Notes under the pieces: model-generated | Database searches by the model: none | The model's input: the letters and a program-made list of their open reading frames with translations, nothing else | What the model was told of the DNA's origin: nothing | Translations under genes and position numbers: made by a program | Part shown: positions 1-64,000 of the stretch, piece after piece | Position numbering within the stretch: the stretch's first letter is position 1 | Layout: every line of letters begins with the position of its first letter | Assembly (NCBI GenBank): GCA_051382335.1 | Contig: JBBCAX010000034.1 | Location: forward strand, 20,512-84,511 | Origin: Deltaproteobacteria bacterium TL4 | GTDB taxonomy: Bacteria > SAR324 > NAC60-12 | Direction: 5' to 3' | Length of the DNA: 64,000 bases

Positions 1-2
1 AT

Positions 3-1292
3 GCGAATACGCTTCCTGTGCCTAAAATTAGATTCTATAAGGCCAAAGAATGGGCGCATTTGGCAGACTGGGAAAAAGAACTGGTACCTTTCTATCAAAC
101 AGCACTGACCATGTTAGGGGCGACCACAAATCCCAGACTGGAGGCCGGTGATAAAGCCTTACAGCAACTGGCAAAAGAAATTGGACGTGAAGAGCATTTT
201 GAAAAGACGGAAGTTGGCGTCTTTTTTGGTAAACCGGAAGTTACTGTCCCCGATCCTTACTTCAAGGGGGAAGGGCCAGAGCGACAGGGCTGTAATTTGT
301 GCGGCTCCTGCATGACGGGATGCCCCAATAACGCAAAAAACTCCTTGGACAAAAACTATCTACACCTTGCTCGCCGGAAAGGCGCAACCATTCAGGCGGA
401 ATCAGAAGTCTATGATGTCATTCCAAACGGGGAAGAGGGGCAAAACGGATACACCGTTAAATGGAAATCATCCACAGCATTGAAAAAACAAAAGGGCGAA
501 TTTCATTGTAAAGGCGTGATTTTTTCAGGTGGTGTCCTGGGGACAGTCGAACTCTTGTTAAAATTAAAAAAAAGCTCCCTCCCCCGTCTTTCCAATCGGG
601 TAGGTTTTAATGTTCTGACAAACTCCGAAAGTTTGATCCCCATCACGTCCTACGATAACAAGGCTGTATTTTCAAAAGGTATTGCTATCGGTTCTATTCT
701 GCACACTGACGAAAACAGTCATGTCGAACCTGTACGTAATGGTCCGGGGAATGGTTTTTGGCGATTACTCCTTGCCCCTATGATTCACGAAAAACGTGTC
801 TGGGAACGAATTGGAAAACTGGGAATGGACTATCTTAAGCACCCTATCAATAATCTAAGAATCGCGACAGTGAAGGACTGGTCTCGGCAGACTCAGATCT
901 TCATGTTCATGCAAACGATCAATAGCAAATTGCGGTTTTCTTTAGGGACGCTAGGTTTACAAACTTCAATTGATGAAGGTGAACCTCCCACTGCGTTCAT
1001 TCCAGAGGCAAAAGAATTAGCCACCCAATATGCACGAATACTCAATGGAAAACCAACAACGCTGATCAACGAAACTCTGTTGGGAATCCCCACAACCGCC
1101 CATATTTTGGGAGGTTCCATGATGGGAATGACTGCAGAAGACGGCGTGATTGACAAGAACAACCGGGTTTTTGGTTATGACAACATGTTCGTCTGTGATG
1201 GCTCAATGATTTCTGCGAATCCAGGTGTCAACCCTTCTCTCTCTATTACGGCTATTTCGGAACGGGCCATGAGTTTGATTCCTCATAAATAA
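3..1292 (+). CDS. GMC-family oxidoreductase (cholesterol oxidase-like), 5' end outside the window
   Basis: Frame is open from the window edge (ANTLPVP). Motifs CxxCGxCMTGC..NAKNSLDKNYL, TAHILGG and DGSMISANPGVNPSLSITA are typical of ChoD-like GMC enzymes. Confidence 0.85.
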   Translation, partial: ANTLPVPKIRFYKAKEWAHLADWEKELVPFYQTALTMLGATTNPRLEAGDKALQQLAKEIGREEHFEKTEVGVFFGKPEVTVPDPYFKGEGPERQGCNLCGSCMTGCPNNAKNSLDKNYLHLARRKGATIQAESEVYDVIPNGEEGQNGYTVKWKSSTALKKQKGEFHCKGVIFSGGVLGTVELLLKLKKSSLPRLSNRVGFNVLTNSESLIPITSYDNKAVFSKGIAIGSILHTDENSHVEPVRNGPGNGFWRLLLAPMIHEKRVWERIGKLGMDYLKHPINNLRIATVKDWSRQTQIFMFMQTINSKLRFSLGTLGLQTSIDEGEPPTAFIPEAKELATQYARILNGKPTTLINETLLGIPTTAHILGGSMMGMTAEDGVIDKNNRVFGYDNMFVCDGSMISANPGVNPSLSITAISERAMSLIPHK

Positions 1293-1527
1293 ACGCGATA
1301 AAACCGATTTCACCAAGACCAGCAATAGCGAAATCGGTTGGAGTCCTCATAGCTGAGAACTCGTGTGTGATACTTCTGACAGATAAAAACCAATCTCTGA
1401 AAGCAATTTTAAAATAAACGAAAGCCTAAAACTCAAATGGGGTTCGTATTTTGCTTGATAGAAAACTTATCTTGAGATCACCACTCCGATGATGTTGGGT
1501 CAATCTTAAACTACGGATCGGGAAGCA

Positions 1528-3999
1528 ATGAAAGACAAACGAATTGAAAGAATCCTAAATAAGATTACAGAGTTAGGGTTAGGGAACTTAGTTACGGCGA
1601 CCATGCATGCGGATGGCAGAGACGACTTGGATGCCGTTTTGGTCGGGTTGAATATGTTGGGCGAAGAATTGTTGAAATCCACGGTGTCACGGGATTACTT
1701 TGACAACATTCTTTCGACAATGGCGGATACGTTAATTGTGGCCAACTCAGACGGAATCATTCTCACCGTAAACCATGCGACACTCCGTTTACTCGGATAT
1801 GAAGAATCCGAGTTGGTAGGACAGCCTCTCCATGTGATCTTTGCGACTCTGCCTAAATTTTTACAGGCTGCGGACATCAGGCAATACATGGAACGTGGAA
1901 GAGAGAAGGCCGTGGAAGTGATTTATCTTTCTAAAGAGGGAAAACACATTAACATGTGGCTTTCCTGTTCTGTGATGAAAGACAAGCTTGACCAAAAACC
2001 CAAAGCCATTATTTGTATGGCGCAGGATATCACCACACAAAAAGACAGGGAAATGGCCTTCTACAAAATGTATCTGGCCGTTGAGCAAAGTTCTTTGGCG
2101 ATTCTGATTACAGATCCCGACGCAAATATTGAGTATGTCAATCCGAAGTTTGAAAAGATGACCGGTTACTCACGTCATGAAGTTCAGGGCAAGAATTGCA
2201 ACATTCTGCAATCTGGTAGAAACTCGACTGCATTATATCGTGAGATGTGGGAGAATATTTCACAAGGCAAAGAGTGGAGCGGAGAACTCCAAAACCGTGC
2301 CAAAGAGGGGACCGTCTATTGGGAGCAACTCTCCATTTCTCCAATTTTTGATGAACACAACAATATTGTCAATTTTCTGGGAATTGTAGAAGATATTACG
2401 GAAAAAAAACTGGCTCATTTTGAACTCAAACAAGCCAAAGAGGCCGCAGAACAAGCCAGTCAGGCCAAGTCACAATTCCTGGCCAATATGAGTCATGAAA
2501 TTCGTACCCCCTTAAATGCGATCAACGGTTACGCCCAAATTTTAATCCGGCGAGCACACCAGTCCGATATCCCGGACTCTTTCCAAAAACCGTTGGAACA
2601 TATTCGAACTGCAGGAGAAAACCTTTATGCCATCATCAACGATATCTTGGATTTGTCAAAAATTGAGGCAGGTAAATTACACATCGAAGAGGAGGTTTTT
2701 TCTCTTTCAGAATTACTCCAAAAAATAACGCGACTTAACTTGCATACCAGCAAAAATAAAGTTCCCTTACATTATGAGCTGACAGAAACACTTCCTGAAA
2801 ATATTAAAACCGATCGAATTAAGTTGACTCAAATCTTAATGAACCTTGTCGGAAACGCGATTAAGTTTTCCAAACGAAACAGCCCTGTCCTCATCAAAGT
2901 ACAACCTCAAAACGAAGATTTCCTTTTATTTCAAGTCATTGACAAAGGTATTGGAATTCCTGAAAATCATCGAGACCGTATTTTTGAAGCGTTTGAACAA
3001 GTCGATGGTTCGATTACCCGTCAGTTCGGAGGAACTGGCTTAGGCTTAGCGATTACCAAGAAACTGGTTATCGGGTTAGGAGGAGAGATTCGGGTTGAAA
3101 GTGAGCTGAATCAAGGGTCATGCTTTTCCTTTACCATTCCTTTAAAACCTTCAAGCGCCTTAGAAATAAAGGAGCGTTTTTCGGAACAGGAACCCATTGT
3201 CTTTTCTAACGAAGTTTGTATTTTGGTTGTGGAAGATAACGAAATGAATCAAGAAATGATCATCACCTTATTTGAAGATTTCGGCATCAAAGTTCATCTG
3301 GCCTCCAATGGAGTTGAAGGCCTGGAAACTTTGGAACAGCTCGCGCAGGTCAATCAAAAGCCGGATTTGATACTCATGGATTTGCACATGCCTAAAATGG
3401 GGGGGTTAGAAGCTATGGAGCACATTCGAAAAAACACGGAATACCAGTCCATTCCCATTGTCGTCCTTTCTGCCGATGCGTTCAGTGAGCAACAACAAAA
3501 AGCGTTTGCCGCAGGGGCCTCGGAATACCTGGTGAAACCCATTGATATTGACACCTTGTTACCAGTCTTAAACCAGTACTTAAAATCGAAGAATCACCCT
3601 AAAATGGAAATAAAAGACACACAACCGCAAACCGAGGGAGCTTCCTCCCTCCCCAAGAACGCTTCTGGTTCCACAGAGTGGGTTGATACCCAGATCTTAC
3701 TCAAATTAAAACCCAAACTTAGACAACGTGTTCTTACCTTGTTTTTTGAACAGTCTCCTGGAAATATTGACAAACTCAGACAATTTGCCAAAGACAATGA
3801 CACCTTTCATTTTGGAGAACTGGCTCATAAGCTAAAGGGTAGCAGTCGGGGAATGGGAGCCATCCCTTTGGCAAAATTATGTGAAATCTTACAATTCAAG
3901 GGAGAACAAACGGATCTGACCGGCGTTTTCCCTTTACTTGATGAACTCGATCAGGTATCCCAAAAAACGATTGAAATCTTGAAAACACTGAAAGACTGA
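1528..3999 (+). CDS. Hybrid sensor histidine kinase (PAS-PAS-HisKA-HATPase-REC-Hpt)
   Basis: FLANMSHEIRTPLN H-box, NLVGNAIKF, GGTGLGL, receiver LILMDLHMP, and C-terminal AHKLKGSS Hpt motif. Confidence 0.92.
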   Translation: MKDKRIERILNKITELGLGNLVTATMHADGRDDLDAVLVGLNMLGEELLKSTVSRDYFDNILSTMADTLIVANSDGIILTVNHATLRLLGYEESELVGQPLHVIFATLPKFLQAADIRQYMERGREKAVEVIYLSKEGKHINMWLSCSVMKDKLDQKPKAIICMAQDITTQKDREMAFYKMYLAVEQSSLAILITDPDANIEYVNPKFEKMTGYSRHEVQGKNCNILQSGRNSTALYREMWENISQGKEWSGELQNRAKEGTVYWEQLSISPIFDEHNNIVNFLGIVEDITEKKLAHFELKQAKEAAEQASQAKSQFLANMSHEIRTPLNAINGYAQILIRRAHQSDIPDSFQKPLEHIRTAGENLYAIINDILDLSKIEAGKLHIEEEVFSLSELLQKITRLNLHTSKNKVPLHYELTETLPENIKTDRIKLTQILMNLVGNAIKFSKRNSPVLIKVQPQNEDFLLFQVIDKGIGIPENHRDRIFEAFEQVDGSITRQFGGTGLGLAITKKLVIGLGGEIRVESELNQGSCFSFTIPLKPSSALEIKERFSEQEPIVFSNEVCILVVEDNEMNQEMIITLFEDFGIKVHLASNGVEGLETLEQLAQVNQKPDLILMDLHMPKMGGLEAMEHIRKNTEYQSIPIVVLSADAFSEQQQKAFAAGASEYLVKPIDIDTLLPVLNQYLKSKNHPKMEIKDTQPQTEGASSLPKNASGSTEWVDTQILLKLKPKLRQRVLTLFFEQSPGNIDKLRQFAKDNDTFHFGELAHKLKGSSRGMGAIPLAKLCEILQFKGEQTDLTGVFPLLDELDQVSQKTIEILKTLKD

Positions 4000-4059
4000 T
4001 CTTAACTCATTTGGGGGGAGCTCATTTAATGACCATGGAATTTAGGGTAAAGAGGGCCC

Positions 4060-5058
4060 ATGTACAATGACTTTCTTTCTTTCAACTTGATTAAAGGCAT
4101 TTTGGATGTTGCCGCGGAAGATTATGGTTTTGATGTAAAAAAACTCCTGCAACACGCTAATATTCCCATCCAATTGTTAGAACATCCCTTTGCCCGAATC
4201 ACCTACGAGCAGTTGCTGGGCCTGATCGAACGAGTTCTGCAATACACTCAAGATGAAGCGTTGGGCCTTCATATCGGAAAAAAAAACATGAATTATGGTC
4301 GAGTTGGAGAAGTCATGTTTAATAGTTCATCGTTAAGACAGGGCTTGGAACTTTGTAGCCGATATCAACGTGTTGCGATGAAAGGGATTAACTTTGACTG
4401 GTTTGAGAATGGCGACAAGCTGTTTATACGAATAGAACCTCAAGTTCCAGAAATGGAAGTCTACCGTGGCATTGTTGAAGTCATCATGACGGCGGTTCTT
4501 ACGGCAGGCAGAAACCGTATGGAGCAAATGCCTGTTCCTTTGGAAGTCTCCTTTGAATATGAGACTCCTTCTTATCTGTCCAAATATGAAGAAGCCTTCC
4601 CTTGTCCTATTCGCTTCAATCAACCTCATAATCAAATGATCTTTAACTCAGAAGTCCTGGATTATCAATTCATCAACCCCGATCCGACTCTCTTCAGAAT
4701 CATGCTGGATGTTTGTGAAAAGCTGATGAAGGAAATGTCGGACAAAGACGCGTTCACAACAAATGTCAAAAAACTGACGGAAAAAATGTTTGATTTCCAA
4801 TTTCCAAACTTTGAAATTGTCGCTCGTACGATGGGAACAACCCCCCGAACTCTTCGCAGAAAATTGAATGAAGAACATGCCTCTTTTCAAGGAATCCTGA
4901 ATGAAATCAGAGTGAAAAAAGCAACTTATTTTCTAAATAAAACCCATCTGTCCATGATGGAAATTTCCAACCAACTTGGATTTGCAAACGCTAGTGCCTT
5001 TCACCGGGCTTTTAAAAAATGGACCGGTAAAACTCCAGGAGAATACAGAAACTCTTGA
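4060..5058 (+). CDS. AraC-family transcriptional regulator
   Basis: C-terminal double HTH (RTLRRKL...LGFANASAFHRAFKKWTGKTP) with an N-terminal ligand-binding domain. Confidence 0.9.
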   Translation: MYNDFLSFNLIKGILDVAAEDYGFDVKKLLQHANIPIQLLEHPFARITYEQLLGLIERVLQYTQDEALGLHIGKKNMNYGRVGEVMFNSSSLRQGLELCSRYQRVAMKGINFDWFENGDKLFIRIEPQVPEMEVYRGIVEVIMTAVLTAGRNRMEQMPVPLEVSFEYETPSYLSKYEEAFPCPIRFNQPHNQMIFNSEVLDYQFINPDPTLFRIMLDVCEKLMKEMSDKDAFTTNVKKLTEKMFDFQFPNFEIVARTMGTTPRTLRRKLNEEHASFQGILNEIRVKKATYFLNKTHLSMMEISNQLGFANASAFHRAFKKWTGKTPGEYRNS

Positions 5059-5196
5059 TTAATGACTGGCGGATATGGGGGAGGAAGCCCTCTCAGGGCA
5101 AGGATCATTTCATGGCAATTGAAATCTTTTTTTGCTTTTGATTCGCATTTTATAGTTGTTTTTTAGCATTTTTGTTGCCATCAAAAGAAAGAGGTG

Positions 5197-5370
5197 AGTC
5201 CACCGCAGAACCATAGGCACTGAAAGCGGAACTTTGAACGGGTGAATATTTCACTTTTTCTGGTACCACTTCACAGTCCCCCCCTGCAAAGGCAGGGGAT
5301 CCGTTTGCGGGCACGAAGTATGTCTTTATTTTCAAACCCGGAACTGGAGACCTGTCTTCGCAGGGAGGAC
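5197..5370 (-). ncRNA. Candidate 6S RNA
   Basis: ~175-nt intergenic segment with complementary ends (GTCC..GGAC), internal TTTGAA/TTCAAA and CGGGT/ACCCG pairs, and a central CCCCTGC/GCAGGGG hairpin. Strand is inferred from resemblance to remembered 6S ends and is unverified. Confidence 0.4.
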
Positions 5371-5383
5371 AAAAAATAATAAC

Positions 5384-5704
5384 ATGGCCGTTGGTGTGTC
5401 ATCTAAGGTAGGAGTAAGGGAAATGGCGTTTCTTGAAATCAAAGGGAATCGGAATATATATATTCATGAGCATGGAGAACAGATGGATGAAGTGCCATCT
5501 CATGGATACTGGCTTAATATTGATCAGTTTATTAGTATCGAGTTTAAAGAAACTGCTAAGGAACATAGCATTAATTTTAAAAAATTAATAGGACAGGAAA
5601 ACGATACATTAATCACTGTTGTTTCTGTGAGATTCGGAAAAAATGTTGAAGAATCAGAATCAGAATTTCAACAAATCCGTCAATTTTTAAAAAACCAAGG
5701 ATAG
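5384..5704 (+). CDS. Hypothetical protein (true start possibly 5423)
   Basis: Open ORF ending 4 nt before the next gene; no recognisable motif. Confidence 0.6.
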   Translation: MAVGVSSKVGVREMAFLEIKGNRNIYIHEHGEQMDEVPSHGYWLNIDQFISIEFKETAKEHSINFKKLIGQENDTLITVVSVRFGKNVEESESEFQQIRQFLKNQG

Positions 5705-5708
5705 AATT

Positions 5709-6458
5709 ATGGCTTCAATATATCAAAATATTCAAAATTTCGTGTCACCTTTCGTTAAGAAGTACTCCCGTTTGGAAGTGAAAGGGCTGGAAAACCTTCC
5801 ATCAGGAACTCGTGGCGCAATATTGGCTCCGAATCATAGCGGAAGTTTATGGTGGGACGCTTTATGTTTAATCTCAGCAATTCCTGATCGAGAAATACGC
5901 TTTGTTGCACATTATTGGGACGCCAGTGTTGCTGTGATTCGTAAAAGTTTGGAAATGATGGACACTTATTTTCTTGACCAAAACTTGAATACCATCGATA
6001 CGCACAATGCGATCGTTCATGGGTTAAAAGCCGGTGAGTTGTTGTGCCAATATCCTGAAGAGTCGTATCATACCATTCGTGACCGGTACACTCTGTTCCG
6101 TCCCGCACCTCAAATCATCAAATACGCACATCTTGCGCAAGTGCCCGTCATTCCTGTCGCCGTCATCGGAGTGGAAGAAGCCGCGGCCACATTGGGCGGG
6201 ATCAAGCTGAGAGGTGTTCCCTTGCACATTCCTTTGCACGTCCCCTTGATTCTCCCCATTAAAGTCACCATTGAATTCGGGACACCTCGTACTTTTGAAG
6301 AACTCACAAGAACGCCCAAAGACTCCTCTTCCATCACAGAAAGCATTTATCAGCAGGGAGCCGATCAATTGGTGGAGTATATGAAATTTTTGATTGGCAA
6401 CTACCGGGAATGTAAAATTTCAGAAGAACGCTATCTGGAAAGAAAAAGTTATTTTTAA
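5709..6458 (+). CDS. Lysophospholipid/glycerol acyltransferase family protein
   Basis: NHSGxxxWD acyltransferase motif, YPEE, VIPVAVIG. Confidence 0.8.
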   Translation: MASIYQNIQNFVSPFVKKYSRLEVKGLENLPSGTRGAILAPNHSGSLWWDALCLISAIPDREIRFVAHYWDASVAVIRKSLEMMDTYFLDQNLNTIDTHNAIVHGLKAGELLCQYPEESYHTIRDRYTLFRPAPQIIKYAHLAQVPVIPVAVIGVEEAAATLGGIKLRGVPLHIPLHVPLILPIKVTIEFGTPRTFEELTRTPKDSSSITESIYQQGADQLVEYMKFLIGNYRECKISEERYLERKSYF

Positions 6459-7333
6459 CTTCTCAAGGTGTGTTGGTGTAAGGATAGAGTCTTACGAATA
6501 GCAGGGTAGATGGACGTTTCAGTTGTCAATTGTTGAAGCTCGATATGTTGCTGCAGGCAACTTTGACGTAAGTTTTCGTGATGACAACTGAAGTTTGTTT
6601 GGTATTTCTCCCAGTCTTGTTGCGATATCCAACGCTTCTGAGTGGGATTTTCAAGATTTTGTATTTGGAATTGTCGGAATGTCGGTTTGATTTCCTCTGA
6701 ATCCAAAATTCTATAAAAGGAAATATTTCTGGCTGTAAATTGGCTCATTTTTATCCAACGTTGCCATTCTGATTCTGGAACTAAAAAATCGGAAATTAAA
6801 AATAAGTGATCTATCGAACGGATAGGATGGTTCAACTGGAAATTACCAGAAGTCGGCTCTTGGCCGTCTTTTAATTTTTTAAGTTGCTGAACCAAATGAT
6901 AAAAGGCCTTTCTGGACGCACGAGGCATTAAAATTTTTTCAGAAGTATACATTGGATGCAAACTTAAACCATCCCCTTGCTTATGAAGAACGTATCCTAT
7001 TCCAAAAGCCAGGAGTGAAGCCGCACGAAACTTGGAAAGTGTTGAAGATTCAGACGCAAAATTCATGGATGCGGAATTATCAAACACAATTAATGAACTC
7101 GCAGGGCTATGACGGTCGCGTTGTTTGACGTAGTAACGATCGGTCCGGGCATAAACACGCCAATCAATTTCTTTGATATCATCCCCGGCACGGTACTCCC
7201 GATATTCCGAAAACTCCAGACTGCGACCGCGGTAAGACAGTGGATGAATCCCGATTCTATTAGCATGAGGAGAGGGTGTGAGGTACAGTTCAACTTGCTT
7301 GAGTTGCGTTAAAAAATCTTGATTGTCAATCAT
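6455..7333 (-). CDS. DUF58 domain protein (vWA-like, usually MoxR-associated)
   Basis: GRSLEFSEYREYRAGDDIKEIDWRVYARTDR, DNSASM, LISDF. Confidence 0.88.
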   Translation of the reverse strand: MIDNQDFLTQLKQVELYLTPSPHANRIGIHPLSYRGRSLEFSEYREYRAGDDIKEIDWRVYARTDRYYVKQRDRHSPASSLIVFDNSASMNFASESSTLSKFRAASLLAFGIGYVLHKQGDGLSLHPMYTSEKILMPRASRKAFYHLVQQLKKLKDGQEPTSGNFQLNHPIRSIDHLFLISDFLVPESEWQRWIKMSQFTARNISFYRILDSEEIKPTFRQFQIQNLENPTQKRWISQQDWEKYQTNFSCHHENLRQSCLQQHIELQQLTTETSIYPAIRKTLSLHQHTLRS

Positions 7334-7342
7334 TCAGGATGC

Positions 7343-8623
7343 TTATTCTTCTGTGAGTTTCACAAAAATCATTTCTTCTTGACGACTATAACTAACGATT
7401 TTTGCTGAGGTGTGTTTCAGGACACTTTCGGAATCAAAAAATACAACTTGAAAAGGAACCTCCTGATCTTGTTTAAGCTCAAAGTTCGCGTTATTACGGC
7501 CATTATTGTACTTATAGAAATCTGTGACCTTTTGTATTCCCCACGTGGCAAGCTCTTCTTCAGAAAGGGTGTTTCCGGCATAGACGATCCTGCTCTCCAC
7601 CACGTTTCGACTGAGATCAAACGCGATCCCTTTGAGTTGAATCCAACGGATTTGATCTTCCGTTGGAAAACGATTGATGAGCGTTCCATTGACCACAAAT
7701 AACGTCCGCTGACTAGGAATGTTTTTCACCCGGATTCCTTGTAATGGCCCCGCAAACTCAAAGCGATGAACCGGCTTCCCCATGAGTTGACTAAAAACCG
7801 ACGAATCCACTAAACCTAAATAAATCCCTGTCCCTGTCACTCCAAGGAAAGCTAACAACACCAAGGTCAAAATAACCACCATCTTGCCCCAAGGAGGCTC
7901 TTCATCCATCTCGTCTTCTTCAACAATGGGCAAGTTTGCATGAGATCTTCGACGAAGTTGTCCTGGTTTGGTGTCTTGAGGGGAGGTAGTTAAAGCTTCA
8001 GATAATGTTGAGGTCAAGGGAGCTTGATTGAAAATATTCTCTGGAATTTCGGACAACGCCATCAACCGTTCGGAAGTTTCTTCAATCGAGCCGTTTTCTA
8101 ATGGAGGCGAATCCGAGGACAGATGGTTTGAGGATGAGATTGTTTCCTCAGAACGAAGCGTTTTAGATCGGTCTCCTGCCGGTCCCATGAAAAGCTTATA
8201 GCGTTGGTTTTCTTTGATGGGCTTGTTTTTTACCTGAATCTCATCATCAAGCGCTGTAGATTCCAAATACGCCAGATCCGCTTCAGAGGGGACTTTAAGT
8301 TGACTTTGTGCTGATGAGGACATGGTCTTTTTCCCAAAAATCTCCGGAGTAAAAATATGCTGACATCGCATGCATTTGACTTTCGTGATTTCCTCTGAGA
8401 GCCGCGCTTGCTTGACTCTGTACTTAGTTCCACATTGAGTACACTGAATAGCAATTTTCGCTTTTTCACCCGAGAAATCCGCAAAAGAGGATTCCTCTGC
8501 TGAGGAAAGAGGAATCTGATTTTGACAGCTCTTACATTTAACAAAAGTCTTGCCGCTAGGTAAAGAACCAACATCGAGGCGGTATGTTGCTTGACATGAA
8601 GAGCAATGGATCAGCATGGGCAT
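7343..8623 (-). CDS. Double zinc-ribbon (MJ0042-type) membrane protein with DUF3426-like C-terminus
   Basis: Two CxxC..Y...VKCxxC ribbons, a low-complexity linker, one TM helix and a C-terminal domain. Confidence 0.75.
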   Translation of the reverse strand: MPMLIHCSSCQATYRLDVGSLPSGKTFVKCKSCQNQIPLSSAEESSFADFSGEKAKIAIQCTQCGTKYRVKQARLSEEITKVKCMRCQHIFTPEIFGKKTMSSSAQSQLKVPSEADLAYLESTALDDEIQVKNKPIKENQRYKLFMGPAGDRSKTLRSEETISSSNHLSSDSPPLENGSIEETSERLMALSEIPENIFNQAPLTSTLSEALTTSPQDTKPGQLRRRSHANLPIVEEDEMDEEPPWGKMVVILTLVLLAFLGVTGTGIYLGLVDSSVFSQLMGKPVHRFEFAGPLQGIRVKNIPSQRTLFVVNGTLINRFPTEDQIRWIQLKGIAFDLSRNVVESRIVYAGNTLSEEELATWGIQKVTDFYKYNNGRNNANFELKQDQEVPFQVVFFDSESVLKHTSAKIVSYSRQEEMIFVKLTEE

Positions 8624-9063
8624 TTTATATCAAAAAATATTTGAAAAACTGGAAACAGATCAAGGCACTTTTAAAAACTGAGAAACACAAATACAGCATT
8701 CAGATGCTTTTCAAAATATCAATGATTGCAATGCTTAGAAATGATTATCGCCCTTTTGCTCCGTCCAGTGATTTCCCAAAACAAACAAGACAGCACATGC
8801 GAAACAGCTCCATCCAATAAGACTCGTAATCGTTAATACTGACATAATACACTCTTATTTTGTTAATCTCATTATGATTGACCTTTGCATACTGATTTGA
8901 ATATAGCAACCTCCCTAAGTGTTGCAAGATTTATCCGATCACGTTTACCGTAAATAACAAAATATTTTAGTATTTGATCCATGCGGCTTGCCTCTTTACC
9001 TTTCCCTCTCACTTTTTCCGTAGGCACTTAATTCGCACTCCCATGAATATAGTGAATATTTTG

Positions 9064-9288
9064 GGTAGTGTCCCAGATTGACTTTAAAGTTGTGAATAAA
9101 TACTTGTCTTATCAGTAGTTTAAAAACTGATCCCTTCAGTGAATTCGACTATCTGTATGAAGCATGACAGCAAAACCTTATTGTTCCTTGATAAGATGTT
9201 TTCCATAGACGACATCCTGGGGTTTATTATTTTATTTAACTAATTGATATCATAATGCAATAACTGTATGTTAATCTGGGACACTACC
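9064..9288. mobile_element. MITE / non-autonomous IS remnant
   Basis: 19-bp terminal inverted repeats with 1 mismatch: GGTAGTGTCCCAGATTGAC (9064-9082) and GTTAATCTGGGACACTACC (9270-9288). No transposase ORF inside. Confidence 0.7.
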
Positions 9289-9558
9289 GAAATATCCATA
9301 AAGCCGTGGATAGAAACTTTTCAGAATTGGAGGCTAGCCGCAAACAGGAGGTTATATTGACTCCGGTTACCACAGGAACCAAACGACAAGCCTCGTCAGC
9401 TCCCAAAGAATCACAAGAAGAAGGCTGTTAGTGGTTTGCTACCTCATTCAGACTTTTTATCTGATCACTCTCTTTCCCGGACAGGCTTTTCCATTTCGTC
9501 CTTCCACAACCGAAGAGACTCTTTGATACCGCTTGGCAAAGGAAGGTTGTTAACACGT

Positions 9559-10842
9559 TTATAATTTTGCAATAGCGTTTCTTAAACCTTCGGCTGTTTT
9601 TTCCAGATCCTCATCGGTATGAGCCGTTGAAACAAATAAAGATTCGAAAGCTGAAGGCGCAATGTAAATGCCTTCCAAAAGGAGATTCTTAAAAAGTTTC
9701 GCAAACAATTTGGTATCGGTTTTCAGCGCTTCATCATAATTAGAAATCGGTTTATCTGAGATAAAAAATCCGAACATTCCTCCTGCATGATGAGTTTGAA
9801 CAGGAATTCCGGATTTAGAAAACGCAGATTGAATTTCATGAATCAACCATGAGGTCTTCCTTCCAAGCTCTGCATAGACTCCGTCTTTTTTGAGTATCTC
9901 CAAGGTTTTAATGCCTGCGGCAACGGCGATAGGATTTCCTGAAAGTGTTCCTGCCTGATAAACAGGCCCTACAGGAGCCACTTGCAACATGATATCCTGG
10001 CGTCCGCCATAGGCGCCCACAGGAAGTCCGCCTCCAATCACCTTGCCAAAAGTGCTGAGATCCGGCATCACTTGAAGTAAGGCTTGAGCGCCTCCAAAAT
10101 CGACACGAAATCCGGTCATGACTTCATCTAAAATCAGAACGATTCCCTCGCGGTCACAGACTTCTCTCAGACCTCTTATAAATTTCAGATTAGGAGCAAT
10201 CATTCCCATATTACCGGGAATCGGTTCCAGAATGATAGCGGCAATTTCTCCGGAATGTTGATCCACAAGGTTCGTAACGGACTCAAGATCATTAAATTTT
10301 GCGAGTAATGTGGATTCCACAAAGGCCGCAGGGACTCCCGCAGAATCCGGAGTTCCTAAAGTTGTCGCACCCGAACCGGCTTTGACGAGTAAGAAATCAA
10401 CACTACCGTGATAGCAGCCTTCAAATTTAATGACTTTATCTCGCCCGGTATACCCACGAGCAACACGAATGGCACCCATTGTGGCTTCTGTTCCAGAGTT
10501 TACCAAACGTAACATTTCCACACTGGGTACCGCCTCCCGGACCATTTCCGCCAGTTGTATTTCCGCTTCAGTAGGAGCACCAAACGAAGTTCCATTCCGT
10601 AGCGCATGGGTGATGGCATGGAGGACTTCCTCGTGGCAATGTCCCAAAATGAGTGGTCCCCAAGATCCTACATAGTCAATAAACTCATTACCATCGACAT
10701 CATATATCTTAGACCCTTTTCCCCTTTCAATAAAAAGAGGAGTCATTCCGACTGATTTAAACGCACGAACGGGGCTATTCACCCCTCCAGGAAGTGATTG
10801 TTGTGCCCGCTCAAAAAGTTGAATAGATTTTGAAATTTGCAT
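9559..10842 (-). CDS. hemL: Glutamate-1-semialdehyde 2,1-aminomutase
   Basis: PGGVNSPVRAF, DYVGSWGP, NSGTEATM, DEVMTGFR, FGKVIGGGLPVGAYGG, QAGTLSGNP. Confidence 0.96.
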   Translation of the reverse strand: MQISKSIQLFERAQQSLPGGVNSPVRAFKSVGMTPLFIERGKGSKIYDVDGNEFIDYVGSWGPLILGHCHEEVLHAITHALRNGTSFGAPTEAEIQLAEMVREAVPSVEMLRLVNSGTEATMGAIRVARGYTGRDKVIKFEGCYHGSVDFLLVKAGSGATTLGTPDSAGVPAAFVESTLLAKFNDLESVTNLVDQHSGEIAAIILEPIPGNMGMIAPNLKFIRGLREVCDREGIVLILDEVMTGFRVDFGGAQALLQVMPDLSTFGKVIGGGLPVGAYGGRQDIMLQVAPVGPVYQAGTLSGNPIAVAAGIKTLEILKKDGVYAELGRKTSWLIHEIQSAFSKSGIPVQTHHAGGMFGFFISDKPISNYDEALKTDTKLFAKLFKNLLLEGIYIAPSAFESLFVSTAHTDEDLEKTAEGLRNAIAKL

Positions 10843-11250
10843 AAGTCCTAGTTCCACAAAGAATGTTATAGTGTGTGAGTTTCATTTTCAGTCTGCTTAT
10901 CTCACAATTCAAATCGCAAGAAAAGTCAAAATATTAAGAGAAGACCAGGAAATCTGCCAAGAAATCGACTTTGATGGCGATTACACCTCAAAGGGACAAT
11001 GTTTTACTGGGGGCAAAATCAAAATTTAATTCGTGTCTACACGGTGGGAGCCGTAGTGGCTCAAAGGAGGGATCAATAATGTGATGAGAAAAACCGCTTG
11101 AGTGAGTTGTGTACTCCACAAGTGCAGCATGCCAAAACTTTCACGAAATTCCGCCAAGTTCCAGCGCACCGCATCAAATACGAGACCTTTCATCTCTGGC
11201 GTAATAAAAAACGCTAAATAGATCCAAATAACAAATAAAATTCCTGGCTA

Positions 11251-13131
11251 TTACTTTTCAAGGCAACTGGAAAGGATCCGACTTCGAGAAGCATGACTCA
11301 ACTTGCTAAGCGCTTTTGCTTCAATTTGCCGAATACGTTCTCTTGTGACATTGAAAGTCTGGCCTATTTCCTCGAGAGTGTGGTCATAATCACAATCAAT
11401 GCCGAACCGCATTTTGATCACTTTGGCCTCGCGATTAGTCAACGAATTTAAAGCAACATTAATACGATCCTGATCATCCCGATAGGTGGCCCATTCTCCA
11501 GGCGTTTCACAATTGTCATTTTCCAAAACATCCAATAGCGACATACCTTCCTCGTCTTCAAGCAGCGTATCCAACGACGTCGGTTCCTTGACAATACACA
11601 ACGCTTCCATCACTTTGTCATGAACAATACTGGTCTTATCAGCAAGTTCATTAATACTGGGCTCGCGTCCTAAAAAGCTGACAAGCCGTCGGCGCGCACG
11701 CTGAAGTTTAGCGGTGGTTTCAACCATATGAATAGGGATCCTGATAGTACGGCCTTTATCCGCAATAGATCTCACAATCGATTGGCGTATCCACCAAGTC
11801 GCATAGGTTGAGAACTTATAACCTCTCCGATATTCAAAGGACTCTACCGCACGTATCAGCCCAATGTTTCCTTCCTGGATCAAATCAAGAAACTGAAGAC
11901 CTCGATTGCAGTAACGCCTCGCAATTGTAACCACCAAATGCATATGGGCTTCAATGAACTTATGAGTCACCTGTCCCGATCGTCTTTCAATGCTTTTCAA
12001 GTTTTTTATGTCTTCCTGAAAGGCCTGGAGAGGCACCCCGGTTTGACTCTCCAGACGTTCCAGACGCGTTTTTTGAATGACATAACACTCTTGATACCGT
12101 CTTAAACTTCGCAAATCCTCACCAGTCTGTTTCCATGCGGATTTCCGTACCACTTTTTGTTCAGCCTGATCCAAGGCCACCCAATTTTCAATCTCTTCCA
12201 CACTGTATGAGGACGCCTCCAACTTTCGAGTGTAATAGGTTGATAGCCGTAGCGCCTCTGTTACATGGTCATTATGCCGCATCATCAACTGATAAAGTTT
12301 TTGAAGCTGCCTTGATGTAAAGTTGAGAGAACAAATCGCTTCACTCATTTGAGTGGACAGATTTTTAAGCATTAATTTTCTGGGTTTGGCCTTTGCTGAT
12401 TCAATAGTCCACTCATCATAAGCGGACTTTAAACTGTTGAGAACCCCTAAAACTTGAGCACGCACGACTTCTTCATCTTGAAGCTCATTGTTATCGTAAT
12501 TGATTGTCGTCACATACTGACCCACATCTGAGTCAGATGGCTCTATACGTGGAATCCATGCCAGTAAATGTTTGACTACAATCATCGAACCGCTGATGAT
12601 CTGGGCCGTTTTAATACGGAAATCTTCAAGTTGTTGAGCCATCGCGGTGGCTTCGTCCCGACTGAGAGATTTGATCTTTCCGATTTCTCTCAAATATTGA
12701 TTCACCAAATCATCAAAAGGAGATTCCGTAGGTAACTCCGTATCACTTTCGGACACAACACGTTTTTTCTTTTTGGATGCGACAACCACCTCACCAGAAG
12801 AGTCGTCAACATCAACAGCATCATCAGCATCATCAGCATCATCAGAATCGTCTGAGTCATCACTTTCCGAAACAGGTTGTCCCTGAATCAGTTGAATCTC
12901 TAATTCCGAAAGTGTTTTAGAAATGTTGCGCCACTCGTTCGAAGAAATATTTTTCTGGGGGAAAAGTGCTTGAATTTCTTCCTGGGTGATTGTTCCTTCT
13001 TCTCGACTCTGAAGGAGCGATTGAACGTGCTTTAATGAAATGGGATTGCTGGCTGTTTCCATAACAGACTTGCTCATACTGGGCCTTTCATTGCTAATCT
13101 TGCGGAACCTCATCAAGTCGAATGACCTCAT
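11251..13131 (-). CDS. Sigma-70 factor, RpoD-like (group 1/2)
   Basis: RGLQFLDLIQEGNIGL, YKFSTYATWWIRQ, RTIRIPIHM, TLEEIGQTFNVTRERIRQIEAKAL, plus an acidic linker. Divergent, so it may be an RpoD paralog. Confidence 0.9.
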   Translation of the reverse strand: MRSFDLMRFRKISNERPSMSKSVMETASNPISLKHVQSLLQSREEGTITQEEIQALFPQKNISSNEWRNISKTLSELEIQLIQGQPVSESDDSDDSDDADDADDAVDVDDSSGEVVVASKKKKRVVSESDTELPTESPFDDLVNQYLREIGKIKSLSRDEATAMAQQLEDFRIKTAQIISGSMIVVKHLLAWIPRIEPSDSDVGQYVTTINYDNNELQDEEVVRAQVLGVLNSLKSAYDEWTIESAKAKPRKLMLKNLSTQMSEAICSLNFTSRQLQKLYQLMMRHNDHVTEALRLSTYYTRKLEASSYSVEEIENWVALDQAEQKVVRKSAWKQTGEDLRSLRRYQECYVIQKTRLERLESQTGVPLQAFQEDIKNLKSIERRSGQVTHKFIEAHMHLVVTIARRYCNRGLQFLDLIQEGNIGLIRAVESFEYRRGYKFSTYATWWIRQSIVRSIADKGRTIRIPIHMVETTAKLQRARRRLVSFLGREPSINELADKTSIVHDKVMEALCIVKEPTSLDTLLEDEEGMSLLDVLENDNCETPGEWATYRDDQDRINVALNSLTNREAKVIKMRFGIDCDYDHTLEEIGQTFNVTRERIRQIEAKALSKLSHASRSRILSSCLEK

Positions 13132-13278
13132 ACTCTGGTTTCCAATGACTTCAAGTTTGATTTAATACAGCAAGACATGTACCATTGTAGACAATCAAAC
13201 TCAAACTTGCATCAACGCATATGAAATGATATCACCAAAAACAAACTGGCAACCTAATAGACTCACACAAGGATTCTT

Positions 13279-13614
13279 ATGAAGATGCATAATTCTCCCT
13301 TTTGGCTTTACTTCGGAATGTGGCTGTTGGTACTTCTTGATATGTCCTGCAGTTTAGACTCCAAAGAATTCAGTACACGCTATAGCGAAGGATATCAGGT
13401 AGAAGGCTACGCCCCTACGAACACGGCCGCCACGGGAACAGCCTGTGCTCGTCAATATCGAGATGCCGCTGACGCCGCAAAAAACGCGGCCCTTTTCAAT
13501 TTAAGATCGGTTGTAGGCAACTACCGTTACGTCATACACTATCGTGAATCCCGACGCTTTCAAAAGGGCAGTCAGACGTGTATCGAAATGATCGCTATCG
13601 CTCGTGAACCCTGA
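13279..13614 (+). CDS. Hypothetical exported protein / possible lipoprotein
   Basis: Hydrophobic N-terminus ending in SC; AAGGA RBS upstream. Confidence 0.6.
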   Translation: MKMHNSPFWLYFGMWLLVLLDMSCSLDSKEFSTRYSEGYQVEGYAPTNTAATGTACARQYRDAADAAKNAALFNLRSVVGNYRYVIHYRESRRFQKGSQTCIEMIAIAREP

Positions 13615-13683
13615 TTTTTAAAAAAACTAAAAAGTGGTTTACGCTATTTGCACTACATTATCAACAAAATAAAGAAAAAAATT

Positions 13684-13905
13684 ATGGTCATTGCAGATTT
13701 AAAACAAGACTGCTCTTCATGCAAAGGGAGTGGTAAAGCTTATGGTTTTGATGAATACGGAACGTTGCGGCATAAAATAACCCCTATTTGTTTGACCTGT
13801 CGGGGAAAAGGTTACGTACTGACAGCTTTGGGACAGGAGGTTTGGGACCTCTTTCAGCCTTTGGTGGAAGAACTCCTCTTGGGGAAAAAAGGGAATCGTG
13901 ATTAA
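13684..13905 (+). CDS. Small CxxCxGxG zinc-finger protein, anti-TRAP (RtpA)-like
   Basis: MVIADLKQDCSSCKGSG...CLTCRGKGYVLTALG matches the anti-TRAP layout. Confidence 0.55.
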   Translation: MVIADLKQDCSSCKGSGKAYGFDEYGTLRHKITPICLTCRGKGYVLTALGQEVWDLFQPLVEELLLGKKGNRD

Positions 13906-14857
13906 AATTAAATTTTTGAAACTTCTACAAACTATGGTGACCCTCCTTTTTATGCTCGGATTCGTTATTCGGCCTCCAACGTTGAGTTTGATAGCGAAAC
14001 CCTTCTCAGCGTTCCAATTGAAAGGAAGGGCCGTCGGGGATGTCTCCGCAAAACTGAAGGAGTTAAGCGGACTGGCACATTGTCAAACAACCCCCGAGTG
14101 GATATGGGCCATCAATGACAAAGGGAATGAACCCGTACTCTACGCACTTTCAGAACAAGCGATGATTGTCGGTTCCTATCTTTTACCTCAACATTCCAAT
14201 CGGGATTGGGAAGATCTCGCCTGTGGACGATGTTTATCTACCTCCCAGGAATGTCTCTATATTGGCGATATTGGCAGCAATGATGAGCTACGGAAAAAGG
14301 TTCGAGTTTACATGATTTCTTTACCGATTTCTTTGGATAAACAATCAAAAAATCAGATAACGCCCATAAAATTAGTTTTAAACTATCCTGATGGTGGGCA
14401 TAATGCGGAAACATTACTGGCCCATCCGAAGTTGCCCTTACTTCTGGTCATTACCAAAACAGGCGCAAAAAATGGATTTAGGAAAAATCCTGGCCTCTAT
14501 CGCTATGCTGTTTCCGGTGAAGAGAAGAATCATCATAAACGGGTTATGTCTTATATGGGAGAAATTCCGCTGTTGAATATTTTAACCGTGGGGGATCCTG
14601 TCGATTATTTTCAAATAACTGGAGGTGATTTTTACCTTGATGGTAGTTGGATACTCCTTACAAGTAATAGCCTTTTGTACCGATTGCCCTGGCCTTTTGC
14701 TGGAAAAAAAGATATCCCAATCTCGGTTTGGAAAAATGTTCAACGTCCTCAAGTTGAGAGTGTGGCCTTTCATCGCAATGGAAAACAATTTTGGGTTGCC
14801 TCAGAAGCTCATCACAAAACAGAGCCTTTATTCTTGATGGATATTCCAGGGTTATAA
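13898..14857 (+). CDS. Exported beta-propeller-like hypothetical protein
   Basis: ELSGLA, WAINDKGN, DWEDLA, LYIGDIGSN and NAETL motifs. Confidence 0.7.
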   Translation: MIKIKFLKLLQTMVTLLFMLGFVIRPPTLSLIAKPFSAFQLKGRAVGDVSAKLKELSGLAHCQTTPEWIWAINDKGNEPVLYALSEQAMIVGSYLLPQHSNRDWEDLACGRCLSTSQECLYIGDIGSNDELRKKVRVYMISLPISLDKQSKNQITPIKLVLNYPDGGHNAETLLAHPKLPLLLVITKTGAKNGFRKNPGLYRYAVSGEEKNHHKRVMSYMGEIPLLNILTVGDPVDYFQITGGDFYLDGSWILLTSNSLLYRLPWPFAGKKDIPISVWKNVQRPQVESVAFHRNGKQFWVASEAHHKTEPLFLMDIPGL

Positions 14858-15035
14858 GCTTTCAATATCAGGGAAACTAGTCTAAGGTGGAAGATGGATT
14901 TTGTTAGTTTGAGGGGATTCCTAATCCCTAAAAAACCGGATTGTGACAAAGACCCAGTGGTTGTGCGGAACAGACCAATCTTAGCCATGCTATCCAAACT
15001 TGGACGGATAGATTTCATAAATATATGGAGAAATT

Positions 15036-15320
15036 ATGAGTGAGAGTGTTGATGAGTTGACAATACGTTACGAAGAAAACGATATTGAAGTCATAAAGGA
15101 ATTGAAAAAACATATCTTGTCTAAAGGAGCCTGGACAACCATTATGTTTCTATATCAGGAGTGGGACCGAGCTAAAGAAGCCTATAGCGAGCCTAAAGTC
15201 AGTATCCGCCGATATCAAAAAAGGAATAATCAGTTTAGTCAAAAATCAAAATTTAATATTTCCAGTGCAAAACAAGGCTTGGAAGTTGCCAAAATGTTAC
15301 AGGAGTGGTTTCCTGAATGA
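15036..15320 (+). CDS. Conserved hypothetical protein
   Basis: GGAG RBS; ATGA overlap with the next gene. Confidence 0.7.
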   Translation: MSESVDELTIRYEENDIEVIKELKKHILSKGAWTTIMFLYQEWDRAKEAYSEPKVSIRRYQKRNNQFSQKSKFNISSAKQGLEVAKMLQEWFPE

Positions 15321-16690
15321 ACTCCGGTATTCAACTGAAACTGCAGTCGTCTCCCCAATCATTATTTAAAATTCTGTTAAGAAAGCAGGGTACCGGCGTA
15401 CTTTTGGAAAGCAGTGATTATCATGAACGCTATGGTCAGTACTCCTTGATGAGTACGAACCCTGTTGCCTGGATTGAAAGCTGTCAACAGAAAATCACCG
15501 TAGGGCATGGCGAGCAACAGGCGGAAGTTCAAGGGGATGTTTTTGTTATTTTAAAGCAATTATTAGAACAATATCAACCTGTTGTTGTTCCCAGCGTTTC
15601 TCATTTTACAGGCGGAGCGATTGGAGTGATCGGTTATGATTTTTGTCAAAACTATTGGCCTCGTCACCACGTTGGCAAACCCGGTGTCTGGCCCGATTGT
15701 TATTTTGGAATCTATCCCTGGGTTTTGGTTTATCATCATCAATACCACCAGTACTTTTTTTATGGCAATACTACGGAATGGATTCCATTGCTTGAGGAAT
15801 ATGATCAGGAGTCTGACACAACGTTTGATTCTGACCTCAACATCGGTCCCTTGAAATCTTCTGTTGAGCCCCGAGAATATTTAGCTCAAATTGAACAAAT
15901 TCAGAACTGGATTCGTCAAGGCGATGTTTACCAAGTCAATCTTTCTCAGCAATATAAAACGAAATATACTTGTTCTTCTCAGGAACCTCTTCTGGCCGAG
16001 TATCAACTTTACCAAAATTTAATGCGGCACAATCCTGCCCCCTTTTCCGGCTTTATGCCTTTACGAAATCAACAAACGGTGCTCAGTTCCTCTCCAGAAT
16101 TATTTTTCTCTCTTCAATCAGGGCATGTGGTGATGCGACCTATAAAGGGAACAGCGCCACGACATCAAGAACGACGTCTTGATGAAGCACAAAAAATACA
16201 GCTTTGGAATAGCGAGAAAGATAAAGCGGAATTGATGATGATTATTGATTTGGAGCGCAATGATTTGGGCCGAGTTGCGGAATATGGAAGCATTCAGGTG
16301 AGCCATTTGCAGCAACTTGAAAGTTATGCAACCGTCCATCATCTCGTCGCGACTATTGAAGGCCAATTGGTACCGCAAGCCGGTGTTTTTGATTTATTAA
16401 AAGCGACCTTCCCTTGTGGCTCAGTAACAGGTGCTCCCAAACTAAGAGCAATGGAACGGATTTATCAGTTGGAACGTGTGCCACGGGCTATCTATACGGG
16501 AAGCCTGGGATGGATTGATTTTAACGGAAACGCTGCTTTTAATGTTGCCATCAGAACGTTGCTCATACACAACAAGGAAATCACCTTTAATGTAGGAGGC
16601 GGTATCGTTATCGACAGCATTCCTCAAAAAGAATATGAGGAAACGCTGCACAAGGGACAAGGGATGATGCGAGCGTTGGGAAAGGACTAA
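15317..16690 (+). CDS. pabB: Aminodeoxychorismate synthase component I / anthranilate synthase-like
   Basis: GDVYQVNLS, PAPFS, SSSPELF, RPIKGT, IDLERNDLG, SVTGAPKLRAM. Confidence 0.85.
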   Translation: MNSGIQLKLQSSPQSLFKILLRKQGTGVLLESSDYHERYGQYSLMSTNPVAWIESCQQKITVGHGEQQAEVQGDVFVILKQLLEQYQPVVVPSVSHFTGGAIGVIGYDFCQNYWPRHHVGKPGVWPDCYFGIYPWVLVYHHQYHQYFFYGNTTEWIPLLEEYDQESDTTFDSDLNIGPLKSSVEPREYLAQIEQIQNWIRQGDVYQVNLSQQYKTKYTCSSQEPLLAEYQLYQNLMRHNPAPFSGFMPLRNQQTVLSSSPELFFSLQSGHVVMRPIKGTAPRHQERRLDEAQKIQLWNSEKDKAELMMIIDLERNDLGRVAEYGSIQVSHLQQLESYATVHHLVATIEGQLVPQAGVFDLLKATFPCGSVTGAPKLRAMERIYQLERVPRAIYTGSLGWIDFNGNAAFNVAIRTLLIHNKEITFNVGGGIVIDSIPQKEYEETLHKGQGMMRALGKD

Positions 16691-16991
16691 TTCTTGCTGT
16701 ATTTTTAGTTTCACTTTCAAAACTTGTTCCCCTCTGCCATCTCAGACCTTTTTGAAAAGCCTCATCCTTGGAGACAGCTTGCGTTTTACAGGGACTATCG
16801 TAATTTAAAGGATCACTAGTCAATTTCTTGAATTATGTTAAACTGAGACTTAGTCCCTTAGAAGTTAAATTTTGAGTAAAAGCACAAAATAATTTTAACG
16901 TAAAGGCGCAGAGGGCGCAAAGAAACGCAGAGCTGAATTTTAATGAAAAGCGTTTTTTATTGACTCACTTTTTTGGTGAAAATCCCTTTCT

Positions 16992-18869
16992 GTGGAGAGT
17001 ATCTTGAATCGATTTACTTTTTTAGTCATTGTCACTTTAATGTTCATGCAAAGCGTTGCTCAAGGAGACTCTTCAGCACCTGGAACGTCTTTATTTCCAC
17101 GAGCCGAGATTGTTAAAATTCAGGTCTATTTTTGGAAGAAAGTCTATACTGAAATCACAACAACCGAGGGCTATCTTCACGACAGTGAGTCAATCTTACC
17201 TATTTATGAGAAGGTTTCAGTACAAAACCTGTCAAGGAAAGAAGCCCGCAACTTGGTAAACGCGCAGAAACGTCAAGTGGAGCAAAAGCTTTATCAATTG
17301 GCGGATGCCTTACAGACGCAACAAACGCTAACCGCAGAGCAAAGCCGTTTACTCCAGCTTTTCTATGCGAACATCACTCCCCATCAATTAAGAACAGCGG
17401 CACATCGATTGCGTTTTCAATATGGTTTGTCTGATCGTTTTCAACAAGGGTTGATTCGTGCTGGTGCTTATATGCCTTATATTAAGAAAATTTTTGAGCA
17501 ACAGGGTCTTCCTATGGAATTGGTCCATATTCCTCATGTCGAATCCTCTTTTAATTGGGTATCTCATTCTAAAATAGGAGCCAAAGGAATTTGGCAATTT
17601 ATGTCCAGAACAGGTCGAGAGTATATGAAATTAGACGCAAGTATTGATGAACGAATAGACCCTTTCATTTCGACTCAAGCGGCGGCAAAACTTTTGAAGA
17701 AAAATTATGAAATTTTAGGAAGTTGGCCGCTGGCGATTACAGCGTATAACCACGGTCCCAATGGCATTCGAAGAATTGCGAAAAGAATGGAAAGTGAGGA
17801 TCTCGGTTATTTGATCCGACACTATGAAAGTCGGAGTTTTAATTTTGCGAGTAAAAATTTTTATGCCGAAGTGCTTGCCGCAGGAGATGTCGCGGAAAAT
17901 TATCAACAGTATTTTGGACAACTGACCTTAAACGAGCCTCTCCATTTTCAAAATATCCGCCTGCCTCAACCCATGTATTTGCAGACGGTTCTCTCAATTC
18001 TCGATTATCCTCGTTCACAAATTCTCAATTTAAATCCTGCTTTAACTTATGCTGTAATTCAGGGTTATCGTCAAATTCCGACTTCTTATCTTTTCAAAGT
18101 TCCTGAGAGGGCAGATACACCCATTAGGCTTAAGCCCCAGATTTTTGCAAATTTTTCTTCCGCACAGGCAGCAGAATCGCCAAATACGGACTTACCTCTT
18201 TCTGAATCAACACCAACCTCGTCAGTTTCAGATGTAGACATTGCTGCCACACCAAGGGAACGCAGCCAAGCCTTGGATCAACGCCTGGAAGAAGACGGAA
18301 GCGAAGTGAAATGGGAGCAACCTACTGTTATTGTTCAAAAAGGAGATTCCCTGTTTTCAATTGCGCTTCAACATCGCGTTTCCGTGCCAAAACTTGCGGA
18401 AAAGAACGGATTATCTCTCGAAAATCCCAGAATTTATCCGAACCAGAAACTTTATCTTCCTCTTGAACCACAAAAAATATCAGTGATTAAAATCCCCATT
18501 ACTCCGGCATTTACGGTTTCTGCAGAAGAACCTTTAACACGATATGTCAGTGTGTTTCAAGGAGACACGTTACTCAACCTTTCCAAACGATATCAAATCG
18601 ACATTGATGAATTGGCGTCTGTCAATCAACTGAAACCCGATAGTTCTACCTATCCTGGGCAAAAACTGAAACTGCCTGGAAGCTGGTTACCTGATATTGA
18701 AGGTTCTGTGTCCAGCAATCGTCCAGCGACCGTCATAGTACGGTCTGGAGATAGTTTATGGTCCATTTCACAAAAAGTTGGAATCCCTATGCATCAGTTG
18801 ATGCTAGTCAATGGACTTTCACAGCGGTCGGTGATTTATCCTGGACAACAATTGATAGTAGGTCTATGA
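16992..18869 (+). CDS. Lytic transglycosylase with three LysM domains (MltD-like)
   Basis: PHVESSF, GAKGIWQFM and AYNHG SLT motifs; three V.xGD.L..I LysM repeats. Confidence 0.9.
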   Translation: MESILNRFTFLVIVTLMFMQSVAQGDSSAPGTSLFPRAEIVKIQVYFWKKVYTEITTTEGYLHDSESILPIYEKVSVQNLSRKEARNLVNAQKRQVEQKLYQLADALQTQQTLTAEQSRLLQLFYANITPHQLRTAAHRLRFQYGLSDRFQQGLIRAGAYMPYIKKIFEQQGLPMELVHIPHVESSFNWVSHSKIGAKGIWQFMSRTGREYMKLDASIDERIDPFISTQAAAKLLKKNYEILGSWPLAITAYNHGPNGIRRIAKRMESEDLGYLIRHYESRSFNFASKNFYAEVLAAGDVAENYQQYFGQLTLNEPLHFQNIRLPQPMYLQTVLSILDYPRSQILNLNPALTYAVIQGYRQIPTSYLFKVPERADTPIRLKPQIFANFSSAQAAESPNTDLPLSESTPTSSVSDVDIAATPRERSQALDQRLEEDGSEVKWEQPTVIVQKGDSLFSIALQHRVSVPKLAEKNGLSLENPRIYPNQKLYLPLEPQKISVIKIPITPAFTVSAEEPLTRYVSVFQGDTLLNLSKRYQIDIDELASVNQLKPDSSTYPGQKLKLPGSWLPDIEGSVSSNRPATVIVRSGDSLWSISQKVGIPMHQLMLVNGLSQRSVIYPGQQLIVGL

Positions 18870-21541
18870 AGTTGCGTTGCTCGTTCGAATTCAAGTGGGT
18901 TTTGCTGGGCTTCTATGTGGTTGCCCTCTGTCTGGTAACAGGATCCGTCCTTAGCGCGGCACAACCTGAAGTGTCTCAAGCTTACGATGAAGAAGAACGA
19001 ATACTTACCGCCATCCAAATCAACCCCAAACATTCGATGGGATATGCTCGCCTTTCCCTTTATTACCAACAACAAAAACGTTGGGATGATGCGGTTGAAG
19101 CCCTTGAAAAAGGCCTAAGTGTTGATCCCAAATCGGTTCCCCTTTTACGGATGAGAGGGAAGTTGCATCAAGTTCTGGGGAACCCCAATCAAGCGCTAAA
19201 ATTTTACGATGAAGTGTTGGAGAACAATCCTGAGCCAACCCTGCTTTTAGACAGGGCTCAAATGCTTTGGAGTTTTCATAATGTTCAGCCTGCAATTAAA
19301 GATCTGAAGCAGGCGTTAGAACAAGCGCCTGAATTGTTTGAAGTCCATCTTTTGTTGGGATTGATTTATTCGACTCAGAAAAAAGGGAATGAGGCCTTGA
19401 ACGAGCTCATTCGGGCAGCCCAACTGGAAGGACAGCATTCCGAGCTCTGGCGTCAAATCAGTTTATTGTGGAAGGAACGGGGTGATTTTCCCAAAGCCCG
19501 TTCAGCGATGTATGAAGCGGTAAAACTCAATCCTAATTCCTATCAGTATTTGCAACTGTATGCTTCCATGTTGGAAAAGACGATTTATGAGGAAGAGACG
19601 CAGAAGGAGTTAGCAAGTGTTTTGAAATCCATGCTGCATCTTTTTCCTGAAGATGCCTGGACTCATGGACATTACGGAAATTTGGAATTTTATCTCAAAC
19701 AGGAAGCTCAAGCGGAAGCCTCTTTGACGCAGGCAGTGACGATTCGTAAAGATTACCCTTGGGCATGGTTTCGTTTGGGCTCGTTATATACTCAGCAGAA
19801 ACGCTGGGATTTGGCGGTGAGTTCGTTTATGAAAGGGTTGGAATACGAACCTGATAACCTTCAAGTGAAGAAACAATTGGTTTTAGTTTATGAAATGCAG
19901 GAGGATTTGCCCAAAGCCATCCCGCTGTATCAGCTTCTGCTCAAAAAAGCTCCTGAAGCAGAGCTGTTTCAAAGACTTTCGCAGTTATATTGGAAAGCGT
20001 TAAAATTCCAGGAAGCGTTGGAAACGTTGAAGCAAGGGTTGAGGCTCTTTCCTGAAAATCCAGAGTTGAATTGGGAGTTAGGCAGTTATTATGAAGCCTC
20101 TATGCAGTTGCCCAAAGCAAAAGCCGCCTACTTGAGTATCTTGGAAAAAAACCCCGCACACCTTCAAGCCTTGGTAAAATTAGCCCTTTTGGAAAAAAAG
20201 TTAAGGCATCCAAAGCAAAGCCAGTCCTATTTCAAACAAATACTTCAGCTTGCTCCGCAATATCACTGGGCTTACATTCAACTGATACGTCTGCAATTGC
20301 AAGATCCTCATTTTGAAGAGCAAGCAGAACAAAGTTTACTCCAGTATTTGAAAGGAGATCCCAACTCAGAATGGGGCTACCTTCAACTCGGGTTATTACA
20401 ATTGAAGCAAAAACGTTTTCAGGAAGCGGAAGCTACGTTGAAACTGGGACTTGACAAGTACGCTCAATCGAGTTGGCTTCATGAGTCACTGGCCCTGGTT
20501 TATGAAGCTCAAGGAAAGTGGACTGAGGCCCTGGCAGAATTTAATAGCGCTACAGTATCCCGCCCTGATGATCCCTCGTTGTTGAGTCATCAAAGCTTTA
20601 TTTATACACAATTGCAACAACCCGCTCAAGCCTTGGAAAAAATCACGAGTTCCATGTTAGTGACGGATTGGGGGTTGTGGGAGTGGTATCAATTCATGCT
20701 GCTTCATCCTCAAACTTACCAAGAAACCTGGTTGGGAAAAGATCTAGCCTGGGTAAAACCTATTTTGAATGATATTTTGAGTTATCGATTTCAACAAGCT
20801 CAGGCACAAATTGAAGTTGCGCCCTTGGAAGAAATAGCTCGTGAAGCCTTAAAACGATTTTTGTCACTGGCTCAATCCAAGGGAAAAGTGAAACCCTTCG
20901 CTGAACAAGCGTTCAAAACCAAGCCTCCGCTATGGGTTCAGTTCCAAGAAGGCTTTATTCAGGAAAGACAAGGCAACCTGGCTAGTGCGATCCGGCATTA
21001 CCTTCAGGTATTACAAGACGTCCCGGAGCCCTCCTGGATTCATATTCGCTTGGGTGTGGTCTACGAAAAACAAGACCAGCTCGAACAAAGCATTCACCAT
21101 TACTCCCTCTTTGTTCAGCACTATCCCCATTCCCTGTGGGGAACCTTTCGCATTGCGGTCAATATGGGGTTGTTGGGAAAAGAAGCGGAAGCCATTGAAA
21201 AATACAAAACGATTCTTAACGTATATTCAAAACATGCGGCAAGCCTGAACAACCTCGCCTGGCTCTATTTAACCAGTCCCACACAACAAAAAAATGTGTC
21301 CTCAGCGTTGAAGCTCGCAAAACTGGCAGTAGATCTTCAAGACTCGGATGACCACCTGGATACCCTTGCGGAAGCCTACTTTCAGTCAGGCAATCAATCA
21401 CAAGCAATTGAAACCATTAAAAGAGCTATTTTAAAGAGCACGTTGAATTCAAAAAAATTCAAATACTTAATGCAGCAGTACGAACGTTTTCAACAGGGTG
21501 AATTAAAATCGTTACCTGGACCTTTTGAGGAAAGCACCTAG
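18866..21541 (+). CDS. Exported tetratricopeptide-repeat protein
   Basis: Many TPR units and a C-terminal LNNLAW..DTLAEAYF. ATG at 18866 overlaps the upstream stop (ATGA). Confidence 0.85.
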   Translation: MKLRCSFEFKWVLLGFYVVALCLVTGSVLSAAQPEVSQAYDEEERILTAIQINPKHSMGYARLSLYYQQQKRWDDAVEALEKGLSVDPKSVPLLRMRGKLHQVLGNPNQALKFYDEVLENNPEPTLLLDRAQMLWSFHNVQPAIKDLKQALEQAPELFEVHLLLGLIYSTQKKGNEALNELIRAAQLEGQHSELWRQISLLWKERGDFPKARSAMYEAVKLNPNSYQYLQLYASMLEKTIYEEETQKELASVLKSMLHLFPEDAWTHGHYGNLEFYLKQEAQAEASLTQAVTIRKDYPWAWFRLGSLYTQQKRWDLAVSSFMKGLEYEPDNLQVKKQLVLVYEMQEDLPKAIPLYQLLLKKAPEAELFQRLSQLYWKALKFQEALETLKQGLRLFPENPELNWELGSYYEASMQLPKAKAAYLSILEKNPAHLQALVKLALLEKKLRHPKQSQSYFKQILQLAPQYHWAYIQLIRLQLQDPHFEEQAEQSLLQYLKGDPNSEWGYLQLGLLQLKQKRFQEAEATLKLGLDKYAQSSWLHESLALVYEAQGKWTEALAEFNSATVSRPDDPSLLSHQSFIYTQLQQPAQALEKITSSMLVTDWGLWEWYQFMLLHPQTYQETWLGKDLAWVKPILNDILSYRFQQAQAQIEVAPLEEIAREALKRFLSLAQSKGKVKPFAEQAFKTKPPLWVQFQEGFIQERQGNLASAIRHYLQVLQDVPEPSWIHIRLGVVYEKQDQLEQSIHHYSLFVQHYPHSLWGTFRIAVNMGLLGKEAEAIEKYKTILNVYSKHAASLNNLAWLYLTSPTQQKNVSSALKLAKLAVDLQDSDDHLDTLAEAYFQSGNQSQAIETIKRAILKSTLNSKKFKYLMQQYERFQQGELKSLPGPFEEST

Positions 21542-21588
21542 TCTGTCTGAATTTCAGTTTCCTCTGGACCTTTAACCGAAGATATTTT

Positions 21589-22995
21589 GTGACATCAACT
21601 CCCATTGTTCAAGGAAAAGCCACCCTTGCCGCAACTCAAGCCTGTCTCGAAAGTTGTTTCCAAAACTGGCATTATCAAAAAGAGTGGAAAAGACAGTTGT
21701 CCTCTTTAAAGGTTTATAGTTCCTTGTTGGGTATTGAATTTGAGACGCTGGATTTCCCTCAAATTCAGCAATCCGTGGAACATTTGATCACCATGGGGTG
21801 CAATCACTTTCAATGGCACCTCAAACAGCCAGAGGAACTCGCCTTTGTTCGGTCTTCTCCCTTTTCCTCTTTTTTTAAAAATCCTCCCTCTTTCGCTTCT
21901 CGTCAAGCGGTAATTCTCTCTCTCCGACTCCCTTTACGCTCTCAGGAAAACCCGTTGGAAATCATGGAGCAGGCGAAGCAGGTTATGGGTATTGAACAAT
22001 GGGACCGTGTGATTTTTTCGGATTCTCAAAATTTCAAGGCTTCCGAACAGCAGAATCAGCTTTCCAGCTACGGGATTGAGTTCAATGTCCAAACCTTTGC
22101 GCCAGAACAATTGAAACACTGGGATCAACAAAGAGTTCCTCATGTACAGGTTCCCTTCAATCTGGTGCAATTCAAACATTTTTTAAGTCGCCGTTGGACT
22201 TTGGAAGAAACACGGTATTCCCTGCCTCGATTATTGGAACACTGGGGGTGTAGCGTTTCCTTTCGGTCTCCTTTTTCTTTGAATGAAGAGGGCGAAGAGC
22301 TGAGTTTGTTGTCAGAACAAGTCAATCTCTGGGAAAATTATACCGAAAAAACAGCCCTGGGTTTGGAGTGGTTGCAAAGAGGCGAAGATCAGTTAAACCA
22401 AACGCTTCGAGCATGGCCAACCTTTTCGCTGAAACCGGAAAAGTTACTATTTTCTTTTGTGGACCACCTTAAAGAAGCGCGTCAATACGTAACGCAAGTC
22501 GAGGAATGGGAATCTTATGTAAGCAACACCTGGTTCCCGCCTTTCCAGCAGCAGGCACACTATTGGTCCTTACAAGCCGCAATGGATCAAAAAGAATCCT
22601 GGGCCAAACAAATCCGTGCCTTCATGAAGCAGGTTGGAGAAGTCATGGCTCTTCATTCGGAGGCACTTCGTTCCCATCAAGCTTATCGTATGCGACATTT
22701 TGTGAGGGTATTGGAAAGTCAACAGCCCGAGTCTATGACCTTAAAAACCTTTGGCGCGAAAACCTTACTGCTTTTGTGCTCAACACCTTGGCCGGAAACT
22801 GTTTTCTTTCCGTGGAAAGATCTCGACAGCAGTATTGAATACCTAGGCCTGATGCGATTTCCTCTTTTAAAAAACGCGGGGGTGATTTTAAAAGAACTGG
22901 CCACCTTGACAGAACCGCACGCTCCTGTAACTACAGAAAACAACCCCCTCTTAAACCCTATGAACTTTCGCTCCCGTCCTAAAGACAAACTCTAG
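21589..22995 (+). CDS. Hypothetical protein, possibly a degenerate aldo/keto reductase fold
   Basis: Long ORF. N-terminal IVQGKATLAAT and VQVPFNL resemble AKR-like proteins, but I see no catalytic motifs. Confidence 0.55.
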   Translation: MTSTPIVQGKATLAATQACLESCFQNWHYQKEWKRQLSSLKVYSSLLGIEFETLDFPQIQQSVEHLITMGCNHFQWHLKQPEELAFVRSSPFSSFFKNPPSFASRQAVILSLRLPLRSQENPLEIMEQAKQVMGIEQWDRVIFSDSQNFKASEQQNQLSSYGIEFNVQTFAPEQLKHWDQQRVPHVQVPFNLVQFKHFLSRRWTLEETRYSLPRLLEHWGCSVSFRSPFSLNEEGEELSLLSEQVNLWENYTEKTALGLEWLQRGEDQLNQTLRAWPTFSLKPEKLLFSFVDHLKEARQYVTQVEEWESYVSNTWFPPFQQQAHYWSLQAAMDQKESWAKQIRAFMKQVGEVMALHSEALRSHQAYRMRHFVRVLESQQPESMTLKTFGAKTLLLLCSTPWPETVFFPWKDLDSSIEYLGLMRFPLLKNAGVILKELATLTEPHAPVTTENNPLLNPMNFRSRPKDKL

Positions 22996-23038
22996 AAAAC
23001 GGGAGCGTGAGAAGTGTAAAAACTCAGGTTTCTGGAGC

Positions 23039-26000
23039 TTATGCGGAAAGCTTTTCTTTCATCACACGTTTTGTGGCCTCGCCTTTTTCGGGATTACGGT
23101 GAAGCCGGAAAGCAAAGCTATTCACTCGACGTTCATCGAGAGGCGTTCCATCATCATAGAAAAACAAGAAGGGAACCTCTTTCTGATGACGTAATAAACT
23201 TTCTTCAATCAATCCGTTATCACAACCCCAGCAACTGGTCATCACAATACCGTCATACACCTTCTTGCCCCATTGGTGAAGAACACTGCCCACCGCTAAG
23301 GCCGAACCGCCGTTGGTTGAAGCATCCAGGACCAGCTTGGTCTTTTCGATCGCTGCTTTCACTTCCGGTTGAGGGATCCAAGGATGTTGTTTTCTTACCA
23401 AGCCATAAAGCTCATTCCGAATGAACGTCATGTTGATAAGGAACAACCTGTTTTTTGTTGGACGGCTGGATCTTCCAAAAAACAGAGGAGGTTGTTGACG
23501 TGCCAGAAATTCCATAAAATCGCAGACCGGCTCTACGACAATGCGAACACCACGATCGCTTAAATGGCGGTACAGTCCATTGTTGGCAAAATCGTTGGCC
23601 TTGGTCAATAAATCACCTGAAACAAAAACAGTACGATAGGATTTGCCTTTGGGCTTTTTTCTTTCCAAGCGGGCAAAGTCTTGAGAGGCTTGCTTCAACA
23701 GCCTTTTGAGGGCCATCCAATTCCAACCCATTTGCATCGGTGCCGCAACTCCTTCTAAGACGCGCTGTTCCGCCAAGCCGATGATTTTTTTGCTGTAATA
23801 ATGATAAAGCGCTTCCGCTTCTCCTTTGCGACTCTCTACGGCCATGTGATAGAGTTGCAGTTGTCGGATTAAATCCAGTGCGGTCAGTCCAGTCCAGATT
23901 TTTACGGACATTCCAGCGGGACCTGCGATTTTCAGGGATTGCACAAATACCCGATCATGCAATCCCATTTTTTCTACATTGATTTTGTCTTTAACATCAA
24001 ACATTCCTGCTCGGCAGGATTGTCCTGTGATTTGCATCAACCGTGTTTCTTTTTGAGGTGGATTTTTCTCCAAATATTCACGGAACGCCCCCCAGAGCAT
24101 TTGATAGGACAGACATTCTTTTCCGGAACAATCTTGCTTGCCACACGCAAAATTTTCATCACCCAGAGGAGGCGCCACATCCGCGTCATACCCGTAAGAT
24201 CGGTAAACAGAGGCAAATAAAGGTCCCAGATAATCCACACCGCTTAAGAAAACATACTTTACCTTTGAATCCATGGAGACCATTTTTCTGGAGGAATGTT
24301 CGACATAAGCAAGGATGTTCTGGTTATCAGGAAGTGGAGTTGAGGCCTCCTCTTCCCTGAACTGTTTCACGGACTGCAAAAAGGCCTGGATCCGAGTAAT
24401 GAATCCCGCGGTTCCTCCATGACCATCGCTTTCCAGGATGGTGTGAGGATAGCCTTCAAGCAGGGCTTGAAACACTTGTTCCGTAAACGAAGCAGGTCCA
24501 CAGCCGAAGGAGGAAATCAATAACGGGAACACATCCCTCAGATTTCTGGAATGACTTGCCGCTCTTAAAAACCGATTGGAATCGCCCCAGTACGCTTTTG
24601 TCATTTTTCCTATTTTAGAATCAATAGGAAAACAGTCCATCGGAATACCAAGGGCTCCGTTTTGTCGTAATAAATGCGGAATCGTCGCATTGACCGACGG
24701 GTCATGAACGACGTGTAATGAGCCACAAACCAGCACTAACGGCAGCTTGTTTTCCCGACCATAACGCAGGGTCCGTTCTCCAATATTCTTGAGTGCTTTT
24801 TCATATTTATTTTGTGCTCTTATCGCGGCTTGCAGCGCAGGGCGAACTTTATCAGGATCAACCCCCAAGGCGATCGCGGCATTACGAAGTTCTGTCAACA
24901 AGTCAAAATTTTCCAGCCCACGGACTAACGACAGTTTAGGTCGAATCACCTGAACTTTTTTACCCCGTGTTTTCAGGGACTGCTGAACAATTTCCGGCAT
25001 GGCTTGCTCGGTGACACAGGTTTGGCCACCAGGTCCTTCACTGTCGCCAATATCCATAATTTTAGGAAAAAACAAAAAGGGAGTGTCTGTATTACAAATC
25101 GCATGAGCGATTTTTGCGGGTCCGCAAGAATCAAAGCTGTTACATAATTGTTCCCCTAAAGCCAAAGATTCGGAACCGGATTTCAAAAGTTTGACGGACA
25201 AACCCAATTCCTGGATGAAGGTAACAAAATAAGGAACGTAACCGGTAAGGGGTCCTGTCAAAGGAATACCAACCTCAGGAGTTTCTGAGGTGCTTTGTAT
25301 AAAGCTGGCAATCAATTGATTTCTCAATTCAAAAGGATTGGGTGCCTCTTTTTCCAGTTTGGCCAAGGTTTTTGTTGACACTTCATACTTGGGACAAGCG
25401 CCTCCGGAGATGGCAATTCGTTTTTCGTTTCCTACCGTGATCGTCGTTCGTTCAATCGGACAAAGCGTCTGGCACTTTGCGTCGTTGCATTGAAATTCTG
25501 AACGCTCCGTGATCTTGGCCTGCAGGATTTTATCCAGATCCAAGGAGGGGGCGTTGGTCAATTCCTGGCGACTGACTTGCTTACGAATGCAAAGTCCAAT
25601 GCCCCAGGCTCCCATGGCGCCCGGATTTGGAGGCACAATGATGGGCTTTCCGGAAACCGCGGCTAAAGTCCATGCCAGCGATGCATTTGACGCGGGTTTC
25701 CCTTGAAAGAAGATCTTTTGACTGAGCGTGCGCTGTCCCATCACACGATTGAGATAATTGTGAATCACAGAATATTGAAAGCCCGCAAAAATGTCGCCCA
25801 ACTCAAACCCATCTTTTAGCGCTTGTGAGGCAGCGTCGGCAACATAAACCGTACACATCTGCCCCAAGTCAGGGGGGCGATTCGCCTTCTGAGCCAAATC
25901 AATAAACTCCTGAATGTTATTCACATCATAAAATACCGCTTGCTCTTCCAAAAAGGAACCGGTTCCCGCACTACAGGCTTTATTCATATCACTTTCAATA

Positions 26001-27340
26001 ATCCGCCCGCCACTGACACGGATATATTTCGCGTCTTGACCCCCAATTTCAATCACGGTCAAGTCTTTCCCGTGATCGGGGTCACATAAAATTGCGGCAG
26101 TCGCATGAGCAACAATTTCATTCAACACAATAATCGGTGTCGATTCAGGAAATACCGCTCGCAGCAAAGTCGCGACCGCTTCTCGTCCTGAGCCTGTTAC
26201 CCCCACGGCCCGGACATCAGGTTGTCCTTGCTTGAGAATTGCCTGTATTAATCGGCGACTGGCATCTACCGGATTTCCTTTGGTTCGGTCATACACATCC
26301 AATATCGGTTTCCCGGTTTCAATCGAAATCAAAACCGCTTTTGCGCCTGTGGATCCCAAGTCCAATCCTAAAATTGCCGCTTGTTTAGTCCAGTCCGCTG
26401 TCGGCTCCTCTGCTTCCATGATGGTGACTTGATCTTTCCATAGGTGAGCCGGTTCTAAAACGGGAAAACGTTTCTTTCGAAATTCAATAATATCCTGTGG
26501 GTCTTCTGGAAGTGCGCCTAAAAGCGACTTCCGGCTTTGCTCTGCCGCAATACTTGCCGCACCTACCGCTTCAAATGAAAGAAAGTTTTTCGGCAAGTGA
26601 ACTTTTTGTCCTAATATTTTTTCAAAGGAATCCTTAAACGACTGGATTTGGGTACACCCACCTATTAAATAGACCGGTCCCTCGACTTGGTTACGTGCCA
26701 GCAAGGCTCTGGTATTTCTTGCGACCGAGGTGAAATAGCCGCGGAACAGATCTGGTGTGGGCTTACCTTGGTTGGCGAAATGTGTCATTTCACTTTTTGC
26801 GAAAACAGAACAGCGTGCGGTAATCGGAATGCTCGATTCAGCGGCTTGAGCTAACTCATCGGCTTCCCCAATACTTAAGCCAAAACGTCCCGCAATTTTT
26901 TGAATATTCTCGCCTGTACCGGACGAACATTTGTCGTTATCTAAATACTGGTAATGATAGGATTTAGACGAATTTGCCCCTGAGGTGGAGGCGTTTGAAT
27001 TTCTGGAAAGAATACCATAACCTCTTGCGCCAACACTTACCAAATTTAAGGTGTCTTCCAAATCTTGGTCTAATTCCAGAGCGGCTTCTTGGCACGAATC
27101 TTCAGGTAAAATCAAGGCAGGTGCCTTTAATTCATCCGCATAAACACCTGTTGCGCCTAAAGCGTCACAATGGGCGATCCCTTTTTCAAGATACCATTGT
27201 TGAAATACGTCAAAGGGCTTTCCCTCATGAAGCCGATATTCAATATCTTCAAACTCCAGAGACCCATCCTCGTTAACGTTAGCAATCACGAAGCTGGCGG
27301 AGGCTTTTCCCAAATCACAGCCTGCTATTCTTTTTGTCAT
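23039..27340 (-). CDS. Acyl-CoA dehydratase activase (two BadF/BadG/BcrA/BcrD ATPase domains plus a C-terminal DUF2229-like region)
   Basis: [69 protein letters not shown]. Confidence 0.88.
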
Positions 27341-27425
27341 TATTACCTCTAGTAAAAAACATATTCCATGCTCGTTATGTCGCTCTGTGCTCATGCCAGA
27401 ACATAACCCCCATACCTTTAATCAC

Positions 27426-27875
27426 CTAAAACTCACTCTTCTCTTCTGGAGTATTCTTTAAAAATTGATGGAGCACTTCCCTCATTTTAGAAAGATCTGC
27501 TTCCGGAATGCCTTGCGTCAGTTTCGCAAAAGTTTTATTCACAATGTTCATGACGGTCTCTTCGGCTTGACGCCCTGCTTGAGTTAAACCAATACGTAGA
27601 GCTCTGCGATCATTAGGATCGGCTTGACGTAGAATAATCTCATCCCGCTCCATTCGATCCAAAAGCCCCGTCATGCTCGAAGGCTCCAAACCCGCCCGCC
27701 TTCCGAGATCTGCCACTTGAAGGTTATCCTCATTCCACAATGATAATAAAACCCCAAGATAGGCAGGCTTGATGCTGCCGACTCCGGCATTTGCAAATTC
27801 CTTCTTTAAGGCGGATGTCGCAATTAAAGACGAGCGGTATATTAAATAATAGATACAATTGGTTGGATCGACCAT
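27426..27875 (-). CDS. MarR-family transcriptional regulator
   Basis: LEPSSMTGLLDRMERD...DPNDRRALRIGLT winged-helix motif. Confidence 0.9.
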   Translation of the reverse strand: MVDPTNCIYYLIYRSSLIATSALKKEFANAGVGSIKPAYLGVLLSLWNEDNLQVADLGRRAGLEPSSMTGLLDRMERDEIILRQADPNDRRALRIGLTQAGRQAEETVMNIVNKTFAKLTQGIPEADLSKMREVLHQFLKNTPEEKSEF

Positions 27876-27969
27876 TTTGCTTCTGCCTCTTGAATATTCT
27901 TTGATGAAAAATGAAAAAACACCGCTCATCACAATCGATGTTTCATTCATGATTAAATCTTTCCTTAAT

Positions 27970-28036
27970 TATACTTCGGATATGGATTATACTCCAAAGT
28001 AAATTACGCATACATATAGTACGCATACGAAGTAAA
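27970..28036. promoter_or_regulatory. Possible MarR operator region
   Basis: TACGCATAC direct repeat and imperfect TACTTCG..CGAAGTA palindromes upstream of marR. Confidence 0.3.
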
Positions 28037-28087
28037 TGCAAGAAAAAAAAAGCATAATCTTGTCTTAACCAATGGTGCTATAGTATT

Positions 28088-28383
28088 CTATAGGTTGTCA
28101 TTTAAATAAATTCATTTTAATCAGGTTACGGTAGCCCTGGGTTTCGTCCCAGGGGCTGCTATAGGTTGTCATTTAAATAAATTCATTTTAATCAGGTTAC
28201 GGTAGCCCTGGGTTTCGTCCCAGGGGCTGCTAGTTCCTTGTTCCTCGGGACGAAACCCGAGGCTACCATCCTCATTTATTGTGCAATTATTTAAGTGAAC
28301 GTCTATAGTTCCTTGTTCCTCGGGACGAAACCCGAGGCTACCATCCTCATTTATTGTGCAATTATTTAAGTGAACGTCTATAG
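28088..28383. repeat. REP/REPIN-like element with each arm tandemly duplicated (2x71 bp + 2x75 bp)
   Basis: Exact tandem units start at 28088/28159 and 28231/28306. They carry GTAGCCCTGGGTTTCGTCCCAGGG and the near-inverse CCTCGGGACGAAACCCGAGGCTAC. Confidence 0.85.
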
Positions 28384-28518
28384 ATAAGTTTTTTCCTGGG
28401 AATGAGGACCTCTTGCCCTCACCGGAGGGCGGGACGCCCTCACTCCCAGCCCAAAATACTTTTCTGAAACACTATAGTTTGGTTTCCATGTAAACTTATT
28501 GAAATTAAATGGAAAAAT

Positions 28519-28602
28519 GGTAGGCGGGGATTACATGCCCCGCTTTTCTGAGCGTTAAGTTTGCCGGACACGTAGTTCCGGCCTACCATCAAGGTGTCCC
28601 GG
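28519..28602. repeat. GTAG-type REP doublet (uninterrupted copy; paralog at 63567)
   Basis: GGTAGGCGGGGATTACATGCCCCGC...GCCGGACACGTAGTTCCGGCCTACC, nearly identical to 63567-63833 without its insert. Confidence 0.8.
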
Positions 28603-28695
28603 ATTAAACGAGTAGCCAATTGAACCATGCCGAAGTTCTCACCCCTGCTGAGTCTAAAAACACGGTAGAAAGTCTCGCGGCCAGAGACAGGCTAA

Positions 28696-29484
28696 TCAGA
28701 AGGTTTTGGGCGCAAAGTTGGCGGGAGTTTCGAGGGAAAACACTTCATCATGGATGGAGGCCAGATACAGCCCCGATTGCAGAACGTCCTCTCTCACGGA
28801 AGACTCAGTATCCACATAAACGACCATTCCCCGGATTGTTTTGTCGGAAAACTCCGGAAAAAACATCCGGAAGTTTTTCAGGATCTCCAGCGTTTGGTCC
28901 AGATCCCGTTGTTCCAGACGACTTTTGACTTCAATCACATACAACTCATTCACCGTGCCATTCGCATAAGCCACCGCATCCACTTCCATGTTCTTTCCCT
29001 CTTTTCTTTTGCGGAGACGGGTCAGAAAGGTATCCATCCCAAAGCGCTCTGTCATGATTTTCGAGATGGAGGGAAACGCCATCCCTTCGGTGAAGGTGCC
29101 AAACTTGTTATTCAAGCCTCCGATATTTTTTGACAATTCTTTGACGATACGGTCGGTTTTCTCAAATTTTTCTTTGAGTTGCTGGTCGGTTTCCTTGAGC
29201 TGTCGGTCGGTTTCCGCTGTTTTTTCCTTCATCTCACGGCTGGTTTCTTTGAGCTGTCGATCGGTTTCAGTAAATTTTTCCTTGAGTTGCCGGTCGGTTT
29301 CCGCTGTTTTTTCCTTCATCTCACGGCTGGTTTCCTTGAGTTGTTGGTCGGTTTCCTTGAGTTGTCGGTCGGTTTCCGCTGTTTTTTCCTTCATCTCACG
29401 GCTGGTTTCCTTGAGTTGACGGTCGGTTTCTTTTTGGGCGATTGCCAAGCTGGCAACCAGTTCTTTGAGTTCTTGATCGGTCAT
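28696..29484 (-). CDS. Coiled-coil repeat protein with C-terminal PD-(D/E)XK nuclease-like domain (DUF3782-like)
   Basis: Tandem ETDRQLKE repeats, NKFGTFTE, MEVDAV...VIEVKS. Confidence 0.8.
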   Translation of the reverse strand: MTDQELKELVASLAIAQKETDRQLKETSREMKEKTAETDRQLKETDQQLKETSREMKEKTAETDRQLKEKFTETDRQLKETSREMKEKTAETDRQLKETDQQLKEKFEKTDRIVKELSKNIGGLNNKFGTFTEGMAFPSISKIMTERFGMDTFLTRLRKRKEGKNMEVDAVAYANGTVNELYVIEVKSRLEQRDLDQTLEILKNFRMFFPEFSDKTIRGMVVYVDTESSVREDVLQSGLYLASIHDEVFSLETPANFAPKTF

Positions 29485-29522
29485 AAGCCCTTTTCAGACA
29501 AGCGTTTTTTTAAGCAGATGGT

Positions 29523-29744
29523 TTATTTTTGAAAAAAAGAATTTGGGGACAGGTCTTCTTTTTTCTTTTGAGTGAGTAATTCCTTGATCTGTACAAGAGG
29601 TAAACACGAAACCTGAGCAATCTGTTCCTCAGAAAGAGTCCCCATTTTGAGGAGGTTGATGGCGATTTCTGCTCTGCCTTCTTTTCTGCCTTCAAGCTTT
29701 CCCATGTCATAAGAAGATTCCACCATCCTTGCCTGATAATGCAA
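29523..29744 (-). pseudogene. C-terminal remnant of an Rpn/PD-(D/E)XK transposase-like protein
   Basis: GKLEGRKEGRAEIAINLLKMG..SEEQIAQV tail only; a REP copy lies just upstream (29765-29791). Confidence 0.55.
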
Positions 29745-29972
29745 ATCTTCAACATAAGACTCATTTCCTCGGGGCGAAACCCGAGGCTACCTCTGGCCGA
29801 AGCTAGACGCAACCACGAAAAGGTGACCTGGATTTGAACCATGCCCCCAAGCTGTGGCTTGGGAACGAGAAGAAACAAAGCGGGATACCCTGTCCCTCAT
29901 AAAAAAAAATTCGACAAGGGACAAGCCACTGTACCCCGCTTTTTTAAATAATCAAATTCCCAAATAATCAAC

Positions 29973-30113
29973 TCACAAGCCTCCTCGGATACAGCGAACA
30001 TAGTTGTTATAGGACTTATCGTAGTAGCTCACGTAGCCATCGCTGAAGCCCACGCTCCACGCGTAGCTCGTGTCACCGGCGTAAGTAGTAGACGACCAAT
30101 AGCCCGAGGAATT
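29973..30113 (-). repeat. DGR variable region VR-A
   Basis: Colinear with VR-B and VR-C. Variable codons are TAC/AGC/GGC/GAT-type NNY, and the 3' end GGAGGCTTGTGA is shared. Confidence 0.75.
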
Positions 30114-30293
30114 GGTATTAGGAAAATAGGTCGAATTAATAGCAGGACTATAGACAGAATAATCAACAATGGATTGCAGTTCGTTTTTACTGGGGAGCCT
30201 CCAATCGCTTTTACCACCTAAACTCAAGCCTTCACAATAAGTCAAGGCGGCTTCCCAATTACGAGCGGTGTTATCATCTTCTTTTTGCCATAA
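29973..30293 (-). pseudogene. 5'-truncated DUF1566/Lcl domain carrying DGR variable region VR-A
   Basis: In frame directly after the TGA of the 30294-35780 gene (VRCVR*LWQKEDDNTARNW). About 94% identical to 36969-37287 outside the VR by hand count. Lacks the FTDN.DGTVTD start of the domain. Confidence 0.75.
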
Positions 30294-33200
30294 TCATCGA
30301 ACACACCGAACATACATGCTTATATTATTCTCCGATTTTACTTCTCCATTTTGAAAATTAACAAACCATACTATTTCGACTGTATTTTTACTAATAGGAT
30401 CGTAGTCATAATAATTAGTTTTGGACCAATAGTATGAAGATTTTGTATTAGGAAAAAATGAAGTATTGATTGCTGGATTGTAGTTTAAGTCATCCGTGAT
30501 AGACTCCAACTCTTTGATGTTTGGAAGACGCCAATCAGTTTTTCCACCCTGACTCAAATTTTCGCAATAGCTCAACGCATTTCCACGATTCTTTAATGTA
30601 TTGTCATCTTCTTTTTGCCACATCAGTTCAGAAAAATTGTCAGTAATAGTTCCATCACCATTATCTAAAAATGAGGAATCCGTATTTGAGTAACCGCGAA
30701 CACACCTCACACCATGTTTAAATCCCCATGACCGACTACCGACGGAACCATCTCTGAAAGAAACATCCCAAGCCAAATCCTGATTATTCGCATAACTTGT
30801 ATTTGACCAATAATTACCGGTATCTAAAAAGTTGAAATAAGATTCATCGTATCTTAATTCTTTGTTATAAATAATAATTCGAATCAGTTCCTTTTTGGAG
30901 GGCACTCGCCAATCTGAGTAGAACGATAATTCGAGGTTTTCACAATAAGTTACAGCATCCGACATTGTTGGTGTATTTGTAGCATTTGTTTTTTGCCACA
31001 CCAGTCCTGTGACATTATCAGTAACGGTTCCATCTTTATTGTCTGTATAAGACATTCTATTCTCTGAAGCATCTGAGAGCTCTTGTTCTGCTTTCGGAAT
31101 ATGTCCTGTAAAATCGTGAATTGCTTCACTAACCCAAGGACCTTCGCCATTGTTGTTTTTTGTAAAAACAAGTAAGTGGGTTGATCCAGAAGGAATGGAC
31201 GTGTTCGTATCAAAATCAAAACTTAGGTTACTTCCAGAAGCGGCAAGAGTTGTGATCGGAGTGCTGTTTACTTTTGTAGTCGCACTTGATCCCCAATAAA
31301 GTACATAATGTGTAATATCGCTCTCATATCTGGCTTTTGTAATTGTTACGCTTCCGCCTAACTCTCCAGCATCGGTATCTGTATCAACAAATACCACGCT
31401 GGTGGCATTATGAGATGGAACACCAACATCAACAACAACACCATTATGTCCTCCTCTAACACACTTGACATGATTCGTGTCGGTCTTCTCTGAACGCTCC
31501 ACAAAACCATAGTAAAAGTCCACAAACCAAGATTGAGTCATTCCAGCGGTAAATATGAATGTTGTAGATGACCAGTATTTTGATGAATAAGTGTTAGGAA
31601 AATAAGTAGATTCGATTGCAGGATTAAATTCGGAGTCATTAGTTATGGACTCCAATTCTTTAATGTTTGGAAGACGCCAATCCGTTTTCCCACCCAGACT
31701 TAAGTTTTCGCAATAACTTAAAGATTCCCCCCATGATATTTTTGTATAGTAATCGTTTTCTTTCTGCCACATCAACCCTGAAAGGTTATCTGTAACAGTA
31801 CCATCACTATTATCGGTAAACAACGTAAACTCACTTACTCCATTGCGAACACACCGAACATAGTTATTCAGCGACATATGTGAGCTATATACAACTCCGG
31901 AACCAAAATCAATAACCCAGGCTGTATTGCTAAATGCAATATAGTTAGAAGCTGTCCAATAATAATCAGAAGACTTCGTTTTACTGAAATAGGCCTCATT
32001 GATGCTGGAATTATAAGTCCTGTAATTCACAATACGCATCAACGTTTTTTTACTTGGCAGTTGCCAATCAGAAAAGGATGCCAAGTTCAGGCTATTACAA
32101 TAATCTTGAGCTTCTGACCATGTTCTTTTAGTGTTATCATCTTCCTTTTGCCATATTAATCCTGTGATATTATCGGTAATAGTTCCATCATCATTATCAG
32201 TATATGAAGGTTCATTGAGTAAGTAATCGTGGTCTTCACCCAAAGTTGAGGTATAGGAAATGGTTTGTCCTGTATCAGGAATATAATATCCATGACGACC
32301 ATTATCAAAAATGATCACATTAACACCTCTTGCCATTTCGCCCCTAGTGTTTTTGGTAAAAACGAGTAAATGGGTTGATCCAGATGGAATTGATGTATTA
32401 TCAAAATCAAAAGTCTGGTTATTTCCTGTAGCGGATAAAGTGGAAATTGGGATACTATTTGCTTTTGTTGTCGTATCTGATCCCCAATAAAGTACATAAT
32501 GAGTAATATTGCTTTCGTCACTGGCTTTTTTAATTGTTACGCGTCCTCCTAATTCTCCAACATCAGTATCTGTATCTAAAAAAGCTACACTATTTGCAGT
32601 ATGAACAGGAAAACTAACATTGCTTTCACCACTACCACGGACACAACGGACATAACATTCATTATTGCTTTTCCAATGGTCATGAACCTCTCCGTTGCTG
32701 AAATTCACATGCCATGAGTATAGGCGGATGTTGTTGGCTCTGGTAGTGGAAGAGCAATACTTATCTGATTTTGTATTTATGAAATATGTGGTATTTATCA
32801 CTGGATTGTATTTTGAGTCATCCGTGATTGACTCCAACTCTTTAATGTTTGGAAGACGCCAATCCGTTTCTCCTCCCAGACTCAAATTTTCACAATAACT
32901 CAGCGAGCTTTCCCCATTTTTTTTTGTGTTGTCATCTTCTTTTTGCCACATCAATTCTGAAAAATTATCTGTAATGGTACCATCACCATTATCATTATAA
33001 GAAAAAGTTAAATTTGAGGGTTTACGAACACATTTTATATACATCTCGGAAGTCTTACTGCCTGAAAATACATATCCATAACCTAATGAAACAGCAAAAA
33101 CATTATTTGAATCGTTAGAATCAACGGTTGAAGACCAAACAGCGGAGGATACGGAAGTGGGAAAAAAGATTGTATCAATGGCAGGCTCGTACATTCCATA

Positions 33201-35780
33201 ATTTATTATACGCATGAGTTCTTTCTTAGTTGGAAGACGCCAATCTGAATAAGACGCCAAGGTTAAATTGGCACAATAGCTTTCCGAAGCGTATGACCAA
33301 GGTTCTCTAAAGCTATTTTCACCTTGTTGCCACATTAATCCTGTTATCTTATCTGTGATAGTTCCGTCACTATTATCTATGTAAGAAAGTTCGTTATATA
33401 AATAATCATGATCTTCTCCAAACGTTTGTGTATAACCGATCGTTTGTCCAGTATCAGGAATATGATAACCGTAAATACCAACATCAACAATAGGAGCGTT
33501 TGCACATATCCTATTTTCACCTTCATCATTTTCGGTGAAAACTAACAGGTGGGTTACTCCTGAGGGAATCGGTGTATTAGCATCAAAACTGTATGATAAA
33601 TTACCTCCTGTTTTTGCAATGGAGCTAATTGCGGTAGAACTTTGTTTCGTGGTACTATTAATCCCCCAATAGAGAACGTAGTGGGTTATATCACTTTCAT
33701 CACTGGCTTTGAAAATTCTTACTTCTCCACTCAGTCTCCGAACATTAATATCGGTGTCGGTAAAGGTTACACTGAGGTCTGTGCAGGGTGAAACGGCTTC
33801 AATGATAACCACGTTGACCCCAGAGCTCATCTCTCCATCGGCATTTTTTGTAAATACCAAAAGGTGAGTCGCTTCTGATGGTATTGTTGTATTATTTGGA
33901 AAGGTATACGTTAAATTGCTTCCGGTTTTTTCTATAGTAGTAATTGGAGTAAGGCTTTGCTTGGAGGAACTACTCGATCCCCAGTAAAGAACGTAATGTG
34001 TAACATCGTTTTCGTCACTGGCCTTAGTCATTGTGACATCACCAGCTAATTGGCTGCCATCTAAATCAGTATCAGTAAAAGCCACACTAGAGGCGGCACT
34101 TGTGGGAACTCCCAAGTCAGTAATAGCCACGTTGATCCCCGTGCCCATTTCGCCATCAGTATTTTTTGTAAACACCAGTAAATGGGTTGCTCCTGAGGGA
34201 ATGGAGGTATCCAAGCTAAATGGGTGAGTCACATTACTTCCTGTTACAGCCAGGGAGGTGATTTCGGATGTACTTTGTTTTGCTGTAGAACTCGTCCCCC
34301 AGTAAAGAACGTAATGTGTAACATCGCTTTCGTCACTGGCTTTGATAATCGTTATATCGCCAGCTAACTGGCCGCCATCGAGATCAGTATCATTGAAGAT
34401 CACACTTACTGCGGCGTTTATTGGAACCCCTAAGTCAGTAATAGCCACGTTGATCCCAGTGCCCATTTCTCCATCGGCATTTTTTGTAAATACCAAAAGA
34501 TGAGTCGCTTCTGATGGTATTGTTGTATTATTTGGAAAGGTATACGTTAAATTGCTTCCGGTTTTTTCTATAGTAGTAATTGGAGTAAGGCTTTGCTTGG
34601 AGGAACTACTCGATCCCCAGTAAAGAACGTAATGTGTAACATCGTTTTCGTCACTGGCTTTAGTGACTGCTACATTTCCAGCCAACTTTCCACCCTCAAA
34701 GTCTGTATCTGTGAAGGACATACTGATCGCACTATGAGTTGGTACTCCTAAATCAGTAATAGCCACATTCACTCCTATCCCCATCTCTCCATTTGCGTTT
34801 TTAGTAAATACCAAAAGGTGAGTCGCTTCTGATGGTATTGTTGTATTATCTGGGAAGGTATGCGTTAAATTGCTTCCGGTTTTAACGATAGTAGAAATTG
34901 GTTTAGCACCTTGCTTCTTGTTAGAACTCGTCCCCCAGTAAAGAACGTAATGTGTAACATCGCTTTCGTCACTGGCTTTAGTAATTGACAGAAATCCTCC
35001 AAGTTCACCTCCATCTGGATCAAGATCAGTATAAGAAACGCTAACTGCGGCATTTTGAGGGGGGGGATGATTATCTGAATTCTGTTCTATTTCAGTAATG
35101 CTGTTATTAAGGTGAGCGGTTGCTTCTTCACTGGAAACAAGGGTTTGTTTTCCACCTGTCAACGCTGTTTCTTTTGAGACAGCTATAACCACTGACTGTA
35201 CCGTATTATCCGCTTCAAAAATTTCAGGAGGTACGTTAAAGTTTATCGTTTCCGCAACGTTCTCAATGGCGATAACAACAGCGGGAGTGATCGTAATCCC
35301 ATTTGTAGGATCGCCATCATCATCCAGAGTTTGTAGAAACCGCGCAATATTGGTGACGGCCTGATTGGATGCGTCGGTTGCGTTTTCTACTAGGTCTACA
35401 GGTGTAACAGTAGATTTTGCTTCCCCTTCACCAAGTACAATGCCTCCTACCGAAAATTGGACTCTGTTTCCTTCCTCGTAATAAAAGGTACCATATTCAT
35501 CAGTATTTCCTCTTTGTCCTCCTGAGACATAGACCACTCCATCCACCGGACTGTCTAAAAAGATGCCTTTCAGGATTTCAAGAGAGGCCTCTTGTTGTGA
35601 TGAAGTGTCCGAGTCCTCAGGGTGAGTCGCTTCTGAATTATCTGTTTCTTTGCTTTCTTCTATATTAGAAGTCCCTTTTTTTTCAGAATCATCTTTTCCT
35701 GATGTGTTATCACAACCATGAGTAAAGATCATACTTCCACAGAAAGTGAAAATTATAATTAGTATATTTATGTTTTTCAT
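30294..35780 (-). CDS. Large surface lipoprotein: 7 copies of a ~110-aa beta repeat plus 6 DUF1566/Lcl domains
   Basis: Lipobox-like IFTHGC; 7x FTDTD..GG.LAG..TKASDE..VTHYVLYWG; 6x DN.DGT.TD..GL.WQK..WRLP..EL..VRCVR. Confidence 0.88.
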   Translation of the reverse strand: MKNINILIIIFTFCGSMIFTHGCDNTSGKDDSEKKGTSNIEESKETDNSEATHPEDSDTSSQQEASLEILKGIFLDSPVDGVVYVSGGQRGNTDEYGTFYYEEGNRVQFSVGGIVLGEGEAKSTVTPVDLVENATDASNQAVTNIARFLQTLDDDGDPTNGITITPAVVIAIENVAETINFNVPPEIFEADNTVQSVVIAVSKETALTGGKQTLVSSEEATAHLNNSITEIEQNSDNHPPPQNAAVSVSYTDLDPDGGELGGFLSITKASDESDVTHYVLYWGTSSNKKQGAKPISTIVKTGSNLTHTFPDNTTIPSEATHLLVFTKNANGEMGIGVNVAITDLGVPTHSAISMSFTDTDFEGGKLAGNVAVTKASDENDVTHYVLYWGSSSSSKQSLTPITTIEKTGSNLTYTFPNNTTIPSEATHLLVFTKNADGEMGTGINVAITDLGVPINAAVSVIFNDTDLDGGQLAGDITIIKASDESDVTHYVLYWGTSSTAKQSTSEITSLAVTGSNVTHPFSLDTSIPSGATHLLVFTKNTDGEMGTGINVAITDLGVPTSAASSVAFTDTDLDGSQLAGDVTMTKASDENDVTHYVLYWGSSSSSKQSLTPITTIEKTGSNLTYTFPNNTTIPSEATHLLVFTKNADGEMSSGVNVVIIEAVSPCTDLSVTFTDTDINVRRLSGEVRIFKASDESDITHYVLYWGINSTTKQSSTAISSIAKTGGNLSYSFDANTPIPSGVTHLLVFTENDEGENRICANAPIVDVGIYGYHIPDTGQTIGYTQTFGEDHDYLYNELSYIDNSDGTITDKITGLMWQQGENSFREPWSYASESYCANLTLASYSDWRLPTKKELMRIINYGMYEPAIDTIFFPTSVSSAVWSSTVDSNDSNNVFAVSLGYGYVFSGSKTSEMYIKCVRKPSNLTFSYNDNGDGTITDNFSELMWQKEDDNTKKNGESSLSYCENLSLGGETDWRLPNIKELESITDDSKYNPVINTTYFINTKSDKYCSSTTRANNIRLYSWHVNFSNGEVHDHWKSNNECYVRCVRGSGESNVSFPVHTANSVAFLDTDTDVGELGGRVTIKKASDESNITHYVLYWGSDTTTKANSIPISTLSATGNNQTFDFDNTSIPSGSTHLLVFTKNTRGEMARGVNVIIFDNGRHGYYIPDTGQTISYTSTLGEDHDYLLNEPSYTDNDDGTITDNITGLIWQKEDDNTKRTWSEAQDYCNSLNLASFSDWQLPSKKTLMRIVNYRTYNSSINEAYFSKTKSSDYYWTASNYIAFSNTAWVIDFGSGVVYSSHMSLNNYVRCVRNGVSEFTLFTDNSDGTVTDNLSGLMWQKENDYYTKISWGESLSYCENLSLGGKTDWRLPNIKELESITNDSEFNPAIESTYFPNTYSSKYWSSTTFIFTAGMTQSWFVDFYYGFVERSEKTDTNHVKCVRGGHNGVVVDVGVPSHNATSVVFVDTDTDAGELGGSVTITKARYESDITHYVLYWGSSATTKVNSTPITTLAASGSNLSFDFDTNTSIPSGSTHLLVFTKNNNGEGPWVSEAIHDFTGHIPKAEQELSDASENRMSYTDNKDGTVTDNVTGLVWQKTNATNTPTMSDAVTYCENLELSFYSDWRVPSKKELIRIIIYNKELRYDESYFNFLDTGNYWSNTSYANNQDLAWDVSFRDGSVGSRSWGFKHGVRCVRGYSNTDSSFLDNGDGTITDNFSELMWQKEDDNTLKNRGNALSYCENLSQGGKTDWRLPNIKELESITDDLNYNPAINTSFFPNTKSSYYWSKTNYYDYDPISKNTVEIVWFVNFQNGEVKSENNISMYVRCVR

Positions 35781-35956
35781 ATTTCTACTTTGATTTGGCT
35801 TATTATTTTCAATAAAATCCCCCACCGCATACGGTCTCGCTAACGCAAAATATTCGGTATGCGAAAACGGGGTGTTTACGGACTAAACTCCCAAGAGAGT
35901 GGGGTACTAACCCAATGCTGTGCAATAAAAATTAATTCTTTTTTTATTAAATAAGT

Positions 35957-36136
35957 TCAAATGAACGTACCATCAAAGAAACTTATAGTCTTAGCATTCT
36001 CATTATTATCCTCGCTATGCAGAGTAGTAGACGACCAATAATGATGGGGGGCTTTTCTCTTTATTGTTATAGTTGCAACCAAAACAAAGGCTATAGAGAA
36101 GATCAAAAAGAAAAGGTAAATGGATGAAATTTTCAT
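35957..36136 (-). pseudogene. Signal peptide joined to a short Lcl-domain fragment
   Basis: Hydrophobic leader followed by YWSSTT..NAKTISFFDG. The 18 nt AGTAGTAGACGACCAATA (36023-36040) are identical to VR-A. Confidence 0.45.
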
Positions 36137-36203
36137 AATTCTCTTCCTGCAGGATGCTGATTTTGACATAGTCAAAGAGGACGGTTTAAGGGAATAATCC
36201 CCC

Positions 36204-36826
36204 TCAATTCATTTTGGCAAAAACCATTTCTATGATGTTTTCAAGGATTTCGATGTATTTATCAATTTCAGTAGAAGATAATGGCTTCACAGTTTTAATA
36301 GAGGATAAAAGCTCGTCGCTTACGACAGATTTTTTGGTTTCCATATCATTTACCCCTAGTTCAACAAGCTCTCTTTGGTATGAGTAATAATCTTCAAGAG
36401 AAAAAGAGGGATTATCGTTTACTTTATCTAATAGCAGCCTTGCAGCGTATTGATTATAGGTATTATGAATATGTTGTTCAACATAGCTAATTTGACCATT
36501 TAAGATTTTTTTGATTTCTTCTTTTGCTGTTTTTTGTTGAACCTCATCATGATAGATGGTTTCCATCGCAAGATGAACAATATTTTGAATGTGCATTGGA
36601 TAAACTTCTGGACCAACAGCATAATATCCAGCACGCCCCTTGTTCTCTCACCGTACACTGGCGTGAACGTCTCAACCACATTATCAACAACAGCTTGTCC
36701 TGTTTCACATTCCTCTGAATCTAGTTCATCAGCACACGCATTCAGGAGCATTATTGTACAAACAATAATGCTGCTAATAATACAGTTGATTTTAGATTGG
36801 TTAATATTGACTTCAATCCCCATCAT
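36204..36826 (-). pseudogene. Hypothetical lipoprotein split by a frameshift near 36645
   Basis: Lipobox-like LLNAC ORF (36500-36826) overlaps ORF 36204-36596; the frames can be joined at a GAGAGA run. Confidence 0.5.
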
Positions 36827-36899
36827 TTGAAGTACCTGTGTTGTTTATAAATTGTGAAAACTTTAAGGCAAAACCCTTTGTCTGAATTTAAAAAAAATT

Positions 36900-36968
36900 C
36901 GACAAGGGGCAAGCCCCTGTACCCCGCTTTTTTAAATAATCAAATTCCCAAATAATCAAATAATCAAC
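36900..36968 (-). promoter_or_regulatory. Putative DGR target-recognition region downstream of VR-B (TTATTTGA repeats plus hairpin)
   Basis: The stop is followed by repeated (G)ATTATTT units and then an AGGGG-CTTG-CCCCT hairpin. A near-identical copy follows VR-A; VR-C has similar repeats but no matching hairpin. Confidence 0.55.
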
Positions 36969-37109
36969 TCACAAGCCTCCTCGGACGCAACGGACATAGT
37001 TCGTATTAGTCTTATAGTAGCCGTCCACGTAACCATTGTAGAAGTACACGTACCACGCATAGCTCGTATAGCTAGCGCTGGTAGTGGACGACCAATAGTT
37101 CGACGACTT
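36969..37109 (-). repeat. DGR variable region VR-B
   Basis: 36969-37142 aligns with 39528-39701 with 16 mismatches, all at positions 1-2 of NNY codons. Confidence 0.9.
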
Positions 37110-37403
37110 GGTATTAGGAAAATAGGTTGAATTAATGGCAGGACTATAGACAGAATAATCAACAATGGATTGCAGTTCGTTTTTACTGGGGAGCCGCCAA
37201 TCGGTTCTGCCACCTAAAGTCAAGCCTTCACAATAAGTCAAGGCGGTTTCCCAATTGCGAGCGGTGTTATCATCTGCTTTTTGCCATATCAATCCTGATT
37301 CATTATCGGTTACTGTTCCATCTGCATTGTCTGTAAAAGAAGCGGCATAAACCACGTTGACCAAAAATAAAAATAGCCCCATCCAACAGATATATTTTTT
37401 CAT
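36969..37403 (-). CDS. Secreted single-domain DUF1566/Lcl protein, DGR target (VR-B)
   Basis: Signal peptide plus a complete Lcl domain; AGGAG RBS; lies directly downstream of the RT. Confidence 0.9.
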   Translation of the reverse strand: MKKYICWMGLFLFLVNVVYAASFTDNADGTVTDNESGLIWQKADDNTARNWETALTYCEGLTLGGRTDWRLPSKNELQSIVDYSVYSPAINSTYFPNTKSSNYWSSTTSASYTSYAWYVYFYNGYVDGYYKTNTNYVRCVRGGL

Positions 37404-37429
37404 TTTCTTCTCCTTTTCAAAGTTTTTTA

Positions 37430-38848
37430 TTAATTCAAGTGTTCTTGTTTATTGGCAGGAAACAACACTTTTTCGGTGATGACTCGTTTCTTTAAACCTG
37501 AACTGTAATACCCCTCTTCATCAACGACAATGTACGAGTAGCCATGCGCTAATATTCGCTTTTTGAAATGTTTTAACAATCTTTTGGGAAATCCGCATTG
37601 TCCTCGAAATCCTCGCTTTCCTTCTTCCATTTTCAGATTTAATAATTTCGAAGCCTGTATCGCCCTTTCGTCATATAATTCATAGTATTGACCCACCTGA
37701 AAAAAAATGAAAAATGTTTTGTAACGACCAGAAAACCAATAATATTGGTTTTTAAATTTTTTTGGAATATAAGGGGGTTCATAGAGAGGACGTAACTGAT
37801 TTTGTTTATCCAATAAAAACAGATGGTTCAACCAAGGATTTTTTCCCCAAATAGCTTGGGTCAATTGAGAGGCATCAGCGTGTTTAAAGTGTCCAATGTA
37901 AGAAGCCAGTGTTTGTCGAACAGCGTTTCTGTTTTCCAAAGACAAATCAATCATAACAGACTGTAACACTTCTGAGACCTCATCGGAGGGGGGTGTAGCC
38001 GAAACACAACTAATAAATGTTTTACTTTGTTTTATTGACGGCCTATCCCCCTGTCTTTTTATTTTGTTTTGAAAAACAATTTGTTTTTCAAGAGAGATGA
38101 GTTTCAGCTTCATGTTACTCACAACCCTGTTCCGAACAAGGGTATAACCGGGTCTGACAATATATCCCAAAAAATCAGACCCTTCACTCACTCGTTTTAG
38201 GATCACTCCAGGTTTCAAGGTCAAAGTCAGTTTTTGGTTGAGAAACACTTCGATAGACTCTTTCATGTGGAACAAGCGTTCTTTTGAGGGGTCTAGTAGA
38301 ATAAAATCGTCCATATACCTCACGTAAAACTGGCATTTTAGGCGGTGTTTTACGTATTGATCCAGCTCATTGAGATAGATATTAGCAAAAAACTGAGAAG
38401 TTAAGTTACCAATGGGCAAGCCTTTCCCTGGTAAAGTATGAAAGAGCGACTTATGAGGTGGAACCCTATCTAACAAGTCAGGGACACCTCGATAAGTGTA
38501 GTTTTCTATACAGGGATGTTGAAGAATTATCTTTGTCATTTGTAACAACGATTCCTCTTTTAAATGCTTTTGAATGATATCAAGCAGGATTTCCCGATCA
38601 ATACTCATAAAAAAACTCCGTATATCCAACTGTAGAAACCATGCGGTCACTTTCCCGCTTTTTGTGACACGAAGCATAAAGGAACGTAACCGCTCAACCG
38701 CAGCATGAGTTCCCTTGTTTTTTCTACAGGCGTAAGAATCATCAATAAACTTTGGTTCCCAAATTTGCTCCAAATGAGGAACCAGCAAATGATGAATAAC
38801 TCTGTCTCTAAAGTCCGCTGCGAAAACTTCTCTGAGTTTTGGTTTTCC
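37430..38848 (-). CDS. DGR reverse transcriptase with C-terminal MutS domain-I fusion; N-terminus missing
   Basis: KPKLREVFAADFRDRVIHH, SYACRKNKGTH, LDIRSFF, GLPIGNLTSQFFANIYLNELD, YVRYMDDF, DFLGY; C-terminal FFQVGQYYELYDERA..ASKLLNL..CGFP. An in-frame TGA at 38849-38851 caps the frame. Confidence 0.9.
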   Translation of the reverse strand, partial: GKPKLREVFAADFRDRVIHHLLVPHLEQIWEPKFIDDSYACRKNKGTHAAVERLRSFMLRVTKSGKVTAWFLQLDIRSFFMSIDREILLDIIQKHLKEESLLQMTKIILQHPCIENYTYRGVPDLLDRVPPHKSLFHTLPGKGLPIGNLTSQFFANIYLNELDQYVKHRLKCQFYVRYMDDFILLDPSKERLFHMKESIEVFLNQKLTLTLKPGVILKRVSEGSDFLGYIVRPGYTLVRNRVVSNMKLKLISLEKQIVFQNKIKRQGDRPSIKQSKTFISCVSATPPSDEVSEVLQSVMIDLSLENRNAVRQTLASYIGHFKHADASQLTQAIWGKNPWLNHLFLLDKQNQLRPLYEPPYIPKKFKNQYYWFSGRYKTFFIFFQVGQYYELYDERAIQASKLLNLKMEEGKRGFRGQCGFPKRLLKHFKKRILAHGYSYIVVDEEGYYSSGLKKRVITEKVLFPANKQEHLN

Positions 38849-39060
38849 TCACTGCAATCCCGTAATTGGGTCAATGCCTGGTATTTTTCAAATTGAGAGT
38901 TTGCTTGAATGACCAACGTCACCAATTTTCGGGACAAATTCCGAAGATCCTGCCCCAAGGCGTATTTATGGGAGCGAGGAAAATCTTTTACAATTTGTTC
39001 AGTCAAAACCGCTAACTCCATTGTTTTTTTATAAAGGGGTAAGTTTTCGTAATAAGCCAT
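38847..39060 (-). pseudogene. avd: Avd-like four-helix-bundle accessory protein, 3'-truncated (ORF reads on out of frame into the RT to 38647)
   Basis: LPLYKK..L..IVKDFPRSHKYALGQDLR resembles Avd. After LRDCSEE the DNA is RT coding sequence in another frame. Confidence 0.75.
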
Positions 39061-39380
39061 TATGTGGAAGCCTTAAGTCGAATGACCTCAGAAACAATTC
39101 GGGTCTTGTTTTCGTCCTGAAATGCAATCGCCACAGACTGTCCAGCTCGTAATAGTTTGCCTATATACGCATCCAGTCCTGATTTGGGAAAGCCTCCTGT
39201 CACATAGGGTTTTTCAGGGGTTCCCCCCATTTTTAATTTCAGACCTGTCAGCTGTGATAGCGTTTTAGCGTCTTCATTCATCAACTGCATGAAAGCACCT
39301 ACCTGCATCAGCAGGATGGTATCAGGTTCTTTTGTTTTAAGGTCTTCATATTGTAAAACTAATTTCTCTGAGTTCATCAT
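39060..39380 (-). CDS. Stand-alone MutS domain-I-like protein (MSL-type DGR accessory gene)
   Basis: QYEDLK..EPDTILLMQVGAFMQLMNEDA..LSQLTGLKL..GFP..LDAYIGKLLRAGQSVAI. Its stop overlaps the avd start (TAATG). Confidence 0.82.
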   Translation of the reverse strand: MMNSEKLVLQYEDLKTKEPDTILLMQVGAFMQLMNEDAKTLSQLTGLKLKMGGTPEKPYVTGGFPKSGLDAYIGKLLRAGQSVAIAFQDENKTRIVSEVIRLKAST

Positions 39381-39527
39381 AAGTCTTTCTCTTTCAAATT
39401 GTATTGATTCCTTTAATTTATGGGAATTCCCCCATTTTTCAGAGCTATCGTCAAAATGTAAAAAAAAATTTTCAGGCTCCGCCATTTTAAAAAAATAATC
39501 AAATTTCCAAATAACCAAATAACCGAC

Positions 39528-39668
39528 TCACAAGCCTCCTCGGACGCAACGGACATAGTACGTATTAGTCTTATCGTAGCCGTACACGTGACCATAGTAG
39601 AAGTTCACGCTCCACGCAGAGCTCGTACCGTAAGCGTAGGTAGTGGACGACCAATAGTACGACGACTT
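39528..39668 (-). repeat. DGR variable region VR-C
   Basis: 3' end of the large lipoprotein gene; differs from VR-B only at NNY positions 1-2. Confidence 0.9.
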
Positions 39669-42600
39669 GGTATTAGGAAAATAGGTTGAATTAATGGCAG
39701 GGTTCACAAGCGCGTTATTGACGATCAACATTAGTTCTTTTACTGTAGGGAGTCGCCAGTCTGAATGAGAACCCAGTGTCAATGCACTACAATAACTCCC
39801 AGCATTTGACCATGTACGTGTGCTATTATCGTCTTCCTTTTGCCACATTAAACCAGTTACGTTATCCGTAATAGTTCCGTTCCCATTGTAGGTATAGGAG
39901 GGTGGATTAATACTATAATCGTGATCTTCACCAAAGGTCGTAGTATAGGAAGTCGTTTGTCCTGTGTCAGGAATACAACTTGGGCAGATATCGGCGATTT
40001 TCATACTCACTCCTGTTGTCATTTCAACAGTGTTATTTTGTGTAAAGACCAGTAAGTGGGTGGCTCCGGTAGGCAGTGAAGTATTTGCTGAAAAGGTATG
40101 CGTTACATTGGAACCGGTTGCCGCCAACGTAGCAATAGCGGTTTGCCCACTCAGTTTGGTGCTGGCACCTGAACCCCAGTAGAGGGCGTAGTGAGTCACA
40201 AAAGTTTCATCAGTAGCTTTGGTGATGGTAACAGCACCAGCTAATTCATTTTTGTTTCCGTCCGTATCCGTGAATGAGACACTAACAGCAGTAAATGGTT
40301 GATCACCAATAGTAACATTGACCCCAGTACTCATTTCCGCTCCGGAATTTTGTGTAAAGACCAGTAAGTGGGTGGCTCCTGTCGGCAGTGAGGTGTTTTC
40401 TGAAATGGTATGCGTGACATTGGAACCGGTTGCCGCTAAAGTAGCAATAGCGGTTTGTCCACTGAGTTTGGTAGTGGCATTTGAGCCCCAATAGAGAGCA
40501 TAGTGAGAAATATAGGTTTCATCAGTGGATTTGGTGATAGTAACCGTTCCTGCCAGTTCGTTTTGATTACGGTCAGTATCCGTGAACGCAACACTGACCG
40601 CTGTTTCAGTTGGTACTGGTGGCGCTAGATTTCCAGAGGCGTTATTGTCCGTGATTTCGCCACTGACGCCTTCTGTCATTTCGCCATAAGTGTTGTAAGT
40701 ATAGACTAAAAAATGCGTAGCTCTTGGTGGTTTCCAGGTGTTGAGAGGCAGATTATATTTTAATTCGTCATTGGTTTTCGCAACCGTTGTCAACAGGGAG
40801 AGTTTGGTCGTGGCGTCCGTTCCCCAATACACTTTATATCCGGTGATATGGCTTTCATCGCTGGCTTTGATGATCGCGATTTTTCCAGCGACCTGATTTC
40901 CCTCCGCGTCAAAATCCACAAAACTGACACCTCCCGCTTTGAGGGTGGGGGGTTGAGAATCCGCAAGTTTAACACTGACTGGTGTTAAATATTCCCCTTC
41001 TCCATATAAGGTGTAGACAAGTAGATGTGTTACTCCTTGTGGAATGGCAGTGTTCGGGGGAAGGAGATAAGAAAGATTGGAGCCTGTTTTAGAAAGTTGG
41101 GTAATCAGTGTGGTTTTTGTATTCGCGTCCGTTCCCCAATAAAGGTTGTAAGCAATTAGTTCCGATTCATCCGGGACTTTTGAAATGGTGAGTGTCCCGC
41201 CAATTTCTCCGACTTGAGGATCAGAATCGATCATGGTAATGGTTTGCGGACGTCGAAAAGTCGCTGTAATGGAATCATTTACCGGCCCTGTCATATTTCC
41301 AACCGCGTCTTTAAACCAGGCATAAAGGGTTTTTGTGCCATTACTGTAGGGAAAGGTATAAGCGACATTTTGGGAAAAGGCCTTTGTTGATGTCACTGAG
41401 ATCCATCCACTTGCGTTAAGTGCTGGGGTTTGTGAGTTTTCTGAAAGATAATATCCGGTAACGCCAATATTGTCCTGAGCGGCAAGGGTTAAGGTGACAC
41501 TGTCATCAAAGGTAGTCGTTTGTCCATTATTAATCGAAATTGTAGCCGCGGAAGGTGAGCTTGGATCGGTGTTTATTGTGAAACTTCCTCCGCTGACCGG
41601 AGTGCTTTGAACATCATTTCCCGCCAAATCCTTCGCGTTTTGAAGGGTGACAGCAGCCGTTCCGTTTACTGTTCCAACTGTGTGAACGTATTGGTAAACC
41701 GTGGCACTTACTTTAGTCATTGGTTTTGAAATGGTCTGGGAAGGTTCCTGGATGCGGAGGGAAGGAACAGGACTATCGCTGATTTGCTCGTTAAAAGTGG
41801 CGGTGATGGTGAGGGTTTCTCCGCCTGTTAGAGTCTGGTTGATGGAATAGGTAATTTTTGCGGTAGGGGCGGTGGTGTCGATGGTGATTGCTTTTGATCC
41901 GGTTTTTGACCAAAACCCTTCAATATTTTCCTCGACATAGAGCGTGTGTGTGCCTTCTGTTAAATTGGTTGCTGGTGTAAAGAACGTTTCTAACGTTTCG
42001 GTCGCGTCTTCATTCAAATTACTGTGATCCAATTTGTAGCGGTAAAGTCCCGAACCATTCGTCACAAGAGGAGTCCAACTCCAGGGGGGTTTAACATTTT
42101 TATTAGGTGATATCCCCGCGACAGTGGGCGAAGTATTAAGGGGAAGAGGGTTGCTTACCAGATCTTTGGTAGAAGTTTTGGACAAAGGGATTGGTTTTTT
42201 ATAATCCAGAAAATGAGGCTCAACGTAATACTCAATGGTTTTTTGATCTTGACTATAAAACGCGATATGAGCTCTGCCAAAACGGTCTAAAGCCAAAGCG
42301 CTGTATTTACCAATATCGTTAAACCCAACTCTTGGGACTTCAATTCTCCAGCGATTGCTCAATCCAAGGGCTTCTCCTCGTAAGCGAATGGCGTAACGAA
42401 GTTCTTTTTTTCCTGGATGATAATAAGAAACACGGGCGGCGTTAAAGCGGTCAACGGCAAAGCCCAAAACATTATCCTGAATACTGCCTAACGATTCAAT
42501 GACAGAAGACAACCAGCTTCCATCCTGTTTAATGGTGTGAATAAGGCTTCCCCCTTTCATGTAAACTGCTTGGGGACGACCGTCCTGATCAATTCGAAGG

Positions 42601-44758
42601 TGAAGGCCATAACCCGCCTCTTCAGAAGCATCAACGACTTCAATTTCCCATTTATTAGAGTTGGTTTCAGAAGCTCCATAAAACAAATGCTGATTCATTC
42701 TAAAGAGGATTCTGGGTTCTCCCTTCGCATTGTAGGTTAAATCGTTATGAGTGCCTTTTTCTCCCACCACAACCGTTGAAATATTCCATGTTTCTCTCAA
42801 GGCGTCTGAGGACGTCGCATACTTTAAGGTTTTGCTATCTTTGTAATATAAAAGCCCAAGTAACCCTGTGTTTCCTGATGCCATACTGATTGACGCCTGA
42901 TTAAAGGAGGCTGAGAGGGTGACCTCATCAAGCTCTCTTTTTACCCAATGTCCACTTCCTTGCTGAATCCAGCAACTGAGTTTGTTCCCTTCAATGGCAC
43001 AAGTACTTGGAAGAACATTTAAGGGGTCTATTTTGATTTTACTGAATTTTCCATAGTCTCCGTTTCCATCCAGGGCTTCACTGTTCCATATTCCTTTGAA
43101 AAAAGTATAAATGATTTTTTTGTACTGGATATCATAGGAGCTGATATTGATTTCATCCTGATTAAGAGCCAGAGAGACATCGGTTCCAAAGTCGCTATCA
43201 TTAATGGGGTATCGTGACGGGCGGTTTGACCTCAATGGTGGCAGGCGTCGCGTAAATTTCGTCACAACTGACATTTAGCAGCGTATATCCTTTCTTTACC
43301 CCTTTGAATAGGGCGGACTCAGTGTTGGACGATTGTTTGCTGACATAGCGGTCATCGAATTCCCACTTAAGTCCGTCTTTACAATCAAGAGAGGTTGGGG
43401 CGCCTCGTGTATCGGTGGCATACACATTAAAAATACGAGTCCCTTCAACGTCGAGTGATAAGCGTATGGGTGAAATCGCAATGGATTGAATATCGGAAAA
43501 ACTTTCGCCCACTTGAACAGACGCTTGCAGTGTGGTTCCTTGAAAAGACATGGTTGCCGTAATACTGGCAGGACCACTGGAAAGTTTGGAAATTTCGCCT
43601 CGATCATCAATTTTAACGATGTCATCATCACTGCTTTTCCAATCCACTTCAATAAAATCTTCTTGACTAAGATCATTAATCAGAAGATTTTCAGTGGCTT
43701 TGTCAGTCACCCTGGCTTTAAATCCGACTTGTCCATTTTTAGTGAGTTTGACGATTGGAGGGGAGAGGGTCAAACAATAAGTGTCATTACATTCGCTGGA
43801 TGAAATTTCCGTCACTTTTTTTATTACGCAGGAGTTCCCTTCAAACTCGTAACCTTCGTTACAGGAGATAATTTGACACGCGCCAAAATCGGTCCAAATA
43901 CCATCGTTATCACAGGTTTTGGAGCGTTCACCTGTTCCATTCTGAATGGTACAGCTAACGACTTCCTTGGCATTTGCAGTACATTCCTTTACTGTTGTCA
44001 CGTCAGCCACACAGGTACTTCCAGAAGCAGTAAAACCATTGTCACAGGAAGTAATCTGGCAAGCCCCCAATTCAGACCAACTTTCGTCGCTTTTACAGGT
44101 CTTTGTTCTTTGGCCGTTGCCATTCAGCACCGTACATGGGACGTTGGCTGTTTCATTGGGAGTACATTCCTGAGTGGTCGTATCTTGAGCGCAATCGCCT
44201 TCATCATAATTGAAGAGGGAACAATTTAACGAGCTATGGCAGGTTTTGTCTCCTATGAGGCTTTCTGTGATACAGCCTCCGAGACAATCTGTTATTTCAT
44301 TAATAGCGCACCCAGGTTCCTCTTCAATTTTTTTTGCCAAACAAGCATTTCCGGACAATTCAAAGCCATCGTCACAAACTGTCACTTGGCAAGTAGTGAG
44401 CTCAGACCAACTTCCATCACTTTTACAGGTTTTCGATTGTTCTCCTTATTCCATTAAGCATGGGACATGACACTTTTTCTATCTTATCGAGAGTACATTT
44501 TGATGGGGTTGGAACCGTGTTCCCTGTATCACTGGAACTATCACTAGTCCCTGCATTTTCAACGGGAATGGTTGTATTGTCTGCCGTCGTTGTGCTGGTC
44601 TCTTCGTTAGTTGAGGTTTCGTTTGATTCGGTAGGAGTTGGTGAAGAATCACCTCCAGAAGGAGAATCGTCACAAGAGAGGAAAAACAGGCCAAGGATCA
44701 TCAAGAAGATAAGACAATAGATTTTAATGGATATATTCTTTATTTGTATATTTTTCAT
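39528..44758 (-). pseudogene. Large lipoprotein DGR target (~1740 aa if repaired): Cys-rich repeats, Ig-like, propeller-like, 4 beta repeats, C-terminal Lcl with VR-C; two frameshifts
   Basis: ORFs 44423-44758 (lipobox FLSC), 43201-44385 and 39528-43274 join on removing one base at ~44446 (NGI|GEQSKTCKSDG) and one at 43206-43209 (VTIP|INDSDFG). Confidence 0.75.
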
Positions 44759-44775
44759 AATGCCTCTTATTTTTG

Positions 44776-47700
44776 TTATTGTTTTCTTACTTTTATTTCA
44801 AGATAGGCCGTATCCCCGGTATTCAATTTCCAATTCTGAGTTTCTTGCCCAAAAATCACATGACTGACTTTCATGGACGCTGTATTTGGAGACATGCTCC
44901 CTTCATTAAGCGCAATGACTTTCAAAATATTTGATTGTAAGGTGTTGATTGTGACCTTCATGATTTTAGCAGCATTTGTAAGCGTTAAATCCTCTTGTAA
45001 GACCTCATTGTTTAATATCACTTTGATTCGATCCCCATCTTCTTCCGCATTGTCCCAAACGGTAATCTCGATTTCGATTTGGTTGACGGTAATGGGGTCA
45101 AGTAACTGATTATTTTGCAGGGGGTAATAAGCAATAGAAGCCTGATCAGCAGCAATGTTTCCCGCAGCGTCCCGGAACCAAACATAAAGCGTTTTGCTGC
45201 CTTCATTTCCTCCCAACAAAAAATTGACTTCCTCATCAAACGATCTTTTTGAGGAAAAATGATTCCAATTGAAATCGGATAAGGACGGGGCTTCATTGAT
45301 TTCAGAGAGGTAGTATCCTGTAAGGCCGATATTATCCGTTGCTTTTATGTGCACCTGTACTTCTCTAGTCGTTGTTTCCTGGGCTCCATTATTGATAGAA
45401 ATGAAGGTGTTTTGAGGTGCTGCTTTAAAATCCAGGGAAGTAAAATCAATTTTGATACGAAAATTTTCTCCTTGATGACTCACCCCTGTTTCATTTTCAA
45501 CAAACGTTCTTAACAAATACTCTCCTGATTCAAAAAAATCCAGTTGACTGAAAAGAATGGTGAAGGTGTCCTCACATTTTGTATTGCAGGGAGCGATACT
45601 ATTTTCGATATATTGTTGTTCCTTCGCTTCTGAGATAATAGTGAATCCCTGTTTGACAATGGGTGTTCCATGATTCGTGTCATAAAAAAACTCAATTATA
45701 ATCCCGTCGTTAGCTTGATTGATTATCGTTACAGAAGCGTCTTTTATGGTAGAAAACGGGCTATTGGAAGGCTTGGGTTCAATGGAAACCGTGTTTGAAG
45801 GTTGGCTTTCTATCAAATCACTATTGAGTGCGGTGAGATAGAATTGGTGCGTAAGCCCATTTTGCAACGTAAGCCCGGATAAAGAAGAATCGAAGGTGGT
45901 TTTATCAATGACGGTACTGATATGAGACCATTTTGTGGAGTTTGGGTATTTCAAGTAAATTTTATAATTAGATACCCCGGTCACCGCATCCCAACTGAGG
46001 AGAACAGAATGGTCTTTGGCTGTTGCGGTAAGGTTAGTCGGAGGAACAGGAGGTGGGGCATTAATGAATAGGATACTATCGAAAACGCCATCAACAGAGA
46101 TATTTCCCGCAGCGTCTCGAAACCAAACGCTAATTTTTTTCTCATCCAAGCCACTACTGAGTTTAAAATTTACGGTCTGAGCTAAATTCTTTGTAGCGGA
46201 AATCGTCTGCCAAGGGGTAAACGAACCGTTTTCAGAAAAGATAAACCCCGTGATTCCTACATCGTCTTGGGCCGTAAGCGTTAAAGAGACCGTTTGCTCT
46301 ATGGTTTTTTCGAGACCATTGTTAATAGAAATGGTTCCTGTCGGAGCAACCGTATCTTCAGTGGGTTGGGGTTGCTGAATTCCCTCAACAGTGGCCGCAC
46401 CACAAAGCTTTCTTTCAAAATTATCAATCACACAAAGTTTAATGGTGCTGTTTCCTGTTGTTGAAATACGAATATTTTGATTTTTTATACCATCGGGGTT
46501 TCTTTCATATTGAGCCAAGGAGTTACATTCTTCGCTTGCGTTGGTTTTTTCAATACACCATTGATATTTAAAAATGTTATTTTGTTGAGGAACTTCAATC
46601 GTAGAACTACATTTTACGGATTCCTCAAGAATAACGGTAGCGTGCTCACAGGCAACTGTCACTACAAGTGAATCGGGGATTTTGACGCAGGCATTACCCG
46701 AAGAAATAAAACTCATCACAGACTAAAAGCAAACATTCACCCCATTCGCCCCACGTTTCGTTGCTGGTACAACTTCGTATTTGTTGCCCTGTCCCTTTAT
46801 CTAAAGAACAGTATCTCAAGCTTGTTTCTTGTTCGGCAGGCTCACAAATCTTGATGGTTGGATTGAGAGGCGCTTCTTTGGGTTTTTGCATTGCGATGAC
46901 TGCGTCGATTCCGTCTTTCGCGTCAGCGGTGAAATTTAAAACAGATGAGGCACAACCCCCTATATCACCTACCGCACAAGTTACAACGTCTACCGCAGTG
47001 GAGGCTTTATCGAGTAATTGGCTATCCGTAATATCGGCTAAAATTCCGATTAATGTTCCACCACAAGAATAAGCCGCAATAGGAGTTAAGAGTCCGCCGG
47101 TTTGTACCGCGCCATAGACGCTGAGTCCACAACCCACAGCCCCGATTGCTTTTGCAGAGGCTCTTATCAGTCTGGTTGGAATACTTTCCTCAACCTCTAA
47201 AACACGATCGTTACGTTGGTTGGTCAGGATATAGGGAATTTCAATATAATCTATCTTCCCCTCAGGGGTAGTAATTTTCAGCTCTACCGTTTTTCCAGTG
47301 TAGTTGGAAAACGTCAAATAATACCCACTTGCTGTTAAAGAAACAGGAAGGCTCTGCTTATCGAATTCAAACCTTGCGGTTTTCCCTTTTGGAGTTTCTA
47401 AAATAACCTCGTACCCTTCATTTAGGTCATGGGACATCAAAAACAGTTTTCCCCCCTCAGCATCAGAACCCATAAGGGCTGTTTGCGCCCCTGGTATTTT
47501 CATTATACCGAGGCTCACTCCAGACTTTTGCAATGTGTATTGAGTAACCTCTATGTCGCTTGAAGCATCTGCCGATGATCCTGTTTGAGGGGACGTATTG
47601 GTATTATCGCCATTAACGGGATGATTATTGCTGTTACTTGAGGAGGGATCAGTCGTACTTTGAGGGAGAGGGGCCTTGTCGCTGGAGTCTGAAGATATCT

Positions 47701-47848
47701 CATTACCGGTTTCATTCGAAGCCGGGGTATCGTTTGACGTTTGACCAGGTATCTGATTTTCATCGGTAGCGGGTTGGCAACTTCCTACCAACAAAGACAA
47801 GAACAGACCAATAAACACCAATTTGTGATATTTCAGCATCTTTACCAT
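44776..47848 (-). pseudogene. Surface lipoprotein (Cys-rich, Ig/FN3-like domains; ~1020 aa if repaired) split by one frameshift
   Basis: ORFs 46694-47872 (lipobox VGSC) and 44776-46719 join at ~46708-46711, restoring VCDE.FISSGNAC, which matches the CDDGFELSGNAC repeat of the next gene. Confidence 0.7.
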
Positions 47849-48286
47849 AGTAACCTCGCTTTGAACCCGCAAGGTGAATTATCTTTGTAACTGCCAAACC
47901 TATCAAACCGTATTATACAACTTCAGATTTCCTTTTATGATTTATAGCATCCATAAAGAAACGAAGCTTTCCTTTACTGTGAGTTAGGCATAAACCGCAC
48001 AAAAGATATCCCCCTTATTTAAATGTTTCATATTGTGAACGAATAAAGTCAACTCTTGTAAAAACTATAAACATAACAAAGAATTTTTTATATCAAATAA
48101 AAATCCCGTTGTAAATGCTTTATTGTCTGACTGAAAAGTATTCTAAATTTGTTATACAGAATGGGTAAAAACTAGAAAATATTTATACTATATTTCACAA
48201 ATCTATTTACTTTTGGGAAGTGATGTTGTCCTTATCTAAGGGGGAAGTTGTTCCTGCTTATTACTGTTGCGTCGCAAAGGAAAGTT

Positions 48287-48760
48287 ATGAAACTGTTTAT
48301 TGTTCGTCATGGTCAAGCACATGCCAACTGGGATGACTCCTCCCGTCCTTTATCGGAGAGGGGGGTCATGGAAGTTCGCAAAATGGCGTCTTTTCTCAAA
48401 TCCAAAGAGTCGGAACCTATTACTGAAGTTTGGCATAGTACCAAATTACGGGCAAGCCAAACAGCCACTGAGCTGGTAAAGAGTTTGGGGTTGACGATTC
48501 CTGTCAGAGAAATGGATTTTTTAACACCCAACGCCGATACCTGGCATATTGCGGCAGAAATTGCGACTTTAAACTCAAATTTGATGATCGTTTCTCATCT
48601 TCCATACGTGAGCAAATTAACCTCCTGTTTAGTCAATGGTCATGAAGATTCACAGGCCTATCATTTTGACACAGGCAGCATCTTTTGTTTAGGACGTGAG
48701 TCTGAGTCACCAAAAACTGAATGGCGTATTCAGTGGATGGAAAGCCCCTCAACGATTTAA
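48287..48760 (+). CDS. sixA: Phosphohistidine phosphatase SixA
   Basis: MKLFIVRHG, DSSRPLS, HSTKLRASQTA, MIVSHLP. Confidence 0.88.
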   Translation: MKLFIVRHGQAHANWDDSSRPLSERGVMEVRKMASFLKSKESEPITEVWHSTKLRASQTATELVKSLGLTIPVREMDFLTPNADTWHIAAEIATLNSNLMIVSHLPYVSKLTSCLVNGHEDSQAYHFDTGSIFCLGRESESPKTEWRIQWMESPSTI

Positions 48761-49576
48761 CTAGAAAAGTCCCTCACGTTCCTTGAGTCCCTGCTGAAGG
48801 AGATTTTGAATGTGAGACTTCACTTGTCGGACCTTTGCTTCCGTTTCTTCTTCATTAGAGAAATCGCCTTTGAAGGACAGGGGTTTACCAAAATAAAGCC
48901 GAATTTTTACCGGAAGAGGTAGTGGTATCGTGATGGGGACTTTGGGAATATTCAGAATTTTGGCGAGTGCGTCAAAACTACCCAAGCCTGGCATCATTTC
49001 CTCACAACCAATCACTCCCACGGGGATAATGGGTGTTTCCGTTTCCATCGCAATGCGCATGAAGCCAGAACCAAAGTGTTGAAGTTGATAACGTTTATGC
49101 CAGGATTTTGTACTTCCCTTGATCCCTTCAGGAAATACCATAACCAGTTCCTCACGTCGTAACATTTTGATACAATTGACAGGGTCTCCCACAACACCAC
49201 CGACTTCATTAAGAAAATTCCCAACATAAGGTAAGGTTGGCGAATATCGTTCAATCATCGATTTAGGCATACGAGGCCCCCTGGGATTAGTTGCCAACGC
49301 GACACCAATCATGGCACTGTCAAAAGGTAATTGCCCACTGTGATTGGCAATCAGGAGCAGACGTCCTTTTGTCAAAACATTTTCCAAACCGATAGTTTCC
49401 ACACGAAAATAATGATCATAGAGGATCTTGGTAATAGCCATGCTTATTTTTGCCGTTTCCGGATTAAAGCCCCAAGGATCAAACCCCAGAGAGCCTGTGG
49501 TATCGGGCAATTTAGCTGTAAGTTGCTGAAGTTCCTTTGATAAAAACCATTGGCTTAACTTGGATTTTAAACTCAT
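48761..49576 (-). CDS. Lysophospholipid acyltransferase family protein
   Basis: FDPWG, ANHSGQLPFD, VFPEG, GFMRIA, PIIPVGVIG. Confidence 0.85.
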   Translation of the reverse strand: MSLKSKLSQWFLSKELQQLTAKLPDTTGSLGFDPWGFNPETAKISMAITKILYDHYFRVETIGLENVLTKGRLLLIANHSGQLPFDSAMIGVALATNPRGPRMPKSMIERYSPTLPYVGNFLNEVGGVVGDPVNCIKMLRREELVMVFPEGIKGSTKSWHKRYQLQHFGSGFMRIAMETETPIIPVGVIGCEEMMPGLGSFDALAKILNIPKVPITIPLPLPVKIRLYFGKPLSFKGDFSNEEETEAKVRQVKSHIQNLLQQGLKEREGLF

Positions 49577-49788
49577 AAATTCTCTGTGGAGAGATGGTGT
49601 ATTGTTGATATTAACGAGCTTTACCCTTCATTGATAGCATTTCCGCTTAGGCGTCGTCAATAAGATGTTCTCTGTCACACACCGGACTCATACGGCAATT
49701 GGGGGACTCCCCTTTGACCCCGGCAGTCCATAGCTTCTTCAACCAATAGGGAGGTGATCTCTGAAAAGCGGAAGGATTTTGACGAAGG

Positions 49789-49814
49789 GAGCCTCCCTGA
49801 ATGGGGGGAGGCTC
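49789..49814. terminator. Hairpin downstream of the FadL-family gene
   Basis: GAGCCTCC..GGAGGCTC stem; no clear U-tract on the minus strand. Confidence 0.35.
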
Positions 49815-49843
49815 AAGAAATTTATGAGGTTAGAAATAAAGGC

Positions 49844-51091
49844 CTAAAACCGATAACCTGCACTTGCGGCAATAACTTGCGCGGAACCTTTATACGTCCC
49901 AGAAAGTGCGGGAAGCTCAGAATCACCTTCAGTAAAAGTCAAAGTGAGGTAAGAAACATCAATGAGGAACTTGCCTTGTTTCAATCCGATGCCTATCGAA
50001 GCTCCGGTTCTTCCTGTATCTGGAGTGAAGGGGTCCAAAGTTTTTGCGGGAATAGGAGTAGGGGCATAGAAAATCCCGCCTCTGAGTTTCATGCTGTCTT
50101 CCTGATTGGATCCCTTGAAGGCATAGTACCCTCCAAGCTCAAAGCTTGTGGTATCTTCCCAGCTTTTGTCCTGAATTTCCGCGTCTTTTGGCTTATCCTT
50201 GAGAAAATCAATACGCAACTCACGGAAGTTGGACCATCCTGTTCTCGTGGCGGTCAATTCCGCAAAGTACGTAGGATTTACCTTGGAATCTTTAAAAGAA
50301 ACACCCAAACGAGTCACGCTTGGAAGCAATATATCCACCTTGACATCTCCATCAGCAAACGTACTCGTCAGAACCTTTGCTTTAGACGTGTCAAACTGAG
50401 CAGCGCCTTCGCCCTTGAATGTGCTTGCCGTGTGGTGAGCGAGACCAACCGCAACCTTGTCTCCATTATAAAAGAAAGACGCATTGACGCCCTCAGAACT
50501 TCCAGTCCCGCCTAATTCGACAGGGACTTCCATATCCTCATTAATAACCGTTGACTTCTTCAAAAGAACGGTCCCACCATAAAAGTCCAAGCCAAGTCCA
50601 ATGGAGGCATCTCCCCCTTTAATTCGGTAGGCAGCCACCGTGGAGGTATTTCCAATCGCTAAGGTTACAGCGCGGATATTAGCACGACCTTGCCACTCAT
50701 CGCCCCAATCGATGGCAGAGTTAAAAGGAAAAGACTGCCCGATCCCAAAACTACAACTCTCGTTGGTCCAAACAAAGGCGCCGACAATTCCAAGTCCAGC
50801 GGGCGTGTCTGTTTCTGAAGAACCCGCATCTCCCTTAAACTCAAAGGCTGTTTCGGCTCGAACCAAACCACCCAAAACATGAGACCCTCCCTCTAAAAAA
50901 GACATCGCGGCAGGCATATCAATCGCTGTGGTCGCCGCTTCAGTCCGAGTGATCCCTGCTGTTGACATCCCCAAGGAGGCCGCATCGGAAACCGAACTAT
51001 GAAAGCCGTTTCCCCAGGCCATTCCCACTCCTGTAATAATACCTAATATAGTTAATCCTATCTTTTTGATATTCATATGACTCCTCTTCAT
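49844..51091 (-). CDS. OMPP1/FadL/TodX-family outer-membrane transporter
   Basis: Signal peptide, NGF..ASLGM.TAG hatch region, LRGGIFYAPTPIP..PD.GR, C-terminal YRF. Confidence 0.8.
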   Translation of the reverse strand: MKRSHMNIKKIGLTILGIITGVGMAWGNGFHSSVSDAASLGMSTAGITRTEAATTAIDMPAAMSFLEGGSHVLGGLVRAETAFEFKGDAGSSETDTPAGLGIVGAFVWTNESCSFGIGQSFPFNSAIDWGDEWQGRANIRAVTLAIGNTSTVAAYRIKGGDASIGLGLDFYGGTVLLKKSTVINEDMEVPVELGGTGSSEGVNASFFYNGDKVAVGLAHHTASTFKGEGAAQFDTSKAKVLTSTFADGDVKVDILLPSVTRLGVSFKDSKVNPTYFAELTATRTGWSNFRELRIDFLKDKPKDAEIQDKSWEDTTSFELGGYYAFKGSNQEDSMKLRGGIFYAPTPIPAKTLDPFTPDTGRTGASIGIGLKQGKFLIDVSYLTLTFTEGDSELPALSGTYKGSAQVIAASAGYRF

Positions 51092-51179
51092 AATGATTTT
51101 GATGGGAGACGCACTTTTACTGAGTGTATCTCCCTATCGAGTGTATGGCCGAAACAGTTCAAGCCCTACCCAAAAAACG

Positions 51180-54100
51180 TTAATGACTAAAACTGTTTTG
51201 TGCTCCACACGTCCCATCTAATGCCCTACTCGATGGATCAATAATGCCGCCATTTACCAGATAAGTCAGCATCTGACTTTGAAGACGACAGGTCGCTGTT
51301 GTTTTACTATCAATCAGCGAACCATGACCTGGTACATCGGATGCGCCTGAGGTGGTCGCGGAATAATCGGTTTTTACAATCCACCTTACCCGGCTGTCCG
51401 CCTGCGTGCCATCACCATCGGTATGATCGGTCAAGCCCATACTTTGTGCCACCAACTCTGTATTAGCGTTAGGAATCGTTGCGTCGCCTGTGATTTGTTG
51501 CAGCAAAACGCCTGTTGGAGATGTTGTATTGGTAACTGCCAGGACATCAGCATTCCCTTTGGCTAAAGCATGGGTCGTCAACAAATCAATTCCCAACACA
51601 GTGGCGAACAAGGTACTTGAGTTTGGCGTCAAACTTAATGAAGCAGCAATACCTGAAAGAATACTGGGTCCGAAGTTGCCACTAAGCAGGATATCAGCAA
51701 GATCTCCTCCTGGCACATTGAGCACGTAGCGAGTTACAGGAAGTGTATTTGCGCCACTTGCTCCTGATGAGCCAAGAATTCCTCCAAAAATGGCACCTAA
51801 GGAGTGTCCTACATAGTGAGTAGGAATCGCACCACTGCCTCCGACCGCGCCCAAAAGCTCAGCATTAGCCTTACTCATAACAATGAGTTTAGTAATATCC
51901 ATTAAGGATTGAATCATATACCCTGTGGTCAAGGAAGGATTATCAGGCCGAATGAAGGCTCTGCCAGAATCGCCTGCATCACTTGCAGCTTCGTCTTCAA
52001 CGGTGCCATCACCATCCGCATCCTCATAGACACGCTCTCCATGACCCCAAGCGTCAATCGCCAAGGTGATGAAGCCTTGACTCGCAAGGGTATTGGCTAC
52101 AGCAAAGACATCGTTCTTGTTTCTGGTGATCCCATGTTGATAAATAACAACGCCTGTCACTGCCGCTGTCGGAACAATGGCCCAAAACGAAATATTTCCA
52201 GCGAACTCAGTCGTTAAATGAGGACTGTCTGTTTCAGGGGTTGCCGCTCTATTGGCAAGATCAAGCTCCCAAGCTGTACCTGTATTCGCCAAGAAATTGT
52301 TACTAGGATAATACCCTTTGAGTATCTTATTAATGGCTGTTACAGGAGCACCGGTTTCTGAAATAGGGCTTTTAAAGTTGGCAGCATTCACGGAACTTGT
52401 ATCTATTGCACTCGCCGTAAACCAGCCAATATCCGCAGTCGCTGCATCCACAGCATTTCCAGCTTTTGCCTTCATCGCATTGACGGCCGTCACTGTTGCC
52501 GCAGCAACATTGGAATCAATCGTTTCCGTCGTAAAGGTCATCATGGACGCGATATCATCAGCACTGGTTAAGAGGCTGGACGCAACCAAGGCAGAAAGCA
52601 AAGAATTGTATCCACTTCTCAGAGCTTCCAGCCCATCGACTGTCGCCTTGTCACTGCTTGCAACCAAGGAGAGCTTCACATCACCATGACTGTCAATCAA
52701 CGCAGAGGAGAGTTTTAAGATTGAAAGTAAGGTTTGTTCTTCAACCGTTGAGCCCGTTCCCGTGTTATCGTTCAGTGCTTTTTTAACCAGGATCGCATAT
52801 TTTTTAGCATAAGTCAGGGTACTTGCCCCAGGAACCAAAACCAAATCATAGTTTGCGTCCTGATAGATGGCTTTAAATACGCCGCCAGCGGTAGTAACCG
52901 TGGTAGGAGTCACCACACCTATTGCCGCATCGGTAATATCCAGTAAAAGAACATTGGTTGCGATTACAGTAGCATCCGTTGTGATCGGTCCGTCAAAAGG
53001 AATTCGAATGTTATACTTCGGATCAATTCCCGTTAAGGAGTCTTTTCCCGCGGCGACTAAGGACGGATTCACTTTACCCAGAATCAAGTCATTCGGCATC
53101 GGCAATTCACCGGTATCTGACGGATCATACAGAGCCATTACCTTACTGCTGGTTGAGAATGTCGTGACCATAACCACATCCGCTGGAGAAACACCACTTC
53201 CTGCTCCTGTAATCACAGCATTGACTTCCGCTCTCATGGATTCCAACATACCGACAGTTGCCGCATCTTTGCCGGCAAGTAAGGGGAATTTGGTAATAGC
53301 AGAAGTTCGTTTCAGCATACTGAAAACCAAATCTTCACCGGTTGCAACGGGTGTGGCTTGAGCATCTTTCAAAGAATTCGTAATCAAAATCGCATAGCGT
53401 GCTCCCGCGGCAAAAGTATCTTTCTTAGGAATCAACACCAGATTCTTTGTGGCACTGTCCTGATACACACCTTTAAAGGTTCCACTATCGGTCACTCCAC
53501 TTTGAGCAGACAGTAAGGAAGTACCGACATATTCAGGAAGTGGAAGAATTCCTGAATCTACATACGCACTACCTTGCAGTATTAAAATCTTAACCGCTGC
53601 TTTCCACTCGTCAATATTAGTTTGAGAGGTAAAGGCCGGCACTGTGATATCTCCATCAAACGGAATTTTGATAGCGCCTGAGCGACTCCAGGGAATCACT
53701 TGTCCATTGGCCAAGAGGCTTATTTTACCCAGCTTTTGAGTAATTGAGGAAAGTGACGCTGTATTAGGCACAGGAACTCGGGCCGAGGTAGATTCAAACT
53801 GAGCGACAACTCCAGAACGTGTTGCGAAAGTAAAAAGCATCGCGACGTTATCCCGGGAAACTCCACCGGCAGCCAATGCGGTCAAAATACTGCTTGCCCC
53901 ACCTTGTAACGCCGCTAAACTGGCGATTGTTGACGCAGATTCACTTTTAAGTAAGAGAAAATTGCTGGACAAGGTTCCTGTATGCTTCACCATGCGGAAA
54001 ACAATGGAACTTCCAATCGCTTTTCCATTGGAATCTTTCATGTTATTGGTAACCACCACAGCATAGGGCATTCCTGCCGCTAAAGTATTCGTGCCAGGAA

Positions 54101-57100
54101 CCAGGATTAAATCATTGGTGGTTGAGTCAAAACTAATCGACTGGAACAGCTTTCCGCCCTCAGCACACGTTTTACCGCTTGCGTCCGTATAGGTTGTTCC
54201 GTGGGGATATTCACAAGGTAACGCATCAATGACACTATTATTCGCGAGATTGATCAGCCAGATACTTTGCTTCCATGTTGTTACTTCTGTGCTAGTCAGC
54301 GCATCACCATTAAATGGGGTGGAAATGGCACCATCAAAGGGGATAGAAAGCGTTGTCATTCGGCTCATTCCCAGCGTCAATCCTGCCGTGGGTAACCCTG
54401 TACTTGCGACAGAAGCGACAGAACCGCCAAAAGCACCCAGGATCGTAGGCAAGGCCGCGACGTTTGGTGTAGCGACTCGGCCTGTTGCAGAATCCAATTG
54501 AGGCTCAACATTTGCTTGGGTAGTAAACGTTACCATCGAAGCCACATCGTTTGAGCTGGTCAACGTTCCAGCACTAATCAAGGCCGTCATTAAAGTGTTG
54601 TAACCCCCTCGTAAGGCTTCCAGCCCCAGAATGGTTGCTTTGTCACTTGTTTCAACAAGGGACAGTTGAACAAAACCGTTGCTGTCAATCAAAGCTTTTG
54701 GAGATTTCAAGATAGACGTTAAGGTTTGTTCTTCAACCGTTAGGGTTCCTGTCGCATCAGGCAAGGTCTTTTTAACAATCACCGCATATTTATTACCCCG
54801 CTTTAACGCATTGGTATTTGGTTTGAGGGTTAAGTTATGACTACTGTCTTGAGTCACTATAAAATTTCCGCTTAAAGAAACTAGAACCCCTCCTGCCGTA
54901 ACATCCAAAACGAACACATTGGCCGCTAAATTCGTAGCGTCGGTTGCAACAGCGCCATCAAAAGGAATTTTAATCGCGGTGTTGCGATGCAATCCTATGA
55001 TACTCTGAGCCGCTGTATAACCGAAAGCGCCATTAATTTTAGAGGTCACCAGATCATTTGGAGATGGCAGGATTGAGGTATCTGAATCATAAAGCGCAAT
55101 AGGACTTGCGCTGGTTGTAAAGGTTGTTGCCATGACTACATTAGCCGCGGCTACACCACTTGCCGCAATCGCGGCCACATATTCCTGCCTCATACCTTCC
55201 AGTAAATTGACGGTCGCTGTATCTTTGCTGGCCAACAAAGGAAAGTTGGTTAAAGCTTCAGAACGCTTGAGCATACTGAACACCAGGTCTTCTCCAGCGG
55301 CAACCGGCGTGGCTTGTGTGTCCATGATGGAATTGGTCACTATTACCGCATAGCGTGTTCCCGCAGCCAAAGCATCCAGGCTTGGAACCATAATCAGCTC
55401 TTTGGTCGCGCTGTTCTGAGAAATTGAAAATTTGGTTGCGGCAATACCTGAATCCACCCACGTTCCATCCGTACTGTTTTGAGCTACGATTTTGATCGCT
55501 GTGGTTACATCTGAAGGGAGAGTAATCGCACCATCAAAAGGCATTTTAATCGCTGCCGCCCGACTGACGGGAACACTGTTTTTTCCCAAAGTTTGAGCAA
55601 TGACACCCAACACCGCATTACTTGGATTCGGTACTCTTGAAGATCCGGAATCAAACTGAGCAACAACACCGGTCCTTGTTGCGAAAATGGCCACCATGTG
55701 GACATTGGCTCGATCAACATTACTGGTTTCTAACGCTGTCAGAACAGGAGCAATTCCTGCTTGTAAGGCAACCAAACTTGCTACTGTCGCATCATCTTTG
55801 CTTGCGAGTAAAGGAAACGCTTTACTTAAGGTTTCTTTTTGCTTCAACATCCGGAAAACAAGATTACTGCGAATAGATTTGCCACTGGTTGATTTCATGC
55901 TACTGGTCACAATCACCGCATATTGTCCTCCCGGCGCAAAGGTTGTTTCTGTCGGAACCAGGATTAATTCGTTTGTTATGGAACTAAATGAAATCTTCTT
56001 AAAACAGTTAGTTAATGGGTTAAGTACTGTTTCATGAGGATATTGACAAGGCAGAGCCGGAATCGATTTCGCGTTGACTAAATCCATCAGCCAGATGCTC
56101 TGATTCCAGGCCGTAAGTTCTTCAGTTGTTGGAGCGTTTCCATCAAAAGGAGTAACAATCGGTCCGTCGAAAGGAATGGAAATCGCGGTCATGTGCCCGA
56201 CACCTACTGGAGTCGTAGCAAGCCCTGTCCCAGCCATCGAAGCGACACTTCCTCCAAACGATGCCAATATTGTGGGGATAGTGGCCACGTTAGGGGACAC
56301 CAGCCTTCCTGAGTCGGAATCAAGTTGAGCAACCACATCAGCATTCGGGGTAAAGGTTGTTAAAACCGCGACACTTTTCCTTGGAATGCCAGCAGCTTCC
56401 AGTCCCTCGTAAAGAGGCGCATAACTTTGACGAATCGCCTCTAAGGTTTTTGCGGTTCCTGGTTTGGCTTTATCCGCGTCAATTAATAAAGCGTGAGGCT
56501 GTCCATTTTTAATCAACGACGTTTTGTTTTTAGTTAAGCCAAAAACCAATTCCTCTCCAATTCCCACTCCAGCAGAGTTTTTCAAGGATTTTGTCACCAC
56601 AACTACATATTTTTTCCCATGCTCAAAGGTTCCCAGCAAAGGGGTTAGCATCAAGGAGTTGGTGGTTGTATTGAAACTGACTTTCGCGAATTTTCCACCC
56701 TCAATGGTTGTTCCGCGTGGATATTCCGCAGGTAACGCGTAAAAGATGCTGCTGGGATCATCCGCGGGGAAAATGACAATTCCCTGTTTCCATGCCGCAA
56801 GTTCTTCGTCGGTTAAGGCGTTGCCATCAAACGGAGTTTGAATCGCGCCATTGAAAGGAATCGCAATAGTGGCTCCCGCATTCATGCCCAGAATATTCTC
56901 CTCTGTAGGGTTTGCCGGATCATACGCTATCCCAAAAGCACTGTTGATTGTTGAAAGTGATAAATCATTAGGAGTTGGAATTCTGCCTGTCGTTGAATTG
57001 AATTCAGCGACGGTACATCCTTCGCACTCCAAGGCCTTCTGATTATCTGCTGACGCGACTTGTTTTTCTTCGTTTGCCGTAACTTTCGGCGTTGGATCCC

Positions 57101-57203
57101 CTTTTGAACTCTTTACCAACTCTTCAGAACATCCTACAATCAGGAATAATCCCAAACAGATGGTTGCATATTTTAGCCATCGTAAACCATTATTCATAGT
57201 CAC
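51180..57203 (-). CDS. Giant lipoprotein: 7 tandem N-terminal repeats plus a C-terminal alpha/beta-hydrolase (Pla-1/cef-type lipase-like)
   Basis: Lipobox LIVGC; 7x D/ES...P.PN..IPFDG..YAV.V; VIYQHGIT, GHSLG nucleophile elbow, GDATIPN, GHGSLI. Confidence 0.8.
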   Translation of the reverse strand: MTMNNGLRWLKYATICLGLFLIVGCSEELVKSSKGDPTPKVTANEEKQVASADNQKALECEGCTVAEFNSTTGRIPTPNDLSLSTINSAFGIAYDPANPTEENILGMNAGATIAIPFNGAIQTPFDGNALTDEELAAWKQGIVIFPADDPSSIFYALPAEYPRGTTIEGGKFAKVSFNTTTNSLMLTPLLGTFEHGKKYVVVVTKSLKNSAGVGIGEELVFGLTKNKTSLIKNGQPHALLIDADKAKPGTAKTLEAIRQSYAPLYEGLEAAGIPRKSVAVLTTFTPNADVVAQLDSDSGRLVSPNVATIPTILASFGGSVASMAGTGLATTPVGVGHMTAISIPFDGPIVTPFDGNAPTTEELTAWNQSIWLMDLVNAKSIPALPCQYPHETVLNPLTNCFKKISFSSITNELILVPTETTFAPGGQYAVIVTSSMKSTSGKSIRSNLVFRMLKQKETLSKAFPLLASKDDATVASLVALQAGIAPVLTALETSNVDRANVHMVAIFATRTGVVAQFDSGSSRVPNPSNAVLGVIAQTLGKNSVPVSRAAAIKMPFDGAITLPSDVTTAIKIVAQNSTDGTWVDSGIAATKFSISQNSATKELIMVPSLDALAAGTRYAVIVTNSIMDTQATPVAAGEDLVFSMLKRSEALTNFPLLASKDTATVNLLEGMRQEYVAAIAASGVAAANVVMATTFTTSASPIALYDSDTSILPSPNDLVTSKINGAFGYTAAQSIIGLHRNTAIKIPFDGAVATDATNLAANVFVLDVTAGGVLVSLSGNFIVTQDSSHNLTLKPNTNALKRGNKYAVIVKKTLPDATGTLTVEEQTLTSILKSPKALIDSNGFVQLSLVETSDKATILGLEALRGGYNTLMTALISAGTLTSSNDVASMVTFTTQANVEPQLDSATGRVATPNVAALPTILGAFGGSVASVASTGLPTAGLTLGMSRMTTLSIPFDGAISTPFNGDALTSTEVTTWKQSIWLINLANNSVIDALPCEYPHGTTYTDASGKTCAEGGKLFQSISFDSTTNDLILVPGTNTLAAGMPYAVVVTNNMKDSNGKAIGSSIVFRMVKHTGTLSSNFLLLKSESASTIASLAALQGGASSILTALAAGGVSRDNVAMLFTFATRSGVVAQFESTSARVPVPNTASLSSITQKLGKISLLANGQVIPWSRSGAIKIPFDGDITVPAFTSQTNIDEWKAAVKILILQGSAYVDSGILPLPEYVGTSLLSAQSGVTDSGTFKGVYQDSATKNLVLIPKKDTFAAGARYAILITNSLKDAQATPVATGEDLVFSMLKRTSAITKFPLLAGKDAATVGMLESMRAEVNAVITGAGSGVSPADVVMVTTFSTSSKVMALYDPSDTGELPMPNDLILGKVNPSLVAAGKDSLTGIDPKYNIRIPFDGPITTDATVIATNVLLLDITDAAIGVVTPTTVTTAGGVFKAIYQDANYDLVLVPGASTLTYAKKYAILVKKALNDNTGTGSTVEEQTLLSILKLSSALIDSHGDVKLSLVASSDKATVDGLEALRSGYNSLLSALVASSLLTSADDIASMMTFTTETIDSNVAAATVTAVNAMKAKAGNAVDAATADIGWFTASAIDTSSVNAANFKSPISETGAPVTAINKILKGYYPSNNFLANTGTAWELDLANRAATPETDSPHLTTEFAGNISFWAIVPTAAVTGVVIYQHGITRNKNDVFAVANTLASQGFITLAIDAWGHGERVYEDADGDGTVEDEAASDAGDSGRAFIRPDNPSLTTGYMIQSLMDITKLIVMSKANAELLGAVGGSGAIPTHYVGHSLGAIFGGILGSSGASGANTLPVTRYVLNVPGGDLADILLSGNFGPSILSGIAASLSLTPNSSTLFATVLGIDLLTTHALAKGNADVLAVTNTTSPTGVLLQQITGDATIPNANTELVAQSMGLTDHTDGDGTQADSRVRWIVKTDYSATTSGASDVPGHGSLIDSKTTATCRLQSQMLTYLVNGGIIDPSSRALDGTCGAQNSFSH

Positions 57204-57524
57204 TCCCCAAAATAAATTATTGAAAAGATTATGGGTTAATAGCGAAGCAAACTTGTAGATCCTTGCCAGACCCTTGCCCCATCCAGAGCACTACTGAGCC
57301 AGACCTCGCCGAACAGTTTCCTATACAATTCAAGAGACGCCTCCCAAAAACAGGGCGAAACTTAATTCTTTAGGTATCTTTATCTGCTTGTAGTAAATTA
57401 GATTCGGGAATAGCAAGGAAAAAATACAAAGGGGTAATAATATTTTTTTGGATCGGAATTGAGCTTCAGGTTTAGAGTTTTTTAAACAAGTTTGAGTTGG
57501 AATCTGGCTGGAATCTGATAGTTT

Positions 57525-57731
57525 TTAAGGTGCGCCCAAGATCAGCGCACCAAAAGCCATTTGAATACGTTGATCAATTTCGTCACTAATTCCCAGGGCT
57601 TCCACAAAAATGAGCCGGGATAAACTGGGATCTCGGGCAAATAACTTGAATAACAAGCGACCAAGGTGATAGACTTGCTCTCGAGATTCGTCAATGGTGT
57701 TTGTTGCGTCAGGAGACTCAAAGGAAGTCAA
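57525..57731 (-). pseudogene. Fragment of a TetR-family regulator C-terminal domain
   Basis: DPSLSRLIFVEALGISDEID resembles TetR ligand domains; no HTH and no good start. Confidence 0.35.
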
Positions 57732-57882
57732 CCCTTTTTCTTAATTCAATCGTCATCACACACCGAATTTGGTTATCATAAAGTTTGCGTGACAGGCGAC
57801 AGACCAACGATGAATTTTGAAAAAGTCAAAGCACTCGCAAGTTACTACCACGGGGTCTCGGCAATTTTTTAAAAAATTGAAT

Positions 57883-58284
57883 TCAGCCTTTGTTTGGCTC
57901 GTGCTGAACATGAGGATAATCTAAAATTTTTTTATCTACAGTCATGAGTGGACAGCGGTAGTTTCTTGCTGTTGCGACAATCAACTGATCTGCTGGATCT
58001 CGATGAAAAACCCCTGGGAGTTGAGTTGATTCGATAATAATTTCTGGTGTTAGATCTATTAAGCGAATATGAGAAGAAATCAATGCTTGATGAAACCATT
58101 CTGCAATTGGACATGGCAACTCTAGTCGATGATATTGCACTAATTTTCCAATTTCCCAACAGGAAATAATGCTGACTCCTAATTCCTGTTCCTCGTGTTC
58201 CTGAAGATAGGTTTCATACTCTTTAGGTAATATTGCATCTCCATGAACCCACCATATCCAGATGTGTGTATCAAGAACAATCAC
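57883..58284 (-). CDS. PIN-domain (VapC-family) toxin
   Basis: IVLDTHIWIWW, SIISCWEI, HRDPADQLIVATA, LMTVDKKI; GTGA overlap with the upstream gene. Confidence 0.9.
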   Translation of the reverse strand: MIVLDTHIWIWWVHGDAILPKEYETYLQEHEEQELGVSIISCWEIGKLVQYHRLELPCPIAEWFHQALISSHIRLIDLTPEIIIESTQLPGVFHRDPADQLIVATARNYRCPLMTVDKKILDYPHVQHEPNKG

Positions 58285-58496
58285 TGTAGAACCTCCCAAG
58301 CTTCTACAGCAACAGGTTCCGTTGGATCCGTGTAATGTACAGGCTTTCCTCGTAATGGGTAGCGATTTGCAGTTATTGATGAGGACGATTGAGATAAAAT
58401 AATGACTTCAATAGATTCGCCAGAATGAAAAGGCAAATTCTCTAAAGTTAATTTTCTATCTTGTGTTAATATTGTTTCAACTCGATATGCTTGCAT
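58281..58496 (-). CDS. Putative antitoxin of the PIN toxin
   Basis: 71-aa ORF with a GGAGG RBS, translationally coupled to the PIN gene. Confidence 0.75.
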   Translation of the reverse strand: MQAYRVETILTQDRKLTLENLPFHSGESIEVIILSQSSSSITANRYPLRGKPVHYTDPTEPVAVEAWEVLQ

Positions 58497-58714
58497 ATAG
58501 GCCTCCAAAATGAGAAGGTAGACTATCCCTCCATTCCATTTCAATAAATACGTTCTCTTTATAATGCTTCGTTTGTGACACCGAGTCAAGTGTCCAGCTC
58601 AAGAGTTCCGAGTATTTTTTGAGTGATTTAAAAAACTTGAAATTCGATATGGAATGATCTGTTGAAACTTGTTATGTATAGAGGAGAAAGCTTAAACAAC
58701 AGCGACTAACAATA

Positions 58715-60736
58715 ATGACCAGCTCAGCAGCAATAATTATGAAATTACAGCTATACGCTCTTATTTTGTTCCTACTCCTTGGTTTCATGCCTTCAAGCGT
58801 GTGGGCACAGACAGAGAATAATCTTTCGGATGAAGAAGAAATCGGGCTGACAGAAGAGGAATTGATAGAATATGGATTGAAAGCGGATCAGAGTTCCGGA
58901 AAATCCCAGCAAAAGAAAGCTAGTCAATTGCCTGAAAAGGGCGATTTGGAGCATATTCCGGAATATGGAGCAGGATCCTATGAGGAAGTCGCCCCAAAGG
59001 CGCCAGGTAAGAAGTTCAAATATGAAATCCAGAAAGATAAACGAAAATATTATGATGAAGATGAGTATGATATAGGGGATCGACTTCCGGATGGTTCCAT
59101 TTATGGAGAAGAAACACCTCAGGAACAATCTAATCCCTTGGATTTTGGGAGTGAGAGTGAGTTTGAAGAAGAGGAGTGTGGAGACGATGAGGAGTGTGAT
59201 CAGGCTCAGGAGGAGTGTGAAGAAGAGGATGAAGACTGTCAAAGTGAAGAAAAATCTGAGAAACCTGAGAAACCTGAGAAACTTGAGAAACCTGAGAAAA
59301 AAGAAGAGTTGAGTATCAAACGGATTACAGTCAAGGCAGAAGAGGAAGAAGAAGACAAGCTTCCTATCACAGTTAAAGGCTATTTTTCCAGTCAGCTTGG
59401 GTATCGGCTTGAAAAGCAACTCCCTATTACGTCCGAAAGTACAACCTTTGTCCCTCCTGAAAAAGAAGGCTTTGGAACAGACCCCTCCTTAGTCAAGTTC
59501 CGTCAAACCTTAAGCTTGAATATTGAGCACACCTATAAATCGGGAGACAAATCCATGATTGGTCTTCGAGGTTTTACAGACAATGCTTATGGCATGGCAG
59601 GACGCGAAAACTTTGATGATGAAGTCCTTCGGGATTATGAACAAGAGATGGAGGTCACAGCGTTTTGGAAGGAAGGTTCATTTTTTGATTTTGCCGATAT
59701 GAAATTTGGGCGACAAGTCATCGTGTGGGGGGCTGCGGACGCGGGTTCTGTGACGGATATTATAAATCCGAGAGATTTGCGAGAACCCTTACTCACTGAT
59801 GTTGATGAACAACGTCTTTCCTTGGGTATGGTGAAGTTTGATTTCTATCCAACCCTGAAGTCCGATTTAACGGTGGTCATCATTGGGGAATTACGCTTTC
59901 ATAAACTGGCACCTCCCGGTGCTGATTTTAGTATCATTCCGCCACAACTGGTTTATGATGCGCTGATTGATTTTAAAGGGGAGGAATACCCTAAGCAAAG
60001 TATAGAAAACTGGGAACTTGCGTCACGATACAAATTTGACATTGAAAACGGCTCCATCGCGTTTGTCGCTGCTCAGGTTTGGGACGACACCCCCCATGTC
60101 GAGTATGAGGGCATCCGATTAAAACGCAGTGGGCCGGTTGGAGAGTTTGTCTTAAGACATGAGCGTGTTGAAGTTTTTGGTGTTGCGGCAACCTATGTAT
60201 TGGGAAGTTTTGTGCTGAAATTTGAATCCGCGTATACCCGAGGGCGTCGACAACTGCTGAGTACCGAAAAAATTCTTGAACAAATTGCCGCCTCCATCCA
60301 ACAAGAGTTGATTATTTTGCAATATCCGCAAAAGGCGGAATCCCGAATCATTCCTGAGGTAAGTGTCAAGAAGGGAGATGTTGGTTTTAACTTTGGTTTT
60401 GATTATACAGGAATCAGTCACTTGACCTTACTTTTTGAAATGACAGGCAAATATATTTACAAATATGAGGAAGACCTGGCAACAAAAGAGCTGACAGGTT
60501 CGTTAGTCTTCAATGCGAGTTACAGTATGCTGCGGGAAACACTACAGTTGAGTTACTCCAATTTCTATTCTGAGGATAATGGCTCGTTCCATCGTGTGGC
60601 GGCAATCTATCATGCCTTCGATTATTTACAGTTAGAAGGTGGCATCGCCGTTTATGAATTTGACAAATCAGAAAGTATTTTGCAGAATATTACAGATCAG
60701 GATCGGATTTTTCTGGGCGTTAAACTCAGTTACTAA
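58715..60736 (+). CDS. Outer-membrane beta-barrel (DUF1302-like) with a long acidic N-terminal extension
   Basis: Signal peptide, Glu-rich region, KFGRQVIVWGAAD..DIINPRDL, C-terminal DRIFLGVKLSY. Confidence 0.72.
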   Translation: MTSSAAIIMKLQLYALILFLLLGFMPSSVWAQTENNLSDEEEIGLTEEELIEYGLKADQSSGKSQQKKASQLPEKGDLEHIPEYGAGSYEEVAPKAPGKKFKYEIQKDKRKYYDEDEYDIGDRLPDGSIYGEETPQEQSNPLDFGSESEFEEEECGDDEECDQAQEECEEEDEDCQSEEKSEKPEKPEKLEKPEKKEELSIKRITVKAEEEEEDKLPITVKGYFSSQLGYRLEKQLPITSESTTFVPPEKEGFGTDPSLVKFRQTLSLNIEHTYKSGDKSMIGLRGFTDNAYGMAGRENFDDEVLRDYEQEMEVTAFWKEGSFFDFADMKFGRQVIVWGAADAGSVTDIINPRDLREPLLTDVDEQRLSLGMVKFDFYPTLKSDLTVVIIGELRFHKLAPPGADFSIIPPQLVYDALIDFKGEEYPKQSIENWELASRYKFDIENGSIAFVAAQVWDDTPHVEYEGIRLKRSGPVGEFVLRHERVEVFGVAATYVLGSFVLKFESAYTRGRRQLLSTEKILEQIAASIQQELIILQYPQKAESRIIPEVSVKKGDVGFNFGFDYTGISHLTLLFEMTGKYIYKYEEDLATKELTGSLVFNASYSMLRETLQLSYSNFYSEDNGSFHRVAAIYHAFDYLQLEGGIAVYEFDKSESILQNITDQDRIFLGVKLSY

Positions 60737-60775
60737 GGTAACGTGTTAGGGTTTGATCCCATTTCTTACCCCTAG

Positions 60776-60911
60776 GAGGCTGTCCGAGAATGGGTTGTAG
60801 GGTGCGCTTAAGCGAAGCGAGCGCACCAAAAAGCTTGCGTCCCCTTGTTTTGGTGCGCTCGCTTCGCTTAAGCAGCACCCTACTTTTAAATACCTATTCC
60901 CGGACAGCCTC
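60776..60911. mobile_element. MITE with GAGGCTGTCCG ends flanked by CTAG, enclosing an inverted REP pair
   Basis: CTAG|GAGGCTGTCCG...CGGACAGCCTC|CTAG; internal GTAGGGTGCGCTTAAGCGAAGCGAGCGCACC and its near-inverse. Confidence 0.75.
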
Positions 60912-61138
60912 CTAGGCTCATGTCAAAACTCCGCCTTGTAGTGGAGTAAGGCCGAGCCGTGAGAACCCACATTACGAGACAGAGTCTTGTAACAGGAAGG
61001 TAATGACGGTAACCGAAGTTAGGATCAAGCCCGAATATCAGTAGAGTCAGACGCAGAGGTGTAGGACTTTTGTGGATACTGACCTGAGATTATATCCTTG
61101 GATGTACTCTCATTTTCAAAAACAAAAAGGAGGACACT

Positions 61139-61948
61139 ATGAAGCGAATACTGTTATTGTTATTTGCGAGCTTATTGGCGTTTGAGGTTTATGCTCTCAC
61201 CGCTTACGAAATCATGAAAAAGGTAGATGCGCGAGAGACAGGTGATTCGAATAAGGGCAAAAGTACCATGATCTTAATTGACAAAAAAGGAAATCAAAGA
61301 AAACGTCAATTAGTCACGTATGCGGTACAACAACCGGAGGTCACCCGGGCTATTTTGTTTTTTGAGTCTCCTCCTGATATGAGTGGAACCGGGTTTTTAT
61401 CCTACAATTGGCAGGAAGCAGGAAAAGAAACGGATCAATGGCTTTACTTACCCGCTTTGAAAAAAGTGAAGCGTATTGCGGCTGGTGACCGTAGCGGTTC
61501 TTTTTTAGGTTCTGATTTTACTTATAGCGATATGAGCGGTACCGAGTTAGACGATTATACTTATAAGCTTTTAGGCGAGGAAAAAGTTCCTAAAAAAGTA
61601 AAGCCAGGTCAAGAACAACATGACACTTATCGAATCGAAGCCACTCCAAAAACGGAAGAGATCAAGCATGAATTTGGCTATCTGAAATCTCAAGTTTGGA
61701 TTGTGAAAGAGGCGTGGGTTGTGATCAAAGCCAAAAACTACCTGCTTAAAAAAGGAGGAACGAAACAAATGATTGGTAAGGATCTTCGCAACGTGAATGG
61801 AATTTGGACTTTATTCAGTACCAAAATGACAACCTATCAGGGGAAAAGCGCGCAACATGCCACCATTTTGCTGGTGGATGATGTACAATATAACCTTACT
61901 ATCGATCCAAGTATCTTTACAGAGCGCCAGCTCATCAAGGGCTTATAG
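61139..61948 (+). CDS. Outer-membrane lipoprotein-sorting (LolA-like) protein
   Basis: FESPPDMSGTGFL, DQWLYLPALKKVKRIA..SGSFLGSDFTYSD; AGGAGG RBS. Confidence 0.85.
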   Translation: MKRILLLLFASLLAFEVYALTAYEIMKKVDARETGDSNKGKSTMILIDKKGNQRKRQLVTYAVQQPEVTRAILFFESPPDMSGTGFLSYNWQEAGKETDQWLYLPALKKVKRIAAGDRSGSFLGSDFTYSDMSGTELDDYTYKLLGEEKVPKKVKPGQEQHDTYRIEATPKTEEIKHEFGYLKSQVWIVKEAWVVIKAKNYLLKKGGTKQMIGKDLRNVNGIWTLFSTKMTTYQGKSAQHATILLVDDVQYNLTIDPSIFTERQLIKGL

Positions 61949-61951
61949 GCA

Positions 61952-63367
61952 TTGAAAGATCATATGGATCTCTTCGAACAGGCCGCTGAACAGCGGCAGC
62001 AATCGGAAGCCCCCCTTGCCGCGAGAATGCGTCCAAGAACACTGGACGAATTCATAGGACAGGAAAATATCATTGGTAAGGGGAAGCTTTTGCGACGTGC
62101 CATAGAAGCTGACCGATTGACATCAATCATCTTATTTGGACCTCCCGGTACAGGAAAAACCACGCTTGCCAATGTTATCGCACGGACCACTCACTCTCAT
62201 TTTGAAACCTTGAATGCGGTTTTGGCAGGAATTGCCGAGTTAAGGAAAGTGGTTGATTCCGCTAAAGAACGTGCCAAGTTTCACCATCTTCGCAGTATCT
62301 TGTTTGTTGATGAAGTTCACCGCTGGAATAAAGCGCAACAGGATGCCTTGTTGCCGCATGTTGAAAATGGAACCATTACTCTGATTGGCGCAACCACTGA
62401 AAATCCCTATTTTGAAGTGAACTCCGCTTTGGTTTCACGGTCTCGTGTTTTTCAACTGAGTGTTTTGAAAGATGAAGACCTACGGAGGATCCTCCAGCAG
62501 GCCTTGGCGGATCCTGAACGGGGTTATGGAAGAAAAAAGGTCAAACTCGAGGAAGAGGCCCTTTTACACCTGCTTCAGGTTGCTTCTGGTGATGCGCGTA
62601 ATGCATTGAACGCACTTGAACTTGCCGTAGAAACCACGCCCCCTGATGAGGAAGGTTGCATTCACATTGATCTCGGTGTTGCCGAAGAATCCATTCAGCA
62701 AAGGGCGGTTTTATACGATAAAGACGGCGATGCCCATTACGATACCATTAGTGCCTTCATCAAATCCATTCGAGGTTCTGATCCTGATGCCGCGCTCTAT
62801 TGGTTGGCTAAAATGTTGTATGCTGGAGAAAGTCCCAGGTTTATCTTACGCCGACTGCTTATTTTAGCGGGAGAAGATATTGGACTGGCGTCACCGATGG
62901 GACTTGTTGTCACTGCGGCTGCGGCACAAGCGTTTGAGTATGTGGGTTTACCTGAAGGCATCTATTCCATTGTTGAAGCAACACTGTATCTGGCGACTGC
63001 GGCAAAATCAAACAGCACCAGCGCCTATTTCAAAGCGCATCAGCATGTTGAGAAAAAAGACGCAGGGGAGGTGCCCGACCATTTGAAGGATGGAAATCGT
63101 GATCGCAATACGTTGGGACATGGCCAAGGTTATGTCTATCCTCATGCTCATGCCAAACACTTTGTGGGACAGCAATACCTTCCTCAAGAACTTTTAGGAA
63201 CCTATTTTTATAACCCTTCCCAAGAAGGCTATGAAGCGCGTATTCATCAAGCTGTCGCCCAATGGAGACAAGCTCAGGAACAAGCCTTGAGTCTTGAGGA
63301 AACACAGACGATTCCAGACTTGGATGAGGACACCATTCAAAAAATTAAAGCCAGGATCCACCGATAG
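61952..63367 (+). CDS. rarA: Replication-associated recombination protein A (AAA+ ATPase)
   Basis: PLAARMRP, GPPGTGKTT, DEVHRWNKAQQDALLP, ATTENPYF, HYDTISAFIKSIRGSDPDAA. Confidence 0.93.
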   Translation: MKDHMDLFEQAAEQRQQSEAPLAARMRPRTLDEFIGQENIIGKGKLLRRAIEADRLTSIILFGPPGTGKTTLANVIARTTHSHFETLNAVLAGIAELRKVVDSAKERAKFHHLRSILFVDEVHRWNKAQQDALLPHVENGTITLIGATTENPYFEVNSALVSRSRVFQLSVLKDEDLRRILQQALADPERGYGRKKVKLEEEALLHLLQVASGDARNALNALELAVETTPPDEEGCIHIDLGVAEESIQQRAVLYDKDGDAHYDTISAFIKSIRGSDPDAALYWLAKMLYAGESPRFILRRLLILAGEDIGLASPMGLVVTAAAAQAFEYVGLPEGIYSIVEATLYLATAAKSNSTSAYFKAHQHVEKKDAGEVPDHLKDGNRDRNTLGHGQGYVYPHAHAKHFVGQQYLPQELLGTYFYNPSQEGYEARIHQAVAQWRQAQEQALSLEETQTIPDLDEDTIQKIKARIHR

Positions 63368-63404
63368 GGAATGGGGGGCTTGGTCGTAAGTTAGACCACT
63401 TAAT

Positions 63405-63508
63405 TCGTTCCAAGGCGCTACCTTGGAATGCCTCTCCGGAGGCTCTGCCTCCGTAAGCAAGGCAGAGCCTTGCGAATCTGCGTTACGAGGCAGAGCTTCG
63501 TAACGAGG
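63405..63508. repeat. Palindromic intergenic repeat element
   Basis: Three stacked hairpins: TTCCAAGG..CCTTGGAA, GGCTCTGCCT..AGGCAGAGCC, CGTTACGA..TCGTAACG. Related fragments at ~29845-29868 and ~60970-60993. Confidence 0.6.
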
Positions 63509-63630
63509 AGGCAGTAGCGATGACCCCTTTTATGACCAAGCGGCTACCCCCTTAAAGCGGGACATTGGTAGGCGGGGATTACATGCCCCGCTTTTCTGAT
63601 CGTTGAGGTTGCCGGACACGTAGTTCCGGC

Positions 63631-63806
63631 CTGGGATGATGAATATTCAGAATAAAAACATACTTTTTATTATGTAAAAAATACCTGTTTTATTGCCACT
63701 GATTTGATGCTTTATATCAAATAAATCAGGAAGGTAGAGGTAATCATTTGGAACAAGTTTAAAAGTAGTAAATTTTTGTTCAAAAGGCATAGATTCATCA
63801 TCCCAG
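63631..63806. mobile_element. MITE inserted into a REP doublet, with target-site duplication
   Basis: 14-bp TIR CTGGGATGATGAAT / ATTCATCATCCCAG; TTCCGGC duplicated on both sides; empty allele at 28519-28602. Confidence 0.85.
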
Positions 63807-64000
63807 TTCCGGCCTATCATTGAGGTGTCCCGGGTTTGTATGAAACACTGTATAAGTGGTTGTTTTTATTCATGATTATTTTAGATGGTATTGACGAATG
63901 ATTTTTTGGAACACCTATCCATTCCAAAAAAATTGGCGAAAAATTTACCTATAATCGCTAAAAATGGGGATGCTCAGCTTAAAAGAAATTCAGTTTTGTA

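Follow-up and report, generated by a model that had tools for sequence, protein, structure and literature searches.

An incomplete DGR cassette with two MutS domain-I modules and targets probably rewritten in trans

Why would the cassette of a diversity-generating retroelement (DGR) carry MutS domain I twice, once fused in frame to the C-terminus of its reverse transcriptase (RT) and once as a small stand-alone gene (msl) coupled to avd? The locus that raises this question lies on the minus strand of the 64-kb stretch of DNA analysed here (the window), and its modules may bear on how mismatch-rich DGR cDNA survives host repair. Our overall explanation combines a dead cassette, targets mutagenised in trans and two partly redundant helper modules; taken as a whole, belief and doubt in it are evenly balanced.

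Layout of the locus and loss of its central part

A preliminary description gave the minus-strand order as target with VR-C, msl, avd, RT::MutS-I and target with VR-B, an order that gene calls and domain profiles recovered. Comparisons below are with a sister cassette on another contig of the same assembly (C135 of genome G000), which has the same layout, is intact and, at the corresponding place, is ~615 bp longer, TR included.

39528..43274, minus strand: upstream target gene, 1248 aa, C-terminal Lcl_C (C-type-lectin-type) domain (PF07603, E 2e-36)
39545..39667, minus strand: VR-C core, 123 nt; against the C135 TR, 0/80 non-A and 17/43 A positions changed
39060..39380, minus strand: msl, stand-alone MutS domain I, 106 aa, intact, F-M-Q in place of Phe-X-Glu (PF01624)
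38845..39060, minus strand: avd 5' remnant, ~72 of ~123 codons (PF22296 positions 5-59 of 107 only)
38843..38851, minus strand: deletion junction (approximate), ~615 bp absent by comparison with C135
37430..38848, minus strand: RT remnant, 472 open codons, YMDD intact, N-terminal ~71 residues gone
37448..37759, minus strand: MutS domain I, in-frame fusion 3' of the RT thumb (Y-Y-E ... GFP; PF01624)
36969..37403, minus strand: downstream target gene, 144 aa, one Lcl_C domain (PF07603, E 2e-40)
36986..37108, minus strand: VR-B core, 123 nt; against the C135 TR, 0/80 non-A and 13/43 A positions changed
36901..36985, minus strand: VR-B 3' end (IMH-like, unlike the TR 3' end), TTATTTG repeats and a short GC hairpin
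29973..30245, minus strand: VR-A, in a 5'-truncated copy of target B to which its flanks are 95% identical

Lcl_C (PF07603) was formerly named DUF1566. The downstream target has a hydrophobic N-terminus that resembles a signal peptide by eye. The hairpin 3' of VR-B has a z of -2.1 (4/200 shuffles equally stable); for those 3' of VR-C and VR-A, shuffles folded no worse.

The RT carries the DGR-type motifs LPIGNLTSQ and YMDD, as first described, and belongs to the DGR clade. Its C135 paralogue matches Bordetella bRT best by both sequence and fold (model against BPP-1 bRT, PDB 8UB7: E 6e-26, TM 0.89 over target). Group II intron and retron RTs scored lower, and such an identity was rejected.

The window cassette is a deletion product, which the preliminary description overlooked. 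By comparison with C135 it has lost the 3' half of avd, the TR and the N-terminus of the RT. The reading frame of avd is lost near codon 72; from there the ORF carries on out of frame through RT DNA as far as 38647. Just residues 1-71 of C135 Avd are matched. The RT frame begins PKLREVF directly after a stop, with TTG at 38788 as the earliest in-frame start codon. The missing residues probably correspond to the N-terminal extension that contacts Avd in the Bordetella ribonucleoprotein (RNP). No TR was found in the 64-kb window, and the sole TR of C135 type in the assembly is at G000:C135:19500-19622. With half of avd, the TR and the RT start lost, the window copy cannot be a working cassette; its identity as a DGR is supported.

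An intact sister and the source of target variation

The C135 cassette combines an avd gene, a TR, a full-length RT and targets that carry VRs. Its Avd matches NF033474 at E 1e-9 and 38 bits, under the 80-bit cut-off. The RT start codon sits within the 3' end of the TR, leaving no non-coding spacer on that side. The two cassettes are old paralogues: their RT cores are 66% identical, and genes on the window contig (C34) and C135 are near synonymous saturation (pS 0.67-0.87), with dS not computable for RT, tail and msl. The comparison of the upstream targets, misaligned at 20% identity, was left out of these figures.

Each window target has its VR at the 3' end of the C-type-lectin-type domain (PF07603). 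VR-B and VR-C match the C135 TR at all 80/80 non-adenine sites, and changes are confined to TR adenines. The same TR fits seven VRs on five contigs with 0-1 non-A mismatch each, and TRs of related cassettes all (56/56) differ from it at at least eight sites where neither base is A. This match, together with the loss of the TR and part of the enzyme, suggests that the intact sister rewrites the window targets in trans. We judge it highly likely that the window cassette is broken and served in this way. VR-A differs from the C135 TR at 16/80 non-A sites despite its 95% identical flanks (Fisher p 7e-5); it was therefore ruled out as a current target of this TR and was likely written by another template. 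In a relative's genome that holds cassettes L035, L037 and L039 and has TR-less copies, the pattern is less clear-cut: VR and TR differ at 3-16 non-A sites, counted over stretches in which flanks were included. The window copy is a dead cassette, of interest chiefly as an example of targets that an old paralogue has probably taken over in trans.

An assembly error could imitate this picture, if the cell had a complete cassette here whose own TR matched the C135 one exactly. The assembly is split into 445 contigs and TRs are repetitive; the junction is defined by the assembled sequence. Against this, the junction lies within unique coding DNA, away from repeat ends, and an independent TR this diverged would be expected to differ at at least eight non-A sites. 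No second copy of the stretch absent from the window was found in the assembly, and no orphan contig has it. Comparable deletions of TR plus RT start occur in 12/75 related cassettes, ~7 of them independent, and three of the 12 share one 5.7-Mb contig, beside an intact copy. An assembly error is accordingly very improbable.

The two modules and their distribution

Both regions had been read as MutS domain I, and PF01624 matches each above its cut-off of 20.6 (msl: E 1.4e-15, 57.9 bits; RT C-terminus: E 1.7e-11, 44.8 bits). The match covers the first ~100 MutS model positions, with no clamp, lever or ATPase domains. The claimed coupling of msl to avd was borne out, as the msl stop overlaps the avd ATG. 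The msl subfamily (104-106 aa) consists of domain I alone; the C135 orthologue model folds as such, and in a PDB sequence search with the msl profile the E38Q mutant 1WBD came out on top. The RT module shares its reading frame with the RT and lies in a C-terminal extension, which a high-confidence model (pLDDT 93.8, pTM 0.86) places after the thumb. Proteins are conserved although synonymous sites are saturated (msl, pN 0.28 against pS 0.80; tail, pN 0.35 against pS 0.87). The tail is strongly basic (median pI ~10, against ~5 for host domain I) and msl is near neutral (median 7.9).

The motifs originally quoted, Y-Y-E in the RT and F-M-Q in msl, are both present, and the C135 tail reads F-C-E. 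In a biased sample, with genome loci chosen partly by tail motif and metagenome loci by msl motifs including Q, msl keeps the Phe and lacks the Glu in 88/88 cases and the full-length tails of RTs without msl keep the Glu in 46/46. A real asymmetry therefore persists, aromatic-x-Glu in the tail and Phe-x-Gln in msl. The proposed complementarity did not survive: Y-x-E occurs in 17 of those 46 tails, whose cassettes showed no msl in the DNA in view. The Phe-to-Tyr change does not follow the presence of msl, and a co-evolved Y-Y-E/F-M-Q pair was rejected.

Within the same sample, msl is present at 1/36 informative fused-RT genome loci. Where at least 500 nt lie downstream of msl, avd is next in 51/65. 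The double layout is also kept in other cassettes, and those of the window, C135, G059 and L102 have retained the two modules at full length. In this phylum, where many genomes are incomplete, msl was found in 2/88 genomes (G000 and G059; E<=1e-25) and the RT in 3/61 (E<=1e-20); no msl relative was confirmed among 80 pattern matches in viral contigs. Across DGRs as a whole, both modules are dispensable.

In a quick MutS-I tree of 100 columns, msl forms its own clade (100), sister to host MutS (96) and apart from RT tails; profile scores likewise place msl nearer MutS. That msl arose when a duplicate of the adjacent tail split off was rejected on these grounds, with moderate support. RTs beside this msl subfamily nearly always hold at least a remnant tail (homology 99%). 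In msl-bearing cassettes 24/28 tails are shortened and PF01624 matches 4/28; the eroded tails retain the aromatic-W-E strand and a terminal Arg and have lost the middle. Since 23 eroded tails fall in one clade of the quick trees, the state of msl present and tail eroded represents a single evolutionary event. Erosion in the main msl clade suggests redundancy, and the lineage offers a natural series of tail only, tail with msl, and msl with eroded tail.

Possible roles of the modules

In Bacteroides ovatus, deletion of mutS is reported to raise DGR mutagenesis 5-10-fold. Host MutS thus cuts DGR output, at least in that system, and engineered DGRs include dominant-negative MutL for this reason. 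G000 encodes both MutS and MutL. We tentatively propose, at somewhat less than even confidence, that the modules are separately recruited, partly redundant duplex-binding helpers. Each would bind and hold the mismatch-rich duplex of cDNA and target, with the window targets mutagenised in trans by the intact C135 cassette, and host MutS would be kept off. Nucleic-acid binding by msl or tail, an anti-repair role and redundancy are all putative, and shielding of the heteroduplex from host repair is plausible. E38Q abolishes mismatch discrimination by MutS, according to a review. By analogy with this E. coli mutant, msl is predicted to bind duplex without mismatch discrimination, and the basic, RT-tethered tail to keep the mismatch contact.

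The affinity of such modules may be low, because MutS requires its clamp and ATPase to bend DNA and a domain I on its own has neither. Two observations tell against redundancy: it does not require the four cassettes with both modules full length to keep them so, and msl, having no Glu, is no like-for-like substitute for the tail.

The tail might instead mainly bind RNA or the RNA:cDNA hybrid within the RT RNP, where it would steady the DGR RNA or help synthesis to continue past A:N mispairs. On this view it would have nothing to do with host repair, and msl would be an optional Avd partner. The tail's basic character, unlike that of host domain I, fits this reading, as does the erosion that spares the aromatic-W-E strand and terminal Arg. 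So too does its modelled position after the thumb: the Bordetella RNP has spacer RNA wound around the thumb, and C135 has no non-coding spacer on the RT side. Against it, the strict Glu of full tails fits MutS-type mismatch read-out, although an RNA:cDNA mismatch could also use it, and Bordetella bRT is described as functioning without such a domain. We regard this alternative as rather unlikely.

More doubtful is the reading in which a single DGR lineage acquired MutS domain I on two occasions and uses the copies as a joint anti-mismatch-repair shield. An RT-tethered aromatic-x-Glu sensor would read the mismatches it had just made and Avd-coupled msl, a natural 'E38Q', would coat the duplex. 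C135 and G059 would represent the fully cooperative state, driving seven targets genome-wide, including those of the dead paralogue. An MSH6/MSH2-like asymmetric heterodimer of tail and msl, serving to recognise or shield the heteroduplex and close to the asymmetric unit of the preliminary description, is improbable. Motif asymmetry, the four cassettes with both modules full length and the near-constant remnant tail beside msl speak for it. However, (i) partners of an MSH2/MSH6-like dimer would be expected always to co-occur, and 35/36 informative fused-RT genome loci have no msl, so that an obligate pair is unsupported; (ii) Y-x-E is frequent in cassettes that lack msl, and the C135 tail reads F-C-E; (iii) the tail erodes where msl is long established; (iv) the translational coupling of msl is with avd rather than with the RT; (v) the modules lie on different branches of the MutS-I tree; and (vi) MutS itself dimerises through domains other than domain I. 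A complex prediction of C135 RT with C135 msl scored 0.00 against a mark of 0.32 and carries no weight either way on binding. That the modules are inert passengers, or that msl is a protein decoy for MutS/MutL and binds no nucleic acid, is barely credible. Dispensability across DGRs and the near-neutral pI of msl would suit it; the low pN relative to pS in both modules, the invariant stacking Phe and a subfamily reduced to domain I argue against it.

The separately recruited helpers that we favour could be probed in the compact, intact C135 cassette, which lets both modules be deleted singly or jointly. A native anti-repair module, if confirmed, would be useful in DGR-based directed evolution.

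Comparison with known systems

Domain I of E. coli and Taq MutS shares with these modules the fold (TM 0.85 to Taq MutS 1EWQ) and the strand that bears the Phe-X-Glu motif, here Y-Y-E, F-C-E or F-M-Q. The modules lack the connector, clamp, lever and ATPase domains; Glu38 of MutS is Gln in msl, and the tail, unlike the acidic host domain I, is basic. The BPP-1 DGR (bRT-Avd-RNA, PDB 8UB7) likewise needs Avd and TR RNA; as described with that structure, it differs in having no domain beyond the thumb, a 140-nt non-coding spacer and no msl. Degraded DGR loci served in trans are reported for Thiohalocapsa (Dore et al., 10.1101/2023.09.22.558884), where DGR4/5 of strain PB-PSB1 share the pattern of the window targets and C135. 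There, by that account, the loci are recent duplicates, whereas donor and recipient here are old paralogues.

Wu et al. 2018 (PMC5758913) include three DGR RTs with a C-terminal MutS_I motif (Table S1, rows 18, 27 and 28). As tabulated, these share with the present cassette the MutS_I tail, CLec2/DUF1566 targets and, in 2/3, the layout TG-AVD-TR-RT-TG; they list no MSL, which here lies between upstream target and avd, and they are not reduced as the window copy is. MSL-containing DGRs form 'Architecture D' of the same paper, and a Bacteroides Msl is treated in bioRxiv 10.1101/2024.11.15.621889. The window msl, a small stand-alone MutS-like gene by avd, is alike, including the frequent order TG-MSL-AVD-TR-RT; the MutS_I flag is in the RT of 0 of 15 MSL rows of Table S1 (16 are counted in the paper), unlike here. 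The double arrangement had been thought uncharacterised: each module is reported separately in Wu et al., and, as far as its tables go, not both in one cassette. No experimental test of MSL or RT tail was found in the literature searched. Compared by eye, published MSL keep the Phe and have lost the Glu in 8/8 rows, as msl does here; on the same by-eye comparison, msl here is a distinct 104-106-aa subfamily with domain I only and F-M-Q.

The window cassette and its intact paralogue

The features of the window cassette and its sister copy are:

39528-43274, minus strand: 1248-aa gene with a C-terminal Lcl_C domain (upstream target, VR-C)
39060-39380, minus strand: 106-aa gene (msl, stand-alone MutS domain I)
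between msl and the RT frame, minus strand: avd-like start
37430-38848, minus strand: RT frame
36969-37403, minus strand: 144-aa Lcl_C gene (downstream target, VR-B)
G000:C135, L001 5537-11787, minus strand: intact sister cassette

The 106-aa protein and the RT C-terminus (the tail) match Pfam MutS_I at 57.9 and 44.8 bits, both above the cut-off of 20.6 bits. Profile searches of the PDB return MutS for each, with the E. coli E38Q mutant (1WBD) as the best match for msl and Taq MutS for the tail. For the C135 msl orthologue, the predicted structure (pLDDT 95) reaches a TM of 0.85 when superposed on MutS domain I. The full C135 RT model (pLDDT 93.8) is closest in structure to the Bordetella DGR bRT, and its terminal domain shares helix and strand order with msl. 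Both MutS modules are therefore real and the RT is of the DGR type, as the preliminary description had it; what it missed is that the cassette is broken.

In the same genome, C135 carries an intact cassette in the order target, msl, avd, TR, RT::MutS-I, target. Relative to C135, the window has lost about 615 bp (the 3' half of avd, the TR and the RT start), a piece that is absent from all other contigs of the assembly. The window avd matches its paralogue over residues 1-71 only, then continues out of frame into RT DNA; the RT frame directly follows a stop and opens with the motif found from residue 72 onward in relatives. The loss is suggested to be recent, since the RT remnant runs for 472 codons without a stop or frameshift. 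In the Bordetella structure Avd is bound by the RT N-terminal extension and is required for activity; by analogy, the RT of the window very likely has no activity. The cassette in the window is thus a pseudogenised one.

Of the 75 related cassettes in which both an accessory gene and the thumb can be seen, 12 show comparable losses of TR and RT start (about seven once near-copies are merged). Three of the 12 share a single contig of 5.7 Mb with an intact copy. Such internal deletions, in which TR and RT start are gone and the flanking genes remain, recur at loci L014, L026, L035, L037, L039, L113, L123, L150/L152 and L161/L164/L165. The window also holds inverted repeats of 25-26 nt, nested and almost perfect (60771-60916), which may represent a REP-like or other small mobile element, and a 262-aa gene (28696-29484) with tandem charged repeats in both DNA and protein.

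Target repeats and probable homing in trans

Of the 43 adenines in the 123-nt C135 TR, 13 are changed in VR-B and 17 in VR-C, while none of the 80 other positions differs in either. The window and C135 cassettes are old paralogues (RT core identity 66%, pS about 0.8). Each of the 56 TRs of related cassettes (RT identity 50-67%) departs from the C135 TR at eight or more positions, not counting those with an A in either sequence. This pattern indicates that the window targets are probably served in trans; degraded DGR loci served in this way have already been described (10.1101/2023.09.22.558884). In an ungapped scan of the genome, seven VRs fit the C135 TR with at most one non-A mismatch. They are spread over five contigs: two on C135, two on C34 (the window's contig) and one each on C172, C187 and C53, the last three starting at 10229, 715 and 13201. 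Seven further sites have 10-20 such mismatches; these Lcl_C ends look like stale targets.

VR-A (29973-30245) duplicates target B in truncated form: its 257 flanking bases show 12 differences, whereas 16 of its 80 non-A VR sites differ (p 7e-5 versus flanks). It was probably written from a different template, possibly the lost TR of the window cassette, whose sequence it may retain. An 1843-aa gene (30294-35825) has six Lcl_C domains and repeats of about 106 aa in common with the 1248-aa target; no segment of it fits the C135 TR.

Distribution of the tail and msl

Two MutS-derived modules per cassette are a real feature of the lineage. Of the 78 loci retained from 326 relatives in a genome scan with an RT alignment, 59 are RT loci and the other 19 are ordinary MutS genes. 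The tail is present in 56 of the 59 RT loci, a count that is inflated because the tail motif was among the search words. A fixed pairing of tail and msl is not supported here, as msl is found in 1 of 36 genome loci with tail, avd and sufficient upstream DNA (L017; L007 and L091 are further entries for this cassette and do not add to the count).

From 168 relatives, a metagenome scan with an msl alignment retained 79 loci, near-duplicates included. Where there is room, the target lies immediately upstream of msl (50/59) and avd is next downstream (51/65). The RT thumb is reached in 33 loci, and the RTs mostly end in a shortened tail remnant. Pfam does not detect this remnant, but its homology to full tails has an HH probability of 99%, against 0.5% for the reversed control. 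In an alignment that excluded tails below 85 aa, duplicates and one tail cut by a contig end, 24 of the 28 tails from msl-bearing cassettes are shortened and four match PF01624. One msl cassette, L125, has a shorter tail that is still Pfam-positive. Two full-length modules in one cassette are rare, occurring in four cassettes from three sources in this data.

In a quick RT tree the window, C135, G059 (another genome) and L102 RTs nest among msl-less full-tail RTs (support 98), separate from the main msl clade. In a quick domain tree of 100 columns, msl is a single clade (100), next to host MutS (96), and 23 eroded tails form one clade (99). At L095, L129 and L159, msl of this subfamily has opposite-strand avd and RT genes as neighbours. 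The L095 and L129 RTs, both placed in the RT tree, are a distant branch, a hint that msl moves between DGR lineages. L019 (4693-5451) has two avd-like genes in tandem in a fused-RT cassette without msl. A second, unrelated DGR on G000:C153 (L002 117-5345), its genes labelled by eye, has a target, an HRDC-like ORF, an avd-like ORF, an RT of 341 aa that has no tail and, 3' of this RT, a TR rich in Asn codons.

Motifs, possible function and known systems

In the 46 tails for which no msl is in view, the Phe position holds F (28), Y (17) or K (1), and Glu is present in all. The 88 msl proteins all have Phe, and in place of Glu they carry Q (79), K (4), D (2), H (2) or R (1); both sets were partly chosen by these very motifs. 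Eight published MSL rows (Wu et al. 2018), inspected by eye, likewise keep F and lack E. The window Y-Y-E is an ordinary variant, since Y occurs in 17 of the 46 msl-less tails, and C135 combines F-C-E with F-M-Q. What survives of the earlier interpretation is that both modules are MutS domain I in a DGR; an obligate asymmetric, complementary pair is not supported by these motifs, the single msl locus among 36 or the eroded tails. According to a review, MutS Glu38Gln loses mismatch discrimination and Phe36Ala loses specific binding. Median pI is about 10 for tails (basic), 7.9 for msl (near neutral) and 5.0 for host domain I (acidic).

We propose that the C135 RT and Avd would make A-mutagenised cDNA that homes to VRs genome-wide, including the two in the window. 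The cDNA:VR duplex would be mismatch-rich, in a host that encodes full-length MutS and MutL; in Bacteroides, host MutS is reported to eliminate the majority of such DGR events. The simplest role for a MutS domain I lacking the ATPase would be to occupy the duplex without repair signalling, the tail while tethered to the RT and with mismatch read-out, msl alongside Avd and without discrimination. Tail-only cassettes exist, as do msl cassettes with eroded tails, which suggests overlapping function rather than a fixed pair, although tail erosion alongside msl is one evolutionary event. The main rival to duplex occupation is that the tail acts in the RNP, on RNA or RNA:cDNA.

The literature on DGRs with MutS, MutS-like or MutS_I, covered with few subscription papers and no bioRxiv supplements, yielded neither an account of the two modules together in a cassette nor a functional test of either. 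An 18-nt insertion-repair assay in PMC12875486, which does not present a MutS substrate, was unaffected by mutS deletion. Related sources are 10.1101/2024.11.15.621889, PMC8632793, PMC3848065, 10.64898/2026.07.21.739853 and 10.1101/2023.10.23.563531. Wu et al. 2018 count 16 DGRs with MSL and three RTs with a MutS_I tail; these three carry no MSL entry there, and 15 MSL rows of Table S1 have no MutS_I flag. What is new is the combination of two known DGR modules of putative function in one cassette. The cassette worth studying is C135, the window copy being pseudogenised. In C135 the RT start codon lies inside the TR 3' end so that, unlike BPP-1, it has no non-coding spacer between TR and RT.

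Follow-up and report, generated by a model that had tools for sequence, protein, structure and literature searches.

Two 174-nt segments at the 3' ends of two genes in the window (the whole 64,000-nt stretch analysed here, on contig C34) resemble the VRs of a DGR and raise the question of which template wrote them. The first-pass annotation had described these segments as VRs whose TR was missing. A recount gave the pattern that it had reported: 36969-37142 and 39528-39701, both 174 nt long, show 16 mismatches spread over 12 codons. Each mismatch falls on the first or second base of an NNY codon, every one of the 12 codons encodes a different residue in the two segments, and the third bases are all unchanged. 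The TR itself is present in the assembly, in an intact DGR on another contig (C135) (Table 1). Indeed, the core of this TR (124 nt, with 43 A and 81 non-A sites) agrees with both VRs at the non-A sites: VR1 differs from it at 13 A sites, VR2 differs at 17 A sites, and both are identical to it at 81/81 non-A sites, so that the proposed single template for both genes holds. All 16 sites at which the VRs differ from each other lie opposite an A of this TR (hypergeometric P = 5e-9), and the single non-A difference between VR1 and the C135 TR is located at 36978, near the 3' end. The TR sequence that had been reconstructed from the two VRs agrees with the real one at 130 of 135 nt in a comparison made by eye, each 'w' being scored as a match (all of them are A). 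One of the five wrong bases is in codon 1, two are in codon 30 and two in codons 44-45; those in codon 30 are explained by the same mutated codon being carried there by both VRs. Only 37108-36969 and 39667-39528 are TR-like, and the 34 nt with which the repeat begins (37142-37109 and 39701-39668) are common to both genes and absent from the TR. The DGR reading is upheld by A-only TR-VR mismatches in the core and by the presence of avd and a full-length RT in the C135 cassette; the annotation was silent on the broken MSL-avd-RT cassette between the two VRs and on the deletion of the local TR.

Table 1. Coordinates of the features discussed in the text (window positions, except for the two features on contig C135).
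Feature	Position	Strand	Remarks
V3, headless small-target copy	29973..30296	-	VR at 29974-30112
1843-aa protein with six Lcl_C domains	30294..35825	-	none matches the TR; stop abuts V3
GC-rich hairpin, then T run	36902..36920	-	downstream of VR1
8-nt-period T-rich repeats	36934..36968	-	directly after VR1
VR1	36969..37108	-	TR-matched tract 37108-36979
Small target gene	36969..37403	-	144 aa; N-terminal hydrophobic leader and one Lcl_C/DUF1566 domain
RT remnant	37430..38842	-	without first ~72 codons; YMDD and C-terminal MutS_I-like domain kept
Deletion junction	38842..38863	-	avd codon ~66-71 joined to RT codon ~73
avd 5' half	38863..39060	-	69% identical to C135 Avd over 71 aa
MSL (MutS-like) accessory gene	39060..39518	-	intact ORF
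8-nt-period repeats	39493..39527	-	directly after VR2; no hairpin
VR2	39528..39667	-	tip of large target
Large target gene	39528..44758	-	lipobox-like N terminus (by eye), repeated low-complexity domains, C-terminal Lcl_C
C135 TR	19622-19484		intact DGR, genome G000
C135 avd	19791-20102		PF22296 above cut-off

The intact element on C135 has the order target-MSL-avd-TR-RT/MutS_I-target and encodes an RT of 508 aa with a YMDD motif and a PF00078 match, an Avd and an MSL with a MutS N-terminal match. Relatives adjoin TR-VR pairs in 52/82 and 70/80 loci. A MutS-like accessory gene together with avd, and no HRDC, was found in the window cassette as well as in the C135 cassette, an HRDC having been noticed, on inspection by eye, at the unrelated C153 cassette alone. 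The C135 TR is the only Lcl_C-type TR found in the assembly, and its RT the only full-length one of that type. Seven VRs on five contigs match this TR, three of them being further remote VRs (C187, C53 and C172) with no cassette match in the fetched stretches. Together, the seven VRs show 116 differences at TR adenines and one at 567 non-A positions; adenines at position 1 of AAY codons are changed in 80/112 cases and those at position 2 in 31/112, against 5/77 for the other adenines. Contigs C34 and C135 both fit the tetranucleotide profile of the genome (82nd and 84th percentile). The closest foreign TRs among 47 others differ from the C135 TR at 18-25% of aligned non-A sites (9/50, 14/68, 22/91 and 23/90 for the best four).

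The assignment of the targets to the DUF1566 (now Lcl_C) C-type-lectin class was confirmed by Pfam and structural matches. The small target, whose signal peptide was called by eye from the hydrophobic leader, matches PF07603 (E=1.7e-40), and its VR corresponds to residues 99-144, at the 3' end of the Lcl_C domain. Its structure model (pLDDT 91.6) has a predicted C-type lectin fold and finds its best structural match in the Lcl C-terminal domain 8q4e (Foldseek E=6e-5; VIA Z 14.1, rmsd 2.3, 112 aligned), with further matches to TvpA 2y3c (Z 9.0) and Mtd 1yu0 (Z 8.3); a sequence search of solved structures returned nothing, whereas the fold search did match. The large target, annotated as a lipoprotein of ~1740 aa, would count 1742 codons only if two frameshifts were ignored; as assembled, it consists of three overlapping ORFs in three frames (44423-44758, 43201-44385 and 39528-43274), with +1 shifts near ~44430 and ~43220. 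The C53 target is likewise frameshifted, which fits decay of these genes and counts against the takeover in trans proposed below.

In the cassette between the two VRs, the RT remnant has no internal stops and is 53% identical to the intact C135 RT, the avd remnant covers positions 5-59 of 107 of PF22296 and 1-60 of 104 of NF033474, and the MSL matches PF01624 (E=3.7e-15, residues 54-139) and is 59% identical to the C135 MSL. Compared with the C135 cassette, ~610 nt are absent, comprising the 3' half of avd, the spacer, the TR and the start of RT; the window locus alone is therefore not an autonomous DGR, having neither a TR nor a whole avd or RT in cis. A promoter scan gave a site count no higher than in shuffles. 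Relatives also carry cassettes of this layout in a decayed state: in G059:C61 the start of MSL is fused to the end of RT, and in G009:C31 the end of RT alone remains. One explanation, the least probable of those considered, attributes the deletion to misassembly or to a minority variant, the organism keeping an intact cassette at this locus. The assembly is a draft of 445 contigs, and Thiohalocapsa PB-PSB1 has coexisting intact and degraded variants of one DGR locus according to the available text of PMC10907252; however, the junction lies within an 84.5-kb contig without N and joins two unique coding stretches rather than repeats, the missing avd and RT pieces were found nowhere in the rest of the assembly, and breaks resembling frameshifts are uncommon across the genome (36 in 4176 coding ORFs, a lower bound from a crude scan). 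Since the RT remnant, the MSL and the small target have neither stops nor shifts, the deletion may be recent; a recent deletion would have left little time for a takeover afterwards, and the takeover may thus predate it.

The window cassette is a paralogue of the C135 cassette, with 44-60% of third codon positions differing. Indeed, at identical residues, the third-position differences between the two loci amount to 119/230 in RT, 20/45 in avd, 33/57 in MSL, 29/50 in the small target upstream of the VR and 42/70 in the large target. In the VR core, 0/41 non-A third positions differ from the C135 TR in either window VR. This identity despite the divergence of the cassettes, with V3 beside, points to a likely takeover by C135 in trans: both repeats are VRs of a DGR whose local cassette has been gutted, and were likely overwritten by the intact C135 element (probability of about 0.7). 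It counts against this reading that a near-identical second cassette may be lacking from the draft assembly.

As established DGR biology would have it, the C135 TR RNA would be reverse-transcribed by RT-Avd with random bases opposite adenines, mainly those of its 16 AAY codons, and the cDNA would replace any homologous VR with the right 3' signal. The window genes would formerly have been served by another template, as this genome suggests, and the C135 cDNA would have paired with them through the conserved blocks at both TR ends, the interior being replaced wholesale. Such pairing would explain both the ending of the foreign sequence at the TR borders and the non-C135 3' tail of the two VRs. 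The product would likely be a family of Tyr/Gly/Ser/Asp-rich binding tips on surface or secreted proteins with a C-type lectin fold.

The former template may have left a trace in V3, a gene copy located 7 kb from the small target gene. V3 is 93% identical to this gene upstream of the VR (173/186) and 96% downstream (70/73), but 74% in the VR (104/140), and third positions differ at 5/61 upstream and 14/41 inside the VR (Fisher P = 0.0015). The V3 VR shows 16/81 non-A differences from the C135 TR, and the 3' tail of V3 is that of VR1 and VR2, not that of C135. The V3 VR thus bears the signature of a different template and is likely a fossil of the lost TR of the cassette. Identity of the deleted window TR to the C135 TR is excluded in an indirect manner only, which weighs against the takeover. 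A contrary course of events, judged unlikely, is that the window TR became identical to that of C135 by cassette recombination, wrote the VRs in cis and disappeared later through the deletion; VR1 and VR2 would since have been frozen or only incidentally served in trans. The still open frames of the RT remnant and MSL, compatible with a recent deletion, and the conserved end blocks of the G059 and C135 TRs, which could seed recombination, speak for it. However, it requires an additional unseen event, the 3' tails of both VRs are those of V3, whereas the cis VRs of C135 and G059 carry their TR's own 3' tail, and the three other remote VRs fit the C135 TR with no cassette match in the stretches fetched, so that trans action is needed anyway.

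Other templates appear to have acted in this genome. VRs on C140, C326 and C103 form a second 'ghost' template family, with 2-4 differences among members and 20-21 from the C135 TR, and no TR for this family was found in the 445 contigs. No close relative of the window RT was present among 8000 candidates scored, the best being the C135 RT (53%), so that the lost TR is not recoverable from a sister locus; a scan of the genome contigs with the window RT gave one weak locus only, and an RT tree placed the window, C135 and G059 RTs at the base, their branching order not being separated. Capture is not automatic, since the decayed locus C61 of G059 mismatches the TR of that genome at 5 non-A sites.

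The 34 nt common to both genes upstream of the TR border and absent from the TR indicate that VR-to-VR exchange has also happened. The two VRs of C135 similarly share 33 nt upstream with 1 mismatch, and the near-identical hairpin tails found at five Lcl_C ends (twice in the window and on C53, C103 and C187) are a further sign of exchange at the DNA level. These features would suit ordinary gene conversion from other VRs, rather than retrohoming, as the cause of VR homogenisation, but this explanation is highly improbable: any two of the seven VRs differ at 12-24 of 43 A sites but hardly ever at a non-A site, the C135 match stops at the TR 5' border with flanks that do not resemble the ones around the C135 VRs, and conversion alone would neither respect the TR borders nor renew A-site diversity. 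The flanking VRs were also considered as scars of cassette integration, an idea discarded as long shared flanks occur in only 1 (C135) of 8 sandwich-type loci.

The repeats with an 8-nt period behind the stop codons are likely the target mark (distal IMH element). They occur right after VRs in 36/48 related DGRs and in 39/52 held-out DGRs, i.e. in ~3/4 of 100 related DGRs, and no description of them was found in print. By location, their frequency is 74/97 for VRs adjoining avd, 43/49 for upstream VRs at a greater distance and 6/8 for VRs located after RT (counts omitting L056, a duplicated region, and L183, a protein repeat). A role as avd promoter or ribosome site is unlikely, as they are found behind VRs far from avd too. 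No link with MutS_I domains was observed, the repeat being carried by 9/11 loci in which a MutS_I-like match was present and by 27/37 in which it was absent. An EM motif search gave no clean octamer but a degenerate motif, with 4 as the commonest spacing, followed by 1, 8 and 7, and no weight matrix is therefore claimed. The loose 8-nt regex is unspecific alone: it matches 509/2589 ORF ends in this AT-rich genome and, when 70 nt are scanned, also the stretch after the C135 TR. In the outgroup of 13 phage loci, 12 of which have a pair, it matches 3/13 rows, one of the 13 rows being a spurious reverse-strand BPP-1 pair.

The hairpin is absent after VR2 and after both C135 VRs. After VR1 it starts ~48 nt behind the stop and has a loop that, on the sense strand, does not read GRNA, unlike BPP-1-type hairpins (7-10 bp GC-rich stem, GRNA loop, 4-34 nt after the VR). 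In the system formed by C135 and its targets, an invariant block rich in GC is present, as is a tail that is shared imperfectly, together a candidate IMH/IMH* pair.

It is conceivable, if less than probable, that in this large DGR lineage the 8-nt array behind a VR, rather than a hairpin, is the target address, allowing capture by any live TR-RT and hence successive template dynasties. The array and two conserved end blocks in an Lcl_C gene would then be enough for capture; an incoming cassette would overwrite the old target tips and old cassettes would decay. In this genome, one living dynasty (7 VRs) and at least two dead ones would be represented, the relic cassette having been caught after the handover. 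If so, hypermutation could be aimed by transplanting the array as a signal.

The literature already describes MSL-type DGRs with DUF1566/Lcl_C targets, as well as remote targets and trans service of degenerate loci; the core system is known and the present case is a well-predicted new example. In the available text of Wu et al. 2018 (PMC5758913), MSL DGRs with DUF1566 targets, e.g. the Legionella DGR, form Architecture D (category 'd', CLec2 VRs). The elements described here share with it the avd-TR-RT core, the MutS-like accessory gene and an RT that is extended at its C terminus by a MutS_I-like domain. Also shared are the multiplicity of targets, their DUF1566/Lcl_C class, with lipoproteins and short proteins of a single domain among them, and the A-to-N changes in AAY codons; the present elements differ in that the window cassette is a deleted relic, and in the 8-nt repeats behind targets, with a hairpin only sometimes. 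The same text reports inverted repeats in 34% of DGRs, and direct repeats go unmentioned in it. In Thiohalocapsa PB-PSB1, degenerate DGR loci are served in trans (Dore et al. 2024, PMC10907252); as presented in the available part of that study, the served loci belong to one class, arose by recent duplication and were degraded by transposons and MITEs, and their diversification is documented by read data. By comparison with these loci, the window relic differs from its donor at about half of third positions and is accompanied by a VR that is a likely fossil of another template; both features point to its capture by a foreign one. Treponema denticola, HRDC-type according to PMC5758913, has seven remote targets (PMC5758913; also PMC6602519), and in it as in cyanobacteria (PMC7517822) one TR matches several dispersed CLec genes, as for the five remote VRs here, and older paralogues no longer match the TR; these networks have other target and accessory classes, and successive template families in one genome are not described in the available parts of these reports. 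With Bordetella phage BPP-1 (NC_005357; PMC3240598), the present system shares a TR/VR pair, Avd and RT, and has a candidate counterpart of its imperfect IMH/IMH* pair after a GC-rich block; in BPP-1, as far as the available text goes, a GC-rich hairpin with a GRNA loop is needed for efficient homing and there is one cis target. The BPP-1 locus (L194) has no 8-nt regex match, and its IMH contains two short YTGA units at the same place (by eye).

Less ordinary are the takeover across diverged cassettes, of which this locus is likely an unusually clear record, and the 8-nt-period repeat after VRs. The former would be a natural case in which a DGR can likely replace a VR from a template ~20% different at non-A sites, and bears on the homology needed for homing and on the origin of remote-target networks. 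The hairpin that guides BPP-1 is present in only ~1/3 of DGRs, according to the available text of PMC5758913, and the 8-nt repeat is a concrete, mutable candidate for VR/TR discrimination in hairpin-less DGRs. Furthermore, the first ATG of the C135 RT lies inside the 3' end of the TR, as it does in 7/42 related loci tested.

The two 174-nt repeats singled out by the first-pass annotation show, on recount, 16 differences spread over 12 codons, each at the first or second position of an NNY codon and with every codon change non-synonymous. Both lie at the ends of genes on the minus strand that encode an Lcl_C (formerly DUF1566) domain, the target class that had been proposed. The TR was presumed missing, but an all-adenine version is present on contig C135 of the assembly (6.59 Mb, 445 contigs, completeness 100%, contamination 2.6%), in which the window is C34:20512-84511; by eye, 130 of the 135 reconstructed nt fit it and the remaining 5 do not. 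One template does fit both genes: over the 124-nt TR core compared (43 A, 81 non-A), VR1 (3' end of the small target) departs from it at 13 A and 0 non-A sites, VR2 (3' tip of the large target) at 17 and 0, and the differences between VR1 and VR2 all lie opposite a TR adenine (16/16, P = 5e-9). This is a genuine DGR signal, ordinary in kind and well foreseen.

The C135 cassette is intact and comprises, in order, a 1090-aa target, MSL, avd, the TR, a 508-aa RT with a MutS_I-like tail and a 150-aa target. Its TR is the sole Lcl_C-type one detected in an AAY-rich scan of all contigs. An ungapped scan returned 21 TR-like sites in the genome, of which seven match closely (VR1, VR2, the cis pair of VRs on C135, and one each on C187, C53 and C172), with 116 A differences vs 1 non-A difference in the pooled cores. 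In these seven, the first position of AAY codons is altered in 80/112 cases, 49 of them to T, and the second in 31/112, 27 of them to G; other adenines are altered in 5/77. The first ATG of the RT (C135:19511) falls within the TR 3' end, as in 7/42 related loci; gene calls extending into the TR are a possible cause of the Lcl_C match on some database RTs.

Features of the window and of two other contigs of the same assembly
Feature	Position	Strand	Remarks
Large target		-	First in gene order, upstream of MSL
MSL	39518-39060	-	
avd, 5' half	39060-38863	-	
RT remnant	38842-37430	-	YMDD kept, no stop
Small target		-	Last in gene order, after RT remnant
V3	29973-30296		Headless copy of the small target gene
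VR upstream flanks	37109-37142; 39668-39701		
Short ORFs	35957-36826	-	Between 1843-aa gene and small target
ORF pair	44776-47872	-	392 aa (lipobox-like start) and 647 aa; overlapping, different frames
FadL-type outer-membrane channel	49844-51091	-	Adjoins 2007-aa protein
2007-aa protein	51180-57203	-	Big_5 Ig-like domains
C135 TR	C135:19622-19484		
C153 DGR (locus L014)	C153:4040-6070		HRDC-like gene (by eye) with avd and RT; TR follows RT
C153 TR; VR	C153:5938-6066; 3502-3630		

Between VR1 and VR2 lies a relic cassette with the C135 layout minus about 610 nt (the window has 20 nt where C135 has 633), which in C135 hold the rest of avd, a spacer, the TR and RT codons 1-72; the deleted avd and RT coding pieces were not found on any other contig of the assembly. 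G059:C42, from a genome belonging to the same class, has this arrangement intact; it is decayed in G059:C61 and G009:C31, and in G057:C39 a large and a small target are adjacent with the cassette absent. Among the 61 genomes searched, an RT match at 1e-20 occurs in only 3 and Lcl_C domains in 22. Wu 2018 (PMC5758913) describes DUF1566 and remote targets as well as MSL genes and RTs that end in MutS_I, and degenerate DGR loci served in trans are described in Dore 2024 (PMC10907252).

The window cassette is an old paralogue of that on C135. The RTs share 53% identity. Where residues are identical, the third codon position differs in 119/230 (RT), 20/45 (avd) and 33/57 (MSL) cases, and in 29/50 and 42/70 in the targets upstream of the VR. 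In the VR core, 0/41 non-A third positions differ from the C135 TR. TRs by themselves are less conserved than that: the G059 TR differs from it at 20 of 81 non-A sites, and among 47 foreign TRs even the four nearest do so at 18-25%. V3 serves as an internal control. Its identity to the small gene is 93% upstream of the VR, 96% downstream and 74% inside it; its VR departs from the C135 TR at 16 non-A sites, of which 14 are third positions (14/41 vs 5/61 upstream, P = 0.0015). A 3' tail in which one non-A base differs from the C135 TR is common to V3, VR1 and VR2. It is thus likely that this gene family was formerly written by another template and that VR1 and VR2 were rewritten later, within the TR borders. 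V3 would be a record of the lost local TR.

Several points count against such a takeover. The local TR, being deleted, is unreadable; the RT remnant is still open, which suggests a recent deletion; and the decayed G059 locus shows 5 non-A differences from its own genome's TR. Furthermore, 34 nt upstream are common to both window genes and absent from the TR, so VR-to-VR exchange occurred too. In each cassette, 33-34 near-identical bases immediately upstream of the TR border, absent from the TR itself, are common to both cis targets, as also at a few other loci (L055, L083). The frameshifts in the large target and the C53 target, detailed below, count here as well. Takeover by the C135 template, with its fossil control, remains the likely reading and, together with the repeat described below, the added value of this locus; capture by a diverged template was not found in a literature search or in the consulted passages of PMC5758913, PMC10907252, PMC8144416, PMC12875486, PMC3240598, PMC7517822, PMC8867640 and PMC6602519.

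Three further VRs (C140:21104, C326:2639, C103:28385), with 2-4/81 non-A differences among themselves and 20-21/81 from the C135 TR, point to another template, absent from the assembly. DGR relics are unusually plentiful in this genome. A second, unrelated DGR on C153 has a different, non-Lcl_C VR class, with 22 A and 0 non-A differences between TR and VR and 8-nt repeats behind the VR; six further AAY-rich TR-like copies of its type occur (C387, C133, C156, C58, C207, C208), those on C387, C133 and C208 adjoining partial RTs. Older VR-like ends at C60:43201 and C115:1438 are decayed targets, since they carry in-frame stops through non-A changes. In the relatives G009 and G057 (90-97% complete), several VR-like Lcl_C ends have 8-nt repeats (L102, L108, L109, L111, L112) and the RT query used found no match; these are orphaned target sets.

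T-rich units at 8-nt spacing follow all 7 current VRs (those matching the C135 TR) and 7/10 older VRs of the genome under a strict pattern, devised after viewing these sites, that matches 8/2589 long-ORF ends. A first set of 82 RT-related loci (the best 80 metagenome loci of >600 candidates, C135 and G059) yielded TR-VR pairs at 52 loci, with 48 TRs that are distinct. A loose pattern, likewise devised after viewing the data, is present behind 36/48 VRs, against a mean of 13 and a maximum of 20 in shuffles. It also follows 5/48 TRs, 20/277 other ORF ends and, among AT-rich ORF ends, 10/47; pattern-free lag-8 autocorrelation is 0.42 vs 0.24-0.33 at other lags. With the loose pattern fixed beforehand, 80 held-out viral loci (pairs from 70, 52 new TRs) gave 39/52 VRs (shuffles: mean 9.7, maximum 18) vs 3/52 TRs, and a lag-8 value of 0.42 vs a shuffle maximum of 0.29; both sets consist of kin, and the counts overstate independence. 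Hairpins of at least 7 bp lie behind only 12/48 and 11/52 VRs, respectively. Distant phage DGRs show the loose pattern in 3/13 rows, and some have repeats of other letters. Such short direct repeats stand immediately 3' of the VR in FP_Lagaffe (L197), BalMu-1 (L198) and FP_Mushu (L204), with lag-8 values of 0.69, 0.41 and 0.38 and weak or no hairpin.

The repeat starts at the point of divergence between VR and TR; in BPP-1 this position holds the part of the IMH that is unlike IMH* (PMC5758913). The repeat is therefore read as the putative distal IMH of this DGR lineage, a testable candidate for hairpin-free target recognition. A periodic direct repeat after VRs was not found in main-text passages of the same eight papers or in the literature search, although Wu's TR-VR alignments or Legionella papers may show it.

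The AlphaFold2 model of the 144-aa small target (pLDDT 91.6, 90 sequences) best matches the Legionella Lcl C-terminal domain (Z 14.1, rmsd 2.3, 112 aligned), followed by further proteins with a C-type lectin fold, among them TvpA (Z 9.0) and Mtd (Z 8.3), both DGR targets; the 16 variable codons lie on residues 102-135. The usual reading of this fold is adhesion or receptor variation. A SAR324 cluster bacterium has a named homologue of the small target. Secretion and lipidation of the targets are predicted from the N-terminal sequences by eye. Two +1 shifts break up the large target, and at least one such shift interrupts the C53 target; either error or decay may be the cause; a crude scan found 36 frameshift-like breaks among 4176 coding ORFs, a lower bound, as it caught only one of the large target's two. 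The ORF pair upstream of the large target looks like one more split surface-protein gene. Among the short ORFs between the 1843-aa gene and the small target, one carries an Lcl-like end that is degenerate, and two overlap in a way that suggests a frameshift. Many large predicted surface proteins are encoded between 30 and 57 kb of the window.

Follow-up and report, generated by a model that had tools for sequence, protein, structure and literature searches.

A DGR cassette short of about 0.6 kb in Deltaproteobacteria bacterium TL4, with flanking targets probably served in trans

Gene order and the avd/RT junction

The window, that is, the whole stretch of 64,000 nucleotides analyzed here from contig JBBCAX010000034.1 (C34, positions 20512-84511) of Deltaproteobacteria bacterium TL4, carries on the minus strand target A, a gene for a MutS-like (MSL) accessory protein, avd, RT, and target B, in this order (Table 1). 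Judging from the homology to the copy on contig C135 of the same assembly, the MSL gene likely starts near position 39380. The system resembles the MSL-containing DGRs (Architecture D) of Wu et al. (2018; PMC5758913), of which the RTs bear a MutS_I-like C-terminal extension, in the order of MSL, avd, TR, and RT, the C-type-lectin-like targets, the MutS_I motif of the RT, and the non-adjacent targets, the last of which were found in 45 of the 372 DGRs of that study. In contrast to those DGRs, the copy in the window is likely non-functional and the functional member is found on C135 (see below). The DGR of Bordetella phage BPP-1 has the order mtd-avd-TR-brt (PMC3240598; PDB 8ub7).

Table 1. Coordinates of the features in the window (position 1 is the first nucleotide of the window).
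Feature	Position	Strand	Description
Target A, 1248 aa	39528..43274	-	ORF; C-terminal Lcl_C (DUF1566, C-type-lectin-like), PF07603 at residues 1133-1245
VR-A, 130 nt	39538..39667	-	86/86 non-A sites identical to C135 TR; 17/44 A sites changed
MutS-like (MSL) accessory gene	39060..39518	-	PF01624, E=3e-15; 59% identity to the C135 copy
avd remnant, codons 1-72	38845..39060	-	68-69% identity to C135 Avd 1-72; bAvd profile positions 5-59/107
Deletion junction	38843..38851	-	About 613 nt absent relative to C135: avd 3' end, spacer, TR, first ~70 RT codons
RT remnant, 472 open codons	37430..38848	-	Alignment; RVT_1, YMDD intact, C-terminal MutS_I-like domain
Target B, 144 aa	36969..37403	-	ORF; Lcl_C, PF07603
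VR-B, 130 nt	36979..37108	-	86/86 non-A sites identical to C135 TR; 13/44 A sites changed
GC-rich hairpin and T run after target B	36902..36920	-	Terminator-like; candidate targeting hairpin, from sequence
Target C remnant	29973..30293	-	Recent copy of target B, truncated at the 5' end; continues in frame after the terminal TGA of a 1843-aa gene
VR-C	29983..30112	-	Differs from C135 TR at 16/86 non-A sites

The avd frame, which starts at 39060, reads LRDCSEE|NQNSEKF across the junction and then runs out of frame over the RT DNA to a stop at 38647-38649. In the -1 frame, a TGA at 38851-38849 is followed by GKPKLREVFAADFRDR (residues G K P K L R E V F A A D F R D R), and 472 codons are open down to 37430. 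The first-pass annotation had described avd as fused out of frame into the interior of the RT, with these junction residues and this TGA, and our reading of the minus strand is the same. Against an Avd profile of related loci (149 rows), the window sequence fits through S-E-E and mismatches at the next two residues, for which the consensus is L (98/149) and K (103/149) and the window has N and Q. The Pfam bAvd match of the window scores 29.8 bits, under the cut-off of 40, and covers little more than half of the profile positions (Table 1), as opposed to positions 3-106 of 107 in the C135 paralog. The motif PK.RE..A.F.DR was located in 115 of the 120 listed RT homologs, where its median distance to the N-terminus is 72 residues. 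From the avd start to this motif, the window has 218 nt, as against 516-1757 nt (median 855) in the 96 related loci in which avd precedes RT. The first-pass annotation had noted that this motif normally lies several tens of residues into DGR RTs and that Avd normally has further helices.

The avd in the window does not encode an intact Avd, and the RT remnant, though it retains RVT_1 and YMDD, is short of a full-length DGR-type RT by about 70 N-terminal residues and has no native start. No TR was detected on C34 when the whole assembly was scanned for AAC-rich runs, in agreement with the first-pass annotation, which had seen none in the window. With no TR, a broken avd, and a broken RT, the window locus contains no functional avd-TR-RT cassette; the leftover half of Avd, which breaks off within the third of four helices, and the N-terminally shortened RT are likely non-functional. 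Targets A and B both possess Lcl_C, and their VRs differ from a TR, namely that of C135, only at adenines.

Some minor features of the window are noted here. The RT remnant bears a 29-aa in-frame insertion (around 37975-38060) that is absent in 17 aligned homologs, and imperfect inverted arms lie within it (37988-38001 and 38039-38050). Palindromic REP-like repeats occur at 28231-28380, 29765-29814, and 60771-60916, and include a perfect 75-nt tandem pair. A promoter scan stayed at the chance level (9 found; 7.1 +/- 2.6 expected).

The C135 cassette and the extent of the loss

The search of the genome for a second RT or TR, which the first-pass annotation had recommended, led to an intact paralogous cassette on C135 that comprises a target, MSL, avd (123 aa), TR (19622-19483), RT (508 aa, with MutS_I), and another target. 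The bin to which C34 and C135 belong, as two separate contigs, has a contamination of 2.6%. The C135 RT is the best database match of the window RT besides itself (55% identity), and the two were sisters with an SH-aLRT of 89, unstarred, in a quick tree. This grouping suggests that the two cassettes derive from an in-lineage duplication. Among 60 relatives, strong RT matches were found only in G059 (58%) and G004 (43%), and G059:C42 has the same intact gene order.

Avd codon 73 and the RT proline are separated by 615 nt in C135 and by 2 nt in the window, which is therefore short of 613 nt. The closest comparison is the C135 paralog, no close ortholog having been found, and the breakpoint is resolved only to about 38843-38851, where we infer an overlap of 4-5 nt from the protein consensus. 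The removed segment of about 0.6 kb probably contained the 3' portion of avd, the TR, and the 5' portion of the RT gene. The alignment to the closest intact locus supports the single deletion of these parts that had been proposed from the window and gives it a size. A model of the C135 Avd (mean pLDDT 64.5) places half of helix 3 and the entire helix 4 in the lost part of Avd, and the lost part of the RT aligns to about residues 9-70 of the phage bRT (8ub7), the closest solved structure to the C135 RT (E=1e-40). In a sequence search of solved structures, no significant match to the C135 Avd was found. The RT remnant has a pN of 0.29 and a pS of 0.82 relative to C135, which shows past purifying selection; as, in addition, the 472 codons contain no stop, we read the loss as recent.

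Homologs sharing the junction, which the first-pass annotation had named as evidence against a deletion, were looked for in the best 160 related loci, made up of the best 80 from each scan of genome and metagenome contigs, and none (0/160) had it. Among these 160 loci, the N-terminus of the RT was full in 147, cut by a contig end in eight, and cut by an N gap in one. The other four (L038, L134, L151, and L176) were damaged, each at breakpoints different from that in the window. As none of these loci possesses the same junction, we regard it as a private deletion and neither an architecture of the family nor a programmed frameshift. The 3' half of the TR and the start of the RT are lost in L038, a palindromic repeat replaces the TR and the RT start in L151, avd is truncated and the TR mostly replaced in L176, and the RT start is truncated in L134. 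Judging from their sequences, the four represent independent losses or replacements of the TR/RT 5' region. Decay of the avd-TR-RT 5' segment is thus recurrent in the family (4/160 best related loci). More than half of the candidate DGRs in Wu et al. (PMC5758913) were discarded for stops, truncations, poor matches between TR and VR, or short contigs.

Two other explanations of the junction need to be weighed against a private deletion. The junction could have arisen as a chimera in the library, or the assembly could have fixed a minority allele while most cells possess an intact cassette, both of which we regard as unlikely. It is known from one assembly only, in which the window RT represents one member on one contig, and a second deletion-like junction lies 8.5 kb off (30293/30294). 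Moreover, intact and degraded DGR alleles have been reported to coexist in one population at two loci (Doré et al., PMC10907252). A 22-nt pattern on the avd side was unmatched in metagenome contigs, and a 25-nt junction pattern was unmatched in viral contigs, the records of the source genome itself being possibly absent from both. Several observations speak against both. The overlap between the avd-like and RT-like sequences is only about two codons long, the missing segment was not found anywhere else in the assembly, the contig extends free of N for a further 25 kb to one side and 59 kb to the other, and similar decay was seen in four of the 160 best related loci. Fold-back repeats with short spacers, which are typical of amplification chimeras, were not seen either (arms of at least 100 nt, 99% identity). 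The most frequent overlap between contig ends in the assembly is 127 nt, suggesting a de Bruijn assembly, in which a collapse requires a long shared repeat. Of the assembly artefact raised in the first-pass annotation, a repeat-driven collapse is unlikely, and a chimeric or minority allele retains the low probability given above.

The other explanation, a programmed -1 ribosomal frameshift yielding a functional fusion of Avd(1-72) and RT that would work with the template RNA of C135, is in our judgment very improbable. The RT frame is exactly -1 to that of avd, with the 472 codons open and YMDD kept, and weak hairpins of -9 to -14 kcal/mol (computed without a shuffle control) can be folded downstream. 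Nevertheless, the canonical X XXY YYZ heptamer is absent at the junction, the sole one in the avd frame being at codon 136, and the junction is conserved in none of the 160 best related loci and none of the 120 listed proteins. The supposed fusion would be devoid of Avd helix 4 and half of helix 3 in the above model, as well as the RT part equivalent to approximately residues 9-70 of bRT. Similarity to Avd was found in none of the 120 listed RT homologs (0/120), and longer relatives of Avd were absent among 1211 candidates of 217-2000 aa, albeit this is weak evidence. The frameshift, to which the first-pass annotation had already given little credit, thus fails on both the heptamer and the conservation.

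The flanking VRs and their template

Upstream of VR-A and VR-B, the same domains are divergent from their C135 counterparts, with differences at 40 (target A) and 28 (target B) of 59 third codon positions, in contrast to the VRs themselves, which match the C135 TR at every non-adenine site (Fisher p=5e-13 and 3e-8 for targets A and B). The GC-rich 3' tract of both VRs is identical to that of the C135 TR and gives way to a mismatched tail, as in BPP-1, of which the VR 3' end has a GC-rich tract common to the TR (PMC3240598). VR-A and VR-B leave the C135 TR 10 nt sooner than the VRs of C135 itself (130 vs. 140-141 nt). A hairpin like that after target B was sought behind VR-A and was not found. 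In contrast to BPP-1 (PMC3240598), the hairpin after target B has a CTTG loop, not GRNA, and lies further from the VR, and the DGR in the window is chromosomal and has multiple targets. A common 3' module composed of TTATTTG repeats, a GC-rich hairpin, and a T run follows five targets (B, C, and those on C53, C103, and C187); behind target C, two changes weaken the stem of the hairpin.

A motif scan of the assembly retrieved 25 ends of the Lcl_C type, one of which was the TR itself, and seven of them match the C135 TR with no non-A mismatch. These are two on C135, VR-A, VR-B, and three remote ends on C53, C172, and C187, of which the matches span tracts shorter or longer than 130 nt. No MSL, avd, or RT was found after the three remote VRs in the remaining 0.3-1.8 kb of their contigs. 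The only TR of the Lcl_C type found in the assembly is that of C135. As a control, we compared 23 TRs of the same length from related loci, and none of the 90 pairs with 55-80% RT identity had fewer than 10 non-A differences (the motif search caught 28 TRs in 162 loci, five of other lengths were dropped, and the pairs are non-independent). In intact relatives, 30 of 34 flanking VRs (23 loci) had at most one non-A mismatch to the TR of their own cassette.

The machinery in the window is broken, and the same assembly contains an intact donor, C135, with a TR matching all of the non-A sites. Thus, we consider it probable that the cassette in the window has lost about 0.6 kb and that the flanking targets A and B are still rewritten in trans by the C135 cassette. 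The first-pass annotation had preferred to see the VRs as frozen and mentioned service in trans as the alternative; the match at every non-adenine site argues against the former, and the latter fits better. The two cassettes would have split long ago (RTs 55% identical), and the templates or targets of both would at some point have converged on the C135 template sequence, rendering the local machinery redundant. A recent deletion through short homology could then have removed the redundant machinery at little cost. The current diversification of VR-A and VR-B by C135, which we infer from these matches, would proceed through the integration of C135-derived cDNA at the common GC-rich 3' tract, with the adenine positions randomized. 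In BPP-1, avd, TR, and brt are functional when supplied in trans (PMC5758913, PMC3240598), and 3' integration occurs within the GC tract common to TR and VR (PMC3240598). Speaking against service in trans are the earlier divergence of the window VR tails from the C135 TR, the lack of a hairpin behind VR-A, and the placement of C34 and C135 on different contigs of a bin with some contamination.

Alternatively, the deletion may be real but VR-A and VR-B may have been written before it by a lost TR equal to that of C135, which now does not or cannot target them. As VRs usually follow their own TR (30/34 in the above comparison), the lost TR may indeed have been identical to the C135 TR and have written both VRs prior to its loss. 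The uninterrupted RT remnant is compatible with a loss recent enough for the VRs to be still clean, and the tails of the window VRs are unlike those of the C135 VRs. On the other hand, TRs of RTs this diverged differ at 10 or more non-A sites (0/90 pairs below), so that an extra conversion between TRs is needed, and a pair of paralogs in one genome with about 78% RT identity (L042/L043) has visibly different TRs, as read by eye. The identity of the GC-rich 3' tract to the C135 TR and the remote VRs on C53 and C172, which bear the same signature with equally or more divergent tails, also speak against such targets being out of reach of C135. We regard this explanation as unlikely and retain service in trans by C135; a matching donor remains whether or not the lost TR had beforehand taken on the sequence of that of C135.

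A broken DGR with a donor in trans is an already described kind of locus. In Thiohalocapsa PB-PSB1, DGR4 and DGR5 are served in trans by DGR2 (Doré et al., bioRxiv 10.1101/2023.09.22.558884; PMC10907252). The two systems have in common a locus short of the RT or TR, multiple DGRs per genome, and targets of the C-type-lectin-like kind, and in both, the VRs agree at every non-adenine position with the TR of an intact locus of that genome (PMC10907252). They differ in that MITE/IS arrays replaced the machinery of recent duplicates in PB-PSB1, where diversification was shown in reads (PMC10907252), whereas in the window, a clean deletion seen in assembled sequence fused avd to the RT and the two RTs are only 55% identical. 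Isolates of Treponema denticola without RT and TR keep leftover DGR targets (Nimkulrat et al., 2016, PMC4891356), so that targets with TR-like VRs outlast the loss of the core there as in the window. In contrast to those isolates, in which no DGR core is left and the VRs are frozen (PMC4891356), the assembly analyzed here keeps a matching donor. To call a cassette without TR frozen is premature until the whole genome has been searched.

Target C and a possible switch of template

The remnant of target C sits 7 kb from target B. At 30293-30296, a 1843-aa gene with six Lcl_C domains ends in CVR and a stop, behind which a seventh Lcl_C domain, that of target C, continues in frame without the first ~11 profile positions; this junction is also deletion-like. 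Upstream of the VR, targets B and C are nearly alike, with 10 differences in 177 sites (four in 59 third positions), and the 3' flank is common to both. Inside the VR core, in contrast, 12 of 38 non-A third positions differ (Fisher p=0.002). The non-A differences extend from -10 to +111 and are confined to a tract with the length of a TR. As targets B and C are alike outside this tract and different within it, VR-B and VR-C were likely written by different templates. VR-C has nine mismatches to a foreign TR (L029), as against 14 to the C135 TR, and carries the commoner state of the family at only 7 of the 14 differing sites. VR-C may, on this comparison, be a fossil of the deleted TR of the window.

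A second class of orphan VRs comprises C103:28373, C326:2651, and C140:21116, which differ from one another at 1-3 non-A sites and from the C135 TR at 19. No TR matching this class was found in the assembly, and its members may be truly frozen targets. The class is another candidate for the identity of the lost TR.

It is conceivable, albeit somewhat short of probable, that the template of C135 was written over the VRs, or over the TR, of its sister across about 16 non-A mismatches, and that the sister cassette, having become redundant, was then deleted, with VR-C keeping the displaced template. The duplicate pair of B and C points to VRs being able to change from one template to another, diverged one. 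If this handover is true, DGR templates compete for and capture each other's targets, which bears on the specificity between templates and targets in genomes with multiple DGRs and on the loss of redundant cassettes. A keyword search of part of the literature retrieved no report of a handover between diverged paralogous TRs.

Apparently decaying targets were also seen at G000 C60:43213 and C115:1450, in which VR-like ends contain in-frame stops or several non-A mismatches to the C135 TR. Six more AAC-rich TR-like sequences of another class lie on G000 C58, C133, C153, C156, C207, and C387; on C153, an HRDC-like gene, avd, RT, and TR are found beside a candidate target of 840 aa. Altogether, the assembly is unusually rich in DGRs.
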